The notes: a model not told the origin generated them from the letters alone. Shown: positions 1 through 64,000, counted from the stretch's first letter. The stretch: DNA of 64,000 nucleotides from Spirochaetota bacterium (GCA_043803405.1 JAZDKB010000036.1:64001-128000), one strand, 5' to 3'. A program made the numbers and translations.

Positions 1-1015
1 TCACTCCCTTGCGCGCAAGCTGATTCAGATAATCGTTGTGAGCGTGAGTGATCATGCCAGCGTCTAATTCCGGATGTTCAGAAAGCATCTGCTTAAACTC
101 ATCCAGATAATTTCCTCCGCCTGTCCCGATAACCGGATGATTAAGCCATACGTAAAACGCTGTCTTCCAGATTTTTATCCTCTGATCCGTTGATTCTGTA
201 TTAATAGCATTCCCTTTTGTATGTGAAGATATCTGATCCTGGCCGCGATAGGTTAATAAAGCGCCTGCAAGTAATATTAAAACAAGGAAAAAAAGCAGAA
301 AGATTATACGCAGTTTTTTGCTCACAAAGAAAATGGGAACCAGCGCAAACGGCAATGCAATGATTATAGATCTTGATCTGATCTCGAGCAAAGCAATGAC
401 CGCTAAAACAGCAGCAAGTATCATTACCCACCGGATGCCTGCATTCACATTCTTTACTGCGCCTGCAGAAACAAATAAAACAGGGATTGCGATAAGCATT
501 AGATAGCAGCTGAACACAAGGTGCATCCCCAGAAGCCCGCCCCTTACCCGCAGCGAATCATCAGGGGAACCGTAGTGAAAGATGCCGATCTTATGAGCCT
601 CGTTAATAAAGCTTATATTAAACGATACCTGCACAAGAGCTATGATTGACTGGAACAGGACTATAAATGTTATCAGATAAAAAGTCTTTAAAATATCTTC
701 CCTGGAATTGTGCAGATAATATGCAAGAATAAACGCGAATATGAGCCAGAAGTCCCTGATGTAGTTCAGGTTCTTTAGAACCTGCGGTGACGCAAAACAC
801 AGGACGAACGAAACAGCAACGAACGGGAGAATGTATCTCTCAAGGCCGGTTGTGCTGATTGACTTTCTGTTCTTTATGATATCTGCTAAAAGCAGCAGCG
901 AAGCGGTTCCGAGAGAGATCTGGGATGCTGAAATAGAAATGCCGGACGCGACCAGGAAGAGCGCTAAAAAAAAATACGATGCCTTTGCCAGGCTTATCTT
1001 CCCAGGATATTTCAT
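1..1015 (-). CDS. O-antigen ligase (WaaL/Wzy_C) family membrane protein, 3' end runs off the window
   Basis: Not in the ORF track. Manual translation of both ends from ATG at 1015 (same frame): MKYPGKISLAKASYFFLALFLVASGISIS... and ...DQRIKIWKTAFYVWLNHPVIGTGGGNY...ITHAHNDYLNQLARKGV. Shows R-x-x-x-W, P-x-x-G-x-G and HAHN hallmarks plus hydrophobic segments. Confidence 0.85.
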   Translation of the reverse strand, partial: MKYPGKISLAKASYFFLALFLVASGISISASQISLGTASLLLLADIIKNRKSISTTGLERYILPFVAVSFVLCFASPQVLKNLNYIRDFWLIFAFILAYYLHNSREDILKTFYLITFIVLFQSIIALVQVSFNISFINEAHKIGIFHYGSPDDSLRVRGGLLGMHLVFSCYLMLIAIPVLFVSAGAVKNVNAGIRWVMILAAVLAVIALLEIRSRSIIIALPFALVPIFFVSKKLRIIFLLFFLVLILLAGALLTYRGQDQISSHTKGNAINTESTDQRIKIWKTAFYVWLNHPVIGTGGGNYLDEFKQMLSEHPELDAGMITHAHNDYLNQLARKGV

Positions 1016-1023
1016 TATAATGC

Positions 1024-2505
1024 TCAATTTACAAACCTGTCGGACGTATCTTTCGTATCATTAAAGCTGCTGTGATCGTACTCGCGAATAATCCCGGATA
1101 ATAGTTCGCGTATCATTTTAGGACCGAGCCCGTGAAGACCGCTTAGCCTGTTTTCAATAAAGGATTCTATTTTGTTTATCTCCGGCATTCCCGCGTCTAT
1201 AACAAATATTTTATTGTTCCCGGTTTTGACAACATTTTCGCCTGCATAGGACAGCTCTTCGTAAAGCTTCTCGCCGGGCCGCAGGCCTGTAAACACAACT
1301 TTAATGTCTCTGTCAGGTTCGTAGCCGTATAGCCTTATTAAATTGTTAGCAATATCCAGTATTTTATGCTGCCTGCCCATGTCGAGAACAAAGCATTCGC
1401 CGCCTCGCGAATACGCGGCAGCATTTATCACAAGAAGCGAAGCTTCCGGGATGCTCATAAAGTATCTGGTGATATCGGGATGGGTGATTGTCACAGGCCC
1501 GCCCTTCTCGATCTGGTCCCTGAAAAGCGGGATGACCGACCCCCTGCTCCCGATAACATTCCCGAACCGTACAATGGATGTCTTAACGCACATCTTCCTG
1601 TTGAAGTAGTCGGTTACAATTTCAGCAAGCCGCTTTGTGGCGCCCATAATGTTTACCGGACGCACAGCCTTGTCGCTCGATATTAAAACGAAATTCTTTA
1701 CGCAGTATTTCACGCACAGATCAAGGACATTGAGCGTGCCGCCCACATTGTTCTGAATCGCTTCAGCCTCGTTGTATTCCATCAGCGGCACGTGCTTGTG
1801 CGCAGCAGCATGAAAAACAATGTCCGGCCTGTATTTTGCAAATGCCTGTCCAAGCAGCTTTTTATCTTTAATGTCTATTATCTTATATATTATTTCCGGC
1901 TTTCTCTCAATAAATTCAAGATACTCGCCCAGGGATTTTATCAGGTTATAGATCGAGTTCTCGCCCCTGCCTATGCATATCAACTTTTTAACATCGAACC
2001 TGAAAAGCTGCCTGCATATCTCGGACCCAATGCTTCCGCCTGCGCCTGTTATGAGCACAGTCTTATCCCTGAACTTTTCCTGTATTGCGTCAATGTCGAG
2101 CTCAACTTCCTTGCGGTCAACAACATCGGTAAGGCACACGTCCTCCAGCTCTTTGCTTAGTTGCGAGTTAAAGTACCTTGTGATTTTCGGAAGTATCTGG
2201 ATGGATATGCCAGGGTCAGCGGCAATGACAGCCGAAACTGTACGGCTTATAATCTCGACCTGTACGGAAGGAAGGGCAATGATAACCTGACTGATGCGCT
2301 GCGCAGCAATGATGTCCTTCAGCCTGTCACAGCCCGCCAGCACAGGAATTCCGTCAATCGTCTTCCCTGCTTTATCAGCATCATCGTCAATAAAGCCCGC
2401 AATCTCGTCCATGCGGTTCTTGCGGACATATTCCGAAAGGATTATCCTGCCGGCCTCGCCTGCACCTATAATAAGTATTTTATTTTTTTTGATTCCCTTG
2501 TTCAT
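1024..2505 (-). CDS. Nucleoside-diphosphate sugar 4,6-dehydratase, CapD/PglF/WbpM family
   Basis: GAGEAG N-terminal domain, TGAGGSIGSE, FHAAAHKHVPLME, SSDKAVRP, MGATKR, RFGNVIGSRGSV, GLRPGEKLYEEL. Confidence 0.92.
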   Translation of the reverse strand: MNKGIKKNKILIIGAGEAGRIILSEYVRKNRMDEIAGFIDDDADKAGKTIDGIPVLAGCDRLKDIIAAQRISQVIIALPSVQVEIISRTVSAVIAADPGISIQILPKITRYFNSQLSKELEDVCLTDVVDRKEVELDIDAIQEKFRDKTVLITGAGGSIGSEICRQLFRFDVKKLICIGRGENSIYNLIKSLGEYLEFIERKPEIIYKIIDIKDKKLLGQAFAKYRPDIVFHAAAHKHVPLMEYNEAEAIQNNVGGTLNVLDLCVKYCVKNFVLISSDKAVRPVNIMGATKRLAEIVTDYFNRKMCVKTSIVRFGNVIGSRGSVIPLFRDQIEKGGPVTITHPDITRYFMSIPEASLLVINAAAYSRGGECFVLDMGRQHKILDIANNLIRLYGYEPDRDIKVVFTGLRPGEKLYEELSYAGENVVKTGNNKIFVIDAGMPEINKIESFIENRLSGLHGLGPKMIRELLSGIIREYDHSSFNDTKDTSDRFVN

Positions 2506-2602
2506 TATTATTTAAAAAGGCTTTTATTTAGAAATATCGGACAAACAGGCCGGAATCTGATTCATTAAATTCAGGAAGATAACAGAAAGGATATAAGATT
2601 GT

Positions 2603-3535
2603 CTATTCAGCTTCAGTCGCCACAGGCGTCGTTGCTTCTATGTAATCAAAAGCAGCACTTACATCATCCGCGTTCTTTGCCTGTGTAGGGATCACGTCTG
2701 CAAACTTGACCAGATCGGCATCGCGGAGCAAAGGCATAAGCTTCCTGTCGCTATCATCCTTTATTTTGCGCGCTATTTCCTCTGTGGTCAGCTCAACCGC
2801 AGGGAAGCCCCTCAGCTTTTCAATGTACTGCCGCAGTATTTCCGAGTATCTGAAATAAAATTCCTTATACTGTCCTTTGGTTATATGGTTCATGGAAATC
2901 AGTCTTTCAAGTTCTTCCTTTGCAGTGACGTGCGGCGGCTTGATTTCCTTCAATGCTTCCATATCCCTGCGCTTTCTTTTTCTGAAAAAATAAATGCCTG
3001 CCCCTATTGCTCCCAGAATTATAATTCCGATCAGCCACGGAAGCAGTCTTAAAATAAAAGGATAAGTAGGCATAATATCCATTATAGGCTTAAGCTGCGC
3101 TTCTGCAGGCTTATCGCCAAGGTTGGATTGCACCTCAATTTTTATTGCCTCAGTCTTGACTATATTCAGCACGCCTTTGCCGTCTTTAAAAGAAAGGCTT
3201 ACAGGTTTTATCTCAAACGGCTCCGGCTTATCAATTATGATACTTAATATAATGCTGTTTTTTATTGACTTCTTCCCTACAATTGCAAGGCCTTCTATCC
3301 CAGTTATATCGGATTCTGATACTGTAACGCCTGCAGGCACACTGTAGCTCAATGTAAGATTTATAATATCTCCGACGCGAACTTTGTCGAGGTCAACCGA
3401 AGCAGTTATTTTAGGATAATTACCGGGCGCATTTTTGTTTTCAGTGTTCTTTGGCACGTCCTCGGTTTTTTTGCCGCATGCAATAAAGAGCAGAACAGCA
3501 ATTACCGCAAAGGCAGCAAGCATACGCTTTGTCAT
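2603..3535 (-). CDS. Membrane-anchored lipoprotein of MoxR/Bat-type operons (DUF4381/BatD-like)
   Basis: Lipobox LFIAC, beta-rich N domain, TM helix followed by RKRKRR, C-terminal LRQYIE..G..AVELTTEE..ADLVKFA. Overlaps the DUF58 stop (ATGA). Confidence 0.75.
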   Translation of the reverse strand: MTKRMLAAFAVIAVLLFIACGKKTEDVPKNTENKNAPGNYPKITASVDLDKVRVGDIINLTLSYSVPAGVTVSESDITGIEGLAIVGKKSIKNSIILSIIIDKPEPFEIKPVSLSFKDGKGVLNIVKTEAIKIEVQSNLGDKPAEAQLKPIMDIMPTYPFILRLLPWLIGIIILGAIGAGIYFFRKRKRRDMEALKEIKPPHVTAKEELERLISMNHITKGQYKEFYFRYSEILRQYIEKLRGFPAVELTTEEIARKIKDDSDRKLMPLLRDADLVKFADVIPTQAKNADDVSAAFDYIEATTPVATEAE

Positions 3536-4407
3536 TGCCTTCTCCCTTTTATCTCGAAAAGTTTCATCAGCGGCTTTACCACGTCTTTGTCGGTATAAAT
3601 ATCTACAAGGTCAACGCCTGCCCTGTTAAGCGTCTCGGAGAGCTTTCTCCTTTCCCTGTAAACATGCTCCATCCACAGCTGCCTCACAGCTTTTTGCGAA
3701 GTATTAATCACTATGTTTTCGCCGGTCTCGGGATCGCAAAAGCTTACAAGCCCCGCATCAGGCAACGCCGTCTCGGCTGGGTCAGTAAGCCGGATAACGG
3801 TAAGCTGGTGCTTCTTCGCAGCCATGCGAAGCGGCTTTTCAAATCCTTCGTCAAGGCAATCGGACAGAAGAAAAACAATAGAGTGACGTTTTGCCGCGGT
3901 GTTCAGAAATGTCAAAGCCTCGTTAATATCCGTTCCTTTCCCCTGAGGCTCGTACGTAAATATCTCTTTAATCAGCCTCCATACATGCGAGGTGCCTTTC
4001 TTGGGCGGAATATATTTCTCCACTTTAGAGCTGAAAAGTATTGCGCCTACTTTATCGTTCGTCCTTATTGCCAGGAACGCCAGCATGCCCGCAGTTTCCG
4101 CTAGCAGTTCGCGCTTAAGACGCGACCGGGTGCCGAACGCGTGCGATCCGGAAACATCGAGCACAAGCATTACCGTGAGCTCGCGCTCCTCATGAAATAC
4201 CTTTACGAACGGGTGGCCGTAACGCGCGCTTACGTTCCAGTCGATCGTGCGGATGTCATCGCCCGGATAGTACTCCCTTACCTCCGCGAACTCCATGCCG
4301 CGTCCCTTAAAGGCGCTCACATAGCGGCCTGCAAACAGGTCGCTCGCCATGCGCTTTGTCTTAAAGTGCAAAGTCTGTATTTTTTTCAGGACTTCCTGTG
4401 AAAGCAT
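3532..4407 (-). CDS. DUF58 (vWA-like) MoxR-associated protein
   Basis: FKGRGMEFAEVREYYPGDDIRTIDWNVSAR, EEREL, LDVSGS motifs. Confidence 0.93.
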   Translation of the reverse strand: MLSQEVLKKIQTLHFKTKRMASDLFAGRYVSAFKGRGMEFAEVREYYPGDDIRTIDWNVSARYGHPFVKVFHEERELTVMLVLDVSGSHAFGTRSRLKRELLAETAGMLAFLAIRTNDKVGAILFSSKVEKYIPPKKGTSHVWRLIKEIFTYEPQGKGTDINEALTFLNTAAKRHSIVFLLSDCLDEGFEKPLRMAAKKHQLTVIRLTDPAETALPDAGLVSFCDPETGENIVINTSQKAVRQLWMEHVYRERRKLSETLNRAGVDLVDIYTDKDVVKPLMKLFEIKGRRQ

Positions 4408-4572
4408 AATATCTTCCGGTTTTCAATGATTCGTTTTTGTAAAACAAATTATCTGTTTATTGGAGCGAACAGCAGTTCGCCCATGCAGGCTTTCCGGTAA
4501 TGGTTGTTCCCCGCGCAAAACCTCAATTTGAAACCTGCTCATCTTCCTTTAAGTACATGTTGTTCCCCCTGT

Positions 4573-4777
4573 TAAGGCAGGACTGCCTCATGCTAATTAT
4601 AACTCCTGAAATTCCTGCTCTGGATTTAATCCTCCGGCTCGCTACGCTCGCCACCTCCTTTATTAAAGGAGGTTTGAAAGATTTTTACCCCCTTTTTTTA
4701 AAGGGGGTTAGGGGGATTTCCATCCCAAATCCCTAAATTCAATCGGCTTCACCTTAGCGTGAGGCAGCCCTGCCTTA
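4573..4777. repeat. REP/REPIN- or MITE-like element with terminal inverted repeats and internal hairpins
   Basis: TAAGGCAGGACTGCCTCATGCTAA (4573-4596) matches the reverse complement of 4754-4777 at 22/24. Internal hairpins at 4653-4673 and 4687-4708. Confidence 0.7.
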
Positions 4778-4813
4778 GAAAGGAGAATGCCGGCCACAGG
4801 CCTGAAGGGGTTT

Positions 4814-5794
4814 CTACGGCACCTCAATCCGCTCCAGGAACATCGCAATAAGCTCATCTGCTGTTTTGCCATCTGCCTCTGCTTCATAGCTGAGTATGAT
4901 ACGGTGCCGCAGAATGTCGGGCGCCATGCTTTTCACGTCCTGAGGCGTAACGTATCCGCGCCCGCTCATAAACGCATGCGCGCGCGCAGCCTCTCCCAGC
5001 CATATCGACGCCCTCGGAGAAGCACCGTAGTGTATCATGGAACCGATGCCCAGGCCGAAATCTTCCGGTTTGCGTGTTGCCCTCGAAATATTCACTATGT
5101 AGTCAACAATCTTTTCTTCCATATGTACGGACTTTACAGTCTCCCTTACAGACTCAAGCTCGGGGATAGTAACGGCAGCCGAAATATTGGCTGTAGAAAT
5201 ATTGTTTACTCTCTGCATAATTTCTTTTTCTTCATCAGCAGCCGGGTAATCGACTTTGATCTTCATCATAAAGCGGTCGATCTGTGCTTCTGGCAGTGGA
5301 TACGTCCCCTCCTGCTCAATCGGATTCTGGGTCGCCAGCACCAGGAACGGCCTCGCGAGCTGAAACGTCGTTTCCCCGATAGTTACCTGCTTCTCCTGCA
5401 TAGCTTCAAGAAGCGCGCTCTGCACTTTTGCAGGGGCGCGGTTGATCTCGTCAGCCAGAATAATATTATGGAAAATGGGGCCCTTGCGTATTTCGAATGT
5501 CCCGCTGTCGGGTCTGTACACCTGCGTACCAAGGATGTCTGCCGGAAGAAGGTCGGGCGTGAACTGTATCCTCTGGAAGGATGTATTTACCGCAGCAGCA
5601 AGGGCGCGCACAGCAGTCGTCTTTGCGAGTCCCGGCAGCCCTTCGAGCAGAATGTGGCCGTCGCATATAAGCCCTATAAGCATCTTCTCAAGAAGATTTC
5701 TCTGTCCCACTATTACCTTCTCAATCTCTGCAAGGACCTTGCGGATAATTACGCTTTCTTTTTCGACCCTGGTTGTAACAGCCTGTATATCCAT
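4814..5794 (-). CDS. moxR: MoxR family AAA+ ATPase
   Basis: EGLPGLAKT Walker A, RIQFTPDLLPAD, LADEINRA Walker B, ATQNPIEQEGTYPLPEAQIDRF, GASPR. Confidence 0.95.
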   Translation of the reverse strand: MDIQAVTTRVEKESVIIRKVLAEIEKVIVGQRNLLEKMLIGLICDGHILLEGLPGLAKTTAVRALAAAVNTSFQRIQFTPDLLPADILGTQVYRPDSGTFEIRKGPIFHNIILADEINRAPAKVQSALLEAMQEKQVTIGETTFQLARPFLVLATQNPIEQEGTYPLPEAQIDRFMMKIKVDYPAADEEKEIMQRVNNISTANISAAVTIPELESVRETVKSVHMEEKIVDYIVNISRATRKPEDFGLGIGSMIHYGASPRASIWLGEAARAHAFMSGRGYVTPQDVKSMAPDILRHRIILSYEAEADGKTADELIAMFLERIEVP

Positions 5795-6043
5795 TGCTTA
5801 TATGCCTCCTGATCTTATGTATGCAAATTATTGATTCAATGTTATTTGATTTATAAAAAGTATTTTTTCCTGACAACAAAATTATTTTACAATTGAATAA
5901 ATAATAGACTTGTAATAAAATTTTGGTAAACGATTTCTCCCCGGTCTTCGGCTGAGGAGATGGACTAAAGTCTTATTTAAAATACAGTTGACTAATAAAA
6001 TTTTTATGCTTATGTTGCAGAAAATTCATGGATAATTATTTTA

Positions 6044-6361
6044 ATGAAAAAACAAGACTTTTTAATTGCGGATAAATTAAAAAAAGAATTAAGCTCTAAT
6101 ATTAACCTGCTGGATTTAAGAGTTTTCGGTTCAAGGGCCATTGAAACAAACGATGAATATTCAGATATGGATGTATACATCCAGGTTGAAACTGTCACTA
6201 AAGAGATTAAAGAAAAAATATCAGATATAGCATGGAAAATCGGCTACGACAATAATATAGTTATTTCAACATTGATATACACCAGAGAAGAAGTAGTTAA
6301 TTCACCAATCAGATCATCTCCGATTATTAAAAATATTTATCAATATGGCATTGTAATATGA
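6044..6361 (+). CDS. Minimal nucleotidyltransferase (MNT) antitoxin
   Basis: FGSRA..NDEYSDMD (GS-x10-DxD), 105 aa, ATGA overlap with the HEPN gene. Confidence 0.88.
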   Translation: MKKQDFLIADKLKKELSSNINLLDLRVFGSRAIETNDEYSDMDVYIQVETVTKEIKEKISDIAWKIGYDNNIVISTLIYTREEVVNSPIRSSPIIKNIYQYGIVI

Positions 6362-6750
6362 GTGATATTGAAATTCTTTTTCAATACAGGCTTCAACAGG
6401 CATCTGAAACTCTAAATGATCCTGAAAGGATGCTTTCTGATAATTATTCTCCACGTTCTATTGTTAATAGAGCATATTATGTTGTGTATTATTCATTGCT
6501 TGCTTTATACATAAAAACAAATATTAACGTTCGAACATCTAAACATGCAGGAATAATTTCAATATTCGATAAGGAATTTGTACACAAAGGAATTTTCAAT
6601 CAAAAATATTCTAAGATAGTTCATTATTTATTTGAGCTAAGACAGGAATTTGATTATAAAGAACTTATTGAAGTATCACATAAAGACGCAAGTGATTGTG
6701 TTAATAAAGCAAAAGATTTTTTTGCTGCGATAAGTGAATCAATAGCATAA
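6358..6750 (+). CDS. HEPN domain protein (UPF0332-like), putative toxin
   Basis: NRAYY, SKHAGIIS.F, LFELRQEFDY motifs; coupled to MNT. Confidence 0.88.
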   Translation: MSDIEILFQYRLQQASETLNDPERMLSDNYSPRSIVNRAYYVVYYSLLALYIKTNINVRTSKHAGIISIFDKEFVHKGIFNQKYSKIVHYLFELRQEFDYKELIEVSHKDASDCVNKAKDFFAAISESIA

Positions 6751-6757
6751 ATTCGCT

Positions 6758-7690
6758 CTACGGCGGGCATTTAGCACAAACCGATTTAAAAAGAGCAGTG
6801 GACAAATAGCGATCGCCGCGGTCGGGCAGAAGCGTTACAACAGTACCGCTCTTAATTTTTTTCGCGTACTTTAAAGCTCCGGCAACGGCAGCTCCGCTGG
6901 ACATACCGCAAAAAAGGCCTTCCTTAAGCGCGAGCATCCTGCACATCTCAAATGCTTCGTCATCCGTAATCGTAAGTTTTTCATCATGCATTTTCGGATC
7001 ATATATAGCAGGCACAATCGATTCCCGCATGTTCTTAAGCCCCTGAATGCTGTGCCCCATTACAGGCTCCACAGCGACAATCTGAATATTCTTATTATAT
7101 TCGCGCAGGCGTCTTGAAACGCCCATCAGGGTTCCTGTTGTTCCGAGAGCTGCAACAAATACGGCAACATCTCCGTCTGTCTGGCTGATTATTTCCGGCG
7201 CCGTAGTTTCGTAATGTGACTGAATATTAAAAGGATTGGAGAACTGATCCGGCATATAGTACATGTCCGGATTTTCCCTCAGCATTTCCCTTGCTTTTAT
7301 GATGGACCCGTCCGTGCCTTTTGAGCCGTCGGTTAAAATAAGTTCGCTCCCGAAAGCTTCGAGAATCGCTTTTCGCTCAAATGAGACGCATTCGGGCATA
7401 CAAAGTTTTACAGTGTATCCCAGCGCCGTACCTACCATCGCAAGCCCTATGCCCGTGTTCCCGCTTGTCGGCTCAAGAATGGTTTTATCATGCGTTAGCA
7501 GGCCGCTCTCGATCGCGTTTTTAATCATGTAATACGCCGGCCTGTCCTTAACCGAGCCGCCGGGATTAGACCCTTCCAGCTTGGCCATTATCCTTACATT
7601 ATTATTGGAATTAAGATATTTTAACTCTACAAGCGGAGTATTTCCGATTGCCGTAATTACTCCGTGTTTTTCAATAGCTGTAGTTAACAT
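6758..7690 (-). CDS. cysM: Cysteine synthase (O-acetylserine sulfhydrylase, CysM/CysK family)
   Basis: IGNTPLV, KLEGSNPGGSVKDR (PLP lysine), EPTSGNTG, GTTGT, GMSSGA, PDRGDRYLST; C-terminal CAKCPP. Confidence 0.9.
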   Translation of the reverse strand: MLTTAIEKHGVITAIGNTPLVELKYLNSNNNVRIMAKLEGSNPGGSVKDRPAYYMIKNAIESGLLTHDKTILEPTSGNTGIGLAMVGTALGYTVKLCMPECVSFERKAILEAFGSELILTDGSKGTDGSIIKAREMLRENPDMYYMPDQFSNPFNIQSHYETTAPEIISQTDGDVAVFVAALGTTGTLMGVSRRLREYNKNIQIVAVEPVMGHSIQGLKNMRESIVPAIYDPKMHDEKLTITDDEAFEMCRMLALKEGLFCGMSSGAAVAGALKYAKKIKSGTVVTLLPDRGDRYLSTALFKSVCAKCPP

Positions 7691-7782
7691 AGATATTTAC
7701 CGTTCAGGTTTACATAATTGTTTGATGATGAAAATTCGGAAAATATCAATTTTTGTCAAATGTATTTTTCAAGATCAGGCAT

Positions 7783-9708
7783 TTAATCATTCTTAAGCAG
7801 TTCCCCGACTTCTTTATTTAATCCTATAGTCGCTCCCGCCATTTCTTCAGTAGCAGAAGTAACTTCCGATGTAAGCTGGACAATTTCTTCAAACTGCTTG
7901 AGTACGCTGTTGGTTGATTCGTCAATTTTTACAAATGTCTGGAAAAGCTTGTTGGCAAAAGGAATAATTTTCCCGGCTTCGACCTGGGTTTTTTCCGAAA
8001 GTTTTTTTACTTCCTTGGCAACAACCGCGAATCCGCTTCCAAGTGTTCCAGCGCGCGCTGCTTCAATAGCCGCGTTCAACGCAAGCAGGTTAGTTTGATC
8101 CGCGATATCGTTAATTGATTCGACTACAGGTTTGAATTGCCCGGAAATTTCCTTTGCATCCTTGACCTTTTTGTTAAGGTTGCGCAGCGTCTCCTCCTGG
8201 TTAAGCGAAAGCCGGCTGAGGCGCATGGTCATGTCCGCGACTGCCTGGTTATTCGCTTCCAGTTCGTTCGATGTGCTGGATACGGTCTCGGCAAGCTGCT
8301 GGCGTATATTATTGATCTGGGTCTGCTTCTGTAGATTATCGTACGTAACCTGGAGTTCGGTCAGCGTTTTCATTGAAGCCGCCTGTTCTTCCTGAACATG
8401 TATCTTTTCCTGTTCCAGCAGATAATTTCTGTAATGATGGCAGTTGTCCGACTTGTTCAGCCCGTTGAAAATCGCCAGGGCCATGTCTTCGCAGCTTCCA
8501 TAACCGCATGAGGAGCAGTTATAAAAATCCTTTTTTTCAAACTTTTTCATGGATTCATATATTTCCGTCTGTTCTTTTTCAGTCGGTTTTTTCAGCTTCG
8601 TGTTTTCGTTGCGGTCAGTATATGTCCGTTTGTACAGTCCCGGTTTCCAGTATTTAGACAATATCGCATTAATCTGTCCGGACGTTTTTTTAAGATTACG
8701 TTTTTTATATTTTTTCTGCATCTGAATATTGCGCTGGTTGACGTGGTATTCGATCTCATCCGGGGATTTTTTCAGATTGAGCGTCCCCGGCCCGCCGTTG
8801 CATCCCATTTCGCAGTTAAGGCAATCTACAAGCACAGGATTCTTTCCCTGCTTCACGATCTCCGGCAGAGTGTGCAAATACTTGTAGATGATGCTCTGGC
8901 CTTCGATTTTTCGCGTTACGGATTCAATGCCCGGGAAATCGCGCATTGCAGTCTGGAGAAGCCCTCCGGGCGTGGAGAAAAGCACGGCGCGTTCTGCCTG
9001 CGGATTATCAAAGTCCGCTTCTGAATAATTTTTCAGGTCGATATTGTTTTCAGTAAAATATTTATCAAGAGAATTATATGTTACATTATATGCCTCATCC
9101 CCGAATCCGGTATCGATGAACTCCCGCTTTTTAGCATAGCATGGAGAGATTACAACGATTTTTGAAGATGCATACTGAGGGTAAAATTCGCGAATCATTT
9201 TGACCGTATGCAGCATGGGGCTGTCTACCGGGGCGAGATATTGAATTAGTTCAGGCTGATAAAGCTCTATGTAGCCGACAATCGCAGGGCACGGTTGCGC
9301 GATTATCATAGCAGGCGATTCTGTTTTAAGGTACTCCAGGTACGATTTGACGGTAAGTTCGGCTCCGAAACTGACGTCAAATATACCTGTGACGCCCAGG
9401 CTTTTCAGGAAGCCGTTCAGGCGAAGATAATCGCCCGGAAAATTCGCCGCAACGGCAGGAGCAACAATAGCAATGAACGAATTATTTTTAACCTCATTCA
9501 TGAACGAAACGAAGTCGTCGATACCGACGCGAGCATTGTGAGTACATGCGTGAATGCAGTTCCCGCATCCCAGGCAGAGATTCTCGTTTACTCTTACGTA
9601 ATCCGCGCTTCCGTCATTGCAGAATTTGACAGGGCAGGCCGTAATGCATGCATGGCAGTTAACGCATTTGGTGCTGTCTACATCGATAACCTTCAGAATA
9701 TTTTTCAT
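7783..9708 (-). CDS. Putative sensory [FeFe]-hydrogenase (group C) fused to a methyl-accepting chemotaxis signalling domain
   Basis: 2x[4Fe-4S] ([22 protein letters not shown]); H-cluster motifs [28 protein letters not shown]; extra Fe[10 protein letters not shown]...C; MCP signature [31 protein letters not shown]. Confidence 0.9.
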
Positions 9709-10155
9709 AATCGTGTTCCTTATACTGGTATACCTTTAAAGTTATAAAATAATACTCAAGGCTTAGTTAAATACTGTTTCTATTAATAATAACCTGTTTT
9801 TTTTGCAAGAGTTTAATTTTGAAGTTACCGATTGAACGGTTTGGAATGGCCATAGCAGTATCAGTTGGTGATAAATGCGATTGAGAGATAACATAAGTAA
9901 TTTTCTCGATAAGCGTATGCCGCACGTTGATCTAATTTCAGTCCGAGAATGTAAATCAATTCCACGATTGGAAACAATTGATACTATAAATTCGGTTAAA
10001 TTATATTATTAAATAATATAAAAATTAGATTTTTTTTATTGCAATTATTACTTTTGACTCAGAATTATTTATTATATTGATTTTAGGATATATTCTGAAT
10101 AATAAACGATGACAGCTAATCATGTGAAGCAAACAATTCAAATGGAAATTAAACA

Positions 10156-11865
10156 ATGCTGACATTAAAAAATTTTGGGCAAGTTATAGATAAAACAATA
10201 CTTCAACGCGGCGAAGATTACTACCAATACGGATTCGTTACAGAACTCGAAGAAACAACAGCCGATTACTGGACTGCGACAGTACAGGGCACCGAGGATT
10301 ACACGGTAAAAGTAAGGATTAAGGAAGGCGAAATTGTTGAATCCTTATGCAACTGCCCATACGATATGGGCCCCGTATGCAAACACGAGGTGGCTGTATA
10401 TTACGCAATTAATGCGGCTAATGAAAATAACGTGATCGAATTTCCTGCTAAGAAAGCGGAACCAGATAGAAAAAGCAAATCTCTAAAGAAAAAGACGCCT
10501 ACGGTTTCAGAAAAAATTGACAGCGCTCTGAACAAAATACAGCCCGATGAGCTTAAAGCCTTTGTAAAAGAATACGCACTCGATGATAAATTTTTCAGGA
10601 ACGCGCTTTTCGTGCGTATGCCTGCGGACGATTCCGGAGTTTCGCTAAAAATGTACAAGGACATAATTAGATCGGCACTTAATTCGGGCAAAGACCGGCA
10701 CGGCTTCATTGATTATCGTCACGCGCCCGGAGCTACGAGGCCTGTTTATGATCTCATGACAAAAGCTGACAAATTTTTTGCGGACGGAAAATTTAGCCAG
10801 GTTATGGAGATATCAATAACCATTATACAGGAGATGGTAAAGGCTATACAGTTTATGGATGATTCGGACGGCATGGTGACCGAACTTGTAAACGGTTCCC
10901 TGGAATTACTGGAAAATTGTGCCACAGCTATTGCAGGCACGGACACAGGGAAAGAATTTTTCAATCTTTGTCTTAAAGAAGCGCGGAATAAAATTTATGA
11001 CGGCTGGGAATTCAAGTGGGACTTCGCACATATAGCCTCATTACTTATAAACAGTGAAAATGATATTGATGCGGTCTTTCAATTGCTGGATGAGCTTACA
11101 AAAAAAGAAAAAGTTTCCAATTATGATCTGGAATCAACTGCCTATATAAAGCTTGATATTATAAAAAAATGGTACCCTGGAGAAAGACTCGAACAATATA
11201 TTAATGACAACATGCAATACACAGAAATAAGAAAAGCTTCTATTGAACGGGCTATTAAAACCGCAAATTACAGCCTTGCTAAAAAACTTGCTTGCGAGGG
11301 AATAGAAAAAGATGAAGCCAAAGCCCCAGGGCTTGTAAAAATCTGGAAAAGATATCTTTTGACTGTCGCTGAAAAACTTAGCGATAAAAAGGATATTATT
11401 GAGAAAGCAACGGAGCTTTTTTATGATACAGGCGATTTCACATATTATAATATTTTAAAGGATCAGTATGCTCAAAAGGAATGGGAAAATGCTTTCCCGA
11501 TTCTTATTGATGATATAAAAAAGAATGCCCGTTATAGAGATACCATTTTTCCTTCAATATATATTCAGGAAGAGAAATGGAAAGATTTGCTTGAACATGT
11601 TGCACAAAACCAGAATAAATACATTCTGGAGTCCTGCCATAAATACCTTGCGAAGCTGTATCCTAAAGAGCTTTCACAATTTTACGAGAAGGCTGTACTT
11701 GAAGAATTGAAATTTACTGGCCGCAATCATTACCAGGAAGCTTGTAAAATGCTCAGGAAAATGAAAAAACTTGGAGCTTCGGCAAGGGTTGAAGAGCTCA
11801 AGCGTAATTTAAAAGAAGAATACAAAAACCGTCCGGCTTTGCTTGAAGAGCTTGCAGATATATAA
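10156..11865 (+). CDS. SWIM zinc-finger domain protein with helical C-terminal region
   Basis: ILQRGEDYY, ATVQGT, CNCPYDMGPVCKH (CxC-x7-CxH), C-terminal YKNRPALLEEL. Confidence 0.85.
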   Translation: MLTLKNFGQVIDKTILQRGEDYYQYGFVTELEETTADYWTATVQGTEDYTVKVRIKEGEIVESLCNCPYDMGPVCKHEVAVYYAINAANENNVIEFPAKKAEPDRKSKSLKKKTPTVSEKIDSALNKIQPDELKAFVKEYALDDKFFRNALFVRMPADDSGVSLKMYKDIIRSALNSGKDRHGFIDYRHAPGATRPVYDLMTKADKFFADGKFSQVMEISITIIQEMVKAIQFMDDSDGMVTELVNGSLELLENCATAIAGTDTGKEFFNLCLKEARNKIYDGWEFKWDFAHIASLLINSENDIDAVFQLLDELTKKEKVSNYDLESTAYIKLDIIKKWYPGERLEQYINDNMQYTEIRKASIERAIKTANYSLAKKLACEGIEKDEAKAPGLVKIWKRYLLTVAEKLSDKKDIIEKATELFYDTGDFTYYNILKDQYAQKEWENAFPILIDDIKKNARYRDTIFPSIYIQEEKWKDLLEHVAQNQNKYILESCHKYLAKLYPKELSQFYEKAVLEELKFTGRNHYQEACKMLRKMKKLGASARVEELKRNLKEEYKNRPALLEELADI

Positions 11866-11982
11866 TTATTAGTGCGTCTTAAAACATATAATCAGCTATG
11901 TTGTTTATCGAGACAATAGGTTCTATGATGCATTCTGAATCATAATTATTGTTACTTTGCTTTTAATAAAGGAAAAAGTATA

Positions 11983-12870
11983 ATGAAAAGAAAAACAAAT
12001 CCGCCTGAAGTAAATAATAAACTTTGTAATGGCTGCGGGTTGTGCATTGAGCAATGTCCGTCCTTTGTTCTTGAAATGAAGGCAAAGAAAGCATTTATCG
12101 AAAGAGGCGAATGGTGCATAGAATGCGGCCATTGCGCGGCAGTATGTCCCACAGGAGCAATGCTCTATAACGGGAAGGCTTTGCCTTTTCATCCTAAGAA
12201 AGGAAAGACTCCCGCGGTCAGCCCGGGTGCGCTGAATCTTTTACTGCGGGAAAGGCGCTCAGTAAGAAACTACAGCAGCAAGCCGGTAAGCGAAAAAGCG
12301 CTTCAAAATATTCTGGATGCAGGCAGGTGCGCTCCCACAGGCACAAACAGCCGCAATGTAAAATATATTATAATTGCGAATCCCGAACATATATCCGGGC
12401 TTCAGAAGATGGTGCTGGATTTTTACTCTAAAATATTTTCAAAAGCAAGGTCGCGGATAGGCAGGCTCTTCCTTATGGCTATTGTGGGCCGCAGGATCAC
12501 GGAGTACATCTGCGATTCGCTACCGAAAATGGAATACGCGAACAAAAGAATCGAAGAAGGAAAGGACCCGCTGTTCTACAATGCTCCGGCAATATTAATT
12601 GCACACGCTGAGTCGTGGGACACATGCTCTGCCTTTAACTGCTCCGTTGCAATGTACAACTGCTCGCTCATGGCGCATGCTATGGGGATCGGTTGCTGCT
12701 TCAACGGGTTTCTTGTCGCAGCAGCAAACAAGTCGGATGAAATCAGAAAGCGGCTCGGCATACCGGACAATCATCAGTGCTTTTCAGCAATGACGCTCGG
12801 GTACTCGAACCTTAAATACGTGCGCCTCATTGACCGCAAACCGGACGAATCCGATTTGCGGATTGTATAA
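11983..12870 (+). CDS. Ferredoxin-nitroreductase fusion protein
   Basis: CNGCGLCIEQCP and CIECGHCAAVCP, then RRSVRNY, APTGTN, AHAMGIGCC nitroreductase motifs. Confidence 0.9.
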   Translation: MKRKTNPPEVNNKLCNGCGLCIEQCPSFVLEMKAKKAFIERGEWCIECGHCAAVCPTGAMLYNGKALPFHPKKGKTPAVSPGALNLLLRERRSVRNYSSKPVSEKALQNILDAGRCAPTGTNSRNVKYIIIANPEHISGLQKMVLDFYSKIFSKARSRIGRLFLMAIVGRRITEYICDSLPKMEYANKRIEEGKDPLFYNAPAILIAHAESWDTCSAFNCSVAMYNCSLMAHAMGIGCCFNGFLVAAANKSDEIRKRLGIPDNHQCFSAMTLGYSNLKYVRLIDRKPDESDLRIV

Positions 12871-12913
12871 GAGTAGTGTGTTTGAATTTATTCGGCAAAT
12901 AAATTATACTTTT

Positions 12914-14218
12914 TTACCATATATCATAACCGGGTGAACAAACAGCTCCGCCGTTATTGTTATATGTGTCAAGATCAACTCTGTCAGTATCTTCCCAGTA
13001 ACAAGGTATTGCTTTTCCGTTGCTCATATAACATCCTGAAGTGTAGACTTTACCTCCGGAAACAATGATAGAGCTGGCGTATGCATTTTCGGTAGCGCTT
13101 CCGCCGCCTGTTAAATTAGTTCGCGATGTGCCTGCCCAGTAACAGGGTACGTCCTTAGTGCCATTGTTATAATAACCTGCGGTATAAACCGTCCCGTTAT
13201 ATACTGTAATTGCCATTGCGTCTCCCGGGCGACCTCCGGTAGGGAGAGGGGTTTGCGTTGAACCTGTCCAGTAGCAGGGTGTTGAAAAGTCTACATTGCC
13301 TGCGGTATAAACAGTGTCCTCATAAACAGTCAAACCATAGACAAAACCATCTAGATATTCGCTTATGTTTAAATCCATGCGCTGGCTATTTTCCCAGTAG
13401 CAAGGGATATAACATGAGGCGGAAGAATCTACGTAGAATCCGCCAACATAGATTTTCTGACTTACAAAAATACCGGTTACCGCAATTGAGGTTGCGTATG
13501 CGTTGTGGCCTGCAACACCGGTCAGGTCAGTACGCGATGTATCTGTCCAGTAGCATGGTACAAAAACACCACCGCTATCATAATAACCGGAGGTATATAC
13601 TACTGAAGGGAATGGGGGTATATTAGCATAAGCAACTGCGGTAGCATAGGCTGTGCTTGAAGCGCCTGCTGAAAGGTTTATGCGTTGCGTGCCTTTCCAG
13701 TAGCATGGCTTCTCGTCAGTGCCGTCCATATAGTAACCCGCGTAATACGCTGTCGTGCCTGAAACAATTACCGGAGAATATGCACACCCTTTGACGCTAT
13801 CCAGGGTTAAAAGTGCAGCTCCTCCCCAGAACCCCGGGTGCTCATCTGAACCGTCGCTGAAATCTCCGGCATTGTACAGAAAGGTTGTTACAACGCATGA
13901 ATCGCTGAACCCGCCGTCCTCGCTTGCGGCAGTAACAATAGTTGTCCCTGCAGTTACCGCGTACACCTTTCCGTTCGCGTCTACAGTGGCAATATCAGTA
14001 CTTTGTGAGTGCCATGTGACGTTCTGGTTTGCGCCCGCGGGCGTAACAGTCGCGGTAAGCTGGTCAAAACCGCCAAGCGGGATTGAGCACGCAGTCTCGC
14101 TCAGTGATACACTCTGTGCCGGCACACTGCCGGCGGAACTGTCGCTGCTGTCTTTGCTGCAGTTCAACAGAAATAACATATTAAAAACACACAAATAAAA
14201 CAACAAATACCGTTTCAT
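12914..14218 (-). CDS. Surface lipoprotein with Ig-like (Big_2) domain and repeat/beta-propeller region
   Basis: Lipobox LLNC, Ser linker, QLTATVTP..VTW.S...IATVDANGKV.AV..GT (Big_2), about five ~45-55 aa repeats Y-x-A/S-G-Y-Y...PCYW...R-x-x-L. Confidence 0.8.
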   Translation of the reverse strand: MKRYLLFYLCVFNMLFLLNCSKDSSDSSAGSVPAQSVSLSETACSIPLGGFDQLTATVTPAGANQNVTWHSQSTDIATVDANGKVYAVTAGTTIVTAASEDGGFSDSCVVTTFLYNAGDFSDGSDEHPGFWGGAALLTLDSVKGCAYSPVIVSGTTAYYAGYYMDGTDEKPCYWKGTQRINLSAGASSTAYATAVAYANIPPFPSVVYTSGYYDSGGVFVPCYWTDTSRTDLTGVAGHNAYATSIAVTGIFVSQKIYVGGFYVDSSASCYIPCYWENSQRMDLNISEYLDGFVYGLTVYEDTVYTAGNVDFSTPCYWTGSTQTPLPTGGRPGDAMAITVYNGTVYTAGYYNNGTKDVPCYWAGTSRTNLTGGGSATENAYASSIIVSGGKVYTSGCYMSNGKAIPCYWEDTDRVDLDTYNNNGGAVCSPGYDIW

Positions 14219-14387
14219 GGGATTTCCTCCGAATATATCATTATTTTTACATCATTTGAAAATAGCTTTAATTGGATGCGCTGACATCGGGGTAAATACT
14301 TGGATTTGAATTTTTTTAAGTAATAGTAAAAATGAAGATTTAATGGTACTTATCTTAAAAATAAAATTTCAAATGTATAGCTGATTA

Positions 14388-14513
14388 TAAATTAAAATAG
14401 ATTGCAAAATTTTTGAGGACGCCTTTCAGGCCTGAGGGAACTGCCCAAAAAAACGTAAAAACTAACACCGAAGGCCTGATTCCGCAAAAAATTTTGCAAT
14501 CTATTTTAATTTA
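14388..14513. repeat. Long intergenic inverted repeat (MITE-like hairpin)
   Basis: 27-bp perfect IR TAAATTAAAATAGATTGCAAAATTTTT, with an inner TCAGGCCT/AGGCCTGA pair. Confidence 0.75.
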
Positions 14514-14544
14514 ATAAATATAAAGCATAATTTCAGGACGCGCC

Positions 14545-15792
14545 CTAAATCAGATTATATTCGCGGGCTTTGTTAAGCAGCTCTATTTTATTGTTTATGT
14601 TGAGTTTATGATAAATATTATACAAATGGGTCTCAATAGTGCGCTCTGCAAGATTTAATTTCTTTCCGATTTCAATGTTGGATAAGCCGGTTAAGGACAG
14701 GGTGATTATGTCAAACTGCTTATGCGTAAGTTTATATTTTTTCCGGAATTCTTTTATCCCTTTATTTTCCCTGGATATAACCAGAATGCCGGTAAGGTCT
14801 CCGAAATTATCTGTTATTCCTGTAAAATACGAATCTGTAAATATGTTATCAGGCTTTGCCATATATTCAATTTTGCAATCAAAGCTCTTTATTTGCTTTT
14901 CAGCAAGGTTATGAAGCTCTATGTTTAAATAATTGTTTTCTGATACAATTTCAGAATAATTTTTATTCTTAAGAGCCTCTTTAGAGAGATTATTATCCAT
15001 TAACTCAATAAATTTATTGTTAGCTTCTATTATTCTGAAGTCCGGGCTCAGAAGGATCACAATCTCCTGTATATTAGAAATGATTTTATCTGCTGCCATG
15101 GACGGCTGGAACACAAGGAATTTGTATTTTACCATTGAATACCACAGGCCGGTAATATAAAAAAGCAGAATAGTCGGCCCTGAATTGGGCGGATCGTAAT
15201 ATTTTAACGCAGGGAAAACTATATCCAGCAGGCAGGCAACAGACATGGTTATGAAGTAAAAGATAAGGATCAATCCTGCCTGCTTTTTTATTTTCTGAAG
15301 TCTGGTGTTTTTTCTCCAGCTGGCCAGTAAATAGATTACAGTTCCGGCATTAATATTGATAATTATTATATAAAAGATAAATCCGAATGTATCAGGAGTT
15401 ATAATGAACTCCCATCTTCCTTCGTACAGGAAACAATCCGAATAAAGTGTTGAAGATGTTATTGTGATTATTGTAAGTATGACAGCCTGTAAATATATAA
15501 CAGGAATAAAACATTTGTTTAATTTCTTCCCTGTAAGCTCAAAAGTAAAATGCGTGTTCACGCTGAGAAACAGAAATACAAATGGTATCGATGCCTTGTA
15601 CCAGAAAAAAACATTATCCTTGTCATTGGAGGAATATGCAAAACTGGCAAACAAAGCCCAGATTGAAAATGTGAGACACAAAAGAAAGAACAGCCTGTGG
15701 GTTATGCTTTTATAATTGAATCTTAGAATATAAATTCCGAAATAAACGAAGCTTATAAATATAATGATATTTAAAAGTGAAAGTATATTCAT
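14545..15792 (-). CDS. One-component membrane regulator: 7TM (HisKA_7TM-like) + PAS + LuxR HTH
   Basis: About seven hydrophobic helices, PAS-like IISNIQEIVILLSPDFRIIEAN, C-terminal LTHKQFDI..GLSNIEIG..L..AERTIETHLYNIYHKL. Confidence 0.88.
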   Translation of the reverse strand: MNILSLLNIIIFISFVYFGIYILRFNYKSITHRLFFLLCLTFSIWALFASFAYSSNDKDNVFFWYKASIPFVFLFLSVNTHFTFELTGKKLNKCFIPVIYLQAVILTIITITSSTLYSDCFLYEGRWEFIITPDTFGFIFYIIIININAGTVIYLLASWRKNTRLQKIKKQAGLILIFYFITMSVACLLDIVFPALKYYDPPNSGPTILLFYITGLWYSMVKYKFLVFQPSMAADKIISNIQEIVILLSPDFRIIEANNKFIELMDNNLSKEALKNKNYSEIVSENNYLNIELHNLAEKQIKSFDCKIEYMAKPDNIFTDSYFTGITDNFGDLTGILVISRENKGIKEFRKKYKLTHKQFDIITLSLTGLSNIEIGKKLNLAERTIETHLYNIYHKLNINNKIELLNKAREYNLI

Positions 15793-15947
15793 TTTCTTTT
15801 TGATAATGAAATATGGAGTTTTTCAATTATTATCATTTTGTATTACATAAAATATTCAGATTTTTAGCCTTATTATTAAAAGTGCTGTTCAGAAAAAGGA
15901 TTTTCTATACAAAATACTAATTTTATGCAGATCCAGTATGGTTTTGC

Positions 15948-16079
15948 TGCTGCTTCACGGTCATTCTACCTTTGTCTCACGATCATAGTGATGCTATGAC
16001 CGTGAGGTAGAGTTGCTGCCTCACGGTCACTCTAATGCTACCTCAGTGAGGTAGTAATGCTTTCTCACTGAGGTTTTAT
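15948..16079. repeat. Six tandem 22-bp quasi-palindromic units
   Basis: Units start at 15948, 15970, 15992, 16014, 16036 and 16058; core CCTCACGGTCA or its reverse complement TGACCGTGAGG. Confidence 0.75.
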
Positions 16080-16204
16080 CCTTATATCCGTTATATTTAC
16101 TTGTTTTTATTCAGAATTCAGCCTTTTTTAGGTTGTATTTATTTAAAATATATTCATTTAAGATACTTAAATATATTAGTCAATGTAAATTCAGTTGTTA
16201 ATTA

Positions 16205-17677
16205 ATGAACGAATACAAAGAAAATAATGTCCTGATCATAGGCTCCGGCATTGGCGGGCTCTCGTGCGGTATAATTCTTTTAAAGCTCGGTTATAATGTA
16301 ACTGTAATCGAAAAAAACAAAGAGCCCGGCGGCATGATGCGCAGCTACAGGCGCCTCGGTATTGAATGCCCGGTCGGCGTGCACTACTTGGGATCGCTGG
16401 ATAACAACCAGGTTCTCCGCCGGATATTCGATTATCTTGGCGTTACATCAAAGATTCAACTGGAACGAATGGGCGTTAATGCGCCAATAGACAAATACAT
16501 TTTCGACGACTTTGCATTTGATCTGCCTTCAGGAATAGACGAGTACGAAAATGCTCTGCTGGAAAAGTTTCCTGATGACAGGAAAGCGATTATAGAAATA
16601 ATGAGCGGCGTAAGAAAGATCGCGTCCATAATGCAAACCCTCGAGTTTATTTCAGGAAGCAGCAATGAGTCTTCAATATTTACATCGTTCGAGTTTTTCG
16701 ATTCAATGGGCGATCTTGTTTCAAAACTAAACTGCTCCAGGAACCTGTGCAGCGTGCTCGAAGTCCCTTGCACATGGATAGGCCTTTCATTAAAAGAGTG
16801 CCCTGTGTTTTATCATTATAATGTTCTTTCGTCTTACCTGTTTTCAGCATGGAGACTTAAATGCAGCGGAGCTGATATGGCAAATGCGTTCGCCGGCAGG
16901 TTTAAAGAGCTTGGAGGAAAAATAATTCTCGGAGATATGGTCGAGAAGATTCTTACAAAGGACCGCGTTGCTGAAGGTATAAGGCTTAAATCCGGACTGG
17001 AGATGAAAAGCAGTATTATTATCGCAGCTGTGCATCCGAAAACAATGCTCGCAATTTTACAGGAGGGATCTGTCAAGCCTGCTTATTCGAAAAGAATAAG
17101 CCAGATTGAAGATACGGACGGAATGTTTTCGGTTCAGCTTGGAGTGGACTCGAAAGCCAGCGAAGAACTGCCTTATAATATCTTCAGGCTGAGAGCGAAT
17201 AAAGAGGGCTCATTATCAAAAGGAGCTTTTTTTCAGCTTAGGAAATCCGAAAAGCCGGATATGAATCTCTTAACTATTATTTCGACCAGTAAATATTCTG
17301 AATGGCAAAAATGGGAAACCACTATAAGCGGAAAAAGAGGGAATGACTATCTTGATAAAAAAGGAATAATAGCTGAAGAATTAATAAACATTGCATCCGG
17401 TTGCATCGGCCCGTTTAAGGGGCAGAAAATTCTGGATACTTACTCGCCGCTCACTATACGGGACTGGGCAGCAAGCCCGTGCGGTTCGGCGTACGGCGTT
17501 CTGCGCTCCAAGGAACAGCTTTTAAAAACAGCGCTTCTTAACAGGACTTCTGTTAAGGGGCTATATCTTGCAGGCCAAAGCGTTCTTGCTCCCGGCATTC
17601 TTGGAACAGCGCTCGGGTCACTGGTGACTGTAAAAGACATAGTAGGAAGCGAGGCATTTAAAGCAGTTATTTTATGA
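16205..17677 (+). CDS. Phytoene desaturase/retinol saturase-like FAD-dependent oxidoreductase
   Basis: IIGSGIGGL Rossmann motif, EKNKEPGG, GVHYLG, SPLT..DW....GSAYG, GLYLAGQ....PGILG. Confidence 0.88.
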   Translation: MNEYKENNVLIIGSGIGGLSCGIILLKLGYNVTVIEKNKEPGGMMRSYRRLGIECPVGVHYLGSLDNNQVLRRIFDYLGVTSKIQLERMGVNAPIDKYIFDDFAFDLPSGIDEYENALLEKFPDDRKAIIEIMSGVRKIASIMQTLEFISGSSNESSIFTSFEFFDSMGDLVSKLNCSRNLCSVLEVPCTWIGLSLKECPVFYHYNVLSSYLFSAWRLKCSGADMANAFAGRFKELGGKIILGDMVEKILTKDRVAEGIRLKSGLEMKSSIIIAAVHPKTMLAILQEGSVKPAYSKRISQIEDTDGMFSVQLGVDSKASEELPYNIFRLRANKEGSLSKGAFFQLRKSEKPDMNLLTIISTSKYSEWQKWETTISGKRGNDYLDKKGIIAEELINIASGCIGPFKGQKILDTYSPLTIRDWAASPCGSAYGVLRSKEQLLKTALLNRTSVKGLYLAGQSVLAPGILGTALGSLVTVKDIVGSEAFKAVIL

Positions 17678-19023
17678 AAATCCTTCTTATATCCGCAAAT
17701 AAACTAAAAAGCCCGTACCCTGTTTATCCGCTCGGACTAGACTATGTCTCTGGTTCTGTTTCGCAAAAACATATTGTAAAAATAATAGACCTTAATGAAT
17801 TTGAGGATATTAATTCAGCCGGCATTACAGTTAAAGACTTTCCTGCTGACATTATAGGAATATCCTTAAGGAACGTGGATAATACTGATACAGGTGACCT
17901 CAAATATTTTCTTGATCAATACAGGAATCTAATCAGCAGTATAAGAAAGAATTCAAAAGCATTGATTGTGCTTGGCGGCAGCGCGTTCACTATTTTTCCT
18001 TCGGAGTTTATGCAGGCTCTGGATGCGGACTATGGAATTATCGGAGAGGGTGAACGGTTCGGCTTTCTGGCAGATGCGCTGGAAGAAAAAAAAGATCCGC
18101 TTGAAATTCACGGCGTAATTGCAAAGAATTCGGTAGCGAAGATACCGCAGCCGTGGCCCGAATCAATAATAAGAAAATTTAATACGAATAATTCATATAT
18201 CAATTATTATCTTAACAAGGGCGGGATGCTCAATCTCCAGACAAAGAGAGGCTGCTCTTTTAAATGCATATACTGCACGTATCCGCATATTGAGGGGAGC
18301 AGCCTGAGGCTGTTCCCGCCAGGCGAGATCGCAAAGACTGCTCTGGAACTCGAAAAAGCAGGTGCTAAATACTTATTCATTACTGACTCTGCGTTTAACT
18401 GCAGCTATGCTCACAGCACGGAAGTGGCCAACGCATTTATAAAGGCAGGATTGTCCATTCCATGGGGCGCGTTCTTTGCCCCTACGCGCCCGCCTGCCGG
18501 TTATTATACCACGCTGGCAAAGGCAGGGCTTACGCACACGGAATTCGGCACTGAATCCATGTCGGATACCATGCTGCGAAGTTACAGGAAGCCTTTTAAT
18601 ACTGCGGACGTATTTCACGCTCACAAGCTTGCGCTCGATGCAGGGCTCCATGTTGCGCACTACTTTTTATTCGGAGGCCCGGGCGAGAACAGCGCGACCC
18701 TTGATGAGTCCCTAGCCAACATTGAAAGATTATCAAAGGCAGTGTTCTTCATGTTCTGCGGCATGAGGATTTATCCGCATACGGAGCTTTATGAGATCGC
18801 AAAAAAAGAAGGACAGTTAACAGAATCAATGTCATTGCTTGAACCGGTATTTTATAAATCAAATGCAATCTCTTCTGAAGATATAATAAAAGCAATAGAG
18901 GCCAGGGCAGGCGGCAGGCAGAACTGGGTAACAGGTTCGGGCAGCAAAAAAACATCCAGATTGATGAGCCGCATGTATAAGCACGGGCACACAGGCCCTT
19001 TATGGGAGCATTTGATACAATGA
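17674..19023 (+). CDS. Cobalamin-binding radical SAM protein (lipid-biosynthesis/ladderane-candidate type)
   Basis: PYPVYPLGL, GISLRNVDN, VLGGSAF, GEGE B12-binding region; QTKRGCSFKCIYC (CxxxCxxC); FGGPGE; RIYPHT. Confidence 0.9.
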   Translation: MKILLISANKLKSPYPVYPLGLDYVSGSVSQKHIVKIIDLNEFEDINSAGITVKDFPADIIGISLRNVDNTDTGDLKYFLDQYRNLISSIRKNSKALIVLGGSAFTIFPSEFMQALDADYGIIGEGERFGFLADALEEKKDPLEIHGVIAKNSVAKIPQPWPESIIRKFNTNNSYINYYLNKGGMLNLQTKRGCSFKCIYCTYPHIEGSSLRLFPPGEIAKTALELEKAGAKYLFITDSAFNCSYAHSTEVANAFIKAGLSIPWGAFFAPTRPPAGYYTTLAKAGLTHTEFGTESMSDTMLRSYRKPFNTADVFHAHKLALDAGLHVAHYFLFGGPGENSATLDESLANIERLSKAVFFMFCGMRIYPHTELYEIAKKEGQLTESMSLLEPVFYKSNAISSEDIIKAIEARAGGRQNWVTGSGSKKTSRLMSRMYKHGHTGPLWEHLIQ

Positions 19024-19817
19024 AGAAGCGGGATAACTTTACGTTTACTCCTTTTCACATTACAGGCATAATCGCAATACTACTCTCGGTCGTTCTTTTA
19101 TTTAAGAGCGCTATGCTTGCGCTTGCTCCCCTGGCTGTTTTCGCTCTGATCTGCGCAGTGGCGCCGTTCATGACAGGTTTCGGCTTTTTTCTGCCTGTGA
19201 TAAGCCGCGGGCTAGCCGGCAAAAACGCTGTTGCTCTCACATTTGACGACGGGCCTTCGGACGACGTTACACCTGCTGTGCTGAAGCTGCTATCGAAATA
19301 TTCTGCCAAAGCGACCTTCTTCGTAACAGGCGAAAACGCGTCCCGGCATCCGGAAATAATCAGAAAAATTCTTAAACAGGGACATTTAATCGGCAATCAT
19401 TCGTTTAAGCACGATCCGCTGCTTATGCTTCGGACAAGAAAGACGCTCTTTAACGAAATAAGCGAATGCCAGAATATCTTACAAAAATTTAAAATAACGC
19501 CCTGTGCATTCAGACCGCCCGCGGGGATAACGAATCCGAGGCTGCGCGGTGTCCTGGCAGAACTCGGTTTATTCTGCGTAAACTGGAGCTGCAGGGGATT
19601 CGATGCAGGGAACAGAAACGTAAAAGGCCTTTCGGATAAGATCCTCAAAAAGGTTAAGCCGGGCGACATTATTCTGCTTCACGACGTCAATCCGGGCAGC
19701 AGTGACAGCGAAAAAAAAATACTTGCCGAGTTTGAAAAATTGCTGAAAGGCCTTAGAAATTCAGGGCTTAATATTGTTCCGCTGCCGGAACTTATCGAAA
19801 AAGATGTGATGAAATAG
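19020..19817 (+). CDS. Membrane-anchored polysaccharide deacetylase (NodB family)
   Basis: ALTFDDGP, ATFF, GNHSFKH, FRPPAG, IILLHD; two N-terminal TM helices. Start set at the ATGA overlap. Confidence 0.9.
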   Translation: MKKRDNFTFTPFHITGIIAILLSVVLLFKSAMLALAPLAVFALICAVAPFMTGFGFFLPVISRGLAGKNAVALTFDDGPSDDVTPAVLKLLSKYSAKATFFVTGENASRHPEIIRKILKQGHLIGNHSFKHDPLLMLRTRKTLFNEISECQNILQKFKITPCAFRPPAGITNPRLRGVLAELGLFCVNWSCRGFDAGNRNVKGLSDKILKKVKPGDIILLHDVNPGSSDSEKKILAEFEKLLKGLRNSGLNIVPLPELIEKDVMK

Positions 19818-19956
19818 GCTCTTGCATATAAAAGCAGGTATAGACTTGTCTTTTTTTTACTTGACATTATTTGTTATGCGGAAATATTGTTAAGTTTACT
19901 TTTTATTGAACAAATTAAAAAATAATGTCATTTAATAGCCGGTTTAACAGTAAAGT

Positions 19957-20328
19957 ATGAATGACTGGTATTCGCTTTCAAATTTGCAATTAGACTCTGG
20001 GAAAAATATTTCAGCAAATGCCGTAGTGCCTGCAGATTCGCCATGGTTTTCCGGGCATTTTCCCGGACAGCCTATATTGCCGGGTATTGCAGAATTGTCG
20101 ATTGTTTTCGATTTACTAAAAAAAAATCATAATATTACTGGAAATAAGAATAATTTAATTATATTATCTTTAAAGAAGGTCAGGTTTAAAGTTCTCGTTA
20201 AACCGGAAGAATTGCTTAATATTAAAGTTATTCAGGTTGAGAATTCAGCAAATACCTATTCATTTAAAATAACTGCTGCTAATAAATTAACCTGTTCAGG
20301 CACTATCGCAGTAACAGAAACCAGCTAA
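19957..20328 (+). CDS. Hotdog-fold 3-hydroxyacyl-ACP dehydratase (FabA/FabZ/ApeI-like)
   Basis: SPWFSGHFPGQPILPGIAEL, VRFKVLVKP. Confidence 0.85.
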   Translation: MNDWYSLSNLQLDSGKNISANAVVPADSPWFSGHFPGQPILPGIAELSIVFDLLKKNHNITGNKNNLIILSLKKVRFKVLVKPEELLNIKVIQVENSANTYSFKITAANKLTCSGTIAVTETS

Positions 20329-20373
20329 AACATTTAAATGGCAGACCGATTTGTCCGAAATGGAGGAAAATTA

Positions 20374-20643
20374 ATGGCAAAAACTATTGAAGCAAAAGAT
20401 ATTATTTTAAAGACAGCAGAAATAATTATCAATGAATTGAAACTGGAAGATATTACAGCCGAGACATTTGACCCGGATCTTGACCTTGTTGATGAACTCG
20501 GAATTGACAGCATGGATCTTACTACTGTTGCGCTTGTGCTTCAGGATGAGTATAATATTACCATTGATGAAGACGACTATCCGACTTTAAAGACAGTACG
20601 GTTAATATCAGATTATATTCAGAAAGAACTTAAGAGTAAATAA
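20374..20643 (+). CDS. Acyl carrier protein
   Basis: ELGIDSMDL phosphopantetheine site, acidic, GGAGG RBS before ATG 20374. Confidence 0.92.
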   Translation: MAKTIEAKDIILKTAEIIINELKLEDITAETFDPDLDLVDELGIDSMDLTTVALVLQDEYNITIDEDDYPTLKTVRLISDYIQKELKSK

Positions 20644-20650
20644 TTTATAT

Positions 20651-21769
20651 ATGATTCAAGCAGGCAAAAAAATAGACGCCCTTGATTTATCAGCCCTGAT
20701 AAATAAAGGCTGCGCTCTTAAAAAAAACAAATGGAAATTCTCCGATCTTATAGCTGATCCGACTATTCGCGATAGATGGGAAAAAGTAAAAAAATATTTC
20801 TTTCTCCGCGAAACCACTTACGATATGAGCAACCGCTGTAATCTGAAATGCGACGGATGCTATTACTATGAGGGCGACAAGCAGTTCACTGAAGAGAACA
20901 GGGACCCGGAAGCATGGCGCGCCCTTATGCGCGAAGAAAAAGCCCGCGGAATAACATACGTGGTACTTGCGGGCGCTGAGCCGTCGCTTTCGCCTGAGCT
21001 TTTAAAAGTGTGCTATGAAGAAATACCGCTCGGGAGCATAGCGACGAACGGCTTTAAGCGCATTCCCGAAGAAGTCGATTACATGATACATATATCAGTA
21101 TGGGGAAATGACAAAACAACGGCAAGGATACGCGGCGCCGAAAACCTGTTAAAAAAGCAAATCCAGAATTACAAAGGCGATCCAAGGGCTGTATTTGTTT
21201 ATACTTTCACAAAAGAGAACATAAACGAAGTCTATGAAGTAATAAATATAATATCGGAAAATAACTGCAAAATAACATTTAACATGTTTTCATCTCCTGT
21301 AGGCTATATGGGTGGCCTTCGTCATACAAAAGAGTCCCTGCTAAGAACAAGAAATGCAATGATAGACCTGTTAAAGAAGTATCCCGATAACGTGCTGTTC
21401 TCACCGTACAGCGCTGTTTCGCATACGCACGAAAAATCCCTGCATGATTTATTTAAATGTTCATATCCGAGAGTAAATTCGTCCACTGATATAGGACTGG
21501 GACGTTCGTTCAGGCAGTACAGGACAAATCTTTCGTGGGACAGAAGCGCGGCGTGCTGCGTGCCCGACACTGACTGCGACGACTGCAGGCATTACGCGTC
21601 CGGGAGCGCTGTAGTAACCGCAAGGCTTTACAGGCACGCGGTAAATCCGGAATCTTTTAAGTCATGGCTGGATTATGTTGACACTTATCTGTCGATCTGG
21701 GTCAGAGGCTACGAAAAAAGCAAAAATCTTTGCGATGTTCCTTACTCACCGCCTGGATTCGAATTATAA
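20651..21769 (+). CDS. Radical SAM protein (paralog 1)
   Basis: CNLKCDGC, AGAEP, IATNG, ISVWG, C-terminal CCVPDTDCDDC. Confidence 0.88.
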   Translation: MIQAGKKIDALDLSALINKGCALKKNKWKFSDLIADPTIRDRWEKVKKYFFLRETTYDMSNRCNLKCDGCYYYEGDKQFTEENRDPEAWRALMREEKARGITYVVLAGAEPSLSPELLKVCYEEIPLGSIATNGFKRIPEEVDYMIHISVWGNDKTTARIRGAENLLKKQIQNYKGDPRAVFVYTFTKENINEVYEVINIISENNCKITFNMFSSPVGYMGGLRHTKESLLRTRNAMIDLLKKYPDNVLFSPYSAVSHTHEKSLHDLFKCSYPRVNSSTDIGLGRSFRQYRTNLSWDRSAACCVPDTDCDDCRHYASGSAVVTARLYRHAVNPESFKSWLDYVDTYLSIWVRGYEKSKNLCDVPYSPPGFEL

Positions 21770-21804
21770 CACACAATCATTTATTTTTATTTTAGGAAAG
21801 GTTA

Positions 21805-22803
21805 ATGGAAACAGTCAGCTCACTATTGGATAAGGAATGGCTGCAAAGATATAAGAATATATCGAAACTCAATATACGCAGTTCCATTTATGATGTTACA
21901 AACCAGTGCAATCTGCGATGCAAGGGCTGTTTCTTTTTTTCATCTGATGAGCACAAGAGGGGTCAGGAAGAAAAAGATTTAAATAAATGGGAACAGTTCA
22001 TTGATAATGAGATAAAACGCGGAGTTAATCTCGCGATTCTGATAGGCGGAGAGCCGACGCTGTACCTTGACAGGGTCGAAGCATTTTACAAAAGGGTGCC
22101 TACATACTGCGCTACAAACGGCATTATTAAAGTTCCGCGCGACCGCTTTCCCGACATGATGATCGGGATATCCCTGTGGGGCGATGAAGAAGACGAAAAA
22201 GTCCTGAGGGGCAAAAACGCTTTTGCTATCTCCAGGAAAAATTATGAAGGCGATCCTCATACATACTATTTGTATACCATCACTCCAAAACAGGTTGGGC
22301 ATACAGAGCGCGTAATAAAGAAAATAAAAGATGCCGGATTAAAAGTACATCTGCAGCTTTTATCCAATGATGAAGATGTTGACGGATTCCACTGGACTGA
22401 GGATCAGCTAAAGGATATATGCATTGAAATGGACGCAATGCTTGACAAATATCCTGAAACAATCATTTCCAGCAAGTATTATCATAAAATCATAACAACA
22501 GGAATAATGATGGGACGTCCTTTCGGCTGGAAAGAATGCCCTTCAGTGACAGAACCGCTCGACAAACGCAATCCCAGACCAAAAAGGCTTATCCATTTCA
22601 TACGCTGGGCATCGGATCTGAAAACCATGCACAGATGCTGCACGTCCGAAACAAGGGATTGCACAACATGCAAAGACGGGGCAGCGCACATGAGCTGGGT
22701 AATGGTCAACAAAAGAGAACACATTAAAACAAAAGAAGATCTCCAGAACTGGATTGAAGTTTACGAGATGTTCGCGAAATTATACCAGTTCATTCCCTGG
22801 TGA
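21805..22803 (+). CDS. Radical SAM protein (paralog 2)
   Basis: CNLRCKGC, IGGEP, CATNG, ISLWG, C-terminal CCTSETRDCTTC. Confidence 0.88.
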   Translation: METVSSLLDKEWLQRYKNISKLNIRSSIYDVTNQCNLRCKGCFFFSSDEHKRGQEEKDLNKWEQFIDNEIKRGVNLAILIGGEPTLYLDRVEAFYKRVPTYCATNGIIKVPRDRFPDMMIGISLWGDEEDEKVLRGKNAFAISRKNYEGDPHTYYLYTITPKQVGHTERVIKKIKDAGLKVHLQLLSNDEDVDGFHWTEDQLKDICIEMDAMLDKYPETIISSKYYHKIITTGIMMGRPFGWKECPSVTEPLDKRNPRPKRLIHFIRWASDLKTMHRCCTSETRDCTTCKDGAAHMSWVMVNKREHIKTKEDLQNWIEVYEMFAKLYQFIPW

Positions 22804-22807
22804 CCTC

Positions 22808-22957
22808 ATGAGACTGTCTCATAATAAAAAATTTGCCACAGAGGCACAAAGGATATTTACTTAAATAAAGCTGTTTTATTAATATTTTAAACAATTCATT
22901 AAAATAATTGTTAAACTCTGTGCCTCAGTGTCTCAGTGGCATTCTTTTGAGACAATC
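22808..22957. repeat. Nested intergenic inverted-repeat element
   Basis: Palindrome ATGAGACTGTCTCAT (22808-22822); TGCCACAGAGGCACAAAG pairs with CTCTGTGCCTCAGTGTCTCAGTGGCA (22916-22941); outer pair GACTGTCTCA/TGAGACAATC. Confidence 0.7.
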
Positions 22958-23002
22958 CCCAGGGAGTGAGGTTCAAAACATACTTTTAGTATTAAATAAA
23001 AA

Positions 23003-24262
23003 TTGGCAAAAGAACGAAACAAACAGGCAGTAATACTGGGATACGATACTGTATCGCCTCTCGGAACAGATTTCCAAATCCAATGGAAGCGCGCTGTTAA
23101 CGGAGAATGCGGTATAAAGGAACTTACTCGCTTTCCGCTACGTGAAGGTTTCCCGGTTAAAATTGCCGGACAGGTTGATGAAATTGACTGCACGCCTTAT
23201 CCGTTTTTAAGCCCCCGGGAGCTGGCCAACTGGACTTCTCCGATATTCAAATATGCAATGCTGGTTGTGCACAGAGCGCTTGTAAAAAGCGGAATAGAAA
23301 TAACACCTGAATTATCCCCGAGAATCGGCATTACCTTCAGCTCTGCTGTAGGCGGCCTTGATGCAGTTATTAATGCTGACAGATTATTAAACGCGAAAAA
23401 CAAACTGCCTCATCCGTTTACAAATCCGAATTCATGCATAAATATGGTAGGCGGAAAAGTATCTATATTAACAAAAGCCACAGGTCCGATTGTCTCAACC
23501 GTTACCGCGTGCGCTACAGGATGCACATCCATGATTATAGGCTCAATGATGATTGAGCAGGGAATGGCGGATGCTGTTATATGCGGAGCTGTAGATTTCT
23601 CGCTGGTTGAACCTATTGTCGGGGGCTTTGCTTCGATGAACGGCACATACAGCCCCAAAAAAGGCCAGCCTCATGAAGCGCCGGAAAAGACAAGCCGTCC
23701 ATTTTCAATTAACAGAAGGGGATTCGTAATAAGCGAAGGAGCGGGGTCGGTAATAATTGCGTCCAGGGAATTTGCAGAATCGCACGGTCTTAAATATAAT
23801 ATTGCAATATCCGGTTACAGCATGACATCTGATGCGCATCATTTTGTGGCGCCTAATTATGAAACAGTTAAAAGATGCATTGCCCAGTCTATAGAAAATG
23901 CCGGACTTAAACCGCAGGATATTTCTGCCGTAAACGCGCATGCAACATCTACCAAAATAGGCGATACGGTTGAAGTTAAAGCTTTAACCGATGTTTTTAG
24001 CGGCAAAATACCGCCGGCTTCAGGAAACAAATCGCAGATAGGGCATTGCATGGGTGCTTCAAGCGCAATCGAGGCTATTTTTGCCATGGAAGGTATGATG
24101 CGCTATACATTGCTTCCTACAATAAACTATACGCCCGATCCTGAACTTGTTATCGACTGCGTACCGGAGGGCGCGAGGCACGCTGAACAGGAATTTGTGC
24201 TAAAAAACGCGTTCGGGTTCGGCGGATGCAATTCATGCCTTGTTTTTCAAAGAGAAAATTAA
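23003..24262 (+). CDS. fabF: Beta-ketoacyl-ACP synthase II-like (KS 1)
   Basis: TACATG (Cys), NAHATST, KSQIGH, SRPF..R.GFVISEGAG, NAFGFGG; TTG start. Confidence 0.9.
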   Translation: MAKERNKQAVILGYDTVSPLGTDFQIQWKRAVNGECGIKELTRFPLREGFPVKIAGQVDEIDCTPYPFLSPRELANWTSPIFKYAMLVVHRALVKSGIEITPELSPRIGITFSSAVGGLDAVINADRLLNAKNKLPHPFTNPNSCINMVGGKVSILTKATGPIVSTVTACATGCTSMIIGSMMIEQGMADAVICGAVDFSLVEPIVGGFASMNGTYSPKKGQPHEAPEKTSRPFSINRRGFVISEGAGSVIIASREFAESHGLKYNIAISGYSMTSDAHHFVAPNYETVKRCIAQSIENAGLKPQDISAVNAHATSTKIGDTVEVKALTDVFSGKIPPASGNKSQIGHCMGASSAIEAIFAMEGMMRYTLLPTINYTPDPELVIDCVPEGARHAEQEFVLKNAFGFGGCNSCLVFQREN

Positions 24263-24265
24263 TTT

Positions 24266-24464
24266 ACCACAGATGGACACAGATTAAACAAGTTATTAAA
24301 AATTTTGATAAAAGGATATTTTTTAGTTTTAAAAAAATTATTTTCCTTTACTTACTTTATTTCTTTTATTTTTATATCTTCAAATGTGTATAATATTATA
24401 CTTTTCGAATAATTTTTTTTAAAATTTGAGACATAATTATAATTTTTCTGTGTAAATCTGTGGT
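24266..24464. repeat. Inverted-repeat-bounded AT-rich element between the two fabF genes
   Basis: ACCACAGATGGACACAGA (24266-24283) versus TCTGTGTAAATCTGTGGT (24447-24464), 16/18 inverted match. Confidence 0.7.
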
Positions 24465-24473
24465 TAAACAATT

Positions 24474-25739
24474 ATGAAGGCACCAAAGAACAGACGCGTA
24501 TTCGTTATCGGATACGAAGTCATAACTCCGCTCGGAAAAACTTTTAAAGAGACCTGGAACAGGGCTGTAAAATCGGAAGCCGGTTTCAGGAAGCTTACCA
24601 AGTTTAATGTGCAGTCGGATTGCAACGTGGTCGGGGAAATACCGGATTGGAATCCTGCAGAATTTAATTTTGTAGATGAAAAAGAAATATATAACTGGAA
24701 CGCTGCTTTTATTATTTTAACAATGGCAGTATGCAAGGCAGCGCTCGAAAATTCCGGGCTTGAGATTAATAAGATAACGAGTCCGAGAACCGCCTGTTTA
24801 ATATCATCCTGTATTAATGGACATGATGCATACCGTATTGCAATGGACAGCCTTCTTAACAAAGGGCCATTAAAAGTGAGTCCTTATTTGCTTCCGAACA
24901 TGTGCGGAAATCTGCCGGGTGGAAAATCAAGCATGCTTCTGGGCTTTACGGGTCCCATATTTTCACCGCAGGGCGCATGCGCTTCGGGCAACCATTCAAT
25001 CGGACTCGGAGCCCGTATGATAAGGGATGGAGACTGCGACTTTGCAATAGTGGGCGGAGCTGACACTCCTATCCTTCCGGAAATAATTCACGGATTCGAC
25101 AACATGAATGCCACCTTAAAGGTGCGGCCAAAAGACCGCGCTTACGATGATCCGGCTCAGGCCTCCAGGCCGTTCAGCGGTGACAGAAAGGGCTTTATAC
25201 TGTCCGAGGGCGCAGGGGCGCTTGTACTTGCTGCCGAGGAGATGCTCACGACTTATGGTTTAAAACCGAAAGCTGAAGTGCTCGGCATAGGCTGGACATC
25301 GGACGCGTATCATTTTACAACGCCGAATAAAGACAGCATTGTCCGCTGCATAAACGAAGCAATTGATGACGCGGCTTTAAAACCTGAGGACATCCAGTAT
25401 GTAAATGCCCACGGCACGTCAACGCAGACGGGAGACAGAAGCGAGGTCGAATGCCTTCAAAGAGTGTTCGGTAAACACCTTGCTCACATGCCGGTATCCT
25501 CAAACAAATCCCAGCTTGGCCATACGCTTGCGGGTTGCGCTGCAATAGAAGCTGCGCTTACAATAGAAGGAATGCAAAAAGGAATAATCCTGCCGACCAT
25601 TAATCATATACCTGACCCTAAGATAGAGAACATTGACGTGGTTCCCAACACACCGCGCAAACAAAATTTTGAGCTTGCGCTTTCCAATGCATTCGGCTTT
25701 GGCGGCACCAACTGCTGCGTCATATTCAGGGGAGTTTAG
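24474..25739 (+). CDS. fabF: Beta-ketoacyl-ACP synthase II-like (KS 2)
   Basis: GACASG (Cys), NAHGTST, KSQLGH, SRPFSGDRKGFILSEGAG, NAFGFGGTN. Confidence 0.9.
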   Translation: MKAPKNRRVFVIGYEVITPLGKTFKETWNRAVKSEAGFRKLTKFNVQSDCNVVGEIPDWNPAEFNFVDEKEIYNWNAAFIILTMAVCKAALENSGLEINKITSPRTACLISSCINGHDAYRIAMDSLLNKGPLKVSPYLLPNMCGNLPGGKSSMLLGFTGPIFSPQGACASGNHSIGLGARMIRDGDCDFAIVGGADTPILPEIIHGFDNMNATLKVRPKDRAYDDPAQASRPFSGDRKGFILSEGAGALVLAAEEMLTTYGLKPKAEVLGIGWTSDAYHFTTPNKDSIVRCINEAIDDAALKPEDIQYVNAHGTSTQTGDRSEVECLQRVFGKHLAHMPVSSNKSQLGHTLAGCAAIEAALTIEGMQKGIILPTINHIPDPKIENIDVVPNTPRKQNFELALSNAFGFGGTNCCVIFRGV

Positions 25740-25740
25740 A

Positions 25741-26229
25741 ATGAAGCCGAAGCCTTTTATTGCAAAGATATATAATAATGACGAACGTTATGTGAAAGAA
25801 GAGTCAACCGGCCTCATCTGGCACAGATGCAGCCACCGCACGCTGTACGCTGATACTGACCGGTCGTCCGTGGTTTATCATTCCAATTATCTGCGCTATT
25901 TCGAGCAGGGACGCGCTACCCTTATGCGCGATAACGTGTACCCGTATTATGAAATAGAAGAAAGCGGGTACGTATATCCGATCATTGAAACTGGGATCAA
26001 ATACTTCAGGCCTCTTCGTTATGATGACCTGATGTGGATTCATACAAGGCCGGATATGATAGAACGCGTTAAGCTGCAGTTCGAATATTTAATAACTCAT
26101 ACCGAAACCGGCGAAATCGTCTGCACCGGTTTCACCCGTCATTGCGCTTCCAATAAATCCGGCAAACCTGTCGCAATAGATCCCAAAACGGTTGAGCTAT
26201 GGAAAAACTTCCCAATAATCCGGAAATGA
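25741..26229 (+). CDS. 4HBT/YbgC-family acyl-CoA/ACP thioesterase
   Basis: YADTD...VVYHSNYLRYFEQGR, KYFRPLRYDD; ATG 25741 directly after the fabF stop. Confidence 0.9.
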   Translation: MKPKPFIAKIYNNDERYVKEESTGLIWHRCSHRTLYADTDRSSVVYHSNYLRYFEQGRATLMRDNVYPYYEIEESGYVYPIIETGIKYFRPLRYDDLMWIHTRPDMIERVKLQFEYLITHTETGEIVCTGFTRHCASNKSGKPVAIDPKTVELWKNFPIIRK

Positions 26230-27710
26230 CCGGGAAACAAAGTATTCAAATCGAAATACCAATCTATCCGTTCATGAAAGATCACAGATTTTCCGGCAGA
26301 ATTGTTATCCCTGCTGTGGAATTATGCCAGGTACTTGCTCTGGAAATAAAAAAGCATATACCGGATATAAATAATCAAATAATATATAATGCTTCATTCG
26401 ATAAATTTATTGATATCAATGGTGATGAGAAAATAACTGCACTTAACGAAATTAAATCTTATGAGGACGGCACGTTTGTATCAAAACTATTAACAAAGAC
26501 AAAAACAAGATCCGGCATAATCCGCACCAATGAACATGTATCAATGGACTTCAGAAAGGACGCTCTGCCATTTAAAGAATTAACTTACGATGTCGCTTCT
26601 GCGCTTGACGGCTTGTGTTTGCGGGTGCAGCCACAGGAAATCTACAGCGAGCTTGTGCCGTTCGGCCCGGCTTATCATAATGTCACAGGCGACCTGTATG
26701 TGGCGGACAGCGGAGCTGCTGCCTGCATAGTTGCACCGGCGGAGATGAGCCCCGGCCCGCTCGGGTCGCCTTTTGTTTTCGATGCTGCTTTGCACGCTGC
26801 CAGCGTATGGGCGCAGCGTTATCATAATACAACTGCTTTTCCGGTCGCGTTTTCCAAGCGGATCATACTAAAGCCGGCAGAGGCAGGCAAAAAATATTTT
26901 ACAAGGATTATTCCGGTACAGTCCGAAGCAAAAATATTTAAATTTGATATCTGGATTTACGATTACGAAGGCGTTCTTCGCGAGGCGGGGTTCGGCGTCT
27001 CATTCAGGGATGTAACCGGAGGCACATTACAGACTCCGGAATGGATAACTAAAAATAAAAATAATTTATTGTATGATATTTTATCGAAATGTGATGCGTT
27101 TTCGGTTGTTGAGCTGGATCAGATACCGGAGTTCGCCTCCAAAGCTCTCTCAATCGATGAACTTCGCAGGCTGGAACCCATGAGAGAGAAACGCAGAAAA
27201 AGTTACACAGGCGCAAGACTGGCATGTAAATTTCTTTCCAGGAAACTCTCCAAAGAAAGCTTTGATCTGCCCGCAGATAAAATCACAACTATCATAAATA
27301 ACATTTACCCTGCATGCCCGCTTCCGGACGGCAGCATGCCATACAAATGTACGGTTTCTCACGACAGCCGTTTCGCTGTTGCAGCAGCATCACGAAAGCG
27401 CATAGGCATTGATGTTGAAGAGATATCTGAGCGTGTTATAGAGCTAAGAAAATATTATATGAGCGAGGAAGAACAAAATCTTGTTGATTCTTCAGGTCTG
27501 GAAAAAAAGGCAGCATGCCTCAGGATCTGGTCAATTAAGGAAGCAGTAACAAAAGCTCTCGACATAGATCTAACCGGATCATGGAAAAGCGTGCAGGTAA
27601 TGGATATCGGTGAAAATATCACCAAATTTTTAATTAATAATATTGAAAATAATGCATACCACTGTACTATAGATAATCATATCTTTACGCTGGTTCAGTT
27701 CGGGGAATAA
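26226..27710 (+). CDS. Fusion: PKS-type double-hotdog dehydratase + Sfp-type 4'-phosphopantetheinyl transferase
   Basis: DHRFSGRIVIP (HxxxGxxxxP), FGPAYH, FDAALH; C-terminal TVSHD, IGIDVE, WSIKEAVTKA. Confidence 0.82.
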   Translation: MTGKQSIQIEIPIYPFMKDHRFSGRIVIPAVELCQVLALEIKKHIPDINNQIIYNASFDKFIDINGDEKITALNEIKSYEDGTFVSKLLTKTKTRSGIIRTNEHVSMDFRKDALPFKELTYDVASALDGLCLRVQPQEIYSELVPFGPAYHNVTGDLYVADSGAAACIVAPAEMSPGPLGSPFVFDAALHAASVWAQRYHNTTAFPVAFSKRIILKPAEAGKKYFTRIIPVQSEAKIFKFDIWIYDYEGVLREAGFGVSFRDVTGGTLQTPEWITKNKNNLLYDILSKCDAFSVVELDQIPEFASKALSIDELRRLEPMREKRRKSYTGARLACKFLSRKLSKESFDLPADKITTIINNIYPACPLPDGSMPYKCTVSHDSRFAVAAASRKRIGIDVEEISERVIELRKYYMSEEEQNLVDSSGLEKKAACLRIWSIKEAVTKALDIDLTGSWKSVQVMDIGENITKFLINNIENNAYHCTIDNHIFTLVQFGE

Positions 27711-28300
27711 TGTTGCAGGTTATCATTCTATTTATAGCTGCGTATCTGGCTGGTTCTGTTAATATAGCTATTCTGCTTTTTAAAATTATCGGCAAGGAAG
27801 ATCCGCGCAGCAAATTCAGCGGCAATGCTGGAACAGTAAACATTTACCGCCAGGCAGGGCTTTTCTGGGCAGCGGTTGTATTTATACTGGATTTCAGCAA
27901 AGCAATCGGGTTATCCGCGCTTTCTTTGCATCTGTTGGAACCGGAGTTCGCGCCGCTGATCTGCTTAGGGTTGCTTCTGGGAAACAGGTTCCCGTGCTTT
28001 CATGGTTTCCGCGGAGGAAAAGGAGTAGCGAACTTTCTCGGATTTACCGCAGTTATTACGCCGATATGGGCAGGGGCAGCTGCAGCTGTGTGGGTAATTG
28101 TTTACCTGATTGTGAAGACGCCTTTTATTGCATCGCTTTCAATGACGATTCTGTTGGCTATCGGGATTATAATAGCAAATCAATATAATCAGTTCTCTGC
28201 GGTAATCAGTATCCTGATAGTATTATTTATTATTTATAATCATAAAATAAATATTACTGAATTTAAAAAGAATTTTAAAAATCAGTCCAAATCTCCATAA
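27710..28300 (+). CDS. plsY: Glycerol-3-phosphate acyltransferase PlsY
   Basis: YLAGS, DPR...SGNAGTVN, DFSKA, FRGGKGVA, HKINI; multi-TM. Confidence 0.88.
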   Translation: MLQVIILFIAAYLAGSVNIAILLFKIIGKEDPRSKFSGNAGTVNIYRQAGLFWAAVVFILDFSKAIGLSALSLHLLEPEFAPLICLGLLLGNRFPCFHGFRGGKGVANFLGFTAVITPIWAGAAAAVWVIVYLIVKTPFIASLSMTILLAIGIIIANQYNQFSAVISILIVLFIIYNHKINITEFKKNFKNQSKSP

Positions 28301-28387
28301 CCGCAATAAGTCGGGATAATAATTATCCTGATTTATTCGCTAAGATAAGAGGTTTTGGAATGCAATAATGTTAAAGAAGAATGAGTT

Positions 28388-29779
28388 ATGAATAACAAAT
28401 TATTTATTATAATATTGATTTGTATCTTATCATTAATAACCAGCTTTGCGTATTTAGAAGAAAACACAAATGCTGAAAAACTGCCGAAAAACGCAAAATA
28501 CCTGCAGGAACCGGTGTTTAACAGTAAAATATATTTTTATGAATCAGACAACGAATTCAAAATAAATGTTATACTGGTACACGGCGTAGGCGATGACGCT
28601 TCGGATATATGGAAAGGCCTGGTCCCGGTGCTTGAAAAACAGTTTCATGTGATTTATTTTGATCTTCCGGGATTCGGAAGATCGGGAAAAGAAGATGCCC
28701 TTTATTCGCCGCAAAACTACGCAGCATTAATTAAATGGATCCGTGACCGGAACCCGGATAAACCGATGTACTTAATCGGGCACTCAATGGGCGGGGCTAT
28801 TTCGCTTTGTTATGCAGGCACATATCCACAAAGCTTACAGCGCCTCATACTTGTTGACGCAGCAGGCATTTTGCACAGAACGGCTTTTACAAAAAACCTC
28901 GCGGAAGCTAAAGTATCGGAACTGAGCAGAAATAAAATTTTCAGCGATGAACTGGATATATTAAGCCGCTTTATTGAGACCAGCTTATTAATGAACGAAA
29001 TGCAGCAGATACTTCCAAAGGATTTATCGCCTGTTCTTGAAAATTCTTTTTTAAGGCGAAAGCTTCTCAGCAGTCCGCAAAAAATAGCATCCGTATCTAT
29101 GATTTACAGTGATTTCAGCAAGCAGATTGAAAATATTAATGTTCCGTGTTTTATTATATGGGGCGGTAAAGATCCGATAGCGCCGCTAAGAACAGGCAAA
29201 ATGCTTGCCTCGAATATTCAGAACTCAAGTCTTTTTATAATGCCCGGGCTTGGCCATAACCCGATGATCGAACGTCCTGCCGAATTTAATAATCTTATCT
29301 TAAAAAGTCTAACTGCCGAATCCGTGCCAAATCAGGAAAAAAAATCACAATCTTTAAATATTAAATCCATCACACTCGACAACAGAGAAAACGTGATCAT
29401 TGAGGGTGATTATAAAGAAATTAAGATAAATAATTGCCGGAATATTTTAATAAAAAATACAAATGCCAGTGCAGTTAAAATAAAAAATTCGTGGGTTGAT
29501 ATGGAAAATATTTCTGTAAATTCCTCCGAAGTCGGCATGATTCTGGAAGAATCAATCATTGAAATTACCGGCGGTGTTATTTCCGGGGATACTGGGATTT
29601 CGGTTTCCGACAGCAAAGTCGATATCGCAGGAGTAAAAATAGAAGGGAAAAAGGCTGCAGTTTCATCAAGTTCAAAAAGCAATTCCACTATTGTTTTTTC
29701 AGTATGCAGAATCAGAAGCCCTTACAACAATAAAAATATTCATGATATTATTGAGATCACAAAGGAAAACTCATTATAA
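28388..29779 (+). CDS. Exported alpha/beta hydrolase with C-terminal beta-helix-like domain
   Basis: Signal/TM N terminus, LVHG, DLPGFGRS, GHSMGG, WGGKD, GHNPM; C-terminal I/N/S-rich beta repeats. Confidence 0.85.
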   Translation: MNNKLFIIILICILSLITSFAYLEENTNAEKLPKNAKYLQEPVFNSKIYFYESDNEFKINVILVHGVGDDASDIWKGLVPVLEKQFHVIYFDLPGFGRSGKEDALYSPQNYAALIKWIRDRNPDKPMYLIGHSMGGAISLCYAGTYPQSLQRLILVDAAGILHRTAFTKNLAEAKVSELSRNKIFSDELDILSRFIETSLLMNEMQQILPKDLSPVLENSFLRRKLLSSPQKIASVSMIYSDFSKQIENINVPCFIIWGGKDPIAPLRTGKMLASNIQNSSLFIMPGLGHNPMIERPAEFNNLILKSLTAESVPNQEKKSQSLNIKSITLDNRENVIIEGDYKEIKINNCRNILIKNTNASAVKIKNSWVDMENISVNSSEVGMILEESIIEITGGVISGDTGISVSDSKVDIAGVKIEGKKAAVSSSSKSNSTIVFSVCRIRSPYNNKNIHDIIEITKENSL

Positions 29780-30017
29780 TAACTTTTTAGAGGATTTGTA
29801 AAAGAAAATCAGGATAGCAGGTATAATATTCAAACCTCCAAATAATATTGCTTTATGTGACAATAAAGCCCGCCTCACCATATAACACTTCCAGCTCTTT
29901 TCCTTGACAAAAAACAGTCCGGGAATACTATTGAATTACCGGCGGATTTATTGCTGATTTCATGTCCCAGATTACGTATAATGAGCAAAGCCGGCAAAAC
30001 CCTCCCGGAGAAAAACT

Positions 30018-31673
30018 ATGCTTTTAGGTATTGACGTAGGCGGAACACATACCGATGCGGTTCTTGTCGACAGCTCCGGCATTGTGTCATCCTTTAAGAC
30101 AAAGACAGAGCACGATAATCTTCTCAGATCAATTACCACTGCGCTTGAAAAAGTATCAGCCGGTATCGACAGAAAAAAGATAACCAACATAAATCTCAGT
30201 ACTACCCTGTCCACCAATGCGATAGTTGAACAGAAGCTCGAAAAGACTGGAGTATTCATATCCTCGGGACCTGGACTAAATCCTGAAAATATAATCATGG
30301 GGGATTTTACCTTTATAATACCAGGCTCTATTGATCACCGCGGAAGAGTTGTTCAGGAACTGGACAATGAAAAGCTACAGAAAGGATATGAAGCATGCCG
30401 CAAGCAGGATGTAAAAGTGTTTGCATCAGTGACGAAATTTTCAACGCGAAATGATTCACAGGAAAAAGAAATATCCGGGATGATTAAACCCGTATCGGAC
30501 TTTACAACAGAAGGGCACAGTCTTTCAAGCCAGCTAAGCTTTCCAAGAAGAGTAGCGACTGCATATTACAACTCAGCAGTCTGGAGGATATACAATAATT
30601 TTGCAGACGCGATACTGAAGAGTGTGAAAAATCTGGGGATTGATGCCCCGGTCAACATCCTCAAGGCTGACGGGGGGACCCTTCCGGTATCCATGTCCAG
30701 GGAATTCCCCGTTGAATCCATTCTGTCAGGTCCGGCAGCGAGCATAATGGGAATAATAGCGCTTTGCAATATTACGGAAGATTCGGTCATCCTCGACATC
30801 GGCGGAACAACAACCGATATCGCCGTATTTGTCTTCGGCGCCCCGCTTATAGAGAGAGACGGGATCAGCCTCGGCGGATACCCCACGCTGATAAGATCGC
30901 TTAAAAACAGATCCATCGGGATAGGCGGCGACTCTGCCATTACTGTGAAGGACGGAAAAGTCTGCGTAGGACCACACAGGTATGGGCCATGCATGGCTGA
31001 CGGCGGCAAAAGGCCTTCTTTAATCGATGCCATGAATGTCCGTGGAATTACAGAATATGGAGACAGCAAAAAATCCAGTGAAGGAATAAATAAACTCTCG
31101 GAAACCGCAGGACTTCCGGTAAAAAAGCTGGCGGAAGAAGCCGTAAATTATGCTGTTCAAAGAATCAAAGATGAAATACGGAGCATGCTCGACGAGATCA
31201 ACCAGAAACCTGTGTATACGATTCACGAAATGATAGAAGGGATAACCGTGAAGCCGAGCAGGACATATATCATCGGAGGGCCGGCGATGGCTCTTGCAAA
31301 GCTTCTCAATCACGGTACAGAGGTCACAGTGCCGGAAAATTACGAAGTTGCAAATGCCGTCGGCGCGGCTCTCGCGCGGCCGACATTTGAAGCAGAGCTT
31401 TTTGCGGATACAGGATCCGGAAAAATGATAATACCCAACATCGGTATTGAAAAAAATGTGGACATAAAATACAGCACAAAGGATGCGAAGGAAGACGCAA
31501 TACGCTATCTTATAGAATACCTGAAAAAGAAAGGACTCCGTACAGAAAGCAAAGACATCGATATAATAGAATCATCATGTTTCAGGATGATCAGTGATTT
31601 TCATTCTTCGGGCAATGACATCAGAATAAAATGCCAGATAAAGCCCGAAGTCGCTATGAAGTTACATGCATAA
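30018..31673 (+). CDS. Hydantoinase A/oxoprolinase family protein
   Basis: GIDVGGTHTD, STTLSTNA, PVESILSGPAAS, DIGGTTTD, IGIGGDS, ANAVGAA. Confidence 0.9.
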   Translation: MLLGIDVGGTHTDAVLVDSSGIVSSFKTKTEHDNLLRSITTALEKVSAGIDRKKITNINLSTTLSTNAIVEQKLEKTGVFISSGPGLNPENIIMGDFTFIIPGSIDHRGRVVQELDNEKLQKGYEACRKQDVKVFASVTKFSTRNDSQEKEISGMIKPVSDFTTEGHSLSSQLSFPRRVATAYYNSAVWRIYNNFADAILKSVKNLGIDAPVNILKADGGTLPVSMSREFPVESILSGPAASIMGIIALCNITEDSVILDIGGTTTDIAVFVFGAPLIERDGISLGGYPTLIRSLKNRSIGIGGDSAITVKDGKVCVGPHRYGPCMADGGKRPSLIDAMNVRGITEYGDSKKSSEGINKLSETAGLPVKKLAEEAVNYAVQRIKDEIRSMLDEINQKPVYTIHEMIEGITVKPSRTYIIGGPAMALAKLLNHGTEVTVPENYEVANAVGAALARPTFEAELFADTGSGKMIIPNIGIEKNVDIKYSTKDAKEDAIRYLIEYLKKKGLRTESKDIDIIESSCFRMISDFHSSGNDIRIKCQIKPEVAMKLHA

Positions 31674-31688
31674 GCAGAGGTAGCAGAA

Positions 31689-33005
31689 ATGATAAAAGCA
31701 AAAAACCGGCTCGGACTTATTTTCTTCCCTGCCTATGACTGGGCGATATCACCCACACATCCCGAAAGAGAAGAAAGACTGCTCTACACGCAGGACCAGC
31801 TGAGGGAAGAGGGTATTTTCGATATAGAAGGGATAGTGGAGCTGAAGCCTGACATAGCAAATGAAGAAGACGTGATGAGAAGCCATTTCTGCTTTCCGGA
31901 TGTCAGGAAGGTTACAACAGAATCCCATATGATTTCCGCAGGTGGAGCGATCCGTGCAGCCAGGGCAGTCCTTAGCGGAGAAGTAGACAAAGCATTTGCG
32001 CTTGTAAGGCCTCCGGGACATCACTCAATGAGATGCGTACACGGGAACAGGGGATTCTGCAACATAAATAACGAAGCCATTATGCTGGAATACATAAGGG
32101 AAAATTCAAATATAAGACGAATTGCAATAGTTGATACAGACTGCCACCACGGAGACGGGACGCAGGATATTTTCTGGCACGATCCGGATGTTCTTTTTAT
32201 ATCCATTCATCAGGATGGCCGCACTCTGTATCCGGGTTCAGGACATGTTATTGAGCTGGGCGGGCCGGCAGCGAGGGGCCGTACCATCAACATTCCGCTC
32301 CCGCCCTCAACCGGGGAGGAAGGATTTCTTTACACAATCGACAACATGGTTATGCCCATTCTCAAAGATTTTAAGCCGGAAATTATAATAAACTCAGCCG
32401 GGCAGGATAATCACTATACTGATCCCATTACGAACATGAACTTCACTGCGCAGGGCTACGCGATACTGAATGACAGGCTCAGTCCTGACATAGCAGTTCT
32501 CGAAGGCGGCTACTCAATACAGGGTGCACTGCCCTATGTCAATCTTGGAATTGTACTTGCCATGGCAGGGATCGATTATTCCCATGTGACGGAACCTGAT
32601 TATAATCCCGAATTATTGATACAGGAAAAAGCCGTAACCTCATATATAGCAGACCTGAAAGACGTAGTCCTGAACAATTATTTTAAGCCCGAACCGTCCC
32701 GCGAGCATCCGGGCATTGGAAATTTTGCTATTAGACAAAAAAACATCTTCTATGATACTGACGGCATCAGGGAACAGCAGAGAGAGCATGTTATGATGTG
32801 CGACAAATGCAGGGGGCTTATGTATATTGAATCAGCTTCGTCAGTGAATCCGCTTTGCATGGGCATTGAAGTACCTGTTGATGCGTGTAAAAACTGCCAG
32901 GCTGAAGGGGAAAAGATTTATAAAAAATCAGTAGAATCAAAAAAGTATCTTACGGTTCAGCTTACAGACAGGGTAAATAAAAAATACATAAGAAGCAGCC
33001 GGTAA
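31689..33005 (+). CDS. Histone deacetylase family amidohydrolase with C-terminal extension
   Basis: HPERE.RL, RPPGHH, GFC, DTDCHHGDGTQ, SIHQ, SAGQD.H..DP, LEGGY; C-terminal CDKC...CKNC. Confidence 0.9.
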   Translation: MIKAKNRLGLIFFPAYDWAISPTHPEREERLLYTQDQLREEGIFDIEGIVELKPDIANEEDVMRSHFCFPDVRKVTTESHMISAGGAIRAARAVLSGEVDKAFALVRPPGHHSMRCVHGNRGFCNINNEAIMLEYIRENSNIRRIAIVDTDCHHGDGTQDIFWHDPDVLFISIHQDGRTLYPGSGHVIELGGPAARGRTINIPLPPSTGEEGFLYTIDNMVMPILKDFKPEIIINSAGQDNHYTDPITNMNFTAQGYAILNDRLSPDIAVLEGGYSIQGALPYVNLGIVLAMAGIDYSHVTEPDYNPELLIQEKAVTSYIADLKDVVLNNYFKPEPSREHPGIGNFAIRQKNIFYDTDGIREQQREHVMMCDKCRGLMYIESASSVNPLCMGIEVPVDACKNCQAEGEKIYKKSVESKKYLTVQLTDRVNKKYIRSSR

Positions 33006-33084
33006 AGATGGTTCATCAGTTATTGTAAACTATTTTTAATCAATCTCACAAGTCTATTATAAAAAATCGCAATGCTGCTCACGA

Positions 33085-33912
33085 TTGCTATTGGAAGACT
33101 ATAAAAACAACATGGTGATCGCCATAGATAAAAAACACGTTCTTTACGAAATCAAGGACAATATCGCCTTTATTACACTCAACAGGCCTGAAGTAAAAAA
33201 CGCATTCAGCCCCGAGATGATACATCTCTGGCGTGAATGCCTTGAAGCGGCAAAACTTGATAATGAGGTAAGGGTCATCATTGTTACAGGAAAAGGAGAC
33301 ACATTCAGCTCAGGCGGTGACATAAAAGATATGGCAGATGGCAAGCTCAGGTCATGGGACATGAAGCGTTTTGTCTGGGACGGAGTCCACCGGATAATCC
33401 TGGCCATGGAAGACCTCGATAAACCCGTCATTGCCGCTATTAACGGCGCAGCAATGGGAGCCGGTCTTGATATGGCGCTTATGTGTGATCTCCGGATCAT
33501 GTCGGAAAAAGCTAAGATTGCAGAATCATATATTAACCTGGGACTGGTCCCGGGCGATGGCGGTTCCTACTTTCTTCCGAAACTCATCAACGTATCCAAG
33601 GCGCTGGAGCTTCTGCTTACCGGCGATGTGCTCAATGCCAGGGAAGCACTGGAACTCGGGATTGTCAATAAAGTCGTGCCTCATGAGCAGCTTATGGAAG
33701 AAACTGTAAGGTTTGCAACTAAGATTGCAGGCAAGCCTCCCCTAGCCGTACGTATGATGAAGAGAGCTGTATATCAGTCACAGACGTCCGGTTTAAGGGC
33801 ACATCTCGATTATATCTCTTCCCAGTTGTGTCTCCTTGCAGAGACTGAAGATCATATCGAGGCAGTGAATGCGTTCCTTGAAAAGCGTAAACCGGTTTTC
33901 ACAGGAAAATAG
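33085..33912 (+). CDS. Enoyl-CoA hydratase/isomerase (start may be ATG 33112)
   Basis: ITLNRPE..NA, FSSGGD, KPVIAAINGAAMGAG, GLVPGDGG, AFLEKRKP.F.GK. Confidence 0.92.
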   Translation: MLLEDYKNNMVIAIDKKHVLYEIKDNIAFITLNRPEVKNAFSPEMIHLWRECLEAAKLDNEVRVIIVTGKGDTFSSGGDIKDMADGKLRSWDMKRFVWDGVHRIILAMEDLDKPVIAAINGAAMGAGLDMALMCDLRIMSEKAKIAESYINLGLVPGDGGSYFLPKLINVSKALELLLTGDVLNAREALELGIVNKVVPHEQLMEETVRFATKIAGKPPLAVRMMKRAVYQSQTSGLRAHLDYISSQLCLLAETEDHIEAVNAFLEKRKPVFTGK

Positions 33913-33924
33913 CTAGGATGGGTT

Positions 33925-35757
33925 CTAGTTTTTAAATATAAGCATCATACAATTTTTGCAGTCAAACTCAATCCTGTATTTAACATTATTATCAATCAGA
34001 TAAAATGGTTCTATATATTTACTTTTATTCCCTGGATTTTTCTGGCAGAGATTGTTTTCATGTTTAAGGCATAGCCTTGTTGTCATTAGCGGACCATCTA
34101 TTCGGAATGGTGATATTTCAAAAGCTTTTTCAATTTCTTCTGCACAATGTCTTTTGTAGAATTCTTCTGCAAGATGATTGCTTACATTATACCTGAAATC
34201 AATTTTTTTATTTGGATATATGGTTTGCGTTTTTTTTATTTCTGAATGTTTTACTTTATAATTTGCTTTTCTCGTTTCAAGAAGTTTCCAGACTGCATTT
34301 CTTCTGAGTTCATTCAATATGCTTACAGGGAGAAAATAATTTTCAGAGAACATTATTTTAATATCTGATGCGGCAAATATAGTTCCGCCAAGTTTTGAAA
34401 GCTGTTTCTTTATCTGTTCATAGTCAGCTTTATCGGAACGGGAGATATCTTTGGATGAACTGATTTCTGATGAAGAAAAGTAACCGTCTTCATCCGTTAA
34501 GGTAAGCTTAAATCCGTTATCCGTTTCTGCCAGTATCAAGGCCACATCGATCTTACGTTCGGTTTTAGATAGCGATAATGTTTTTTCAAATGCTGCATCA
34601 TTGTTGCGGTAAACTATTGCATCCTTATAAATCCCGTTCATTGAAAGAGGATAAATCTTATCTGCGTCTGCTCTGTTGACTTTTACTCCTGTAAGATTCA
34701 TATTATTATCAAAGAACGCGAGGCCGTCGCCGTTGTTTATTTTTTCACTGCTTTCTATCCGGAACCAGTTGCTGCCGGTTTCAGAAACCCTTCCCATCAA
34801 CTTGCCAAGCGATTTGGGCGTATCATAAGAACGTATTGACTCCGAGCTGTGTAATGATTTATTTTTCAGAAAATAATCCGTGTAGCCCCGGTTAAAAGTT
34901 CTGAACGGATCCGGGGTAAAGTCAAAATAAACTTTTCCGGAGGAAGCTTTTGTGCAATCGGTTTTTCCTTCAAGTATATTATCTATAGCAATCCGGTAAT
35001 GGGCTGTTATATTTTTCACATAGTTAATATCTTTAAGCCTGCCTTCTATTTTTAACGAATCCGCGCCTGCGTCAATTATATCTTGTAAATTTGCAGTCTG
35101 GTTCAAATCTTTGAGCGACAGCGGGTATTTATGCCCGGAAACAATTTCTCCTGCTGCGTCTCTCAAAATATAGCTTTTTCTGCAAGGCTGCGCGCATTCT
35201 CCGCGGTTTGCGCTTCGCCCTCCCATTGATGCGCTCATATAGCATCTGCCGCTTAAGCTTACACAAAGCGCTCCATGTATAAAAACCTCAAGCTCGCAGG
35301 ATGTGCTGCCGCGTATCTCTTTTATCTGCTGAATAGAAAGCTCGCGCGCAAGCACAATGCGTGAGAAGCCGGTCTTATCGAGAAACTTTATTCTTTCAAT
35401 GTCGAAGTTATCTGCCTGGGTACTTGCGTGGATGGGAACCGGTGGGATGGACATCTCCAGTATCCCCATGTCCTGTATTATTATAGCATCTATGCCGCGG
35501 TTATAAAGATCGGTTATGAGCCTTTCCGCATCTTCAAGTTCATCATTATAAAGAATTGTGTTTACCGCGGCATAGACTTTTGCATTATACAAATGTGCAT
35601 GTTTGATAAGTTTCCCAATATCATCAATTGAGTTTGCCGCTGCGGCGCGCGCGCTGAATTTCTGCGCGCCTATGTATACAGCATCTGCGCCAAAGTTTAT
35701 AGCGGCAATCCCGGTCTCAAGATTTTTGGCAGGAGCCAGCAGTTCTATCTTTCGCAT
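33925..35757 (-). CDS. rlhA: Peptidase U32 family protein with long C-terminal domain (RlhA/YdcP-like 23S rRNA hydroxylase)
   Basis: ELLAPA, GADAVYIG, HASTQ, LAREL, HGALCVSLSGRC, RSANRGECAQPCR, SLKIEGR; 610 aa. Confidence 0.8.
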   Translation of the reverse strand: MRKIELLAPAKNLETGIAAINFGADAVYIGAQKFSARAAAANSIDDIGKLIKHAHLYNAKVYAAVNTILYNDELEDAERLITDLYNRGIDAIIIQDMGILEMSIPPVPIHASTQADNFDIERIKFLDKTGFSRIVLARELSIQQIKEIRGSTSCELEVFIHGALCVSLSGRCYMSASMGGRSANRGECAQPCRKSYILRDAAGEIVSGHKYPLSLKDLNQTANLQDIIDAGADSLKIEGRLKDINYVKNITAHYRIAIDNILEGKTDCTKASSGKVYFDFTPDPFRTFNRGYTDYFLKNKSLHSSESIRSYDTPKSLGKLMGRVSETGSNWFRIESSEKINNGDGLAFFDNNMNLTGVKVNRADADKIYPLSMNGIYKDAIVYRNNDAAFEKTLSLSKTERKIDVALILAETDNGFKLTLTDEDGYFSSSEISSSKDISRSDKADYEQIKKQLSKLGGTIFAASDIKIMFSENYFLPVSILNELRRNAVWKLLETRKANYKVKHSEIKKTQTIYPNKKIDFRYNVSNHLAEEFYKRHCAEEIEKAFEISPFRIDGPLMTTRLCLKHENNLCQKNPGNKSKYIEPFYLIDNNVKYRIEFDCKNCMMLIFKN

Positions 35758-35768
35758 AATAATAGTTA

Positions 35769-35849
35769 TCTGAACCGTAATTTACATGATTTAAGGATTA
35801 ACCTGAAAAAATCATGGAAATCCTTTAATCCCGTAAATCCTGGTTCAGA
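35769..35849. repeat. Intergenic inverted repeat (REP-like)
   Basis: 35769-35799 versus 35819-35849, 25/31 inverted match. Confidence 0.7.
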
Positions 35850-36437
35850 CTAATTTTCTCCGAATATCTTTGCATAAACTTCTTTCTTCGTTAGTTCGCG
35901 GACCTCACCGGATCTCATATTGCCAAGCTTAACGCCCTCAATAGCAGTTCTTACAAGACGCAGAGTAGGGAACCCGACTGCTGCTGTCATTTTTCTTACC
36001 TGTCTGTTTTTCCCTTCATTCAGCGTCAGCTCCAACCACGATGTTGGAATAGATTTTCTATAGCGAATAGGAGGCACGCGATCTGGCAGTTCAGGTTCTT
36101 CTTTTATTTCAGCTGCTTTTGCGGGAATTGTATGATATGGCTTTCCATTAATTGTTATTGTAACTCCTTTACATAGCTTACCCAGCGCTTCAGGAGTTAC
36201 TGTACCATCTACCTGAACCAGGTAAGTCCTTGAATGCCCAAATTTTGGATTGAGCAGCCGGTGATTCAGCTCTGTATCATTTGTAAGAATCAAAAGTCCT
36301 TCGCTATCGGCATCAAGACGCCCTACAGGATATACATCTTTCTCAAAAGACGCTAATTGACCCAGGGTAGCCTTGCTCCCTTTGGCGCTGAACTGGCTTA
36401 ACATATTAAAAGGCTTGTATATAATATAATACTTCAT
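35850..36437 (-). CDS. rluE: RsuA-family rRNA pseudouridine synthase (RluE-like)
   Basis: KPFNMLSQF, VGRLDADSEGL, PPIRYRK..PT.WL, EGKNRQVRKMTAAVGFPTLRLVR. Confidence 0.9.
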   Translation of the reverse strand: MKYYIIYKPFNMLSQFSAKGSKATLGQLASFEKDVYPVGRLDADSEGLLILTNDTELNHRLLNPKFGHSRTYLVQVDGTVTPEALGKLCKGVTITINGKPYHTIPAKAAEIKEEPELPDRVPPIRYRKSIPTSWLELTLNEGKNRQVRKMTAAVGFPTLRLVRTAIEGVKLGNMRSGEVRELTKKEVYAKIFGEN

Positions 36438-36513
36438 TGTAATTATACGCATTCGGAATGATTTTTAATTATCCTGTGAACTTTATAATTGCTGTGGATC
36501 TTATTTTTAAGTT

Positions 36514-36867
36514 TTATTTTATTTTTAATTCTTCCTGGATTTTTTTTGATAAACCTTTTACTACTAAATTATATGAATCTTTAATCCATTCCTTCAGTTG
36601 TTTATCCGGTATTTTGCCGTCCATTTTAATACTGTTCCAGTGATTTTTGTTTAAATAATATCCTGGAATTACAGAATCAAACATTTGACGGATGATCTGT
36701 GCATCATCCGGATCACACTTTACGCTAATAAGTTCAAATGTATTACAATTAGTAAGAGTAAACATTTTACCTTTGACTTTATATACTAATGTTGTTTCAT
36801 CAAATGGATACTCTTCAGTTACACCTTTAAATGAACTGCAATATTTTTTAAATTGCTTCAGATTCAT
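36514..36867 (-). CDS. MmcQ/YjbR family protein
   Basis: EEYPF, YKVKGKMF, VKCDP, PGYYLNKNHW, SYNLV. Confidence 0.9.
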   Translation of the reverse strand: MNLKQFKKYCSSFKGVTEEYPFDETTLVYKVKGKMFTLTNCNTFELISVKCDPDDAQIIRQMFDSVIPGYYLNKNHWNSIKMDGKIPDKQLKEWIKDSYNLVVKGLSKKIQEELKIK

Positions 36868-36961
36868 CTTTATGCATTTCTCCCGGTTTTGTATTGCTCC
36901 TCCGTTATTTCCTCCCATATAGCACAATGCATCGTTAAAGAGCCTGTTGCTGTGCTGGACA

Positions 36962-37423
36962 TCACATATGGTGCCTGGAAATGTATATTATACCACCGCT
37001 GATTGCCATTGTGATTAATCCAATGACATAGAGAATGATTACCGGAAACCAGAGCTGGCTGACCGAGTTGATCTCCGCATTTTTTGGATCGACCGGGTCG
37101 TATAGAACTGTAACCTGCTGGCCTATTGCGTAATCGTCGGAATTTCCTCCTATCTGCGAACGAAATTTTATCGATTTACCGTCAGTAGTTTTAAAACTTA
37201 CGATTGGTGCATAGGTTGTGAATGTCTTACCGCGGTGTATATGGAAATCAACTACTGTTCCTGTAGCTGGAATGGAGTTTTTTATAAAAATAATATTTTT
37301 AACCAGTAAAACCGACGCAAAAATAATGCATCCGCACCCTATGAGGAAGAATATCCATAGCCACAGAGAAGAAGAATCATCTTTTTGGGATTTCATCAGA
37401 CTATTACCATCGATTTCGGGCAT
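36962..37423 (-). CDS. DUF3592-like membrane protein
   Basis: TM, then ATGTVV...YAPIVSF...GQQVTVLYDP.DP, then TM. Confidence 0.8.
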   Translation of the reverse strand: MPEIDGNSLMKSQKDDSSSLWLWIFFLIGCGCIIFASVLLVKNIIFIKNSIPATGTVVDFHIHRGKTFTTYAPIVSFKTTDGKSIKFRSQIGGNSDDYAIGQQVTVLYDPVDPKNAEINSVSQLWFPVIILYVIGLITMAISGGIIYISRHHM

Positions 37424-37659
37424 TGAAATATCCTGAAAAATGATCTTAATGGATTAGCTGGTTTAATATGATCAGAGAAATAAAATGGGTCAAGTAGAAT
37501 ATACGGGACTTCGTTTAATTTGAATCACGTTTCGGTTTGTGTGTTTTTTTACTTTTGAGTTTTACTAAATTTAAGTAAGGTTCGGAACAGAGGATTTGCT
37601 AGACAAAAAAAAATTTCATGATAACAATGGCATTGGGCTTCAACCCATGTTAAAATTAT

Positions 37660-38742
37660 TTATATATTCACTGCAACTCCAACTAAAAATACAACCCCTG
37701 AGATTTTACCATCTACTTTATTGCCATTATTTAGTCTCATTTCTTTGCTTCCGGATTTAAAATCTGATGCTACTGCATAAGGAATGTAAATCGATGAATA
37801 AAATGTAAAATTATGAAGATCAAATCCGAAACCTATGATGCCATGATAACCTAAGCTTTCACTTCTATAATTTTCGTTAAATAAATTACTATATGGGCCT
37901 GAAGATTTACTATCTACTTTAGTATAGGTAATTGAGTTATCATATTTCATATGATATTTATTAAGCCCAGCACCTAACAATAAATATGGTTTAAATAGTA
38001 CCTCGGTTGTAATATTTTTTTTATAATAAATTGAAATACCATAATAATAAGTTATAAAATCTGTTGTTAAAGATAGATCTGCATAATCTGGTTGTCCCCC
38101 AATAGTACTGGTTTTCCACATCTTTGTATAACCCAAATTTAGACCAATTCCAACTGTATTGTATATAAATACTCTAGCTTCCATAGCTATATTCATTAAT
38201 AAAAAATCATCATATGATGAACCAGAGGAATCAGCATAACAATTACTAAATTTAACATCTGTATTTCGTAAATAATTAACATATCTTTGAGTTTGTTCTT
38301 TATTCCATTTTGTTAAATCGGGATTACTATTATAACCAAGTCCGAAAATAGGTAAAATAAAGTAAAATTTGTATTTTCTTTCTTCTTGGATATTTACATC
38401 ATTTCTGTCTTTTGAAAAATTATTATTTTGTTCTATATTATCTTCAGAGATTTGAACTTCCTCTCCGGATGAATACATAATTTTTTTTACATCATCGCGT
38501 AAAATAATTCTATTATCACCTGATACTGTAAGATAGATTATTGAGTCTATTGTAACTTTAACTATTTTCCCTTTGATAATATTTCCATCTTTTAAAAATA
38601 TTGTATCATTTGCATGGATTCTCACTATATTTGCATCTTCAGATATGTTTCGATTTTCTTGAGGGTAAGCAGCTTTAAAAATAAAAAAAATAATAAAAAT
38701 TATAAAAAGTATACTTCGTATTTTCATTATAAATTTCTCCAT
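37660..38742 (-). CDS. Hypothetical exported/outer-membrane protein, very AT-rich
   Basis: Signal peptide, DTIFLKDGNIIKGKI N-terminal domain, alternating aromatic beta-strands in the C-terminal half. Confidence 0.6.
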   Translation of the reverse strand: MEKFIMKIRSILFIIFIIFFIFKAAYPQENRNISEDANIVRIHANDTIFLKDGNIIKGKIVKVTIDSIIYLTVSGDNRIILRDDVKKIMYSSGEEVQISEDNIEQNNNFSKDRNDVNIQEERKYKFYFILPIFGLGYNSNPDLTKWNKEQTQRYVNYLRNTDVKFSNCYADSSGSSYDDFLLMNIAMEARVFIYNTVGIGLNLGYTKMWKTSTIGGQPDYADLSLTTDFITYYYGISIYYKKNITTEVLFKPYLLLGAGLNKYHMKYDNSITYTKVDSKSSGPYSNLFNENYRSESLGYHGIIGFGFDLHNFTFYSSIYIPYAVASDFKSGSKEMRLNNGNKVDGKISGVVFLVGVAVNI

Positions 38743-39141
38743 TTAGAAATAGTTAATAATAGTTAACAAAGGATTATTAAACTTGTCTTCCCAAATGAGG
38801 AGATGTCTGGAAATAGGAATTTAAAGGACTCATTTTTCCGTATAAATGAAGTAAATCATAAGCTATTGTGGAGTCTATAGTGGTTCATATCATGCAATCA
38901 CCCCGATAGGTAACAAATTACATACGGGATATCCATTTTATTTCCTGCTAAATTATGCAGCACTCCTGCTAATCTATATTTAAAATTTTGAAATATACTG
39001 CCCGATTTTATCGATTTTTTAAATAACCGGGTGTGTTTTTTTTAAAAGCAGCGGAAAATCTATTTGACTTTTTAAAACCTACCGAGCGATAGTTCTATTA
39101 ATTAAGTAATTATAATTATAACAATACAATAGTTAAGGAGG

Positions 39142-40239
39142 ATGATAATGAAGGAAATCAAGACAGTGGGAGTCGTCGGTTTTGGCGTAATGGGAGCCGC
39201 GATCGGACTCAATGCCGCTATGAGCGGATATAAGGTCGTCTTCAAGGAACTCAATGATGATCTGGTTAAGGCCATGTATGACAAATTCGTAGCCAAGGCA
39301 ATGGCCAAAAGAGTAGAGCAGGGAAAGATGAGCAAGGAAGAGGCGGATAAAATCTGCGGGATGATCAAAGGAACAAAGGAATTCAAGGATCTGGCAGTTT
39401 GCGATCTTATAATAGAAGCAGTTGTGGAAAATATTAATCTCAAGGTTCAGTGTTTCGAAGAAATTTCCAAAGTGGTTCCCAAGGATACCATTATTGTAAG
39501 CAACACTTCGACCTTCCCGATTGCCACTCTTATGGCAAAGGTTGATAATCCGGCTCGGACCGCAGGTCTTCATTATTTCTTCCCTGCAAATGTTAACCGC
39601 CTGGTTGAAGTAATACGCCAGAAAGCAACGAGCGATGACACATATCAGGCACTCATGGCTTTTGGAAAGGGAAATAAAAAAGTGCCTATCACGGTCAGCG
39701 ATTTCCCCGGCTTTGCAGTCAATCCTGTTTTTATTGCTGCCTACATGGTTCTCGATTTGTTCGCAGGCGGCAAGTACAATATTGCAACCCTTGAGAGCAT
39801 ATCACAGGAATTCCTTGGGCTTAAATTCGGGATTATGTGGGTTCAGAAGGGAGCTGGACTTGGCACATGCTATCACGCCGCAGTTTCAATGCTCGATTAT
39901 CTAGGTAAAACCGATATAGGTTACCCGCCGGTTCCGGCATTTTTAAAGAAAAGCTTTGATGAAAAAGCGGATTGGAATCTGGCCGATGGCCCGGTTCTGG
40001 AAGATAAAGCAGCACGTAGTGCCGTAGGTGAAGTTTTACTGGGCTCCATTTTCTGCATTTCCAAGCACCTCATCGCAAAGAAGGTTGTGTCCATTGAGGA
40101 CCTGGATCTGGGGATTCGCACATCTCTTGCATGGCCGAAAGGACCGTTCGCAATGATGAATGACATGGGAGCGGAAAAAACCAAACAACTGATGCAAAAG
40201 GCTGTGGATGCCGGCTACTTTAAGATGCCTCCTATGTAA
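39142..40239 (+). CDS. 3-hydroxyacyl-CoA dehydrogenase with duplicated C-terminal domain
   Basis: GVVGFGVMG, IEAVVEN, SNTST, GLHYFFPA..LVEV, D.PGF; second domain D.G....L.WPKGPF. Confidence 0.9.
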   Translation: MIMKEIKTVGVVGFGVMGAAIGLNAAMSGYKVVFKELNDDLVKAMYDKFVAKAMAKRVEQGKMSKEEADKICGMIKGTKEFKDLAVCDLIIEAVVENINLKVQCFEEISKVVPKDTIIVSNTSTFPIATLMAKVDNPARTAGLHYFFPANVNRLVEVIRQKATSDDTYQALMAFGKGNKKVPITVSDFPGFAVNPVFIAAYMVLDLFAGGKYNIATLESISQEFLGLKFGIMWVQKGAGLGTCYHAAVSMLDYLGKTDIGYPPVPAFLKKSFDEKADWNLADGPVLEDKAARSAVGEVLLGSIFCISKHLIAKKVVSIEDLDLGIRTSLAWPKGPFAMMNDMGAEKTKQLMQKAVDAGYFKMPPM

Positions 40240-40280
40240 TTAATATATTTAAACTGAAGAGCTAACTGATCTATAAAAAT

Positions 40281-40314
40281 AAAAAAGGCGAGTCTTTAAT
40301 GACCCGCCTTTTTT
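40281..40314. terminator. Bidirectional intrinsic terminator
   Basis: AAAAAAGGCGAGTC-TTTAAT-GACCCGCCTTTTTT between convergent genes. Confidence 0.8.
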
Positions 40315-40340
40315 GCGTTTAGTCATAATAATTCATTTTT

Positions 40341-41705
40341 TTATGATTTTAAAATAGATTCTATTTTCTGCCTGTCGTATTTCCCCGTTGATAAAATCGG
40401 CATTTTATCAACTATCTTGATCCTTCTTGGAAGCGCAAACGGTTCAAGAATTTCTTTTGCGGACTGTTTCAAACCTGGAAGATCAATGGTGCCTTCTACT
40501 ATTGCAGCGATCTCGTTCTCCCTCCCGCCGGACGCGGGCAATGCAATTGCAATAACGTCCGCAACTCCCGGAATCCGCTTCAGCTTGTTTTCGATCTCCC
40601 TCAGGTCAACGCGTTTGCCCGCAACCTTGACTATGCCGTCCGAACGCCCAAGATGCGCGAATGTGCTGTTATCAGCGCTCTCAATCCTGTCCTCTGTTGC
40701 AAAAAAGCCGTCTTTATCCTTTGGCAGATCGGGAGATGTGAACTCAGAACGGACACAAAGCCTGCTGTCCTGAATCTTCCACTCAATATTATCAAACGGA
40801 GCCCATTGCATCTCCTCGCCGGAGTTATGTCTTATTGCAATACCGCCTGTCTCCGTTGATCCGAATATTTCAGCCACCTTAATTCCGGTCTCATTAAAAA
40901 AATATTTTGCGTCGTTAATGTCCAGCGTTCCGGCCGATGAAATCGCTAATCTGAGCGAAGGAAAACTAAATGTGTTTCCTTTTAAAATCCTGTAATGGAT
41001 CGGAACGCTAACCAGCACTGTTGCCGAATATTTTTTTATTGATGATATAATTTCCTGAGGAAATGAAAATATGCCGGCAGTTGTCTTTGCAGAAGAAATA
41101 AACGGAACAATAACGGAATGAAGCAAACCGTAAATATGCTGGGGCGGGACTGTTGATATAAAAATGTCTTTTTCCGTAACATTAAAAGCGCTGGAATGAT
41201 ATAAAGCTTCGGAAAAAATATTTCGCGGTGTTTTCTGCCATATTTTCGGCTTGCCTGTAGAACCCCCTGTAAAAAGCTTTAGAAATACGGAATCCGGATC
41301 AAGCCGCTTTGAAAAATAATTTTCTCCGCTCTTTGCTTCCTCGATTTCGTCCGGTGTTAAAACTTTAAACCCGGACTGTTTTATTTCCGGCATATCACTC
41401 AGCACAAAGTCGAAGTTTTCCGAATCTTTCATTTCTGCTAAAATTGTTTTATTAAAAGAATGCGGAAGAAGCACGAGCGGACCTCCGCCGAGAGATGAAA
41501 GGAGCGCAGCAGCAATAAGAGCCTTGTTTTCAGTGCACAGGCAAAGTGTGCCGGTATTGAACTTTTGAGCAATATTAACTATTCCGCATGCCAGCCCGTA
41601 TATGCTTTTATACGAATTCCCTGATACAATAAATTCATCATCCGGATTATCCGGCCCGGAAAGCAGCTTTTTATAAAAAATTTCGAAATTTGTTTTTACT
41701 GTCAA
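40341..41705 (-). CDS. AMP-dependent acyl/aryl ligase (ApeH/XanA2-like)
   Basis: LFTGGSTGKPK, STVPPQHIYGL, FGSTETGG, TEDR, GRSD.IVKVAGKRV, TGKYD; TTG start. Confidence 0.85.
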   Translation of the reverse strand: MTVKTNFEIFYKKLLSGPDNPDDEFIVSGNSYKSIYGLACGIVNIAQKFNTGTLCLCTENKALIAAALLSSLGGGPLVLLPHSFNKTILAEMKDSENFDFVLSDMPEIKQSGFKVLTPDEIEEAKSGENYFSKRLDPDSVFLKLFTGGSTGKPKIWQKTPRNIFSEALYHSSAFNVTEKDIFISTVPPQHIYGLLHSVIVPFISSAKTTAGIFSFPQEIISSIKKYSATVLVSVPIHYRILKGNTFSFPSLRLAISSAGTLDINDAKYFFNETGIKVAEIFGSTETGGIAIRHNSGEEMQWAPFDNIEWKIQDSRLCVRSEFTSPDLPKDKDGFFATEDRIESADNSTFAHLGRSDGIVKVAGKRVDLREIENKLKRIPGVADVIAIALPASGGRENEIAAIVEGTIDLPGLKQSAKEILEPFALPRRIKIVDKMPILSTGKYDRQKIESILKS

Positions 41706-41737
41706 AATAATCTATTTCCAAAAAAGTTTTAGACTAA

Positions 41738-42574
41738 TCATATCTGGGCAATAAGCTTAGTCAGCACCTTGCCTGGACCTACCTCTTCAAACACAGGCTC
41801 CGGCTGCTGTTTTAAAAATCTGATAGTTTCAACCCATCTAACAGGATTGCATATCTGCGGAGCAAGAGTTTCTTTAATTGCATTATCCTCATATTTCTTT
41901 GCAGTATAGTTCGCTATAACAGGGATCTTGGGCGCTTTTAGAGTAAACTGGCCAAGGAATTTTTCAAACTCTTCTTTAGCCGGCTTCATATAGCGTGAAT
42001 GAAAAGCGCCGCTAACAGGCAAGGAAATAAAAAGCTTTGCCCCTGCTTTTTCAAAAACGCCTGTTAGTTTTTGAATATCCGCTTTAAGCCCTGATATAAC
42101 CGTCTGGCTTGGCGAATTATAGTTAGCAATATCTATCGTATTAATTCCCATATTAGTCAGCACTTCCTGGATCTTTTCCGGCTCAAGTCCGATCACTGCC
42201 GCCATGCCGCCGCCCTCGGCTTTTGCCATAATAGCGCCGCGCTTCTGCACCAGCTTTAATCCTGTAGCAAAATCGAACACTTCCGCTGCGAAAAGCGCAT
42301 TGTATTCTCCAAGGCTGTGCCCTGCTACAAAATCCGGTTTGCCCGACTGCTGCACTTTTTTAAGGTACGAAAGAGCGTTTATAACATATATAGCCGGCTG
42401 GGTATAATCTGTACTATTCAGCTTTTTGTTCGGATCTTCCAGGCACAATTGTTTGATCGAGTATCCCAGAATCGCGTCTGCCTGTTTTATTAAAAATGAA
42501 AACTTATCGAACAGCTCATTTCCCATGCCGAGAGCCTGCGATCCCTGCCCGGGAAAAACATATACCTTTGTCAT
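41738..42574 (-). CDS. fabD: ACP S-malonyltransferase (stand-alone FabD/trans-AT type)
   Basis: FPGQGSQ..GMG, TQPA, GHSLGEY, VSGAFHS, EVGPGKVL. Confidence 0.93.
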   Translation of the reverse strand: MTKVYVFPGQGSQALGMGNELFDKFSFLIKQADAILGYSIKQLCLEDPNKKLNSTDYTQPAIYVINALSYLKKVQQSGKPDFVAGHSLGEYNALFAAEVFDFATGLKLVQKRGAIMAKAEGGGMAAVIGLEPEKIQEVLTNMGINTIDIANYNSPSQTVISGLKADIQKLTGVFEKAGAKLFISLPVSGAFHSRYMKPAKEEFEKFLGQFTLKAPKIPVIANYTAKKYEDNAIKETLAPQICNPVRWVETIRFLKQQPEPVFEEVGPGKVLTKLIAQI

Positions 42575-42772
42575 TATTAAAACTCCTGTTATTCCAAATG
42601 ATTATTTTGATTTAATTTTCAATATCATCGTCCTTTAGGATATTAAAAATTTACTAAAATAAATCCTTAAGCTAAAGATTCCGGTAAAACATTGAAAGCA
42701 TTTATAAAATAAAGACAATAAAATTCATAAAAGATAATTAATCAAATAAAAAATTATATTGAAATTGTTTGT

Positions 42773-45028
42773 TTAATTATTGATAGAATTCAGGATTTGT
42801 TCTATTTCGCTTATTTTGCTTTTAGATAATAATAAGGCAGCAAATTTTTCCGCATCCTTAATGGAAATTTTTGACAATACTCTTTTAACCTTGGGCAAAT
42901 ACATGGAATCAACGCTTAAATTAAGAATACCGATACCCAAAAGAAAAGGAATATAATTTATGTTGCTTGCCATATCCCCGCATATACTGACTTCAATATT
43001 GTATTTTTTGCCGGCATCTGCAATTGTTTTTAGAGAATTTAAAATAGCAGGATGATGCGGAATGTAAAGATCCGCAACTTTTTCGTTTGTCCGGTCAACA
43101 GCCAGAGTATATTGAATAAGATCGTTTGTGCCTATGCTTAAAAAGTCCGCCTCTTTGGCTATGTCATCAATTATACTTACCAGCGATGGAATTTCAACCA
43201 TCATGCCGATTTCGGGATTGCTTATGTGAGTAATGCTTTGCTTATTTAGTTCACGAATGCAGTCATATACAATATCGCGCGATATTAAAAATTCATCGAG
43301 AGAAGAAATCATAGGGAACATTATTTTAATATTGCTTTTATATCCTGCACGGAGTATTGCCCTTATCTGCTGTTTAAATATTTCCCTGTGAGTCAACGAG
43401 AACCGTATTGAGCGCATTCCCAGAAAAGGATTCTCCTCATGCGCAACTTCGTAGTATGAAAGAACCTTATCGCCGCCAATATCGAGAGTCCTGAATGTAA
43501 CCGGTTTATTATCCATATCCTGCACTAATTTTTTATAAATAACAAATTGCTCCTCTTCGGTTGGGAAATCATTTCTTATAATAAACGGAAATTCAGTTCT
43601 GTACAAGCCGATCCCGTCATTATACACCCCTTGAATATTTTTTAAATCGCTTAATAAATTAATATTTACCATTAAATTAATTTTAATGCCTTCTGTCGTA
43701 ACAGATGGAGCGTTTAAGTTTTCTTCTTTTGAAATTTCTACACGTGCTTTTTTTTGTTCATTATACTTTATTACGATTTCTTTGGAAGGATTTATATAAA
43801 CATTGCCTAATTCTGCATCAATAATGGCCATGGTTTTATCCGGAAGTTCAAGTAATTCAGGACTGTCTGCAATTACAACCGGGATTTTAAGCGACCGGGC
43901 CAGAATGGAAACATGGGACGATACTCCCCCGCTAACCAGTATTATGCCTTTTATGTCTTCCGCAGACATGATTAATAATTCGGACGGAAATATTTCGCGA
44001 ACAACAGCAATGCGGTCTTTATAACGTGTTTTTATCGTATCTCTATACAGAAGATTATTTATAATCCGTTTTGTCAGGTCCTCGATATCCAGTATTTTTT
44101 CCCTTATGAGCTGGTTCTGACTTTCGGAAAAAATATCCTTGTATTCCTTGTATTTCTTTATTATTGCAAAAGGAGGATTCTCGCCATTCTCAATCAGCTT
44201 TCTCATACTTCCGGTAAAAACTTCATCTTTCAGAATAAGTAAATGTGCAGAAAAAATTAATGAAGCAGCATCGGACAGTTTTTCTTCAACTTTTTTTTGC
44301 AGCATTTCAAGCTGTTGTTCGGTTGCTTTTATAGCCTTATCAAAATCCTTAATGGAATATTTTTTTGTAAAATTAATATCCTGCATTAATTCGTGAACAT
44401 TTTCCACATCGACAGTCGTTACTTCGCTGTAAGCAAATCCCTCGGACGCGGATTTGCCTTTAATAAATTTCAGTTTTTCCAGATTAACAGCTTTTTTTAC
44501 CTGATCCGGTTTCTGAGGAGACGTAATAATAAATTTAATATTTTCAATCATTGAGGCCAGCTGGGATGCAGTAACCCGAAGAGCCAGAATATCCTGTTCT
44601 TCAAATGTTTTACCTTCGGTTTTTTGAACAACTAAAACGCCTATTTTGATATTACCCCTTAAAATAGGCACTGCAAGAAACGATAAATATAATTCTTCAT
44701 TTATGCCGGGATAAAATTTATAATTTGGATTTTCGGGGCCACTTTTTTCATATATGGGTTTTGCATCCAGAAGAGAAAGCCCTACCAGACCTTCTCCGAG
44801 TTTTAACTTAACATTATTAACGGACTCGGGCTTTAATCCTATTGTGGCCTTTAACACAATTTCTTTAGAAGCTTCATCGTATAAAAATATTGAGCACACA
44901 TCCGTATTCATATGCCGCGCTACCATTTCTACAATCTTCTGCAAAAATGTTTCAATATTAACACTTTTTGCAAACAGGCTGTTCAATTCGCCAATATCGT
45001 AAAGCATTTTAACGTGGTTTGTTTGCAT
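42773..45028 (-). CDS. ptsP: GAF-domain phosphoenolpyruvate-protein phosphotransferase (EI-Ntr)
   Basis: N-terminal GAF, GGVSSHVSILARS phospho-His, GLYRTEF, RTLDIGGDK, ENPFLGMR, SIGTNDLIQY, CGDMA. Confidence 0.92.
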   Translation of the reverse strand: MQTNHVKMLYDIGELNSLFAKSVNIETFLQKIVEMVARHMNTDVCSIFLYDEASKEIVLKATIGLKPESVNNVKLKLGEGLVGLSLLDAKPIYEKSGPENPNYKFYPGINEELYLSFLAVPILRGNIKIGVLVVQKTEGKTFEEQDILALRVTASQLASMIENIKFIITSPQKPDQVKKAVNLEKLKFIKGKSASEGFAYSEVTTVDVENVHELMQDINFTKKYSIKDFDKAIKATEQQLEMLQKKVEEKLSDAASLIFSAHLLILKDEVFTGSMRKLIENGENPPFAIIKKYKEYKDIFSESQNQLIREKILDIEDLTKRIINNLLYRDTIKTRYKDRIAVVREIFPSELLIMSAEDIKGIILVSGGVSSHVSILARSLKIPVVIADSPELLELPDKTMAIIDAELGNVYINPSKEIVIKYNEQKKARVEISKEENLNAPSVTTEGIKINLMVNINLLSDLKNIQGVYNDGIGLYRTEFPFIIRNDFPTEEEQFVIYKKLVQDMDNKPVTFRTLDIGGDKVLSYYEVAHEENPFLGMRSIRFSLTHREIFKQQIRAILRAGYKSNIKIMFPMISSLDEFLISRDIVYDCIRELNKQSITHISNPEIGMMVEIPSLVSIIDDIAKEADFLSIGTNDLIQYTLAVDRTNEKVADLYIPHHPAILNSLKTIADAGKKYNIEVSICGDMASNINYIPFLLGIGILNLSVDSMYLPKVKRVLSKISIKDAEKFAALLLSKSKISEIEQILNSINN

Positions 45029-45244
45029 AAAATTTACTCATACCTAAAAAAGAATTATTCCCTGTGTAAGCCTTTTAATATATTCAGGGACCCACTTTGT
45101 GTTTTTTTACAGAAAATATAATGAGATATATAAAATAATAATTCAACTCATTTTAATATTTAAGAAAATAATTCTTTAAAATATAGTTGACTTTTACCAT
45201 CCGGTTTGATAATCAACAAGGATTTTAAATTTTTGGAGGTTTAT

Positions 45245-45466
45245 ATGCCATCAAAATCCAAATGCGTTCATTGCGGCGAAGAAGTTTATGAATGGGCACG
45301 CGAATGTCCTAAATGCGGGCGTCCTACGGCAAATCCTGACGCGCCGACGGTTTCCGATATTAACTGGAAAACCGGCGGGCAGCATCGTAAAAAAAATATG
45401 ATGCCTTTATTTATTGCCGTTATAATAATTATTATTGCAATAGCGCTCTACTTTATAAAAGCTTAA
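45245..45466 (+). CDS. Small zinc-ribbon protein with C-terminal TM helix
   Basis: CVHCG-x8-CPKCG, hydrophobic tail; GGAGG RBS before ATG 45245. Confidence 0.75.
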   Translation: MPSKSKCVHCGEEVYEWARECPKCGRPTANPDAPTVSDINWKTGGQHRKKNMMPLFIAVIIIIIAIALYFIKA

Positions 45467-45615
45467 AAGATAAGGAACAGCTTCCGATTTTCCAAATAAG
45501 CAATTTTTATTTATACTTTGCTTATTATTGCTATTAAAACTGATTTTAATATTAATTGGCAGGATAGCTGATAATAAAACGGATTATTTAGCTCCAGTCT
45601 TTATTATGGTTACCT

Positions 45616-47196
45616 CTAAAAATTAAATAAATCCGTTTTTTTCAGGAACGTCTTCACGGCATTAACGTCTTCATCAAGAGGTCTGTCTTCTTTTACAAAC
45701 CGGGAAATTTTTCTAATTTCACCGTAAACCTTTCTTGCGAATGTTCCAAATTCACCTGTTCCGATCAAATCCATTGCCTGACACACCGCAAGCAGATGTA
45801 TGGAATACTGGTAGTACAACAGCTCTAAAACCTCGCGAAGTTTTCTGCTGGAAATAGTTCCGAGAGATACCTTATCCTGATTGTGAGATTCAGTCGGTCT
45901 TGAATGAATGCTCACAGGAGAAGCCATATAATTTATTTCGCTGCATAGCGCAGATATCGAAATCTGAGCCGCCTTGAATCCGTGAAATAATCCTTTGTCC
46001 TCCGAATCTTCCGGTATTTTCGGAATCAGGTTTTCGGTAAGATTATTATACTTACCGTCGATAATCAGTTCTGCCTGCTTCTCTGAAAGATCGGCTATAT
46101 TTGCAATCGAAGTCCTTAAATAATCGCAGGCTGCGCATATATGACCGCCGTAAAAATTGCCGCTGTTGTAAATTATACCCTCATCCGGATCAATAAGCGG
46201 ATTGTCATTTGCGGAATTAAGTTCATTTTCTATCCAGCACTTTGTAAAAGCAAGAGTATCGCGCATAACTCCGTTTATTTGAGGCGAGCAACGGAGTGAA
46301 TACCTGTCCTGTATTTTTACATCGGTCTTTCTGAAATTATCCCCTTTTAAAGTGCCCAGATCATTCAGGAGATATTCATACTTAATTACTCTCCCGGAAT
46401 CTTTTATCACTTGTTTTATGTATCCTGCGCTTTCTATTTGCCCGTTGTGATTTTTAATTTCGCTTACTTTTCTCCTGTAAGGAATGTCATTTCCACCGAG
46501 TATTTCAACTGTAACACCCGATATAAAATCCGAAATGTGTGATAATTTTTCCGCATGGCTCCAGCATAGTGCTGCGACTGCAGTCATAACGGAAGTCCCG
46601 TTCATTAAAGCAAGCCCTTCCTTAGCCTGCAGCTTTAAAGGAGTTAATTTTTCTTTTTTGAATGCCGTTCCGGTTCCGGTTATTTTATTTTTGTAGTAAA
46701 CCCTGCGCTTTCCCATAAGCACAGCTGCCAGATAACTCAGCGGAGTAAGGTCGCCCGACGCACCGACCGAACCGAGCTCGGGAATTACCGGCGAGATATC
46801 CCGGTTTAGAAGCTCCTTCATTAAATCGGCGACTTCAATACGGATGGCAGAGTATCCCTTTATATTGGAGTTGAGGCGGGCGAGGATTACGGCACGCGAT
46901 TCGGCTTCGGAAAATACTTCGCCTACTCCTATTCCGTGAAAGTTCACAAGGGATTCCTGAAGCCTTTCCGTTTTTGCTGCATTTATCTGATTGTGGCATG
47001 AATCTCCGAAGCCGGTTGTTACGCCATAAACAGGGTAACCTTTATCAATAAATTTCTCTAGAATATTTCTGCTCTTCAACAAACGATTTATAAATTTCTT
47101 ATCTTTACTGAGCTCGATTTTATAATTATTAAAACTAATATTAAATAATTCTTCAATTGTCAGCGAATTACCGTCCAGTATTACAATCTTGCTCAT
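45616..47196 (-). CDS. Aromatic amino acid ammonia-lyase (HAL/PAL/TAL family, MIO enzyme)
   Basis: VYGVTTGFG, GSVGASGDL (MIO), KEGLALMNGT, QDRYSLRC, DNPL, GNFYG, HNQDKVSLG. Confidence 0.93.
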   Translation of the reverse strand: MSKIVILDGNSLTIEELFNISFNNYKIELSKDKKFINRLLKSRNILEKFIDKGYPVYGVTTGFGDSCHNQINAAKTERLQESLVNFHGIGVGEVFSEAESRAVILARLNSNIKGYSAIRIEVADLMKELLNRDISPVIPELGSVGASGDLTPLSYLAAVLMGKRRVYYKNKITGTGTAFKKEKLTPLKLQAKEGLALMNGTSVMTAVAALCWSHAEKLSHISDFISGVTVEILGGNDIPYRRKVSEIKNHNGQIESAGYIKQVIKDSGRVIKYEYLLNDLGTLKGDNFRKTDVKIQDRYSLRCSPQINGVMRDTLAFTKCWIENELNSANDNPLIDPDEGIIYNSGNFYGGHICAACDYLRTSIANIADLSEKQAELIIDGKYNNLTENLIPKIPEDSEDKGLFHGFKAAQISISALCSEINYMASPVSIHSRPTESHNQDKVSLGTISSRKLREVLELLYYQYSIHLLAVCQAMDLIGTGEFGTFARKVYGEIRKISRFVKEDRPLDEDVNAVKTFLKKTDLFNF

Positions 47197-47520
47197 TGTG
47201 ATCCCTTCTCAGAAAAATTTTTAAAATTATTCTTTTTTTAAAACATCAAAAGTCAATGAAATTTTAATGCTTTTACAGCGTTATTTATTTTAAAGAACAA
47301 TTAGAAGCATTATACTGATCATTCGGATATTATTTAATCAGAAAAAAGCTTTACAAATTATTTTCTTAATTATTAATATTCAAACATAGACTGAATCAGC
47401 AGGTAAGTTTAAACTTAAAGATTAGGCGGGAATAATTATTAGAGGAGAGTATCCGGTATTTAGCCAGTCAGTTTTACTGGCAAAGGAATTTGATCTTTTT
47501 ATTAAAAAAAATAAAAAAAT

Positions 47521-47550
47521 GGCTGTCTCAACTGTTGCATTGAGACAGCC
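47521..47550 (-). terminator. Intrinsic terminator of the beta-oxidation operon
   Basis: GGCTGTCTCAA...TTGAGACAGCC stem, followed on the minus strand by a T-run. Confidence 0.8.
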
Positions 47551-47567
47551 CAAAGAATAGCCCATGC

Positions 47568-48062
47568 TTAGTTCATGGGTTCAAAGGCAAAAAAGACTCT
47601 TTCCACCATTATTGTTCCTGCTTTACCTTTTTCAATCGGGAAAGCCGGAACCGGGAAAACAACAAATTTTAATTCATCGCCTACTTTAAGCTTACCTGTT
47701 GGGCAGTTTATAACTTTCGATATCAGACGTCTCATTGGTTCAACGCCTAAGTCAAGAACTGCATGAATAAGAGGTGATTCAAATCCTAAAGGAACACCTT
47801 TAACTTCTTCGGAAAATACACATACTTTTCCTTTTTTCGGCAGATCAATGTATTCCAAGTTTTCCGAATAGCATTCCGGGCAAATTACCTGAGGCGGGTA
47901 AGTAACTTTACCGCAATCTTTGCATTTTGTGGTTGTGAATCTGCCCTGTTTCAAATTTTCATAGAATGGCCATACTCTGTTAAATTCTTTTGCTTCTATT
48001 GGCCATAAATCCATAGTTACCGGATATAAATTTTCAAGTACTGGAATTCCTACTACAGACAT
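47568..48062 (-). CDS. DUF35 (Zn-ribbon + OB-fold) thiolase partner
   Basis: CKDCG....PP...CPEC, GKV, adjacent to the thiolase. Confidence 0.88.
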   Translation of the reverse strand: MSVVGIPVLENLYPVTMDLWPIEAKEFNRVWPFYENLKQGRFTTTKCKDCGKVTYPPQVICPECYSENLEYIDLPKKGKVCVFSEEVKGVPLGFESPLIHAVLDLGVEPMRRLISKVINCPTGKLKVGDELKFVVFPVPAFPIEKGKAGTIMVERVFFAFEPMN

Positions 48063-48077
48063 AATATTCTCCTTTTA

Positions 48078-49262
48078 TTATTTTACCGGATCAAGTCCGT
48101 AAATGACTACAGTATGTTCGGCGTTCTGCCCGCTCAGGTTATGTGTAAGGCCTATATCGGCATTCTTAACCTGGTTACGAGCTCTTCCCTGCAACTGTTT
48201 CATTATTTCAATACCCTGTCTGATGCCAGTGGCGCCAAAAGGATGACCGACCGCGAGGAGCCCGCCGTCCGTATTGATTGGAACTTTGCCGCCCAGTTCT
48301 ATCTGTTTTGAGCCGCAGAATTCTCCGCCCTCGCCTTTTTTACAGAAACCGAGTTCTTCTACTTCAATAACTTCGGAGATTGTAAAGCAGTCATGTGTCT
48401 GAGCGACTTTAATATCTTTAGGAGTAACCTTTGCTCTTTTATATGCTTTTTCACCTGCAACTCTTGTATGTTTCCAGTCTGCAAGATGCGCACCCGGGAA
48501 ATTGGATGATACGTTGTTTAAAGATACCTGGGCACACCCTCTTAAGTATACCAAAGGTTTTTTAGTATATCTTTTTGCAATCTCATCTGTTGTAATAATA
48601 CAAGCAGCTGCACCGTCTGTAATGGGGCAGCAGTCAAATAATGTTAACGGGGGTACTATTGGAGGTGCTGCCATTGCTTCTTCAAGAGTCAGAGCTTTCT
48701 GCATCTGAGCTACCTGATTACCTACTGCATAGTTATAATTCGCGACCGAAACAGCAGCCAGTTGTTCTTTCTTGGTTCCATAGTTTGCAAAGTGATCTTT
48801 TGCAGTCATTGCAAAGAAAGATGGAGGGAGCCCCATACCGTGAACAGCTTCCCAGTCGTGGTCTACAGATGCAAGTTCGCTGTAGAAAATCTCCCATTTC
48901 TGAGGAGTATAAAGTTTTTCTCCGCCCGAAGCCATAACTATATCAGCATTGCCCGATTCGACTAATGCTTTTGCAAGGATAATTGCTGTGCTTCCACCGG
49001 CGCATAATGTATCGCACCTTGTGCAGATTGAAGTCGGTTTTAAACCGAGTCTTTCGGCTATAACCGGAGCCGTGTTTACCTGGAAAGAACATCTTCCCGC
49101 GTATGATGTAGCGACAACTAAACCATCGATATCTTTGGGTTTAAGTCCCGGGATATCATCAAGACAGGCTTTAGCCGCTTCCTGGAACATGTCAACGAAA
49201 TGGGCTTCACGTATACCCCATTTGCATTGGCCGCCTCCCAAAATTACTGCATTTCTCGACAT
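48078..49262 (-). CDS. SCP-x/SCP2-type thiolase
   Basis: TLCAGG, CPITDGAA, THDCFTISE, INTDGGL, GHPFGATG. Confidence 0.9.
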   Translation of the reverse strand: MSRNAVILGGGQCKWGIREAHFVDMFQEAAKACLDDIPGLKPKDIDGLVVATSYAGRCSFQVNTAPVIAERLGLKPTSICTRCDTLCAGGSTAIILAKALVESGNADIVMASGGEKLYTPQKWEIFYSELASVDHDWEAVHGMGLPPSFFAMTAKDHFANYGTKKEQLAAVSVANYNYAVGNQVAQMQKALTLEEAMAAPPIVPPLTLFDCCPITDGAAACIITTDEIAKRYTKKPLVYLRGCAQVSLNNVSSNFPGAHLADWKHTRVAGEKAYKRAKVTPKDIKVAQTHDCFTISEVIEVEELGFCKKGEGGEFCGSKQIELGGKVPINTDGGLLAVGHPFGATGIRQGIEIMKQLQGRARNQVKNADIGLTHNLSGQNAEHTVVIYGLDPVK

Positions 49263-49379
49263 ATATTAGCCTCCTGTATTTTTTGTTAAATCAGCTTTCC
49301 GCCTGGAATCATTACGCAATTAAGCCGTAAAATAAAAAACAAAGCGGAAAACTAATTATAGAATTTAATTGTTACAAGT

Positions 49380-50162
49380 TTATTTTCCTTTATAAACTGG
49401 TTTTCTCTTTTCATTAAATGCGTTAATACCTTCTCTCCCGTCCTCGGACGCAAATGCTATTGAGAAAGCATTCATTTCCATTGTAAGGCCGGACGCGAGG
49501 TCAGTATTGAGTCCGTTATCCACACATTTTTTTATGAGGCCAAGTGCAACTTTGGGTTTCTTGGAAAGTTTTTTAGCCATTGCCTTTGCTTCTTCCATTA
49601 GCTTATCTTTAGGAACTACTTTGTTGGCGAGTCCTATACGGTAAGCTTCCTGTGCATTGATATTATCACCGGAAAAAAGGAGTTCTTTTGCTCTTGAAGA
49701 TCCAACCAGTCTGGTCAGCCTTTGAGTGGCGCCGGAACCCGGCATTATGCCGAGATTAATTTCCGGCAGGCCAAAAATTGCATCTTCGGAGGCAATTCTG
49801 AAATCACAACACAGAGCTACTTCGCAGCCGCCGCCGAGAGCAAGGCCAAATACAGCAGCTATAGTCGGTTTTTCGATACCTGTGAGTTTATCAAACGCCT
49901 TACGCGGACCAGCCCAGCAAAAATTCAGAGCTTCAACGATCGATTTTCCCAGAACTTCCTTAATATCAAGTCCTGCCGCGAATGCTTTATCGCCGTTGCC
50001 GGTAATGATTATAGCTCCAATCTCGGCATCGTTGTCCAGTTCGGTTACAGCGTCATGAAGTTCTAAATATAACTTCGTGCTTAAAGGATTCATCGGCGGC
50101 CTGTTAAGCTTGATAATACCGACCTTTTCCTCTCTTTCGACTATTACTGTTTCGTAACTCAT
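49380..50162 (-). CDS. crt: Enoyl-CoA hydratase (crotonase)
   Basis: AFAAGLD, ALGGGCE, PEINLGIMPG (both catalytic Glu present). Confidence 0.9.
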   Translation of the reverse strand: MSYETVIVEREEKVGIIKLNRPPMNPLSTKLYLELHDAVTELDNDAEIGAIIITGNGDKAFAAGLDIKEVLGKSIVEALNFCWAGPRKAFDKLTGIEKPTIAAVFGLALGGGCEVALCCDFRIASEDAIFGLPEINLGIMPGSGATQRLTRLVGSSRAKELLFSGDNINAQEAYRIGLANKVVPKDKLMEEAKAMAKKLSKKPKVALGLIKKCVDNGLNTDLASGLTMEMNAFSIAFASEDGREGINAFNEKRKPVYKGK

Positions 50163-50230
50163 AAATTCTCCTTATGCTGTTGCTCAGTCATTTTTTGCAT
50201 AAAGAAAAATGACCGAGCAATTGCAGTTTT

Positions 50231-51091
50231 TTATTTGGAATAATTATACCAGCCTTTGCCGGTCTTTTTGCCGAGCTTTCCGGATGTTACCATGTGTTTA
50301 AGGGATAGAGGCAGATTCCATTTTAATTCTTTGGGTAATTCTTCGAAAAAATATTTAATAACGTGATAATTGATATCAAGTCCCGTGAAATCCATAAGTT
50401 CAAACGGTCCCATAGGATAGTTAAGGCCGAGTTTTGCCGCTTTGTCTATATCCTCAATAGATGCTATGCCTGTTTCGTAAAGTTTTAATGCTTCTACCGT
50501 AACTGCGAGCATAAGCCTGTTTACAAGGAAGCCGGGCATATCGACTTTAACTTCTACTGCTTCTTTCCCCATTTTCTTTGTAAGTTCAAGAGTTGTCTTG
50601 ATTGTTTCATCGCTTGAACTCATGCCTCTTATAACTTCAACTAATTTCATAAGTGGAACAGGATTAAAGAAGTGCATACCTACTACTTTATCAGGTTTTT
50701 TTGTTGCTGTTGCAATTTCCGTAATGGACATTGAAGAAGTATTCGAAGCAAGGATGACTTCCGGTCTTGTGATCTGATCGAGTTCAGCAAAAACTTTTTT
50801 CTTAACATCCATGATCTCCAGAACAACTTCGATTACAAAGTCGACGTTCTTAAGATCTTCCATCTTTGTGGTGCCTCTGATTCTTCCCATGACCGCTTTC
50901 TTGTCATCAGCACTCATTTTACCTTTTTCTACTGATTTAGAAAGCATTTTGTCGATATTCTTCATCCCGTTATCTACAAATCTGTCTTCAATATCTCTCA
51001 TGACGACATTGTAGCCGGCCTGCGCTGCAACCTGGGCTATTCCATTCCCCATAGAACCAGCGCCAACAACTCCGATTGTTTTGATCTCCAT
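50231..51091 (-). CDS. hbd: 3-hydroxybutyryl-CoA dehydrogenase
   Basis: GAGSMGNGIAQ, ASNTSS, GMHFFNPVP, PGFLVNR, YPMGPF, GKKTGKGWY. Confidence 0.92.
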   Translation of the reverse strand: MEIKTIGVVGAGSMGNGIAQVAAQAGYNVVMRDIEDRFVDNGMKNIDKMLSKSVEKGKMSADDKKAVMGRIRGTTKMEDLKNVDFVIEVVLEIMDVKKKVFAELDQITRPEVILASNTSSMSITEIATATKKPDKVVGMHFFNPVPLMKLVEVIRGMSSSDETIKTTLELTKKMGKEAVEVKVDMPGFLVNRLMLAVTVEALKLYETGIASIEDIDKAAKLGLNYPMGPFELMDFTGLDINYHVIKYFFEELPKELKWNLPLSLKHMVTSGKLGKKTGKGWYNYSK

Positions 51092-51784
51092 AATAATTCC
51101 TCCAGAATTTATGTATTTATTTGTTATTTAGATGATATTTAATTTATATATTAAAAATAAAACATATAAAAATTAAATATTCTGAATTTATTGTTTATAA
51201 CGTTAAATACATAACATGGAAAGTCAACAAAAAATTCCGAGGCTGCCACCTGGCGAACTCAGCATTATTGCAATTTTCCAGTTTGGCCCATCAGCAGTAT
51301 TTTCACAGATTCGATCCGGCTTAAATGCAGCAGTCAGTCTTTTTTCACGTATCTTCTATAGTAAAAAATCCTTAAACATTTTCATGGTTTTGCAGATGTT
51401 TTTACTTTTGCGAGCCCGCACAATCTAAATTCAGTTTTATATCTCCTGTAAAAAAAACCGGAATCGCTTTTAAAAATTTAAACTTCTTATGGGGATTATC
51501 CTTGGTTAAAATAATACTCCTTTATTTTTGTGCTATAGAAATGGTTGATAAATCTCATTAGATAATATCTATTTGAATTGAACAGCTATCGATTGATCGG
51601 TAGAATTAATGATGAAAAAAGTCAATCATAATTTTAAATTTTTCTATATTTTTTCGGGTTTCAGCGTAAATCAGGGATTAAAAGATTAAAAAATATATCT
51701 GATAAAACATAGAGATTAAAATGTGTTCAAATCCGTCAAGTTCACCAGGAAATTGCTTTTTATATTTAAAAACAGGCAAAAAAA

Positions 51785-52348
51785 TTATCTTTCTTTATTT
51801 TTAGTGAAAAATTGGGAAATCTTTAATATACGAAATAAAAAGACTGTACATAATCCTAAAATAATACCGACTGCCGCACCTGCAAAGATATCCGAAGGGT
51901 AATGCTTAACAAGAATAATCCTTGATGCTGATATCAATAAGGAATTTAACAAAAGCAAATACCAGTGCCTTTTAATGTATAAAAAATATACAATAAAAAA
52001 AGCAAAAATATTAGACGCATGATTTGACGGCATTGAATAATCTTTATCGGTTAATTGCTTTTCCTGATTTTGAAGTTTCATGTTTGTGCCGATGTTCAGT
52101 TCTATTGAGGGTCTTGGACGGCCGATTAATGGCTTGAGCACCCTGTAGCATATTATATCTGAAGCAGCAACAGACATAAGGGCGGCAAATAAAAAAATAA
52201 AAGCTACGTGTTTTACTTTTACGAATGCATAAGTGATAAATACAGCACATGTAATAAAAATATATATTCTGCTGCTTATGATTTGTGAAGCATCAAAAAG
52301 CAGGGTATCCTTAAAAGTCAAAAAAAATTTCGCTATTTCCTGTTCCAA
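51785..52348 (-). CDS. PAP2 family phosphatase
   Basis: K-x4-RPRP, SMPSNHA, SRIILVKHYPSD. Confidence 0.88.
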   Translation of the reverse strand: MEQEIAKFFLTFKDTLLFDASQIISSRIYIFITCAVFITYAFVKVKHVAFIFLFAALMSVAASDIICYRVLKPLIGRPRPSIELNIGTNMKLQNQEKQLTDKDYSMPSNHASNIFAFFIVYFLYIKRHWYLLLLNSLLISASRIILVKHYPSDIFAGAAVGIILGLCTVFLFRILKISQFFTKNKER

Positions 52349-52487
52349 TATAAATTATCTCATTGTTTAATAAATAATGCTTAAACTATTTTCGGCGGAA
52401 ATACAATAATATTTATTTTCTAACGAAAGTCAAATAAATTAAAGTTCTTCTATTCGCTTTAAAAATAAGCAGTAAATCAAAAAGCAA

Positions 52488-52516
52488 TTGACGTTGAAGT
52501 TAGATTTATCTAAATT
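52488..52516 (+). promoter_or_regulatory. Sigma70 promoter with overlapping DtxR/MntR-type operator
   Basis: TTGACG (52488)-N17-TAAATT (52511); palindrome TTAGAT-TT-ATCTAA at 52500-52513. Confidence 0.7.
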
Positions 52517-52573
52517 TATTATAAAAGAATAATTTTATTAAATAAGCTTATTATAACTAGAGGACCTGAAAAA

Positions 52574-53278
52574 ATGGGAACAGTTGAAAAACTAATTGAT
52601 CGTACATTTGAAGACACGAGTCTCACTTCTCATATGCAGGATTACCTTGAAACTATAGAAATTCTTTCTAGAACTCAAAAGGTAGTCCGCGTAAAGGATA
52701 TTGCCAAAAATCTGAACATTAAAATGCCGAGTGTTACTGCTGCCCTCCATAAACTTGAAGAAATGGGTCTAATAAACTATGAAAGATACGGCTATGTTGA
52801 TTTAACCGGAAAAGGCAAAAAAATTGCCGAGAACGTTTATGACAGGCATACGTTTCTATCTGAATTTTTTAATAAAATTTTAAAGATCGAAAGAAAAAGA
52901 GCGGATGATGTTGCCTGCCGTGTAGAACATCAGCTCACATCCGAAGCGTGCAAACAGATTTTTAAATTAATAGAATTCTTTAAATCGGAAAAAAATAATA
53001 ATGAGAACTGGACAGAGAGACTTAGAAATGTTCTTGAAGAAAGAGCGCTTTCCGAGCTCCGCCAGGGAGATGAATCAATAATTTTACGTATTGCCGGATC
53101 CAGTCCTTTTAAAAAAAGGCTTGGAGAGATGGGATTCAGAAAAGGCGAACTTATTAAAGTAATTAAATACGCTCCTTTAAAGGATCCTCTTGAAATTAAA
53201 ATAAAGGATTATAATATTTCTTTAAGAGTTGATGAAGCAAAAGATATAATTGTTAAACCGGTAATAGACCAGGAGTAA
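52574..53278 (+). CDS. DtxR/MntR-family metal-dependent repressor fused to FeoA
   Basis: QDYLE.I, PSVT, LTGKG..IA, RH..L, ACRVEH; C-terminal RLGEMGF..G......APLKDP.....ISLR.DEA. Confidence 0.9.
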   Translation: MGTVEKLIDRTFEDTSLTSHMQDYLETIEILSRTQKVVRVKDIAKNLNIKMPSVTAALHKLEEMGLINYERYGYVDLTGKGKKIAENVYDRHTFLSEFFNKILKIERKRADDVACRVEHQLTSEACKQIFKLIEFFKSEKNNNENWTERLRNVLEERALSELRQGDESIILRIAGSSPFKKRLGEMGFRKGELIKVIKYAPLKDPLEIKIKDYNISLRVDEAKDIIVKPVIDQE

Positions 53279-53282
53279 ATAA

Positions 53283-55616
53283 ATGCATAAGAAGAAAATT
53301 GTGGTTGGCCTGGCAGGGAATCCGAATAGCGGGAAAACAAGCATTTTTAATTCATTGACCGGAGCAAGGCACAAAGTAGCAAACTGGAGCGGAGTAACTG
53401 TTGAAAAAAGGGAGGGCACCTGCATTCATAAAGGATATGTGTTAAAAATTGTAGATCTTCCCGGCACATACAGTCTTAGCTCATACAGCATTGAAGAAAT
53501 AGTAGCGCGCGATTTTATTATAGGAAGTCATTACGGAATTTCCTGCCATATAGATATTCACGGCAGACATCGCCATAGAAGGCCCAGAAACAACAGGAAT
53601 ATTTCTGACCAGAATGATGATCTTAATACAGAAAAGATGAGTGATCCGAATACCCGCCCGGATGTAATAATTAATGTTGTAGATGCCGGTAATCTGGACA
53701 GGAATCTTTACCTGACCACACAGCTTATTGACATGAGGGCAAAAGTTGTAATGGCTTTAAACATGTTCGATGAGGCCGAATCGAAGGGAGTGATAATAAA
53801 TTCCGAAACGCTGGGACAGCTTCTTGGCATGAATGTGGTAAAGACAATAGCCAGCAGGGACAAAGGAATATATGAGTTAAAAGATGCTGTTTTGAATGTC
53901 GCGCTGGAGCAAAGCGAAATGGCACGGCATATTCATATTAATTACGGCGAAGACATTGAAAGAGAAATTAAAAAAATCCAGGAAATTATCAGGTCCGACA
54001 AGGGAATGGCTCAAAAATATTCCACGCGCTGGCTTGCTCTTCAGCTGATTGAAGGAGATGAGGATGCAGGACAAAAAATAAATATTTTTAATAATTCCGG
54101 AGACATATTATCCCAGTCCGAAAAAAGCAGGCGCATGATAGAAAATAAATATAATGATAATATTGAGACCCTTATTACGGATATGCGCTATGGTTTTATA
54201 GCAGGAGCCATCAAAGAAGCAGTAAAAAAGACCGCTCCCAGGAGAAGGGATTTTACCGAAAAGATCGATAAAATTATCACACATCAGTATCTGGCTTTTC
54301 CAATTCTTATTTTTTTTCTATGGATGCTTTTTGAGCTCACTTTTACTCTTGGCCAGTATCCGATGAATCTTATTGAAAAAGGCGTGACTTTATTAAGCGC
54401 TTTATTCAGCAACCTGCTGCCAGATAGCCCGTTTAAAAATCTTATTGTAGACGGAATCCTGGGCGGAATAGGCGGCGTTATTGTATTTCTTCCTAATATT
54501 CTTATCCTGTTCATGGGCATAAGTTTTATGGAGGATACGGGTTACATGGCAAGGGCGGCCTTTATTATGGACAAGATTATGCATAAGATAGGGCTCCACG
54601 GCAAATCATTCATTTCCCTTGTGATGGGATTCGGATGCAATGTGCCTGCGATAATGGCTACGAGATCATTGGAAAACACAAGGGACAGAATACTTACTAT
54701 ACTTATTAATCCGTTCATGAGCTGTTCAGCAAGGCTCCCTGTTTATATTTTATTCGCAGGAACATTCTTCGGTGCACACGCCGGCGCAGTGGTTGCTTCT
54801 TTATATGCCGTAGGAATTATATTAGCCTTTATTTCAGCTAAATTATTCACAATGATTTTTTTCAGGGGCCAATCCACTCCGTTTGTAATGGAACTGCCTC
54901 CATACAGGCTTCCGAGTTTAAAAACGACACTGCTGCACATGTGGGACAGGGGATCATTATATTTGAAAAAGGTGGCCGGAGCAATCCTGATTTTTTCAAT
55001 AATAATCTGGGTATTAAGCGCTTATCCGAAATCAACTGAAATAGGAAACAGGTATTCGAATTTAATAAATCAATCAAATAAGACTTATGAGTCTGACAGT
55101 ATAAAGATAATTAAAAAATACGGCAGGAATTCGGAAGAGCTTAAAATTCTTACCATGAACTATAATAACAATCTGGAAAAACTGCATATTGAAAAAAAAT
55201 CCGAAGAGATGAGATATACCTTTATAGGCAGATTCGGCAGTGCTGTGTTCCCTTTAATTAAGCCGCTGGGATTTAACTGGCAGATGGGCATTTCTCTTAC
55301 AACGGGATTCGCAGCAAAGGAAATCGTAGTAAGCACCATGAGCGTTCTTTACCATACTTCGGATGAAGGGGAGAATAAAAGCTCCAAGAAAACACTTCGC
55401 GAAGTATTAAAAAATAAAGAATACGGGATAACCCCTTTAATCGCCTACACATTTCTGCTATTTGTGCTTTTGTACGTTCCGTGTATCGGCACTGTGACGG
55501 TTATAGGCAGAGAGGCTGGCTGGCAATGGGCATTGTTTTCGGTTGCGTATCAAATAACGATTGCATGGATTGTATGTTTTATTTTTTATAATACAGGATT
55601 ACTGCTGGGGTTTTAA
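53283..55616 (+). CDS. feoB: Ferrous iron transporter FeoB
   Basis: GNPNSGKT, NWSGVTVEK, DLPGTYSL, NMFD, GFGCNVP, PFMSCSAR, FVMELPPY, AKEIVV, LYVPC. Confidence 0.97.
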   Translation: MHKKKIVVGLAGNPNSGKTSIFNSLTGARHKVANWSGVTVEKREGTCIHKGYVLKIVDLPGTYSLSSYSIEEIVARDFIIGSHYGISCHIDIHGRHRHRRPRNNRNISDQNDDLNTEKMSDPNTRPDVIINVVDAGNLDRNLYLTTQLIDMRAKVVMALNMFDEAESKGVIINSETLGQLLGMNVVKTIASRDKGIYELKDAVLNVALEQSEMARHIHINYGEDIEREIKKIQEIIRSDKGMAQKYSTRWLALQLIEGDEDAGQKINIFNNSGDILSQSEKSRRMIENKYNDNIETLITDMRYGFIAGAIKEAVKKTAPRRRDFTEKIDKIITHQYLAFPILIFFLWMLFELTFTLGQYPMNLIEKGVTLLSALFSNLLPDSPFKNLIVDGILGGIGGVIVFLPNILILFMGISFMEDTGYMARAAFIMDKIMHKIGLHGKSFISLVMGFGCNVPAIMATRSLENTRDRILTILINPFMSCSARLPVYILFAGTFFGAHAGAVVASLYAVGIILAFISAKLFTMIFFRGQSTPFVMELPPYRLPSLKTTLLHMWDRGSLYLKKVAGAILIFSIIIWVLSAYPKSTEIGNRYSNLINQSNKTYESDSIKIIKKYGRNSEELKILTMNYNNNLEKLHIEKKSEEMRYTFIGRFGSAVFPLIKPLGFNWQMGISLTTGFAAKEIVVSTMSVLYHTSDEGENKSSKKTLREVLKNKEYGITPLIAYTFLLFVLLYVPCIGTVTVIGREAGWQWALFSVAYQITIAWIVCFIFYNTGLLLGF

Positions 55617-55620
55617 AGAT

Positions 55621-55971
55621 ATGGTAATGAATAAAGAAAAATTATTGTCGCTTATTCTGGATAGCTGGAATAAACCCCTTGTCTTTGTCGATGCTGATCA
55701 TATTATTCGATATATGAATGAACCCGCTAAAAAGCATTATGCTGTCTGGGGTGACTGTACTGGGAAAAGCATATTCGCTTGCCATAATGAAAATTCATGT
55801 GCTATAATAGATAATGCCTATAAACAACTGGCAAACGGAGCAGAGGAAGTTTTATTTTCCGGGTCTGAAAAACAGCGCGTGTACGTTCGGGGCGTCAGGG
55901 ATGAAAACGGGAAATTAATCGGATATTATGAAAGATATGAACCTGTGTGCATAAACCAGGAGCCGGAATAA
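55621..55971 (+). CDS. Small stand-alone PAS-domain protein
   Basis: ILDSWNKPLVFVDADHIIRYMN, GKSIFACH, VRDENGKLIGYYE. Confidence 0.75.
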   Translation: MVMNKEKLLSLILDSWNKPLVFVDADHIIRYMNEPAKKHYAVWGDCTGKSIFACHNENSCAIIDNAYKQLANGAEEVLFSGSEKQRVYVRGVRDENGKLIGYYERYEPVCINQEPE

Positions 55972-56114
55972 TTTTATATTATTTTCGCCGGAATTCAAAC
56001 TTTACGGCTTGTTTTATTCTATTAAATTTTACTTGACTCCAATAGAATATACATTGTATTATTTTATTATAAATGATCATTAACATTCACTTAACAAAAA
56101 AATAAAATTAACCA

Positions 56115-56891
56115 ATGCCTATATCTGTTTCAATTATCTGCTTTAACGAAGAAAAAAAAATCCGCCGTTGCCTTGAGAGCGTAAAATGGGCGGATGAAAT
56201 CCTTATACTGGATTCGTTCTCGACCGACAAAACGCTCGATATTTGCAGGGAATATACCGATAAAATTCATCAGCATGAATTTGACGGGCATATCCAGCAG
56301 AAAAACAGGGCGATCAGCCTTTGCAAATACGACTGGGTGTTCTGCATTGATGCAGACGAGGTTGTAAGTGAAGAGTTAAAGGAATCGATCAAGAATTTAA
56401 ACACCTGGGCCTCAGAGAGCATGGGGTTTTCTTTCCCCCGTAAAGTATTTTATCTGGGTAAGTGGATAAAACACGGCGGATGGTACCCGGATTACAAAGT
56501 AAGGTACTTCCACAAGAAGTTCGGGAAGTGGGGCGGCATAAATCCGCACGATAAAGTAATACTTATCGGCACATCCATGAAGCTGAGAGGCGACCTGCTT
56601 CATTATCCGTACGACAGCATAAAAGCGCATCTTGATCAGGTAAATAAATTTACCGATATTATGGCAGTGGAATATGCAAAGATTGGAGAAAAACCGTCTC
56701 TGATAAATTTTACATTAAGGCCGCTTTTCAAATTTATTAAAATGTATTTCTTAAAGCGGGGTTTCCTGGACGGGAAAAGGGGCTTTATTATTGCAGTAAT
56801 CGCATCTTTTTATGTGTTTATGAAGTTCGCCAAATTATTTGAGAATAAGATTGAAGAAGAGGCAAAGGATTCTGAAAAGGGGCTAAGCTAA
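56115..56891 (+). CDS. Glycosyltransferase family 2 (LPS WaaE/KdtX-like)
   Basis: NEE..I..CL.S, DSFSTD, IDADE, GGWYPD, HYPY, GFLDG. Confidence 0.92.
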   Translation: MPISVSIICFNEEKKIRRCLESVKWADEILILDSFSTDKTLDICREYTDKIHQHEFDGHIQQKNRAISLCKYDWVFCIDADEVVSEELKESIKNLNTWASESMGFSFPRKVFYLGKWIKHGGWYPDYKVRYFHKKFGKWGGINPHDKVILIGTSMKLRGDLLHYPYDSIKAHLDQVNKFTDIMAVEYAKIGEKPSLINFTLRPLFKFIKMYFLKRGFLDGKRGFIIAVIASFYVFMKFAKLFENKIEEEAKDSEKGLS

Positions 56892-57001
56892 AAACGGTAG
56901 CCGTGTGAATTTCCTGATCGATTGCTGATATAAGGCGCTCATTTCGACATAATTTTGCCGCCTGCGGCGTCAAGATCAGTCAATGAGCGTAGTGAATCAT
57001 T

Positions 57002-57670
57002 TTAAAACTCGTCGTTTATTCTGAACAGAAAGCATACATCAATAAAACCTTCGTACTGTTTCCCCACCACATCATCCCATGATTTATCCCGTATTTCAGC
57101 TTCTCCTCCATGAGAGCTGTACCTGAACCCGGCATCAAAGCATAAAGACAATCTATTATCATAATTATAATTGATGCCTGCTATTGCTCCTATTGAGAAA
57201 AATACCGTCCAGAAACTGTTGTATTCATATACGCCGGAAGTTTGCATATCATATTCAGCTTCCATCATTCCGAATCCTATTTGAGGGCCGGCCCAAACCC
57301 GTATATCCTCGCTTCTGTAAACGCCAAAGCCAAAACTGTTATAACAATGGAACTCGGTGCCTTTAAGATCGGGAACGCCTGAATCATTATACAATTTTAT
57401 ATATGCGCCGCCAAGATTCAACCTGTAATTGAAAAGCCTGTCGTATGCCAGAGCCGTATCCAGTATGAATCCGCCCCCTGCTTTGTATCCGTTGGATTTA
57501 TGGCTTATTTCCTCATCGGTATAAGAATAGTCGTAATTCTGATACGTCCAGTTATAATGACTGACTGAGCCTGTCAGGTATACTCCAAGCCCGATCGCTT
57601 TTACCGGAGACGATAATAACATAATGCTTGCCGCCGCAACGCCTGCGATAATAACCACTCTGCTTTTCAT
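57002..57670 (-). CDS. Putative outer-membrane beta-barrel protein
   Basis: Signal peptide (VKA cleavage site), amphipathic aromatic strands, terminal Phe; RBS before ATG 57670. Confidence 0.65.
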   Translation of the reverse strand: MKSRVVIIAGVAAASIMLLSSPVKAIGLGVYLTGSVSHYNWTYQNYDYSYTDEEISHKSNGYKAGGGFILDTALAYDRLFNYRLNLGGAYIKLYNDSGVPDLKGTEFHCYNSFGFGVYRSEDIRVWAGPQIGFGMMEAEYDMQTSGVYEYNSFWTVFFSIGAIAGINYNYDNRLSLCFDAGFRYSSHGGEAEIRDKSWDDVVGKQYEGFIDVCFLFRINDEF

Positions 57671-57692
57671 GATATACTCCTTATGTTTTTTA

Positions 57693-57734
57693 TGCAGATA
57701 AGCATACTTAACAGGCGAATTGTCACAAAAAAAT
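57693..57734 (-). promoter_or_regulatory. Conserved upstream motif, copy 1 (TGTGAC-N19-CTTA)
   Basis: Plus strand TAAG-N10-AGGCGAATTGTCACAAAAAAAT. Confidence 0.7.
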
Positions 57735-57749
57735 AACAAAATATATGAT

Positions 57750-58121
57750 TTATTCCTTCACTTTATAGGACTTAATATCAATAGTGCCCGACCACTGGTT
57801 CGTGTATGTTATCTTGCCGTCAGCTTCTATTATTTTATTATTTAAACTCTTCATCTCGTTTTCCATGTCTCCGATAACCTTTAATGTTTTTCTTGATCTG
57901 GATGTCCAGTTGACAACAAAATATACTGCATCATTTTGAACTTCTATTTTACCTGTGTTTTCCGCAGCTTTTATTTTGCTTTTGTCTTTTATTGAAATAT
58001 TTGAGACGCTGACTTTTTCTGTATTATTACTATCCGGATTCTTTTTTACTCCATTCCCTGAGCATTGCGAAATAAAGAGCAAACTGATAAAAGCGATAAA
58101 ATATTTTTTAATTATTTTCAT
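57750..58121 (-). CDS. Hypothetical lipoprotein
   Basis: MKIIKK + hydrophobic stretch + ISQC lipobox-like. Confidence 0.6.
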   Translation of the reverse strand: MKIIKKYFIAFISLLFISQCSGNGVKKNPDSNNTEKVSVSNISIKDKSKIKAAENTGKIEVQNDAVYFVVNWTSRSRKTLKVIGDMENEMKSLNNKIIEADGKITYTNQWSGTIDIKSYKVKE

Positions 58122-58159
58122 GATTTTTTCTTTTGTACTTAATTTTTTAAATTTGTAAG

Positions 58160-58202
58160 ATAAAAGCAAATTCCAGATAGTTATTCCGGAATTTGCTTTT
58201 AT
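58160..58202. terminator. Hairpin/terminator downstream of the clostripain gene
   Basis: 15-bp IR ATAAAAGCAAATTCC / GGAATTTGCTTTTAT. Confidence 0.6.
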
Positions 58203-58245
58203 ATGTAAATATCTTTTGATTGTGTTATGTACTGATTTTAATATT

Positions 58246-59727
58246 TTATGGTAATGTCTCTCTCCATAATCTGTACAATAATCCGGGTCCTACAATGCTG
58301 CTTCCGCTATAATGGGCAACCCAATTATTATTTGCATCCTGAACAAAATCGACAGGATATGTGCTTGAATAACCATTGCAATAGTCATACCACATATTTC
58401 CACCATAACCAGAACTGTTTATATAGGTAAAATGTATAGCCAGTCCATGTGAGTTCGGATTGCCAGTATCAATAGTTCCGCTCGTATTGTGCCACTCTTT
58501 AACAATGCATCCTTCAATTGCTGTTTTTAAAGCAGTACAGTGTAACGTTGAGTTTGTGTAAGTATAAGTATTTTGTATTCTGTCAGCTAAATGCCATAAG
58601 TCGATATTATAATCAGAACTATAACCAGCGCAGTAATATTCAACATCATTCCATATGGTATTGAAAACATTATCTCTAATTGTATCTGTGCTAATGGCAT
58701 TATATAAACTTTCTGAAAAAGTATTTAAAGCAGAATAGACGTCGCTGACTTTTGATAGGTCGAGTGCTGATAATGTTGTACCAGAATAAGTGATATAATA
58801 TAAGCCATACGAATCAACTATTGCATTGCACATATCATCTGCTGTCTTGCCGACTGAGTCTTTAAATGATGTTAGCCATGCTTCGTAATTCCAGCCGTCA
58901 CCAGGTATTGTTTCTTCAGAAGCAATCATATAACTGGCATTGTCCTTTAATTCATAAGCTACTTCGATCATACCCATTAAACAGGCATCGAAACCGATTA
59001 TGCTAAGTCCTTTGCCTGCAACCGCGCTTTTAACTTCACTCATATAAAGCGTATCGTCTCCGTTGGTATCATCCCAGCACACCGCTTTTGCTAATGATGA
59101 CTTATTTTCTTTAAGAATACTTACCTCAGAGATAGATGACAATGTTTTAAGGCCTGATTTTATATTGTTTATTATATTTTTATTTTTCCAGCCGCCACCG
59201 TGATTCCAGAGTATTAAAGCATAATTAGTAGCCGGAAAATATGTTTTGCAGTAATCAATATATTTAGACAATGTTTGAGGATCACCCATGTTTAACTCGA
59301 CATCGGATGCTTCCGGTATGCCTAAAGACGTTGATCCCAGCCTTTTTGACACAATTGCTTCATTTGCCGATCCGGCAGAGTCGTATGCCACTTCGTATAT
59401 TCTAGTACCTGTCCAGTCAGGACTGCTTGTATAGTAAGCCGGAGCTCTGTCGAACAACGTAATAACATTAATGCTGCTACCAGTCAGGTTTACAGCTTCC
59501 ATTTCATTTAAATCTGTTAAGGCTGCTTGCTCAAGATTGTTATCTCCATCAAGATATACTATTATTGTCCAGTTTTTTGTTGTGGTAACTGATGGATCGG
59601 TAATCACTACTCCCCCTCCGCCACCGCTGCTGCTTCCCCCTCCTCCGCATGAAAATGCACACATTGAAAAAGCAATTCCAACTACCAATGTTCTAAAAAA
59701 CATTTTAAGCCTGGTTTTTTGAAACAT
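58246..59727 (-). CDS. Clostripain (peptidase C11) family lipoprotein
   Basis: WTIIVYLDGDNNLE, NMGDP.TL, WNHGGGW (His), GFDACLMG..EVAY (Cys), SEE..PG.GW; AFSC lipobox; GGAGG RBS before ATG 59727. Confidence 0.9.
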   Translation of the reverse strand: MFQKTRLKMFFRTLVVGIAFSMCAFSCGGGGSSSGGGGGVVITDPSVTTTKNWTIIVYLDGDNNLEQAALTDLNEMEAVNLTGSSINVITLFDRAPAYYTSSPDWTGTRIYEVAYDSAGSANEAIVSKRLGSTSLGIPEASDVELNMGDPQTLSKYIDYCKTYFPATNYALILWNHGGGWKNKNIINNIKSGLKTLSSISEVSILKENKSSLAKAVCWDDTNGDDTLYMSEVKSAVAGKGLSIIGFDACLMGMIEVAYELKDNASYMIASEETIPGDGWNYEAWLTSFKDSVGKTADDMCNAIVDSYGLYYITYSGTTLSALDLSKVSDVYSALNTFSESLYNAISTDTIRDNVFNTIWNDVEYYCAGYSSDYNIDLWHLADRIQNTYTYTNSTLHCTALKTAIEGCIVKEWHNTSGTIDTGNPNSHGLAIHFTYINSSGYGGNMWYDYCNGYSSTYPVDFVQDANNNWVAHYSGSSIVGPGLLYRLWRETLP

Positions 59728-59764
59728 AGTTTTAAACCTCCGTTTTAAATTTATATCAAGTATC

Positions 59765-59806
59765 TGCATATAAGTATCCTTTGCAGGCGAATCGTCACAA
59801 AAAAAT
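59765..59806 (-). promoter_or_regulatory. Conserved upstream motif, copy 2
   Basis: Plus strand TAAG-N10-AGGCGAATCGTCACAAAAAAAT. Confidence 0.7.
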
Positions 59807-60005
59807 TAATACTATTGCAGTATTTTTTTAATGAAAACGCCATATTATAAACATAAACATTGGATTTTCATTTTTTATAGGATATGGAAATAATAAAAAA
59901 TTCGTCAATAATATTTTATTATTATATTTTATGAATTATTGACGATTTATTTTTATTAAAATTAAAATAATTTAATTCGGTGAAAATAAAAACGGAGGAT
60001 TTATT

Positions 60006-61628
60006 TTATTTTTTCTTTTTATTCTTCTTTTTGGGGTTTGATCCGCTCTCGGCTTTTTGTATAACAGGTTTTTTTCCGCAGCTATCCCTGAAAGCCTTCA
60101 GAATTTTTTCAGCTTCCGTAAAAGGCACAGTTAAAAACGAATAACTGTCTTTAATCATGACCTCGGTTATTTTGCCTGCCGGCACTTTAGCCTCATTGTT
60201 TATCAGCTTTAAAAGCTTTCTCGGATTTAGCCCGTCCTTTCTTCCGAAGGACACAAACAGCCTTGTCTTTCCCCTGTCTTCAGCGTGATCTTCCCTTGGC
60301 CTGGAGACAACCGCAATTTCCTTGTATTTCTTTTCGTTAAGGATATCTTCGAGAGAATATTTAAGCAGCGCGGCAAGGACATTTACAGGATCATTCTCTT
60401 CTATCATCTGCAAAGCTGTTTCGATATAAGGCTCATGCGAGCCTTCATTTATAAGATCGCTTAAATCCGATTTGATTTGTAATTTTTTTGTATTTATGAT
60501 ATCTGCAATACCGGGAATTTTTTCTTTTCTGATCTTAGTTTTGGTTTCGCTGCTAATGTGCATAAGCTTTCTGTATTCGGACGGGCTGATAAATGTGATC
60601 GCGATTCCTTTCTTCCCCGCGCGGCCTGTTCTGCCTATGCGATGCACATAGGAGTCCGGGTCCTGGGGCAGGGAGTAGTTGATTACGTGAGTCAGGTCCA
60701 TAACGTCTATGCCGCGCGCGGCAACGTCAGTGGCGACAAGTATGCTCACCCTGCGCTTCTTGAACTTGTCGAGAATACGCTCGCGCTGCGCCTGCGACAG
60801 GTCGCCGTGAATGCCCTCTGCCTCGTAACCGCGGTCGATGAGTTTATTGTAGAGCTCATCTACCGACACCTTTGTCCTGCAGAATATCAACCCGTAAAAA
60901 TCATTCTCCACATCTATTATTCTGCAAAGGGATTCGAATTTATCCGAGGGATTCACTTCGAAGTAAATCTGGTCAGTAAGATCAACCGTGAGCTGCTTGT
61001 TCTGAGCTGCAATGACAACGTAATCGCGCATGTATTTTTTCGCGATATTCTTTATCCTGTCCGGCATTGTGGCAGAGAACAGCAAAGTCCTTCTTTGCGG
61101 ATTCGTATGTGAAAGTATATCCTCCACCTCATCTATAAAGCCCATGTTGAGCATCTCGTCTGCTTCATCGAGCACAACGTAATTGACATTGTTAAGCAAA
61201 AGGCTCTTTCTCTTTATGTGGTCCGATATCCTGCCAGGTGTGCCGACAACAACATCGACTCCCTTTTCAAGGCGCCTTAACTGCTCTACCATGGACTGCC
61301 CGCCGTAAATGGGAATTATCTGAAATTTCCTTTTTCCTTTAAACGAGTTAATTTCTTCCGAGACCTGGATGGCAAGCTCTCTTGTGGGTACAAGTATTAG
61401 CGCCTGAACAGCGCCGGCCTTCTTCTGCATTTTTTCTATGAGAGGCAGCCCGAATGCCGCTGTCTTTCCTGTTCCTGTCTGCGCCTGGCCTATGATGTCC
61501 GAGTTTGACGTAAGCAATGCAGGGATTACCTTTTCCTGAATTTCTGTCGGTTCTTCAAATCCCTTTTTCTGCAATTCTTTTAGTATTTCGTCCGAGAGAC
61601 CCAGACTTTTAAACTTTTCGTAATTCAT
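60006..61628 (-). CDS. deaD: DEAD-box RNA helicase with DbpA-type RNA-binding C terminus
   Basis: AQTGTGKT, PTRELA, DEAD, SAT, ARGID, HRIGRTGRAG. Confidence 0.93.
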   Translation of the reverse strand: MNYEKFKSLGLSDEILKELQKKGFEEPTEIQEKVIPALLTSNSDIIGQAQTGTGKTAAFGLPLIEKMQKKAGAVQALILVPTRELAIQVSEEINSFKGKRKFQIIPIYGGQSMVEQLRRLEKGVDVVVGTPGRISDHIKRKSLLLNNVNYVVLDEADEMLNMGFIDEVEDILSHTNPQRRTLLFSATMPDRIKNIAKKYMRDYVVIAAQNKQLTVDLTDQIYFEVNPSDKFESLCRIIDVENDFYGLIFCRTKVSVDELYNKLIDRGYEAEGIHGDLSQAQRERILDKFKKRRVSILVATDVAARGIDVMDLTHVINYSLPQDPDSYVHRIGRTGRAGKKGIAITFISPSEYRKLMHISSETKTKIRKEKIPGIADIINTKKLQIKSDLSDLINEGSHEPYIETALQMIEENDPVNVLAALLKYSLEDILNEKKYKEIAVVSRPREDHAEDRGKTRLFVSFGRKDGLNPRKLLKLINNEAKVPAGKITEVMIKDSYSFLTVPFTEAEKILKAFRDSCGKKPVIQKAESGSNPKKKNKKKK

Positions 61629-61839
61629 TTATCCTTCCTGATTTATAATATTACTATTAATAACAAAAGGCAAGAATACTACAAGCTATTTATATTAGTT
61701 GAAGTTCGTCGATATATGTATGTCCGATATATACTTTGTTAAGCTAAATAGTGTTGCGATTGATGAATAGGTATAATCTTGAATGTTTAAATATTTTACT
61801 ATAGAGACAGCGAGTTTCTATAAGGGGTTGTAGAATAAA

Positions 61840-61896
61840 TCCATGCAGGTGAAGCAAGCGTAAAGGATGATAGATTCACGTAATCACCTGCATGGA
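61840..61896. terminator. Hairpin downstream of gene 61912-62502
   Basis: 13-bp perfect IR TCCATGCAGGTGA / TCACCTGCATGGA. Confidence 0.5.
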
Positions 61897-61911
61897 AATT
61901 TATAATTAATA

Positions 61912-62502
61912 TCAGAAAAGGTACCATGTACAATTAATTCCCAGATAAAGCTGCCATTTGTACGATGAATCCAGCTCCGCATCCCTTGTCTTTGGGAAAT
62001 GCTCGTTCAGCTTGTCAACTATGTCAGGATAATACTGGATACCTGCGCCGATACATAACGCAAAGGTTGTGAATGTAATTTCTCCTGTCCATCCGCCCAT
62101 TATGCCTTTGCCGCCTATTGAATCGTAAAGAGCACCGAGCCGTATTCCATTCTGGAATCTGCTTTGATCGCTATTAATAAATACCACGCAGCTTAAATCG
62201 CTGTGGAACGACATGTCGAATTCCGTTTCAGTAGTTTCACCATCCTCGGTTGTATACATTATCAGCCACGGCAGAGACCCGACTGATCCGTCAATGGCAA
62301 AATGGTTCCACCTTGCTCTCAACATGCCGCCGAATCCGTGCTCTTTAAGCGTTGTAATTCCCAGAGCAAAAGAACGCGGATTGTTTAACTGCTCTGCCTG
62401 AACGGCCGGAGCCGACTCCTGGGCAAAAAGTGTGCTGACTGAAAATAACAAAGCAAAAGCTACGAGCGAACATAAAAATACTTCCTTCAAGATGTTTTTC
62501 AT
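61912..62502 (-). CDS. Putative outer-membrane beta-barrel protein
   Basis: Signal peptide LFA-Q, beta-strands, C-terminal LGINCTWYLF. Confidence 0.6.
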   Translation of the reverse strand: MKNILKEVFLCSLVAFALLFSVSTLFAQESAPAVQAEQLNNPRSFALGITTLKEHGFGGMLRARWNHFAIDGSVGSLPWLIMYTTEDGETTETEFDMSFHSDLSCVVFINSDQSRFQNGIRLGALYDSIGGKGIMGGWTGEITFTTFALCIGAGIQYYPDIVDKLNEHFPKTRDAELDSSYKWQLYLGINCTWYLF

Positions 62503-62595
62503 AATACGCCTCATGAATTTTTTATTATTTTTGAATTTAATTTGTATATCAGACAATACATAGTTTTAAATAAATAAATTACAATTATTTTTTTA

Positions 62596-63315
62596 TTAAA
62601 AATTTTCCATTACATCCCATATTAATCCAGCAAGCACATCACCGCCTGCTTTACTCGGATGCAAATTATCTGTTTTAAAATATTCAGAATGGCCGGCAAA
62701 TTCAGTTGAAGGATTAATAAAATGGAATCTGCTGTCTGTTATCCGGGACGCGATTTCTCCGGCTGCATAGTCCAGGATTGGATTCATGGATGCCATACTG
62801 TTTATTAGATGAGGATAGAATAAGAATATTACATGATCCGCATTATTTAAAAACATTTGCTGTACCAGGCTCTCTGCTGTGTCCACTACGGAATCGATAC
62901 ATTCTTCACAATTGCCGTTAAGGCCATAAGTCATGCAGTCGCTATCGTCAAAAATATCGTTCCCGCCGCCGTTCATAATTACAATTTTAATATTGCTGTC
63001 GATCGATCTTGCATAGGTATATTGCTGTCCGATTGGCATCCCGTAAGATATGTTAAATCCTGTTCCATTCATGTAGTAATGTCTGTAGCTTTCGCCTGAC
63101 AAATTTTCCAGTTCATTCGCAATATATCCGTCCATTGCAAAATATGAATCGCCAATCATTATTACTTCGGAATTTAAGGGCGGATGAGTCTGTGTTCCTG
63201 AGTTGCTGCTGCTACTGCCGCCGCACATGCATACACTTATTGAAAAGATCAGAACAATAAGAAGCACTGATTTGGATTTATGAAGATGTTTGAAAAAATT
63301 AACTAAAGCGTTCAT
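62596..63315 (-). CDS. SGNH/GDSL hydrolase lipoprotein
   Basis: IGDSY, GGGND, DNLHP; Cys + Ser linker; GGAGG RBS before ATG 63315. Confidence 0.88.
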   Translation of the reverse strand: MNALVNFFKHLHKSKSVLLIVLIFSISVCMCGGSSSSNSGTQTHPPLNSEVIMIGDSYFAMDGYIANELENLSGESYRHYYMNGTGFNISYGMPIGQQYTYARSIDSNIKIVIMNGGGNDIFDDSDCMTYGLNGNCEECIDSVVDTAESLVQQMFLNNADHVIFLFYPHLINSMASMNPILDYAAGEIASRITDSRFHFINPSTEFAGHSEYFKTDNLHPSKAGGDVLAGLIWDVMENF

Positions 63316-63343
63316 TTTAAAACCTCCGTTTATTTTTATTATT

Positions 63344-63384
63344 TGCGCATAAGCAGCAGAAGGAGGCGAATCGTCACAAAAAAT
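63344..63384 (-). promoter_or_regulatory. Conserved upstream motif, copy 3
   Basis: Plus strand TAAG-N10-AGGCGAATCGTCACAAAAAAT. Confidence 0.7.
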
Positions 63385-63509
63385 AATTAAAAATTTTAAT
63401 AAAACTATACTCATTATTGACATTCTTAAAAATTTTTTATAAATTAATGTGATTTATTCAAATATCATCTCCTTTATCCAGTTAAAAAATAATAATGAGG
63501 TTTCACTAA

Positions 63510-64000
63510 ATGAAAAAAGAAAATCATTTTTTATGCAAAATAATGCTGCCAGCCATATTTGCTTTCATAAGTTTATCTTGCGGCTCGGATAATAGCTCCG
63601 ATTCAGCACCTAATATTACACAGGGAGGGCAGATAATTGCAGACCATACAGTTGTAGACAGGTATTCGGCAATTCCGCAGGCATATATCGATATCGTTAA
63701 AACATGGCTTGTAGATATAGCTGGTGAATCACATTCCTCCGGATATAGGATAGGAATGGATTTATTAGAAGCACAGGAATCAAAATTTCAGGTAGCAACA
63801 TTTGATAGTTCGATACCATCTATAACATCTTCTGAACTACGTTTAGGAAGGCATGCTTCTGTCGGTGAAGAGGATTTTTATACAAATACAGCAGCAATAA
63901 CTACAATAAAGAATAAAATTACAAGTCAGCATAATGCAGGTAATCCTATTCATGTTTTAGGTTTTGGCTGGTGTTGGGATATGACATGGACAAATGACCC
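63510..64000 (+). CDS. Hypothetical lipoprotein, runs off the window
   Basis: Not in the ORF track. Manual translation, open to the window end: MKKENHFLCKIMLPAIFAFISLSCGSDNSS...IIADHT...IPQAYIDIVK...AGESHSSG...FGWCWDMTW. Confidence 0.8.
   Translation, partial: MKKENHFLCKIMLPAIFAFISLSCGSDNSSDSAPNITQGGQIIADHTVVDRYSAIPQAYIDIVKTWLVDIAGESHSSGYRIGMDLLEAQESKFQVATFDSSIPSITSSELRLGRHASVGEEDFYTNTAAITTIKNKITSQHNAGNPIHVLGFGWCWDMTWTND

Follow-up and report, generated by a model that had tools for sequence, protein, structure and literature searches.

Thirteen genes follow one another in a single direction at positions 16205-29779 of a 64,000-nucleotide stretch of DNA from a Spirochaetota bacterium (GCA_043803405.1 JAZDKB010000036.1:64001-128000; hereafter the window), and they raise the question of what such a set might make and how much of the pathway they represent. 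A preliminary description had assigned them to a dedicated type II system for a radical-SAM-modified membrane lipid, with ties to ladderane-like and aryl-polyene clusters. As set out below, fewer than thirteen genes form the conserved unit, and the pathway extends beyond them. All thirteen ORFs on the plus strand were judged to be genuine genes; ORF calling and family profiles bore out the co-oriented run, and the protein families previously given for it agree with our profile searches. These genes, and three others of the window, are as follows.

16205..17677, plus strand: FAD oxidoreductase, amine-oxidase/CrtI-like and phytoene-desaturase-like by profiles; accessory
17674..19023, plus strand: B12-binding radical SAM enzyme, TIGR04072 (rSAM_ladder_B12); common, not core
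19002..19817, plus strand: polysaccharide deacetylase with a hydrophobic N-terminal segment (PF01522; 44/74 loci)
19957..20328, plus strand: ApeI-like (FabA/ApeI-like) single hotdog dehydratase subunit (PF07977/PF22818; 64/76 loci)
20374..20643, plus strand (ORF finder start 20338): ACP-A, carrier of the core module (PF00550; ribosome-binding site; orthologue in 76/78 informative loci)
20651..21769, plus strand: RS2, radical SAM enzyme of an unnamed family (profiles, invariant Cys, predicted fold)
21805..22803, plus strand: RS3, paralogue of RS2 (together with RS2 in 78/78 informative loci)
23003..24262, plus strand: KS1, ketosynthase with a Cys-His-His triad (70/72 loci; TIGR03150, 328 against a cut-off of 494)
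24474..25739, plus strand: KS2, ketosynthase with a Cys-His-His triad, 40% identical to KS1 (62/69 loci)
25741..26229, plus strand (ORF finder start 25633): YbgC/4HBT-type hotdog thioesterase (TIGR00051 above cut-off; 56/63 loci)
26199..27710, plus strand: PKS-type double-hotdog dehydratase (PS-DH) fused to a PPTase (PF14765 + PF01648; 50/57 loci)
27710..28300, plus strand: PlsY, cluster type (PF02660; 42/52 carrier genomes against 0/28 others)
28388..29779, plus strand: alpha/beta hydrolase by family profile, a local passenger
40341..41705, minus strand: AMP-forming ligase, candidate starter-loading enzyme (in or adjoining the cluster in 5/80 related loci)
41738..42574, minus strand: FabD, malonyl transacylase (TIGR00128 above cut-off; adjoins the cluster in locus L001)
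45616..47196, minus strand: aromatic amino-acid ammonia-lyase (PF00221), a possible aryl-starter source, weakly linked

The stop/start overlaps noted earlier were found at four junctions, namely FAD oxidoreductase/B12 radical SAM (4 nt), B12 radical SAM/deacetylase, thioesterase/dehydratase and dehydratase/PlsY (1 nt). Since the run contains gaps of 139, 199, 211 and 87 nt and a sigma-70-like site at 19861-19890 (a weak signal, 53 such sites being found against 35.5 in shuffles), a single transcript for all thirteen genes is not certain. GGAG-type ribosome-binding sites favour the starts at 20374 for the ACP and 25741 for the thioesterase.

Comparison with the 80 best related loci delimited the conserved unit. 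Seven genes, in the order ACP, RS2/RS3, KS1, KS2, thioesterase and dehydratase, are arranged identically in all 48 loci that hold the full set (0/48 rearranged), a degree of synteny far beyond chance, and these complete loci span Spirochaetota, Desulfobacterota, Myxococcota and SAR324. The alpha/beta hydrolase, formerly counted as a cluster member, is not conserved (1/45 loci). A LuxR gene, a hydantoinase, an HDAC and an enoyl-CoA hydratase at the cluster flanks were likewise excluded, with matches in 0/80 loci. Two myxococcal loci (L024, L050) show ACP-RS2-RS3-KS1 alone within the fetched flank. Among 301 Desulfobacterota genomes sampled, 25 are carriers. In a quick-mode, unrooted tree of RS2 and RS3 (70 rows), which shows no donor, the spirochaete copies fall among those of Desulfobacterota.

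The cluster could be envisaged as a stand-in for housekeeping fatty-acid and phospholipid synthesis, as the source genome (94% complete) lacks a FabF above cut-off, PlsX and FabK, has one PlsY only, and canonical FabF is absent from all ten spirochaete carriers tested. However, canonical FabF is kept in 35 of 50 carrier genomes, and within the spirochaete order FabF occurs in only 3/101 genomes against 28/101 for RS2, so that 70 of the 73 non-carriers of the order live without either. Replacement of the housekeeping system was thus rejected by this lineage control, and we consider such a role very unlikely.

The resemblance to ladderane-like clusters is real, as the B12 radical SAM enzyme clears the TIGR04072 cut-off (392 against 360 bits). 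The FAD enzyme and this B12 enzyme had been taken as ladderane markers, but neither belongs to the core (8/63 and 52/71 loci, respectively), and of the 63 Desulfobacterota genomes sampled that have a TIGR04072 gene above cut-off, 45 lack the RS2/RS3 pair. A genuine ladderane pathway in bacteria other than anammox organisms would account for the TIGR04072 enzyme, the phytoene-desaturase-like gene, the deacetylase and a KS-CLF, all as in the Kuenenia clusters. It is nevertheless highly improbable, given the scarcity of the FAD gene and the following differences. Anammox Cluster I pairs a single KS with a CLF whose triad is dead (bioRxiv 10.64898/2026.05.19.726425), whereas KS1 and KS2 both retain Cys-His-His and are not such a pair; both score below the FabF equivalog cut-off (328 and 379 against 494). 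The radical SAM enzymes kuste3342/3343 are, judged by eye, of other types, and D. psychrophila, which carries similar clusters, had no ladderanes (PMC2649909). By eye, no RS2/RS3-type gene was recognised among the four radical SAM enzymes listed for anammox Cluster I, and the part of its gene table that was examined contains neither Fak nor PlsY.

Much of the remaining machinery lies elsewhere in the genome. An aryl-polyene-type set comprising KS-CLF, FabG, MMPL, LolA, a glycosyltransferase and acyltransferases, genes which adjoin the core in relatives (FabG in 18/80 loci, KS-CLF in 26/80), is scattered over at least five contigs, including C10, C18, C27 and that of the window; the KS-CLF fusion is a separate gene on C10. 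In each of three other genomes, G015 (D. japonicum), G062 and G228, the set forms a single contiguous cluster. Eleven of the 18 proteins of the aryl-polyene-type cluster of A. baumannii, which we take to be an aryl-polyene producer and on best matches to which our ApeO/ApeR labels rest, have their best matches among the dispersed accessory genes, and the ape core set (two KS, CLF, ACPs, DH, KR and MMPL transporter) is present genome-wide in dispersed form. The affinities to both ladderane-like and aryl-polyene clusters are supported, and so is the idea of a dedicated type II system.

As described before, the thirteen genes include no ketoreductase, enoyl reductase or PlsX, functions that had been thought borrowed or bypassed. 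The FabG on C18 shares 57-68% identity with the FabGs within the 18 related loci, and the ketoreductase is thus dedicated rather than a housekeeping loan; for PlsX, on the other hand, a bypass is indeed envisaged, through a FakA-FakB fusion. Searches of the genome revealed no enoyl reductase, FabK being absent and an A. baumannii FabI query returning only SDR matches of 25-30% (the controls of a FabV search gave no signal), and hence the chain made by the module is probably unsaturated. The His and Asp motifs of PS-DH are conserved, and its PPTase half is not kept across loci. The ApeI-like subunit, which weakly matches the C-terminus of the acyl-CoA synthetase of the A. baumannii cluster, likely has the hotdog gene on C18 as its partner. 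No stand-alone malonyl transacylase other than FabD was detected in the genome, and the ligase at 40341..41705 is the best genome match of that same synthetase.

Taken together, these observations make it reasonably probable that 20374-28300 is a conserved block for chain building within a scattered aryl-polyene-type set, in which an acyl chain is built on its own ACP, remodelled by RS2/RS3 while tethered, and passed by thioesterase, FakA-FakB and PlsY to the sn-1 position of a glycophospholipid resembling aryl-polyene lipids, with predicted export by MMPL/LolA. Gene content, gene order, catalytic motifs and co-occurrence were observed directly, and from them we infer the chain-building and tailoring steps. 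FabD and the ligase would load ACP-A, and KS1, KS2, the shared C18 FabG and PS-DH would elongate the chain. RS2 and RS3, with one predicted auxiliary Fe-S cluster apiece, would each abstract a hydrogen, and the B12 radical SAM enzymes would C-methylate. A hotdog thioesterase would then release the acid for phosphorylation by the single-chain Fak, and PlsY would acylate glycerol-3-phosphate. An ApeR-like KS with a PlsC-like enzyme, KS-CLF with ACP-B, a GT2, an LpxL-like enzyme and the deacetylase may, along the lines put forward for APEL, supply the chain at sn-2 and an acylated amino-sugar, with the deacetylase unmasking the amino-sugar head group.

The chemistry of Fak and PlsY is established. 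The single-chain FakA-FakB fusion was matched in all 52 carriers (in three only by the DegV half) and in 0/28 controls, the compared genomes being related to one another and mostly incomplete MAGs, and the controls chosen by us. It occurred in one of 63 further genomes, 61 of these with a TIGR04072 match, or 1/90 non-carriers overall. Where Fak and the RS2/RS3 pair share a contig they lie within 50 kb in 28 of 29 cases. Seven of seven sequences retain equivalents of the ATP/Mg ligands and Cys-His-His triad of S. aureus FakA, Asn32/Asp38/Asp40/Thr41/Asn82 and Cys240/His282/His284 (PMC9136124). The DegV/FakB domain is complete, with TIGR00762 above cut-off, and an invariant Arg is read, by motif, as FakB Arg173. 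Such a kinase would, judging from its sequence, supply acyl-phosphate without PlsX, and since it is embedded in a biosynthetic cluster it is likely to serve self-made acid rather than scavenging. The PlsY of the window is the only one found in the source genome; cluster PlsY is present in 35/35 carriers without PlsX, and all ten carriers without it (10 of the 25 Desulfobacterota carriers, D. japonicum among them) have PlsX. The PlsY-based lipid end product foreseen in the preliminary description is likely.

Co-occurrence cannot tie Fak to the RS2/RS3 module in particular, because the whole gene set travels together (MMPL, for example, is in 48/52 carriers). Within the same glycolipid system, Fak and PlsY might make only an ordinary lyso-phosphatidic-acid scaffold, the radical-modified chain going to the sugar, to sn-2 or remaining free. 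Fak is less often a neighbour of the core than of the other thioesterase (TE2), GT2 and acyltransferases, following TE2 and not the module's own thioesterase in both the source genome and G062; one genome (G380) has Fak and MMPL without a KS1 orthologue; and PlsX is found in 0/47 genomes of the order, where Fak/PlsY might be needed merely as a scaffold route. Against this, PlsY lies downstream of the dehydratase on the same strand in 27/55 loci, and Fak is retained in all 17 PlsX-bearing carriers, suggesting a substrate outside the range of PlsX. We regard the scaffold role as unlikely, and retain sn-1 delivery of the remodelled chain as our reading.

What RS2 and RS3 do to that chain was approached through their sequences and folds. 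RS2 has a CxxxCxGC motif and five invariant C-terminal cysteines (270, 302, 303, 309 and 312); in RS3, 26% identical to it, Cys 35, 39, 42 and 245, 278, 279, 286, 289 are invariant. RS2 reached no family cut-off in NCBIfam. The predicted fold of RS2 is nearest to SkfB, BlsE and anSME (Z 13-14 at 10-20% identity), which are SPASM/twitch enzymes, yet there is no SPASM Pfam match, and residues 273-307 have pLDDT < 50. HpnH-like (DUF3463) models in the Atlas reach a TM of only 0.69. The profile match to PDB entry 7TOL, a Tes/Mss-type comparison, is weak (E 0.0025), and the Tes family profile NF045702 scores far below its cut-off (25.5 against 450 bits). No solved structure closely related to RS2, KS2, the ACP or the hotdog subunit emerged from searches by structure or by sequence, and without a close fold relative there is no pointer from this side to the reaction of RS2/RS3. 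Prediction of an RS2-RS3 complex scored 0.00 in two runs made without folded controls. None of 37 long representatives, out of at least 150, was an RS2-RS3 fusion; CxxxCxGC was present in 35/37 and CC-x(n)-CxxC in 23/37. Distant members of the family adjoin thioester-handling genes, and in one sequence (P0134) the same polypeptide also contains an NRPS docking domain and a thioesterase.

RS2/RS3 might instead produce or reshape an aromatic or alicyclic starter, bound as a thioester to ACP-A or to CoA, for KS1/KS2 to extend into an omega-cyclic or omega-aryl chain. The pair is placed between ACP and KS1, its single-copy relatives adjoin PaaA-like di-iron, Rieske and PaaI/MaoC genes, and the genome has an ammonia-lyase and two ligases. 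Those relatives are, however, just 24-34% identical, and the ammonia-lyase, with a 35% homologue inside the G228 cluster, is matched at >= 38% in 0/80 loci; an aryl starter could, moreover, feed the KS-CLF arm instead. This specific scheme is quite unlikely. As to the chemistry itself, we tentatively favour oxidative C-C bond formation, giving a ring or cross-link; desaturation or oxidation is a possible outcome, and the making of a starter unit a somewhat doubtful one. In Tes, formation of an sp3 C-C bond requires two hydrogen abstractions (PMC13459092 section 2.1). Remodelling of the tethered chain could, in its boldest form, mean that RS2/RS3 found a radical SAM family acting on carrier-bound thioesters, a paralogue pair whose two hydrogen abstractions close a ring or cross-link in a polyene chain without O2, yielding a ladderane-like or other cyclic membrane lipid installed by a one-piece fatty-acid kinase in a culturable sulfate reducer. 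This we advance as a speculation, itself unlikely to hold in full.

Searches of open-access PMC and bioRxiv found no published description of the module and, among the matches listed, no lipid data for D. japonicum; a sequencing-run search gave no RNA holder among the matches listed. Ladderane-like clusters beyond anammox bacteria have been known, product-less, since 2009 (PMC2649909, PMC9902471), and a 2026 review names ladderanes and the Jaw5 product as the only acyl lipids proposed to be radical SAM-modified (PMC13459092). The present analysis defines a discrete, widespread subtype of these clusters, with a parts list, an uncharacterised radical SAM pair and a plausible route to the membrane, and the type strain Desulfogranum japonicum DSM 18378 bears the gene set in one locus; radical chemistry on acyl-ACP thereby becomes directly testable. 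A lipid by which syntrophs and sulfate reducers could be traced in sediments and digesters may also result.

Among known systems, the Kuenenia candidate clusters (kuste3603-3608, 3335-3352) and their Desulfotalea/Geobacter relatives (Rattray 2009, PMC2649909) share with this set the TIGR04072 B12 radical SAM enzyme, a phytoene-desaturase-like enzyme and a deacetylase, as well as several FabF and ACP, a ligase and a membrane transporter. RS2/RS3 resemble SkfB, BlsE, anSME and Tes/Mss in their radical SAM barrel and in C-terminal Cys residues that may bind an auxiliary cluster; they differ from SPASM/twitch enzymes and Tes/Mss in an identity of at most 20-23%, a Cys signature of their own and their occurrence as a tandem paralogue pair. 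Firmicute FakA/FakB with PlsY have the same FakA_N and FakA_L catalytic residues and a complete DegV/FakB domain, whereas here there is one polypeptide with FakB in place of FakA_C, in Gram-negative hosts and inside a biosynthetic cluster. The ape/flexirubin clusters and the APEL cluster of Xenorhabdus doucetiae (gene list from bioRxiv 10.1101/2020.12.19.423268 and PMC8253772) share KS and CLF, an ApeR-like KS, several ACPs, ApeI-like and second hotdog proteins, FabG, GT2, two acyltransferases, thioesterase, MMPL, LolA, ligase and ammonia-lyase. Of the three acyl positions of APEL, one holds an ordinary saturated chain that the lysolipid brings with it (bioRxiv 10.1101/2020.12.19.423268). The present set differs from these in an additional module of ACP-A, RS2/RS3, two triad-intact KS, PKS-type DH and PlsY, and in having a Fak of one chain as well as several B12 radical SAM enzymes; its KS and CLF form a fusion, its genes are scattered in the source genome, and its hosts are anaerobic.

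Re-analysis of the cluster by ORF calling and domain and family profiles reproduced the 13 ORFs, the strand and the families of the preliminary description. The stop/start overlaps it had reported held for several genes, others being separated by gaps of 87-211 nt. The cluster B12-binding radical SAM enzyme (B12-RS) passed the cut-off of TIGR04072 (rSAM_ladder_B12) among the NCBIfam profiles, and the remaining pair, RS2 and RS3, which share 26% identity, reached no NCBIfam cut-off. Cys-His-His was present in both KS1 and KS2. The features of the window are as follows.

7783-9708 (-): methyl-accepting chemotaxis domain joined in one protein to an [FeFe]-hydrogenase-like domain, possibly an H2 sensor
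14545-15792 (-): divergent one-component regulator of 7TM-PAS-LuxR type; the genome encodes at least three paralogues
15948-16075: imperfect direct and inverted repeats of 20-44 nt upstream of the first cluster gene, possibly an operator or REP-like element; the core motif has one further match, on contig C7
16205-29779 (+): the 13-gene cluster
20374-27710 (+): core (ACP-A, RS2, RS3, KS1, KS2, thioesterase and the dehydratase PS-DH), with PlsY next

RS2 relatives numbered 2028 among 8000 scored candidates, and at least 562 genome stretches encoded one. The best 80 loci were compared, from Spirochaetota, Syntrophales/Smithella, Desulfobacterales, Myxococcota, SAR324 and Desulfogranum japonicum DSM 18378. 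Conserved gene order, named as a check in the preliminary description, was found in all 48 of these 80 loci that held all seven core genes. The window's LuxR regulator had no counterpart beside the cluster in the 80 loci.

Presence of cluster genes among the best 80 loci, with loci too short to be informative left out of each count; being the closest loci, these overstate conservation in the wider family
RS3: 78/78
ACP: 76/78
KS1: 70/72
KS2: 62/69
Thioesterase: 56/63
DH: 50/57
Hotdog (ApeI-like dehydratase subunit): 64/76
B12-RS: 52/71
Deacetylase: 44/74
PlsY: 27/55
FAD enzyme: 8/63
Hydrolase: 1/45

The cluster is thus real, conserved and widespread. Even sampling showed RS2 in 28 of the 101 genomes taken from the window's spirochaete order, and the RS2/RS3 pair in 25 of 301 genomes from the phylum of D. 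japonicum, together with one distant single copy. TIGR04072 was above cut-off in 63 of these 301 and only 18 of the 63 carried the pair, which therefore marks one subtype of ladderane-like clusters.

The loci also varied in local arrangement. Unrelated genes (2.5-5 kb) were inserted between KS1 and KS2 in several spirochaetes (loci L021, L026, L035, L060 and L080), and a FabA-like gene preceded the cluster in 12 of the 80 loci (L025:4808-5404 and similar Smithella loci), none of which had a fused ketosynthase/chain-length factor (KS-CLF) within the fetched flank. One assembly, G148, held two separate cluster copies (L026, L060), either a duplication or a mixed bin.

The pathway extends beyond the window, and the core's neighbours in relatives are scattered across the window's own genome, G000.

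Contig C10: ACP-B and a KS-CLF fusion (732 aa)
Contig C18: FabG, second hotdog, LolA, lipoprotein, B12-RS, MMPL-methyltransferase, LpxL-like acyltransferase, GT2, second thioesterase, FlxY/PaaK-like ligase and DAK2-DegV fusion
Contig C27: ACP, KS and a PlsC-like gene
Contig C35: another B12-RS
Window 40-47 kb: AMP ligase, FabD and ammonia-lyase

In ten loci the gene lying upstream of the FAD/B12 genes shared 48-63% identity with the KS-CLF of C10, and most of the dispersed genes formed a single contiguous cluster with the core in three genomes (D. japonicum, G062 and G228). As a query we used an Acinetobacter baumannii cluster, which we take to have an aryl-polyene role. Eleven of its 18 proteins found their best match in G000 among the dispersed pathway genes, two matched best elsewhere, and five (membrane protein, LolA, FAD oxidoreductase, DUF3261 and ApeP-like dehydratase) had no match genome-wide; ApeI and ApeP divide labour as dehydratases. 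In contrast to the A. baumannii cluster, G000 has in addition ACP-A, RS2/RS3, KS1/KS2, PS-DH, PlsY and the DAK2-DegV fusion.

That the cluster replaces housekeeping fatty-acid synthesis was rejected, as canonical FabF was present in 35 of 50 carriers of the pair (this test took in 50 of the 80 loci) and is rare across the window's order irrespective of the pair (3/101 genomes). It was absent from G000 and from all ten spirochaete carriers among the 50. PlsX was found neither in G000 nor in 47 genomes of its order (0/47), so that this order is almost wholly without either enzyme. In G000 a canonical-looking acpP adjoins rnc, with no fab genes there, and contig C4 (115064-124462) encodes a PfaA-like type I synthase of 3132 aa (2 KS, AT, 5 ACP, KR) followed by a PPTase-like match, a candidate for bulk or polyunsaturated fatty-acid synthesis.

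RS2 and RS3 each carry CxxxCxGC and five invariant C-terminal cysteines. The predicted RS2 model (pLDDT 74.5) placed SkfB (Z 14.1, rmsd 4.8, 227 aligned), BlsE (Z 13.7, rmsd 3.9, 253 aligned) and anSME (Z 13.1, rmsd 3.9, 247 aligned) as tied fold neighbours, and so indicated no function. A family profile search with an E-value ceiling of 1e-10 returned 271 representatives. The family reaches single-copy genes at 24-34% identity. Those of Alteromonas, Burkholderia and Tistrella adjoin PaaA-like di-iron and PaaI/MaoC genes, in small cassettes that combine a PaaA-like di-iron protein with an RS3-family radical SAM and a MaoC/PaaI thioester enzyme (L081:11180-13535, L082:11246-13643, L084:10581-15960; the Alteromonas copy adjoins a Tn3 element), and those of Methylomagnum neighbour ACP, TauD and NRPS genes. 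One single sequence (P0134, 724 aa) joins a TubC_N docking domain, a thioesterase and an RS2/RS3-family radical SAM in one chain, and another is fused to part of an AMP-binding domain. From these neighbours and fusions we infer that RS2 and RS3 act on thioester-tethered substrates. The acyl chain is probably unsaturated, since KS, KR and DH are present and an enoyl reductase was searched for in G000 and not found. Our first choice, narrowly preferred by analogy with Tes, in which a C-C bond takes two hydrogen abstractions (PMC13459092), is that the two enzymes would together form an oxidative ring or cross-link.

The DAK2-DegV fusion, a single-chain FakA-FakB fatty-acid kinase (Fak), retains the FakA nucleotide ligands and the Cys-His-His triad (reference residues from PMC9136124) and has a full DegV domain. 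It was matched in 52/52 carriers (in three of them through the DegV half alone, in another four partially) versus 0/28 controls and 1/63 further genomes, 61 of the latter having a TIGR04072 match without the pair; one genome was common to both control sets, giving 1/90 non-carriers. Fak and the pair shared a contig in 29 carriers, at most 50 kb apart in 28 of them. Cluster-type PlsY (130 bits or more) occurred in 42/52 carriers versus 0/28 others, in all 35 carriers without PlsX, and the ten carriers without it, D. japonicum DSM 18378 included, all had PlsX. These co-occurrence counts come from related, non-independent and mostly incomplete genomes; MMPL also travels with the gene set (48/52 carriers), the genome G380 has Fak and MMPL with KS1 absent, and Fak neighbours the second thioesterase and GT2 more often than the core. 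For these reasons Fak is tied to the core with caution. Fak, which would feed PlsY where PlsX is lacking, and PlsY itself probably provide the exit for the module's acyl chain.

The aryl-polyene lipid APEL is described (bioRxiv 10.1101/2020.12.19.423268) as a three-chain lipid built on glycerol-phosphate-GalNAc, in which dedicated KS/ACP sets provide two of the chains and the remaining one is plain and saturated. By analogy, the third dedicated set here, with PlsY at its end, would supply the position of the plain saturated chain, a model towards which we lean slightly.

Deltaproteobacterial ladderane-like clusters without an assigned product are already known (PMC2649909 and PMC9902471), and further work was compared (PMC4790861, bioRxiv 10.64898/2026.05.19.726425, PMC8253772, PMC11968836). 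No published description of the module, or of a fused kinase in such clusters, was found in the open-access literature of PMC and bioRxiv. By eye, the partial sequences of two Kuenenia proteins resemble other enzymes at their starts and not RS2/RS3: kuste3342 a B12 enzyme, and kuste3343 the SPASM gene at L019:5500-6525. The cluster is a new variant among aryl-polyene/ladderane-like type II lipid clusters, distinguished by an unnamed radical SAM pair.
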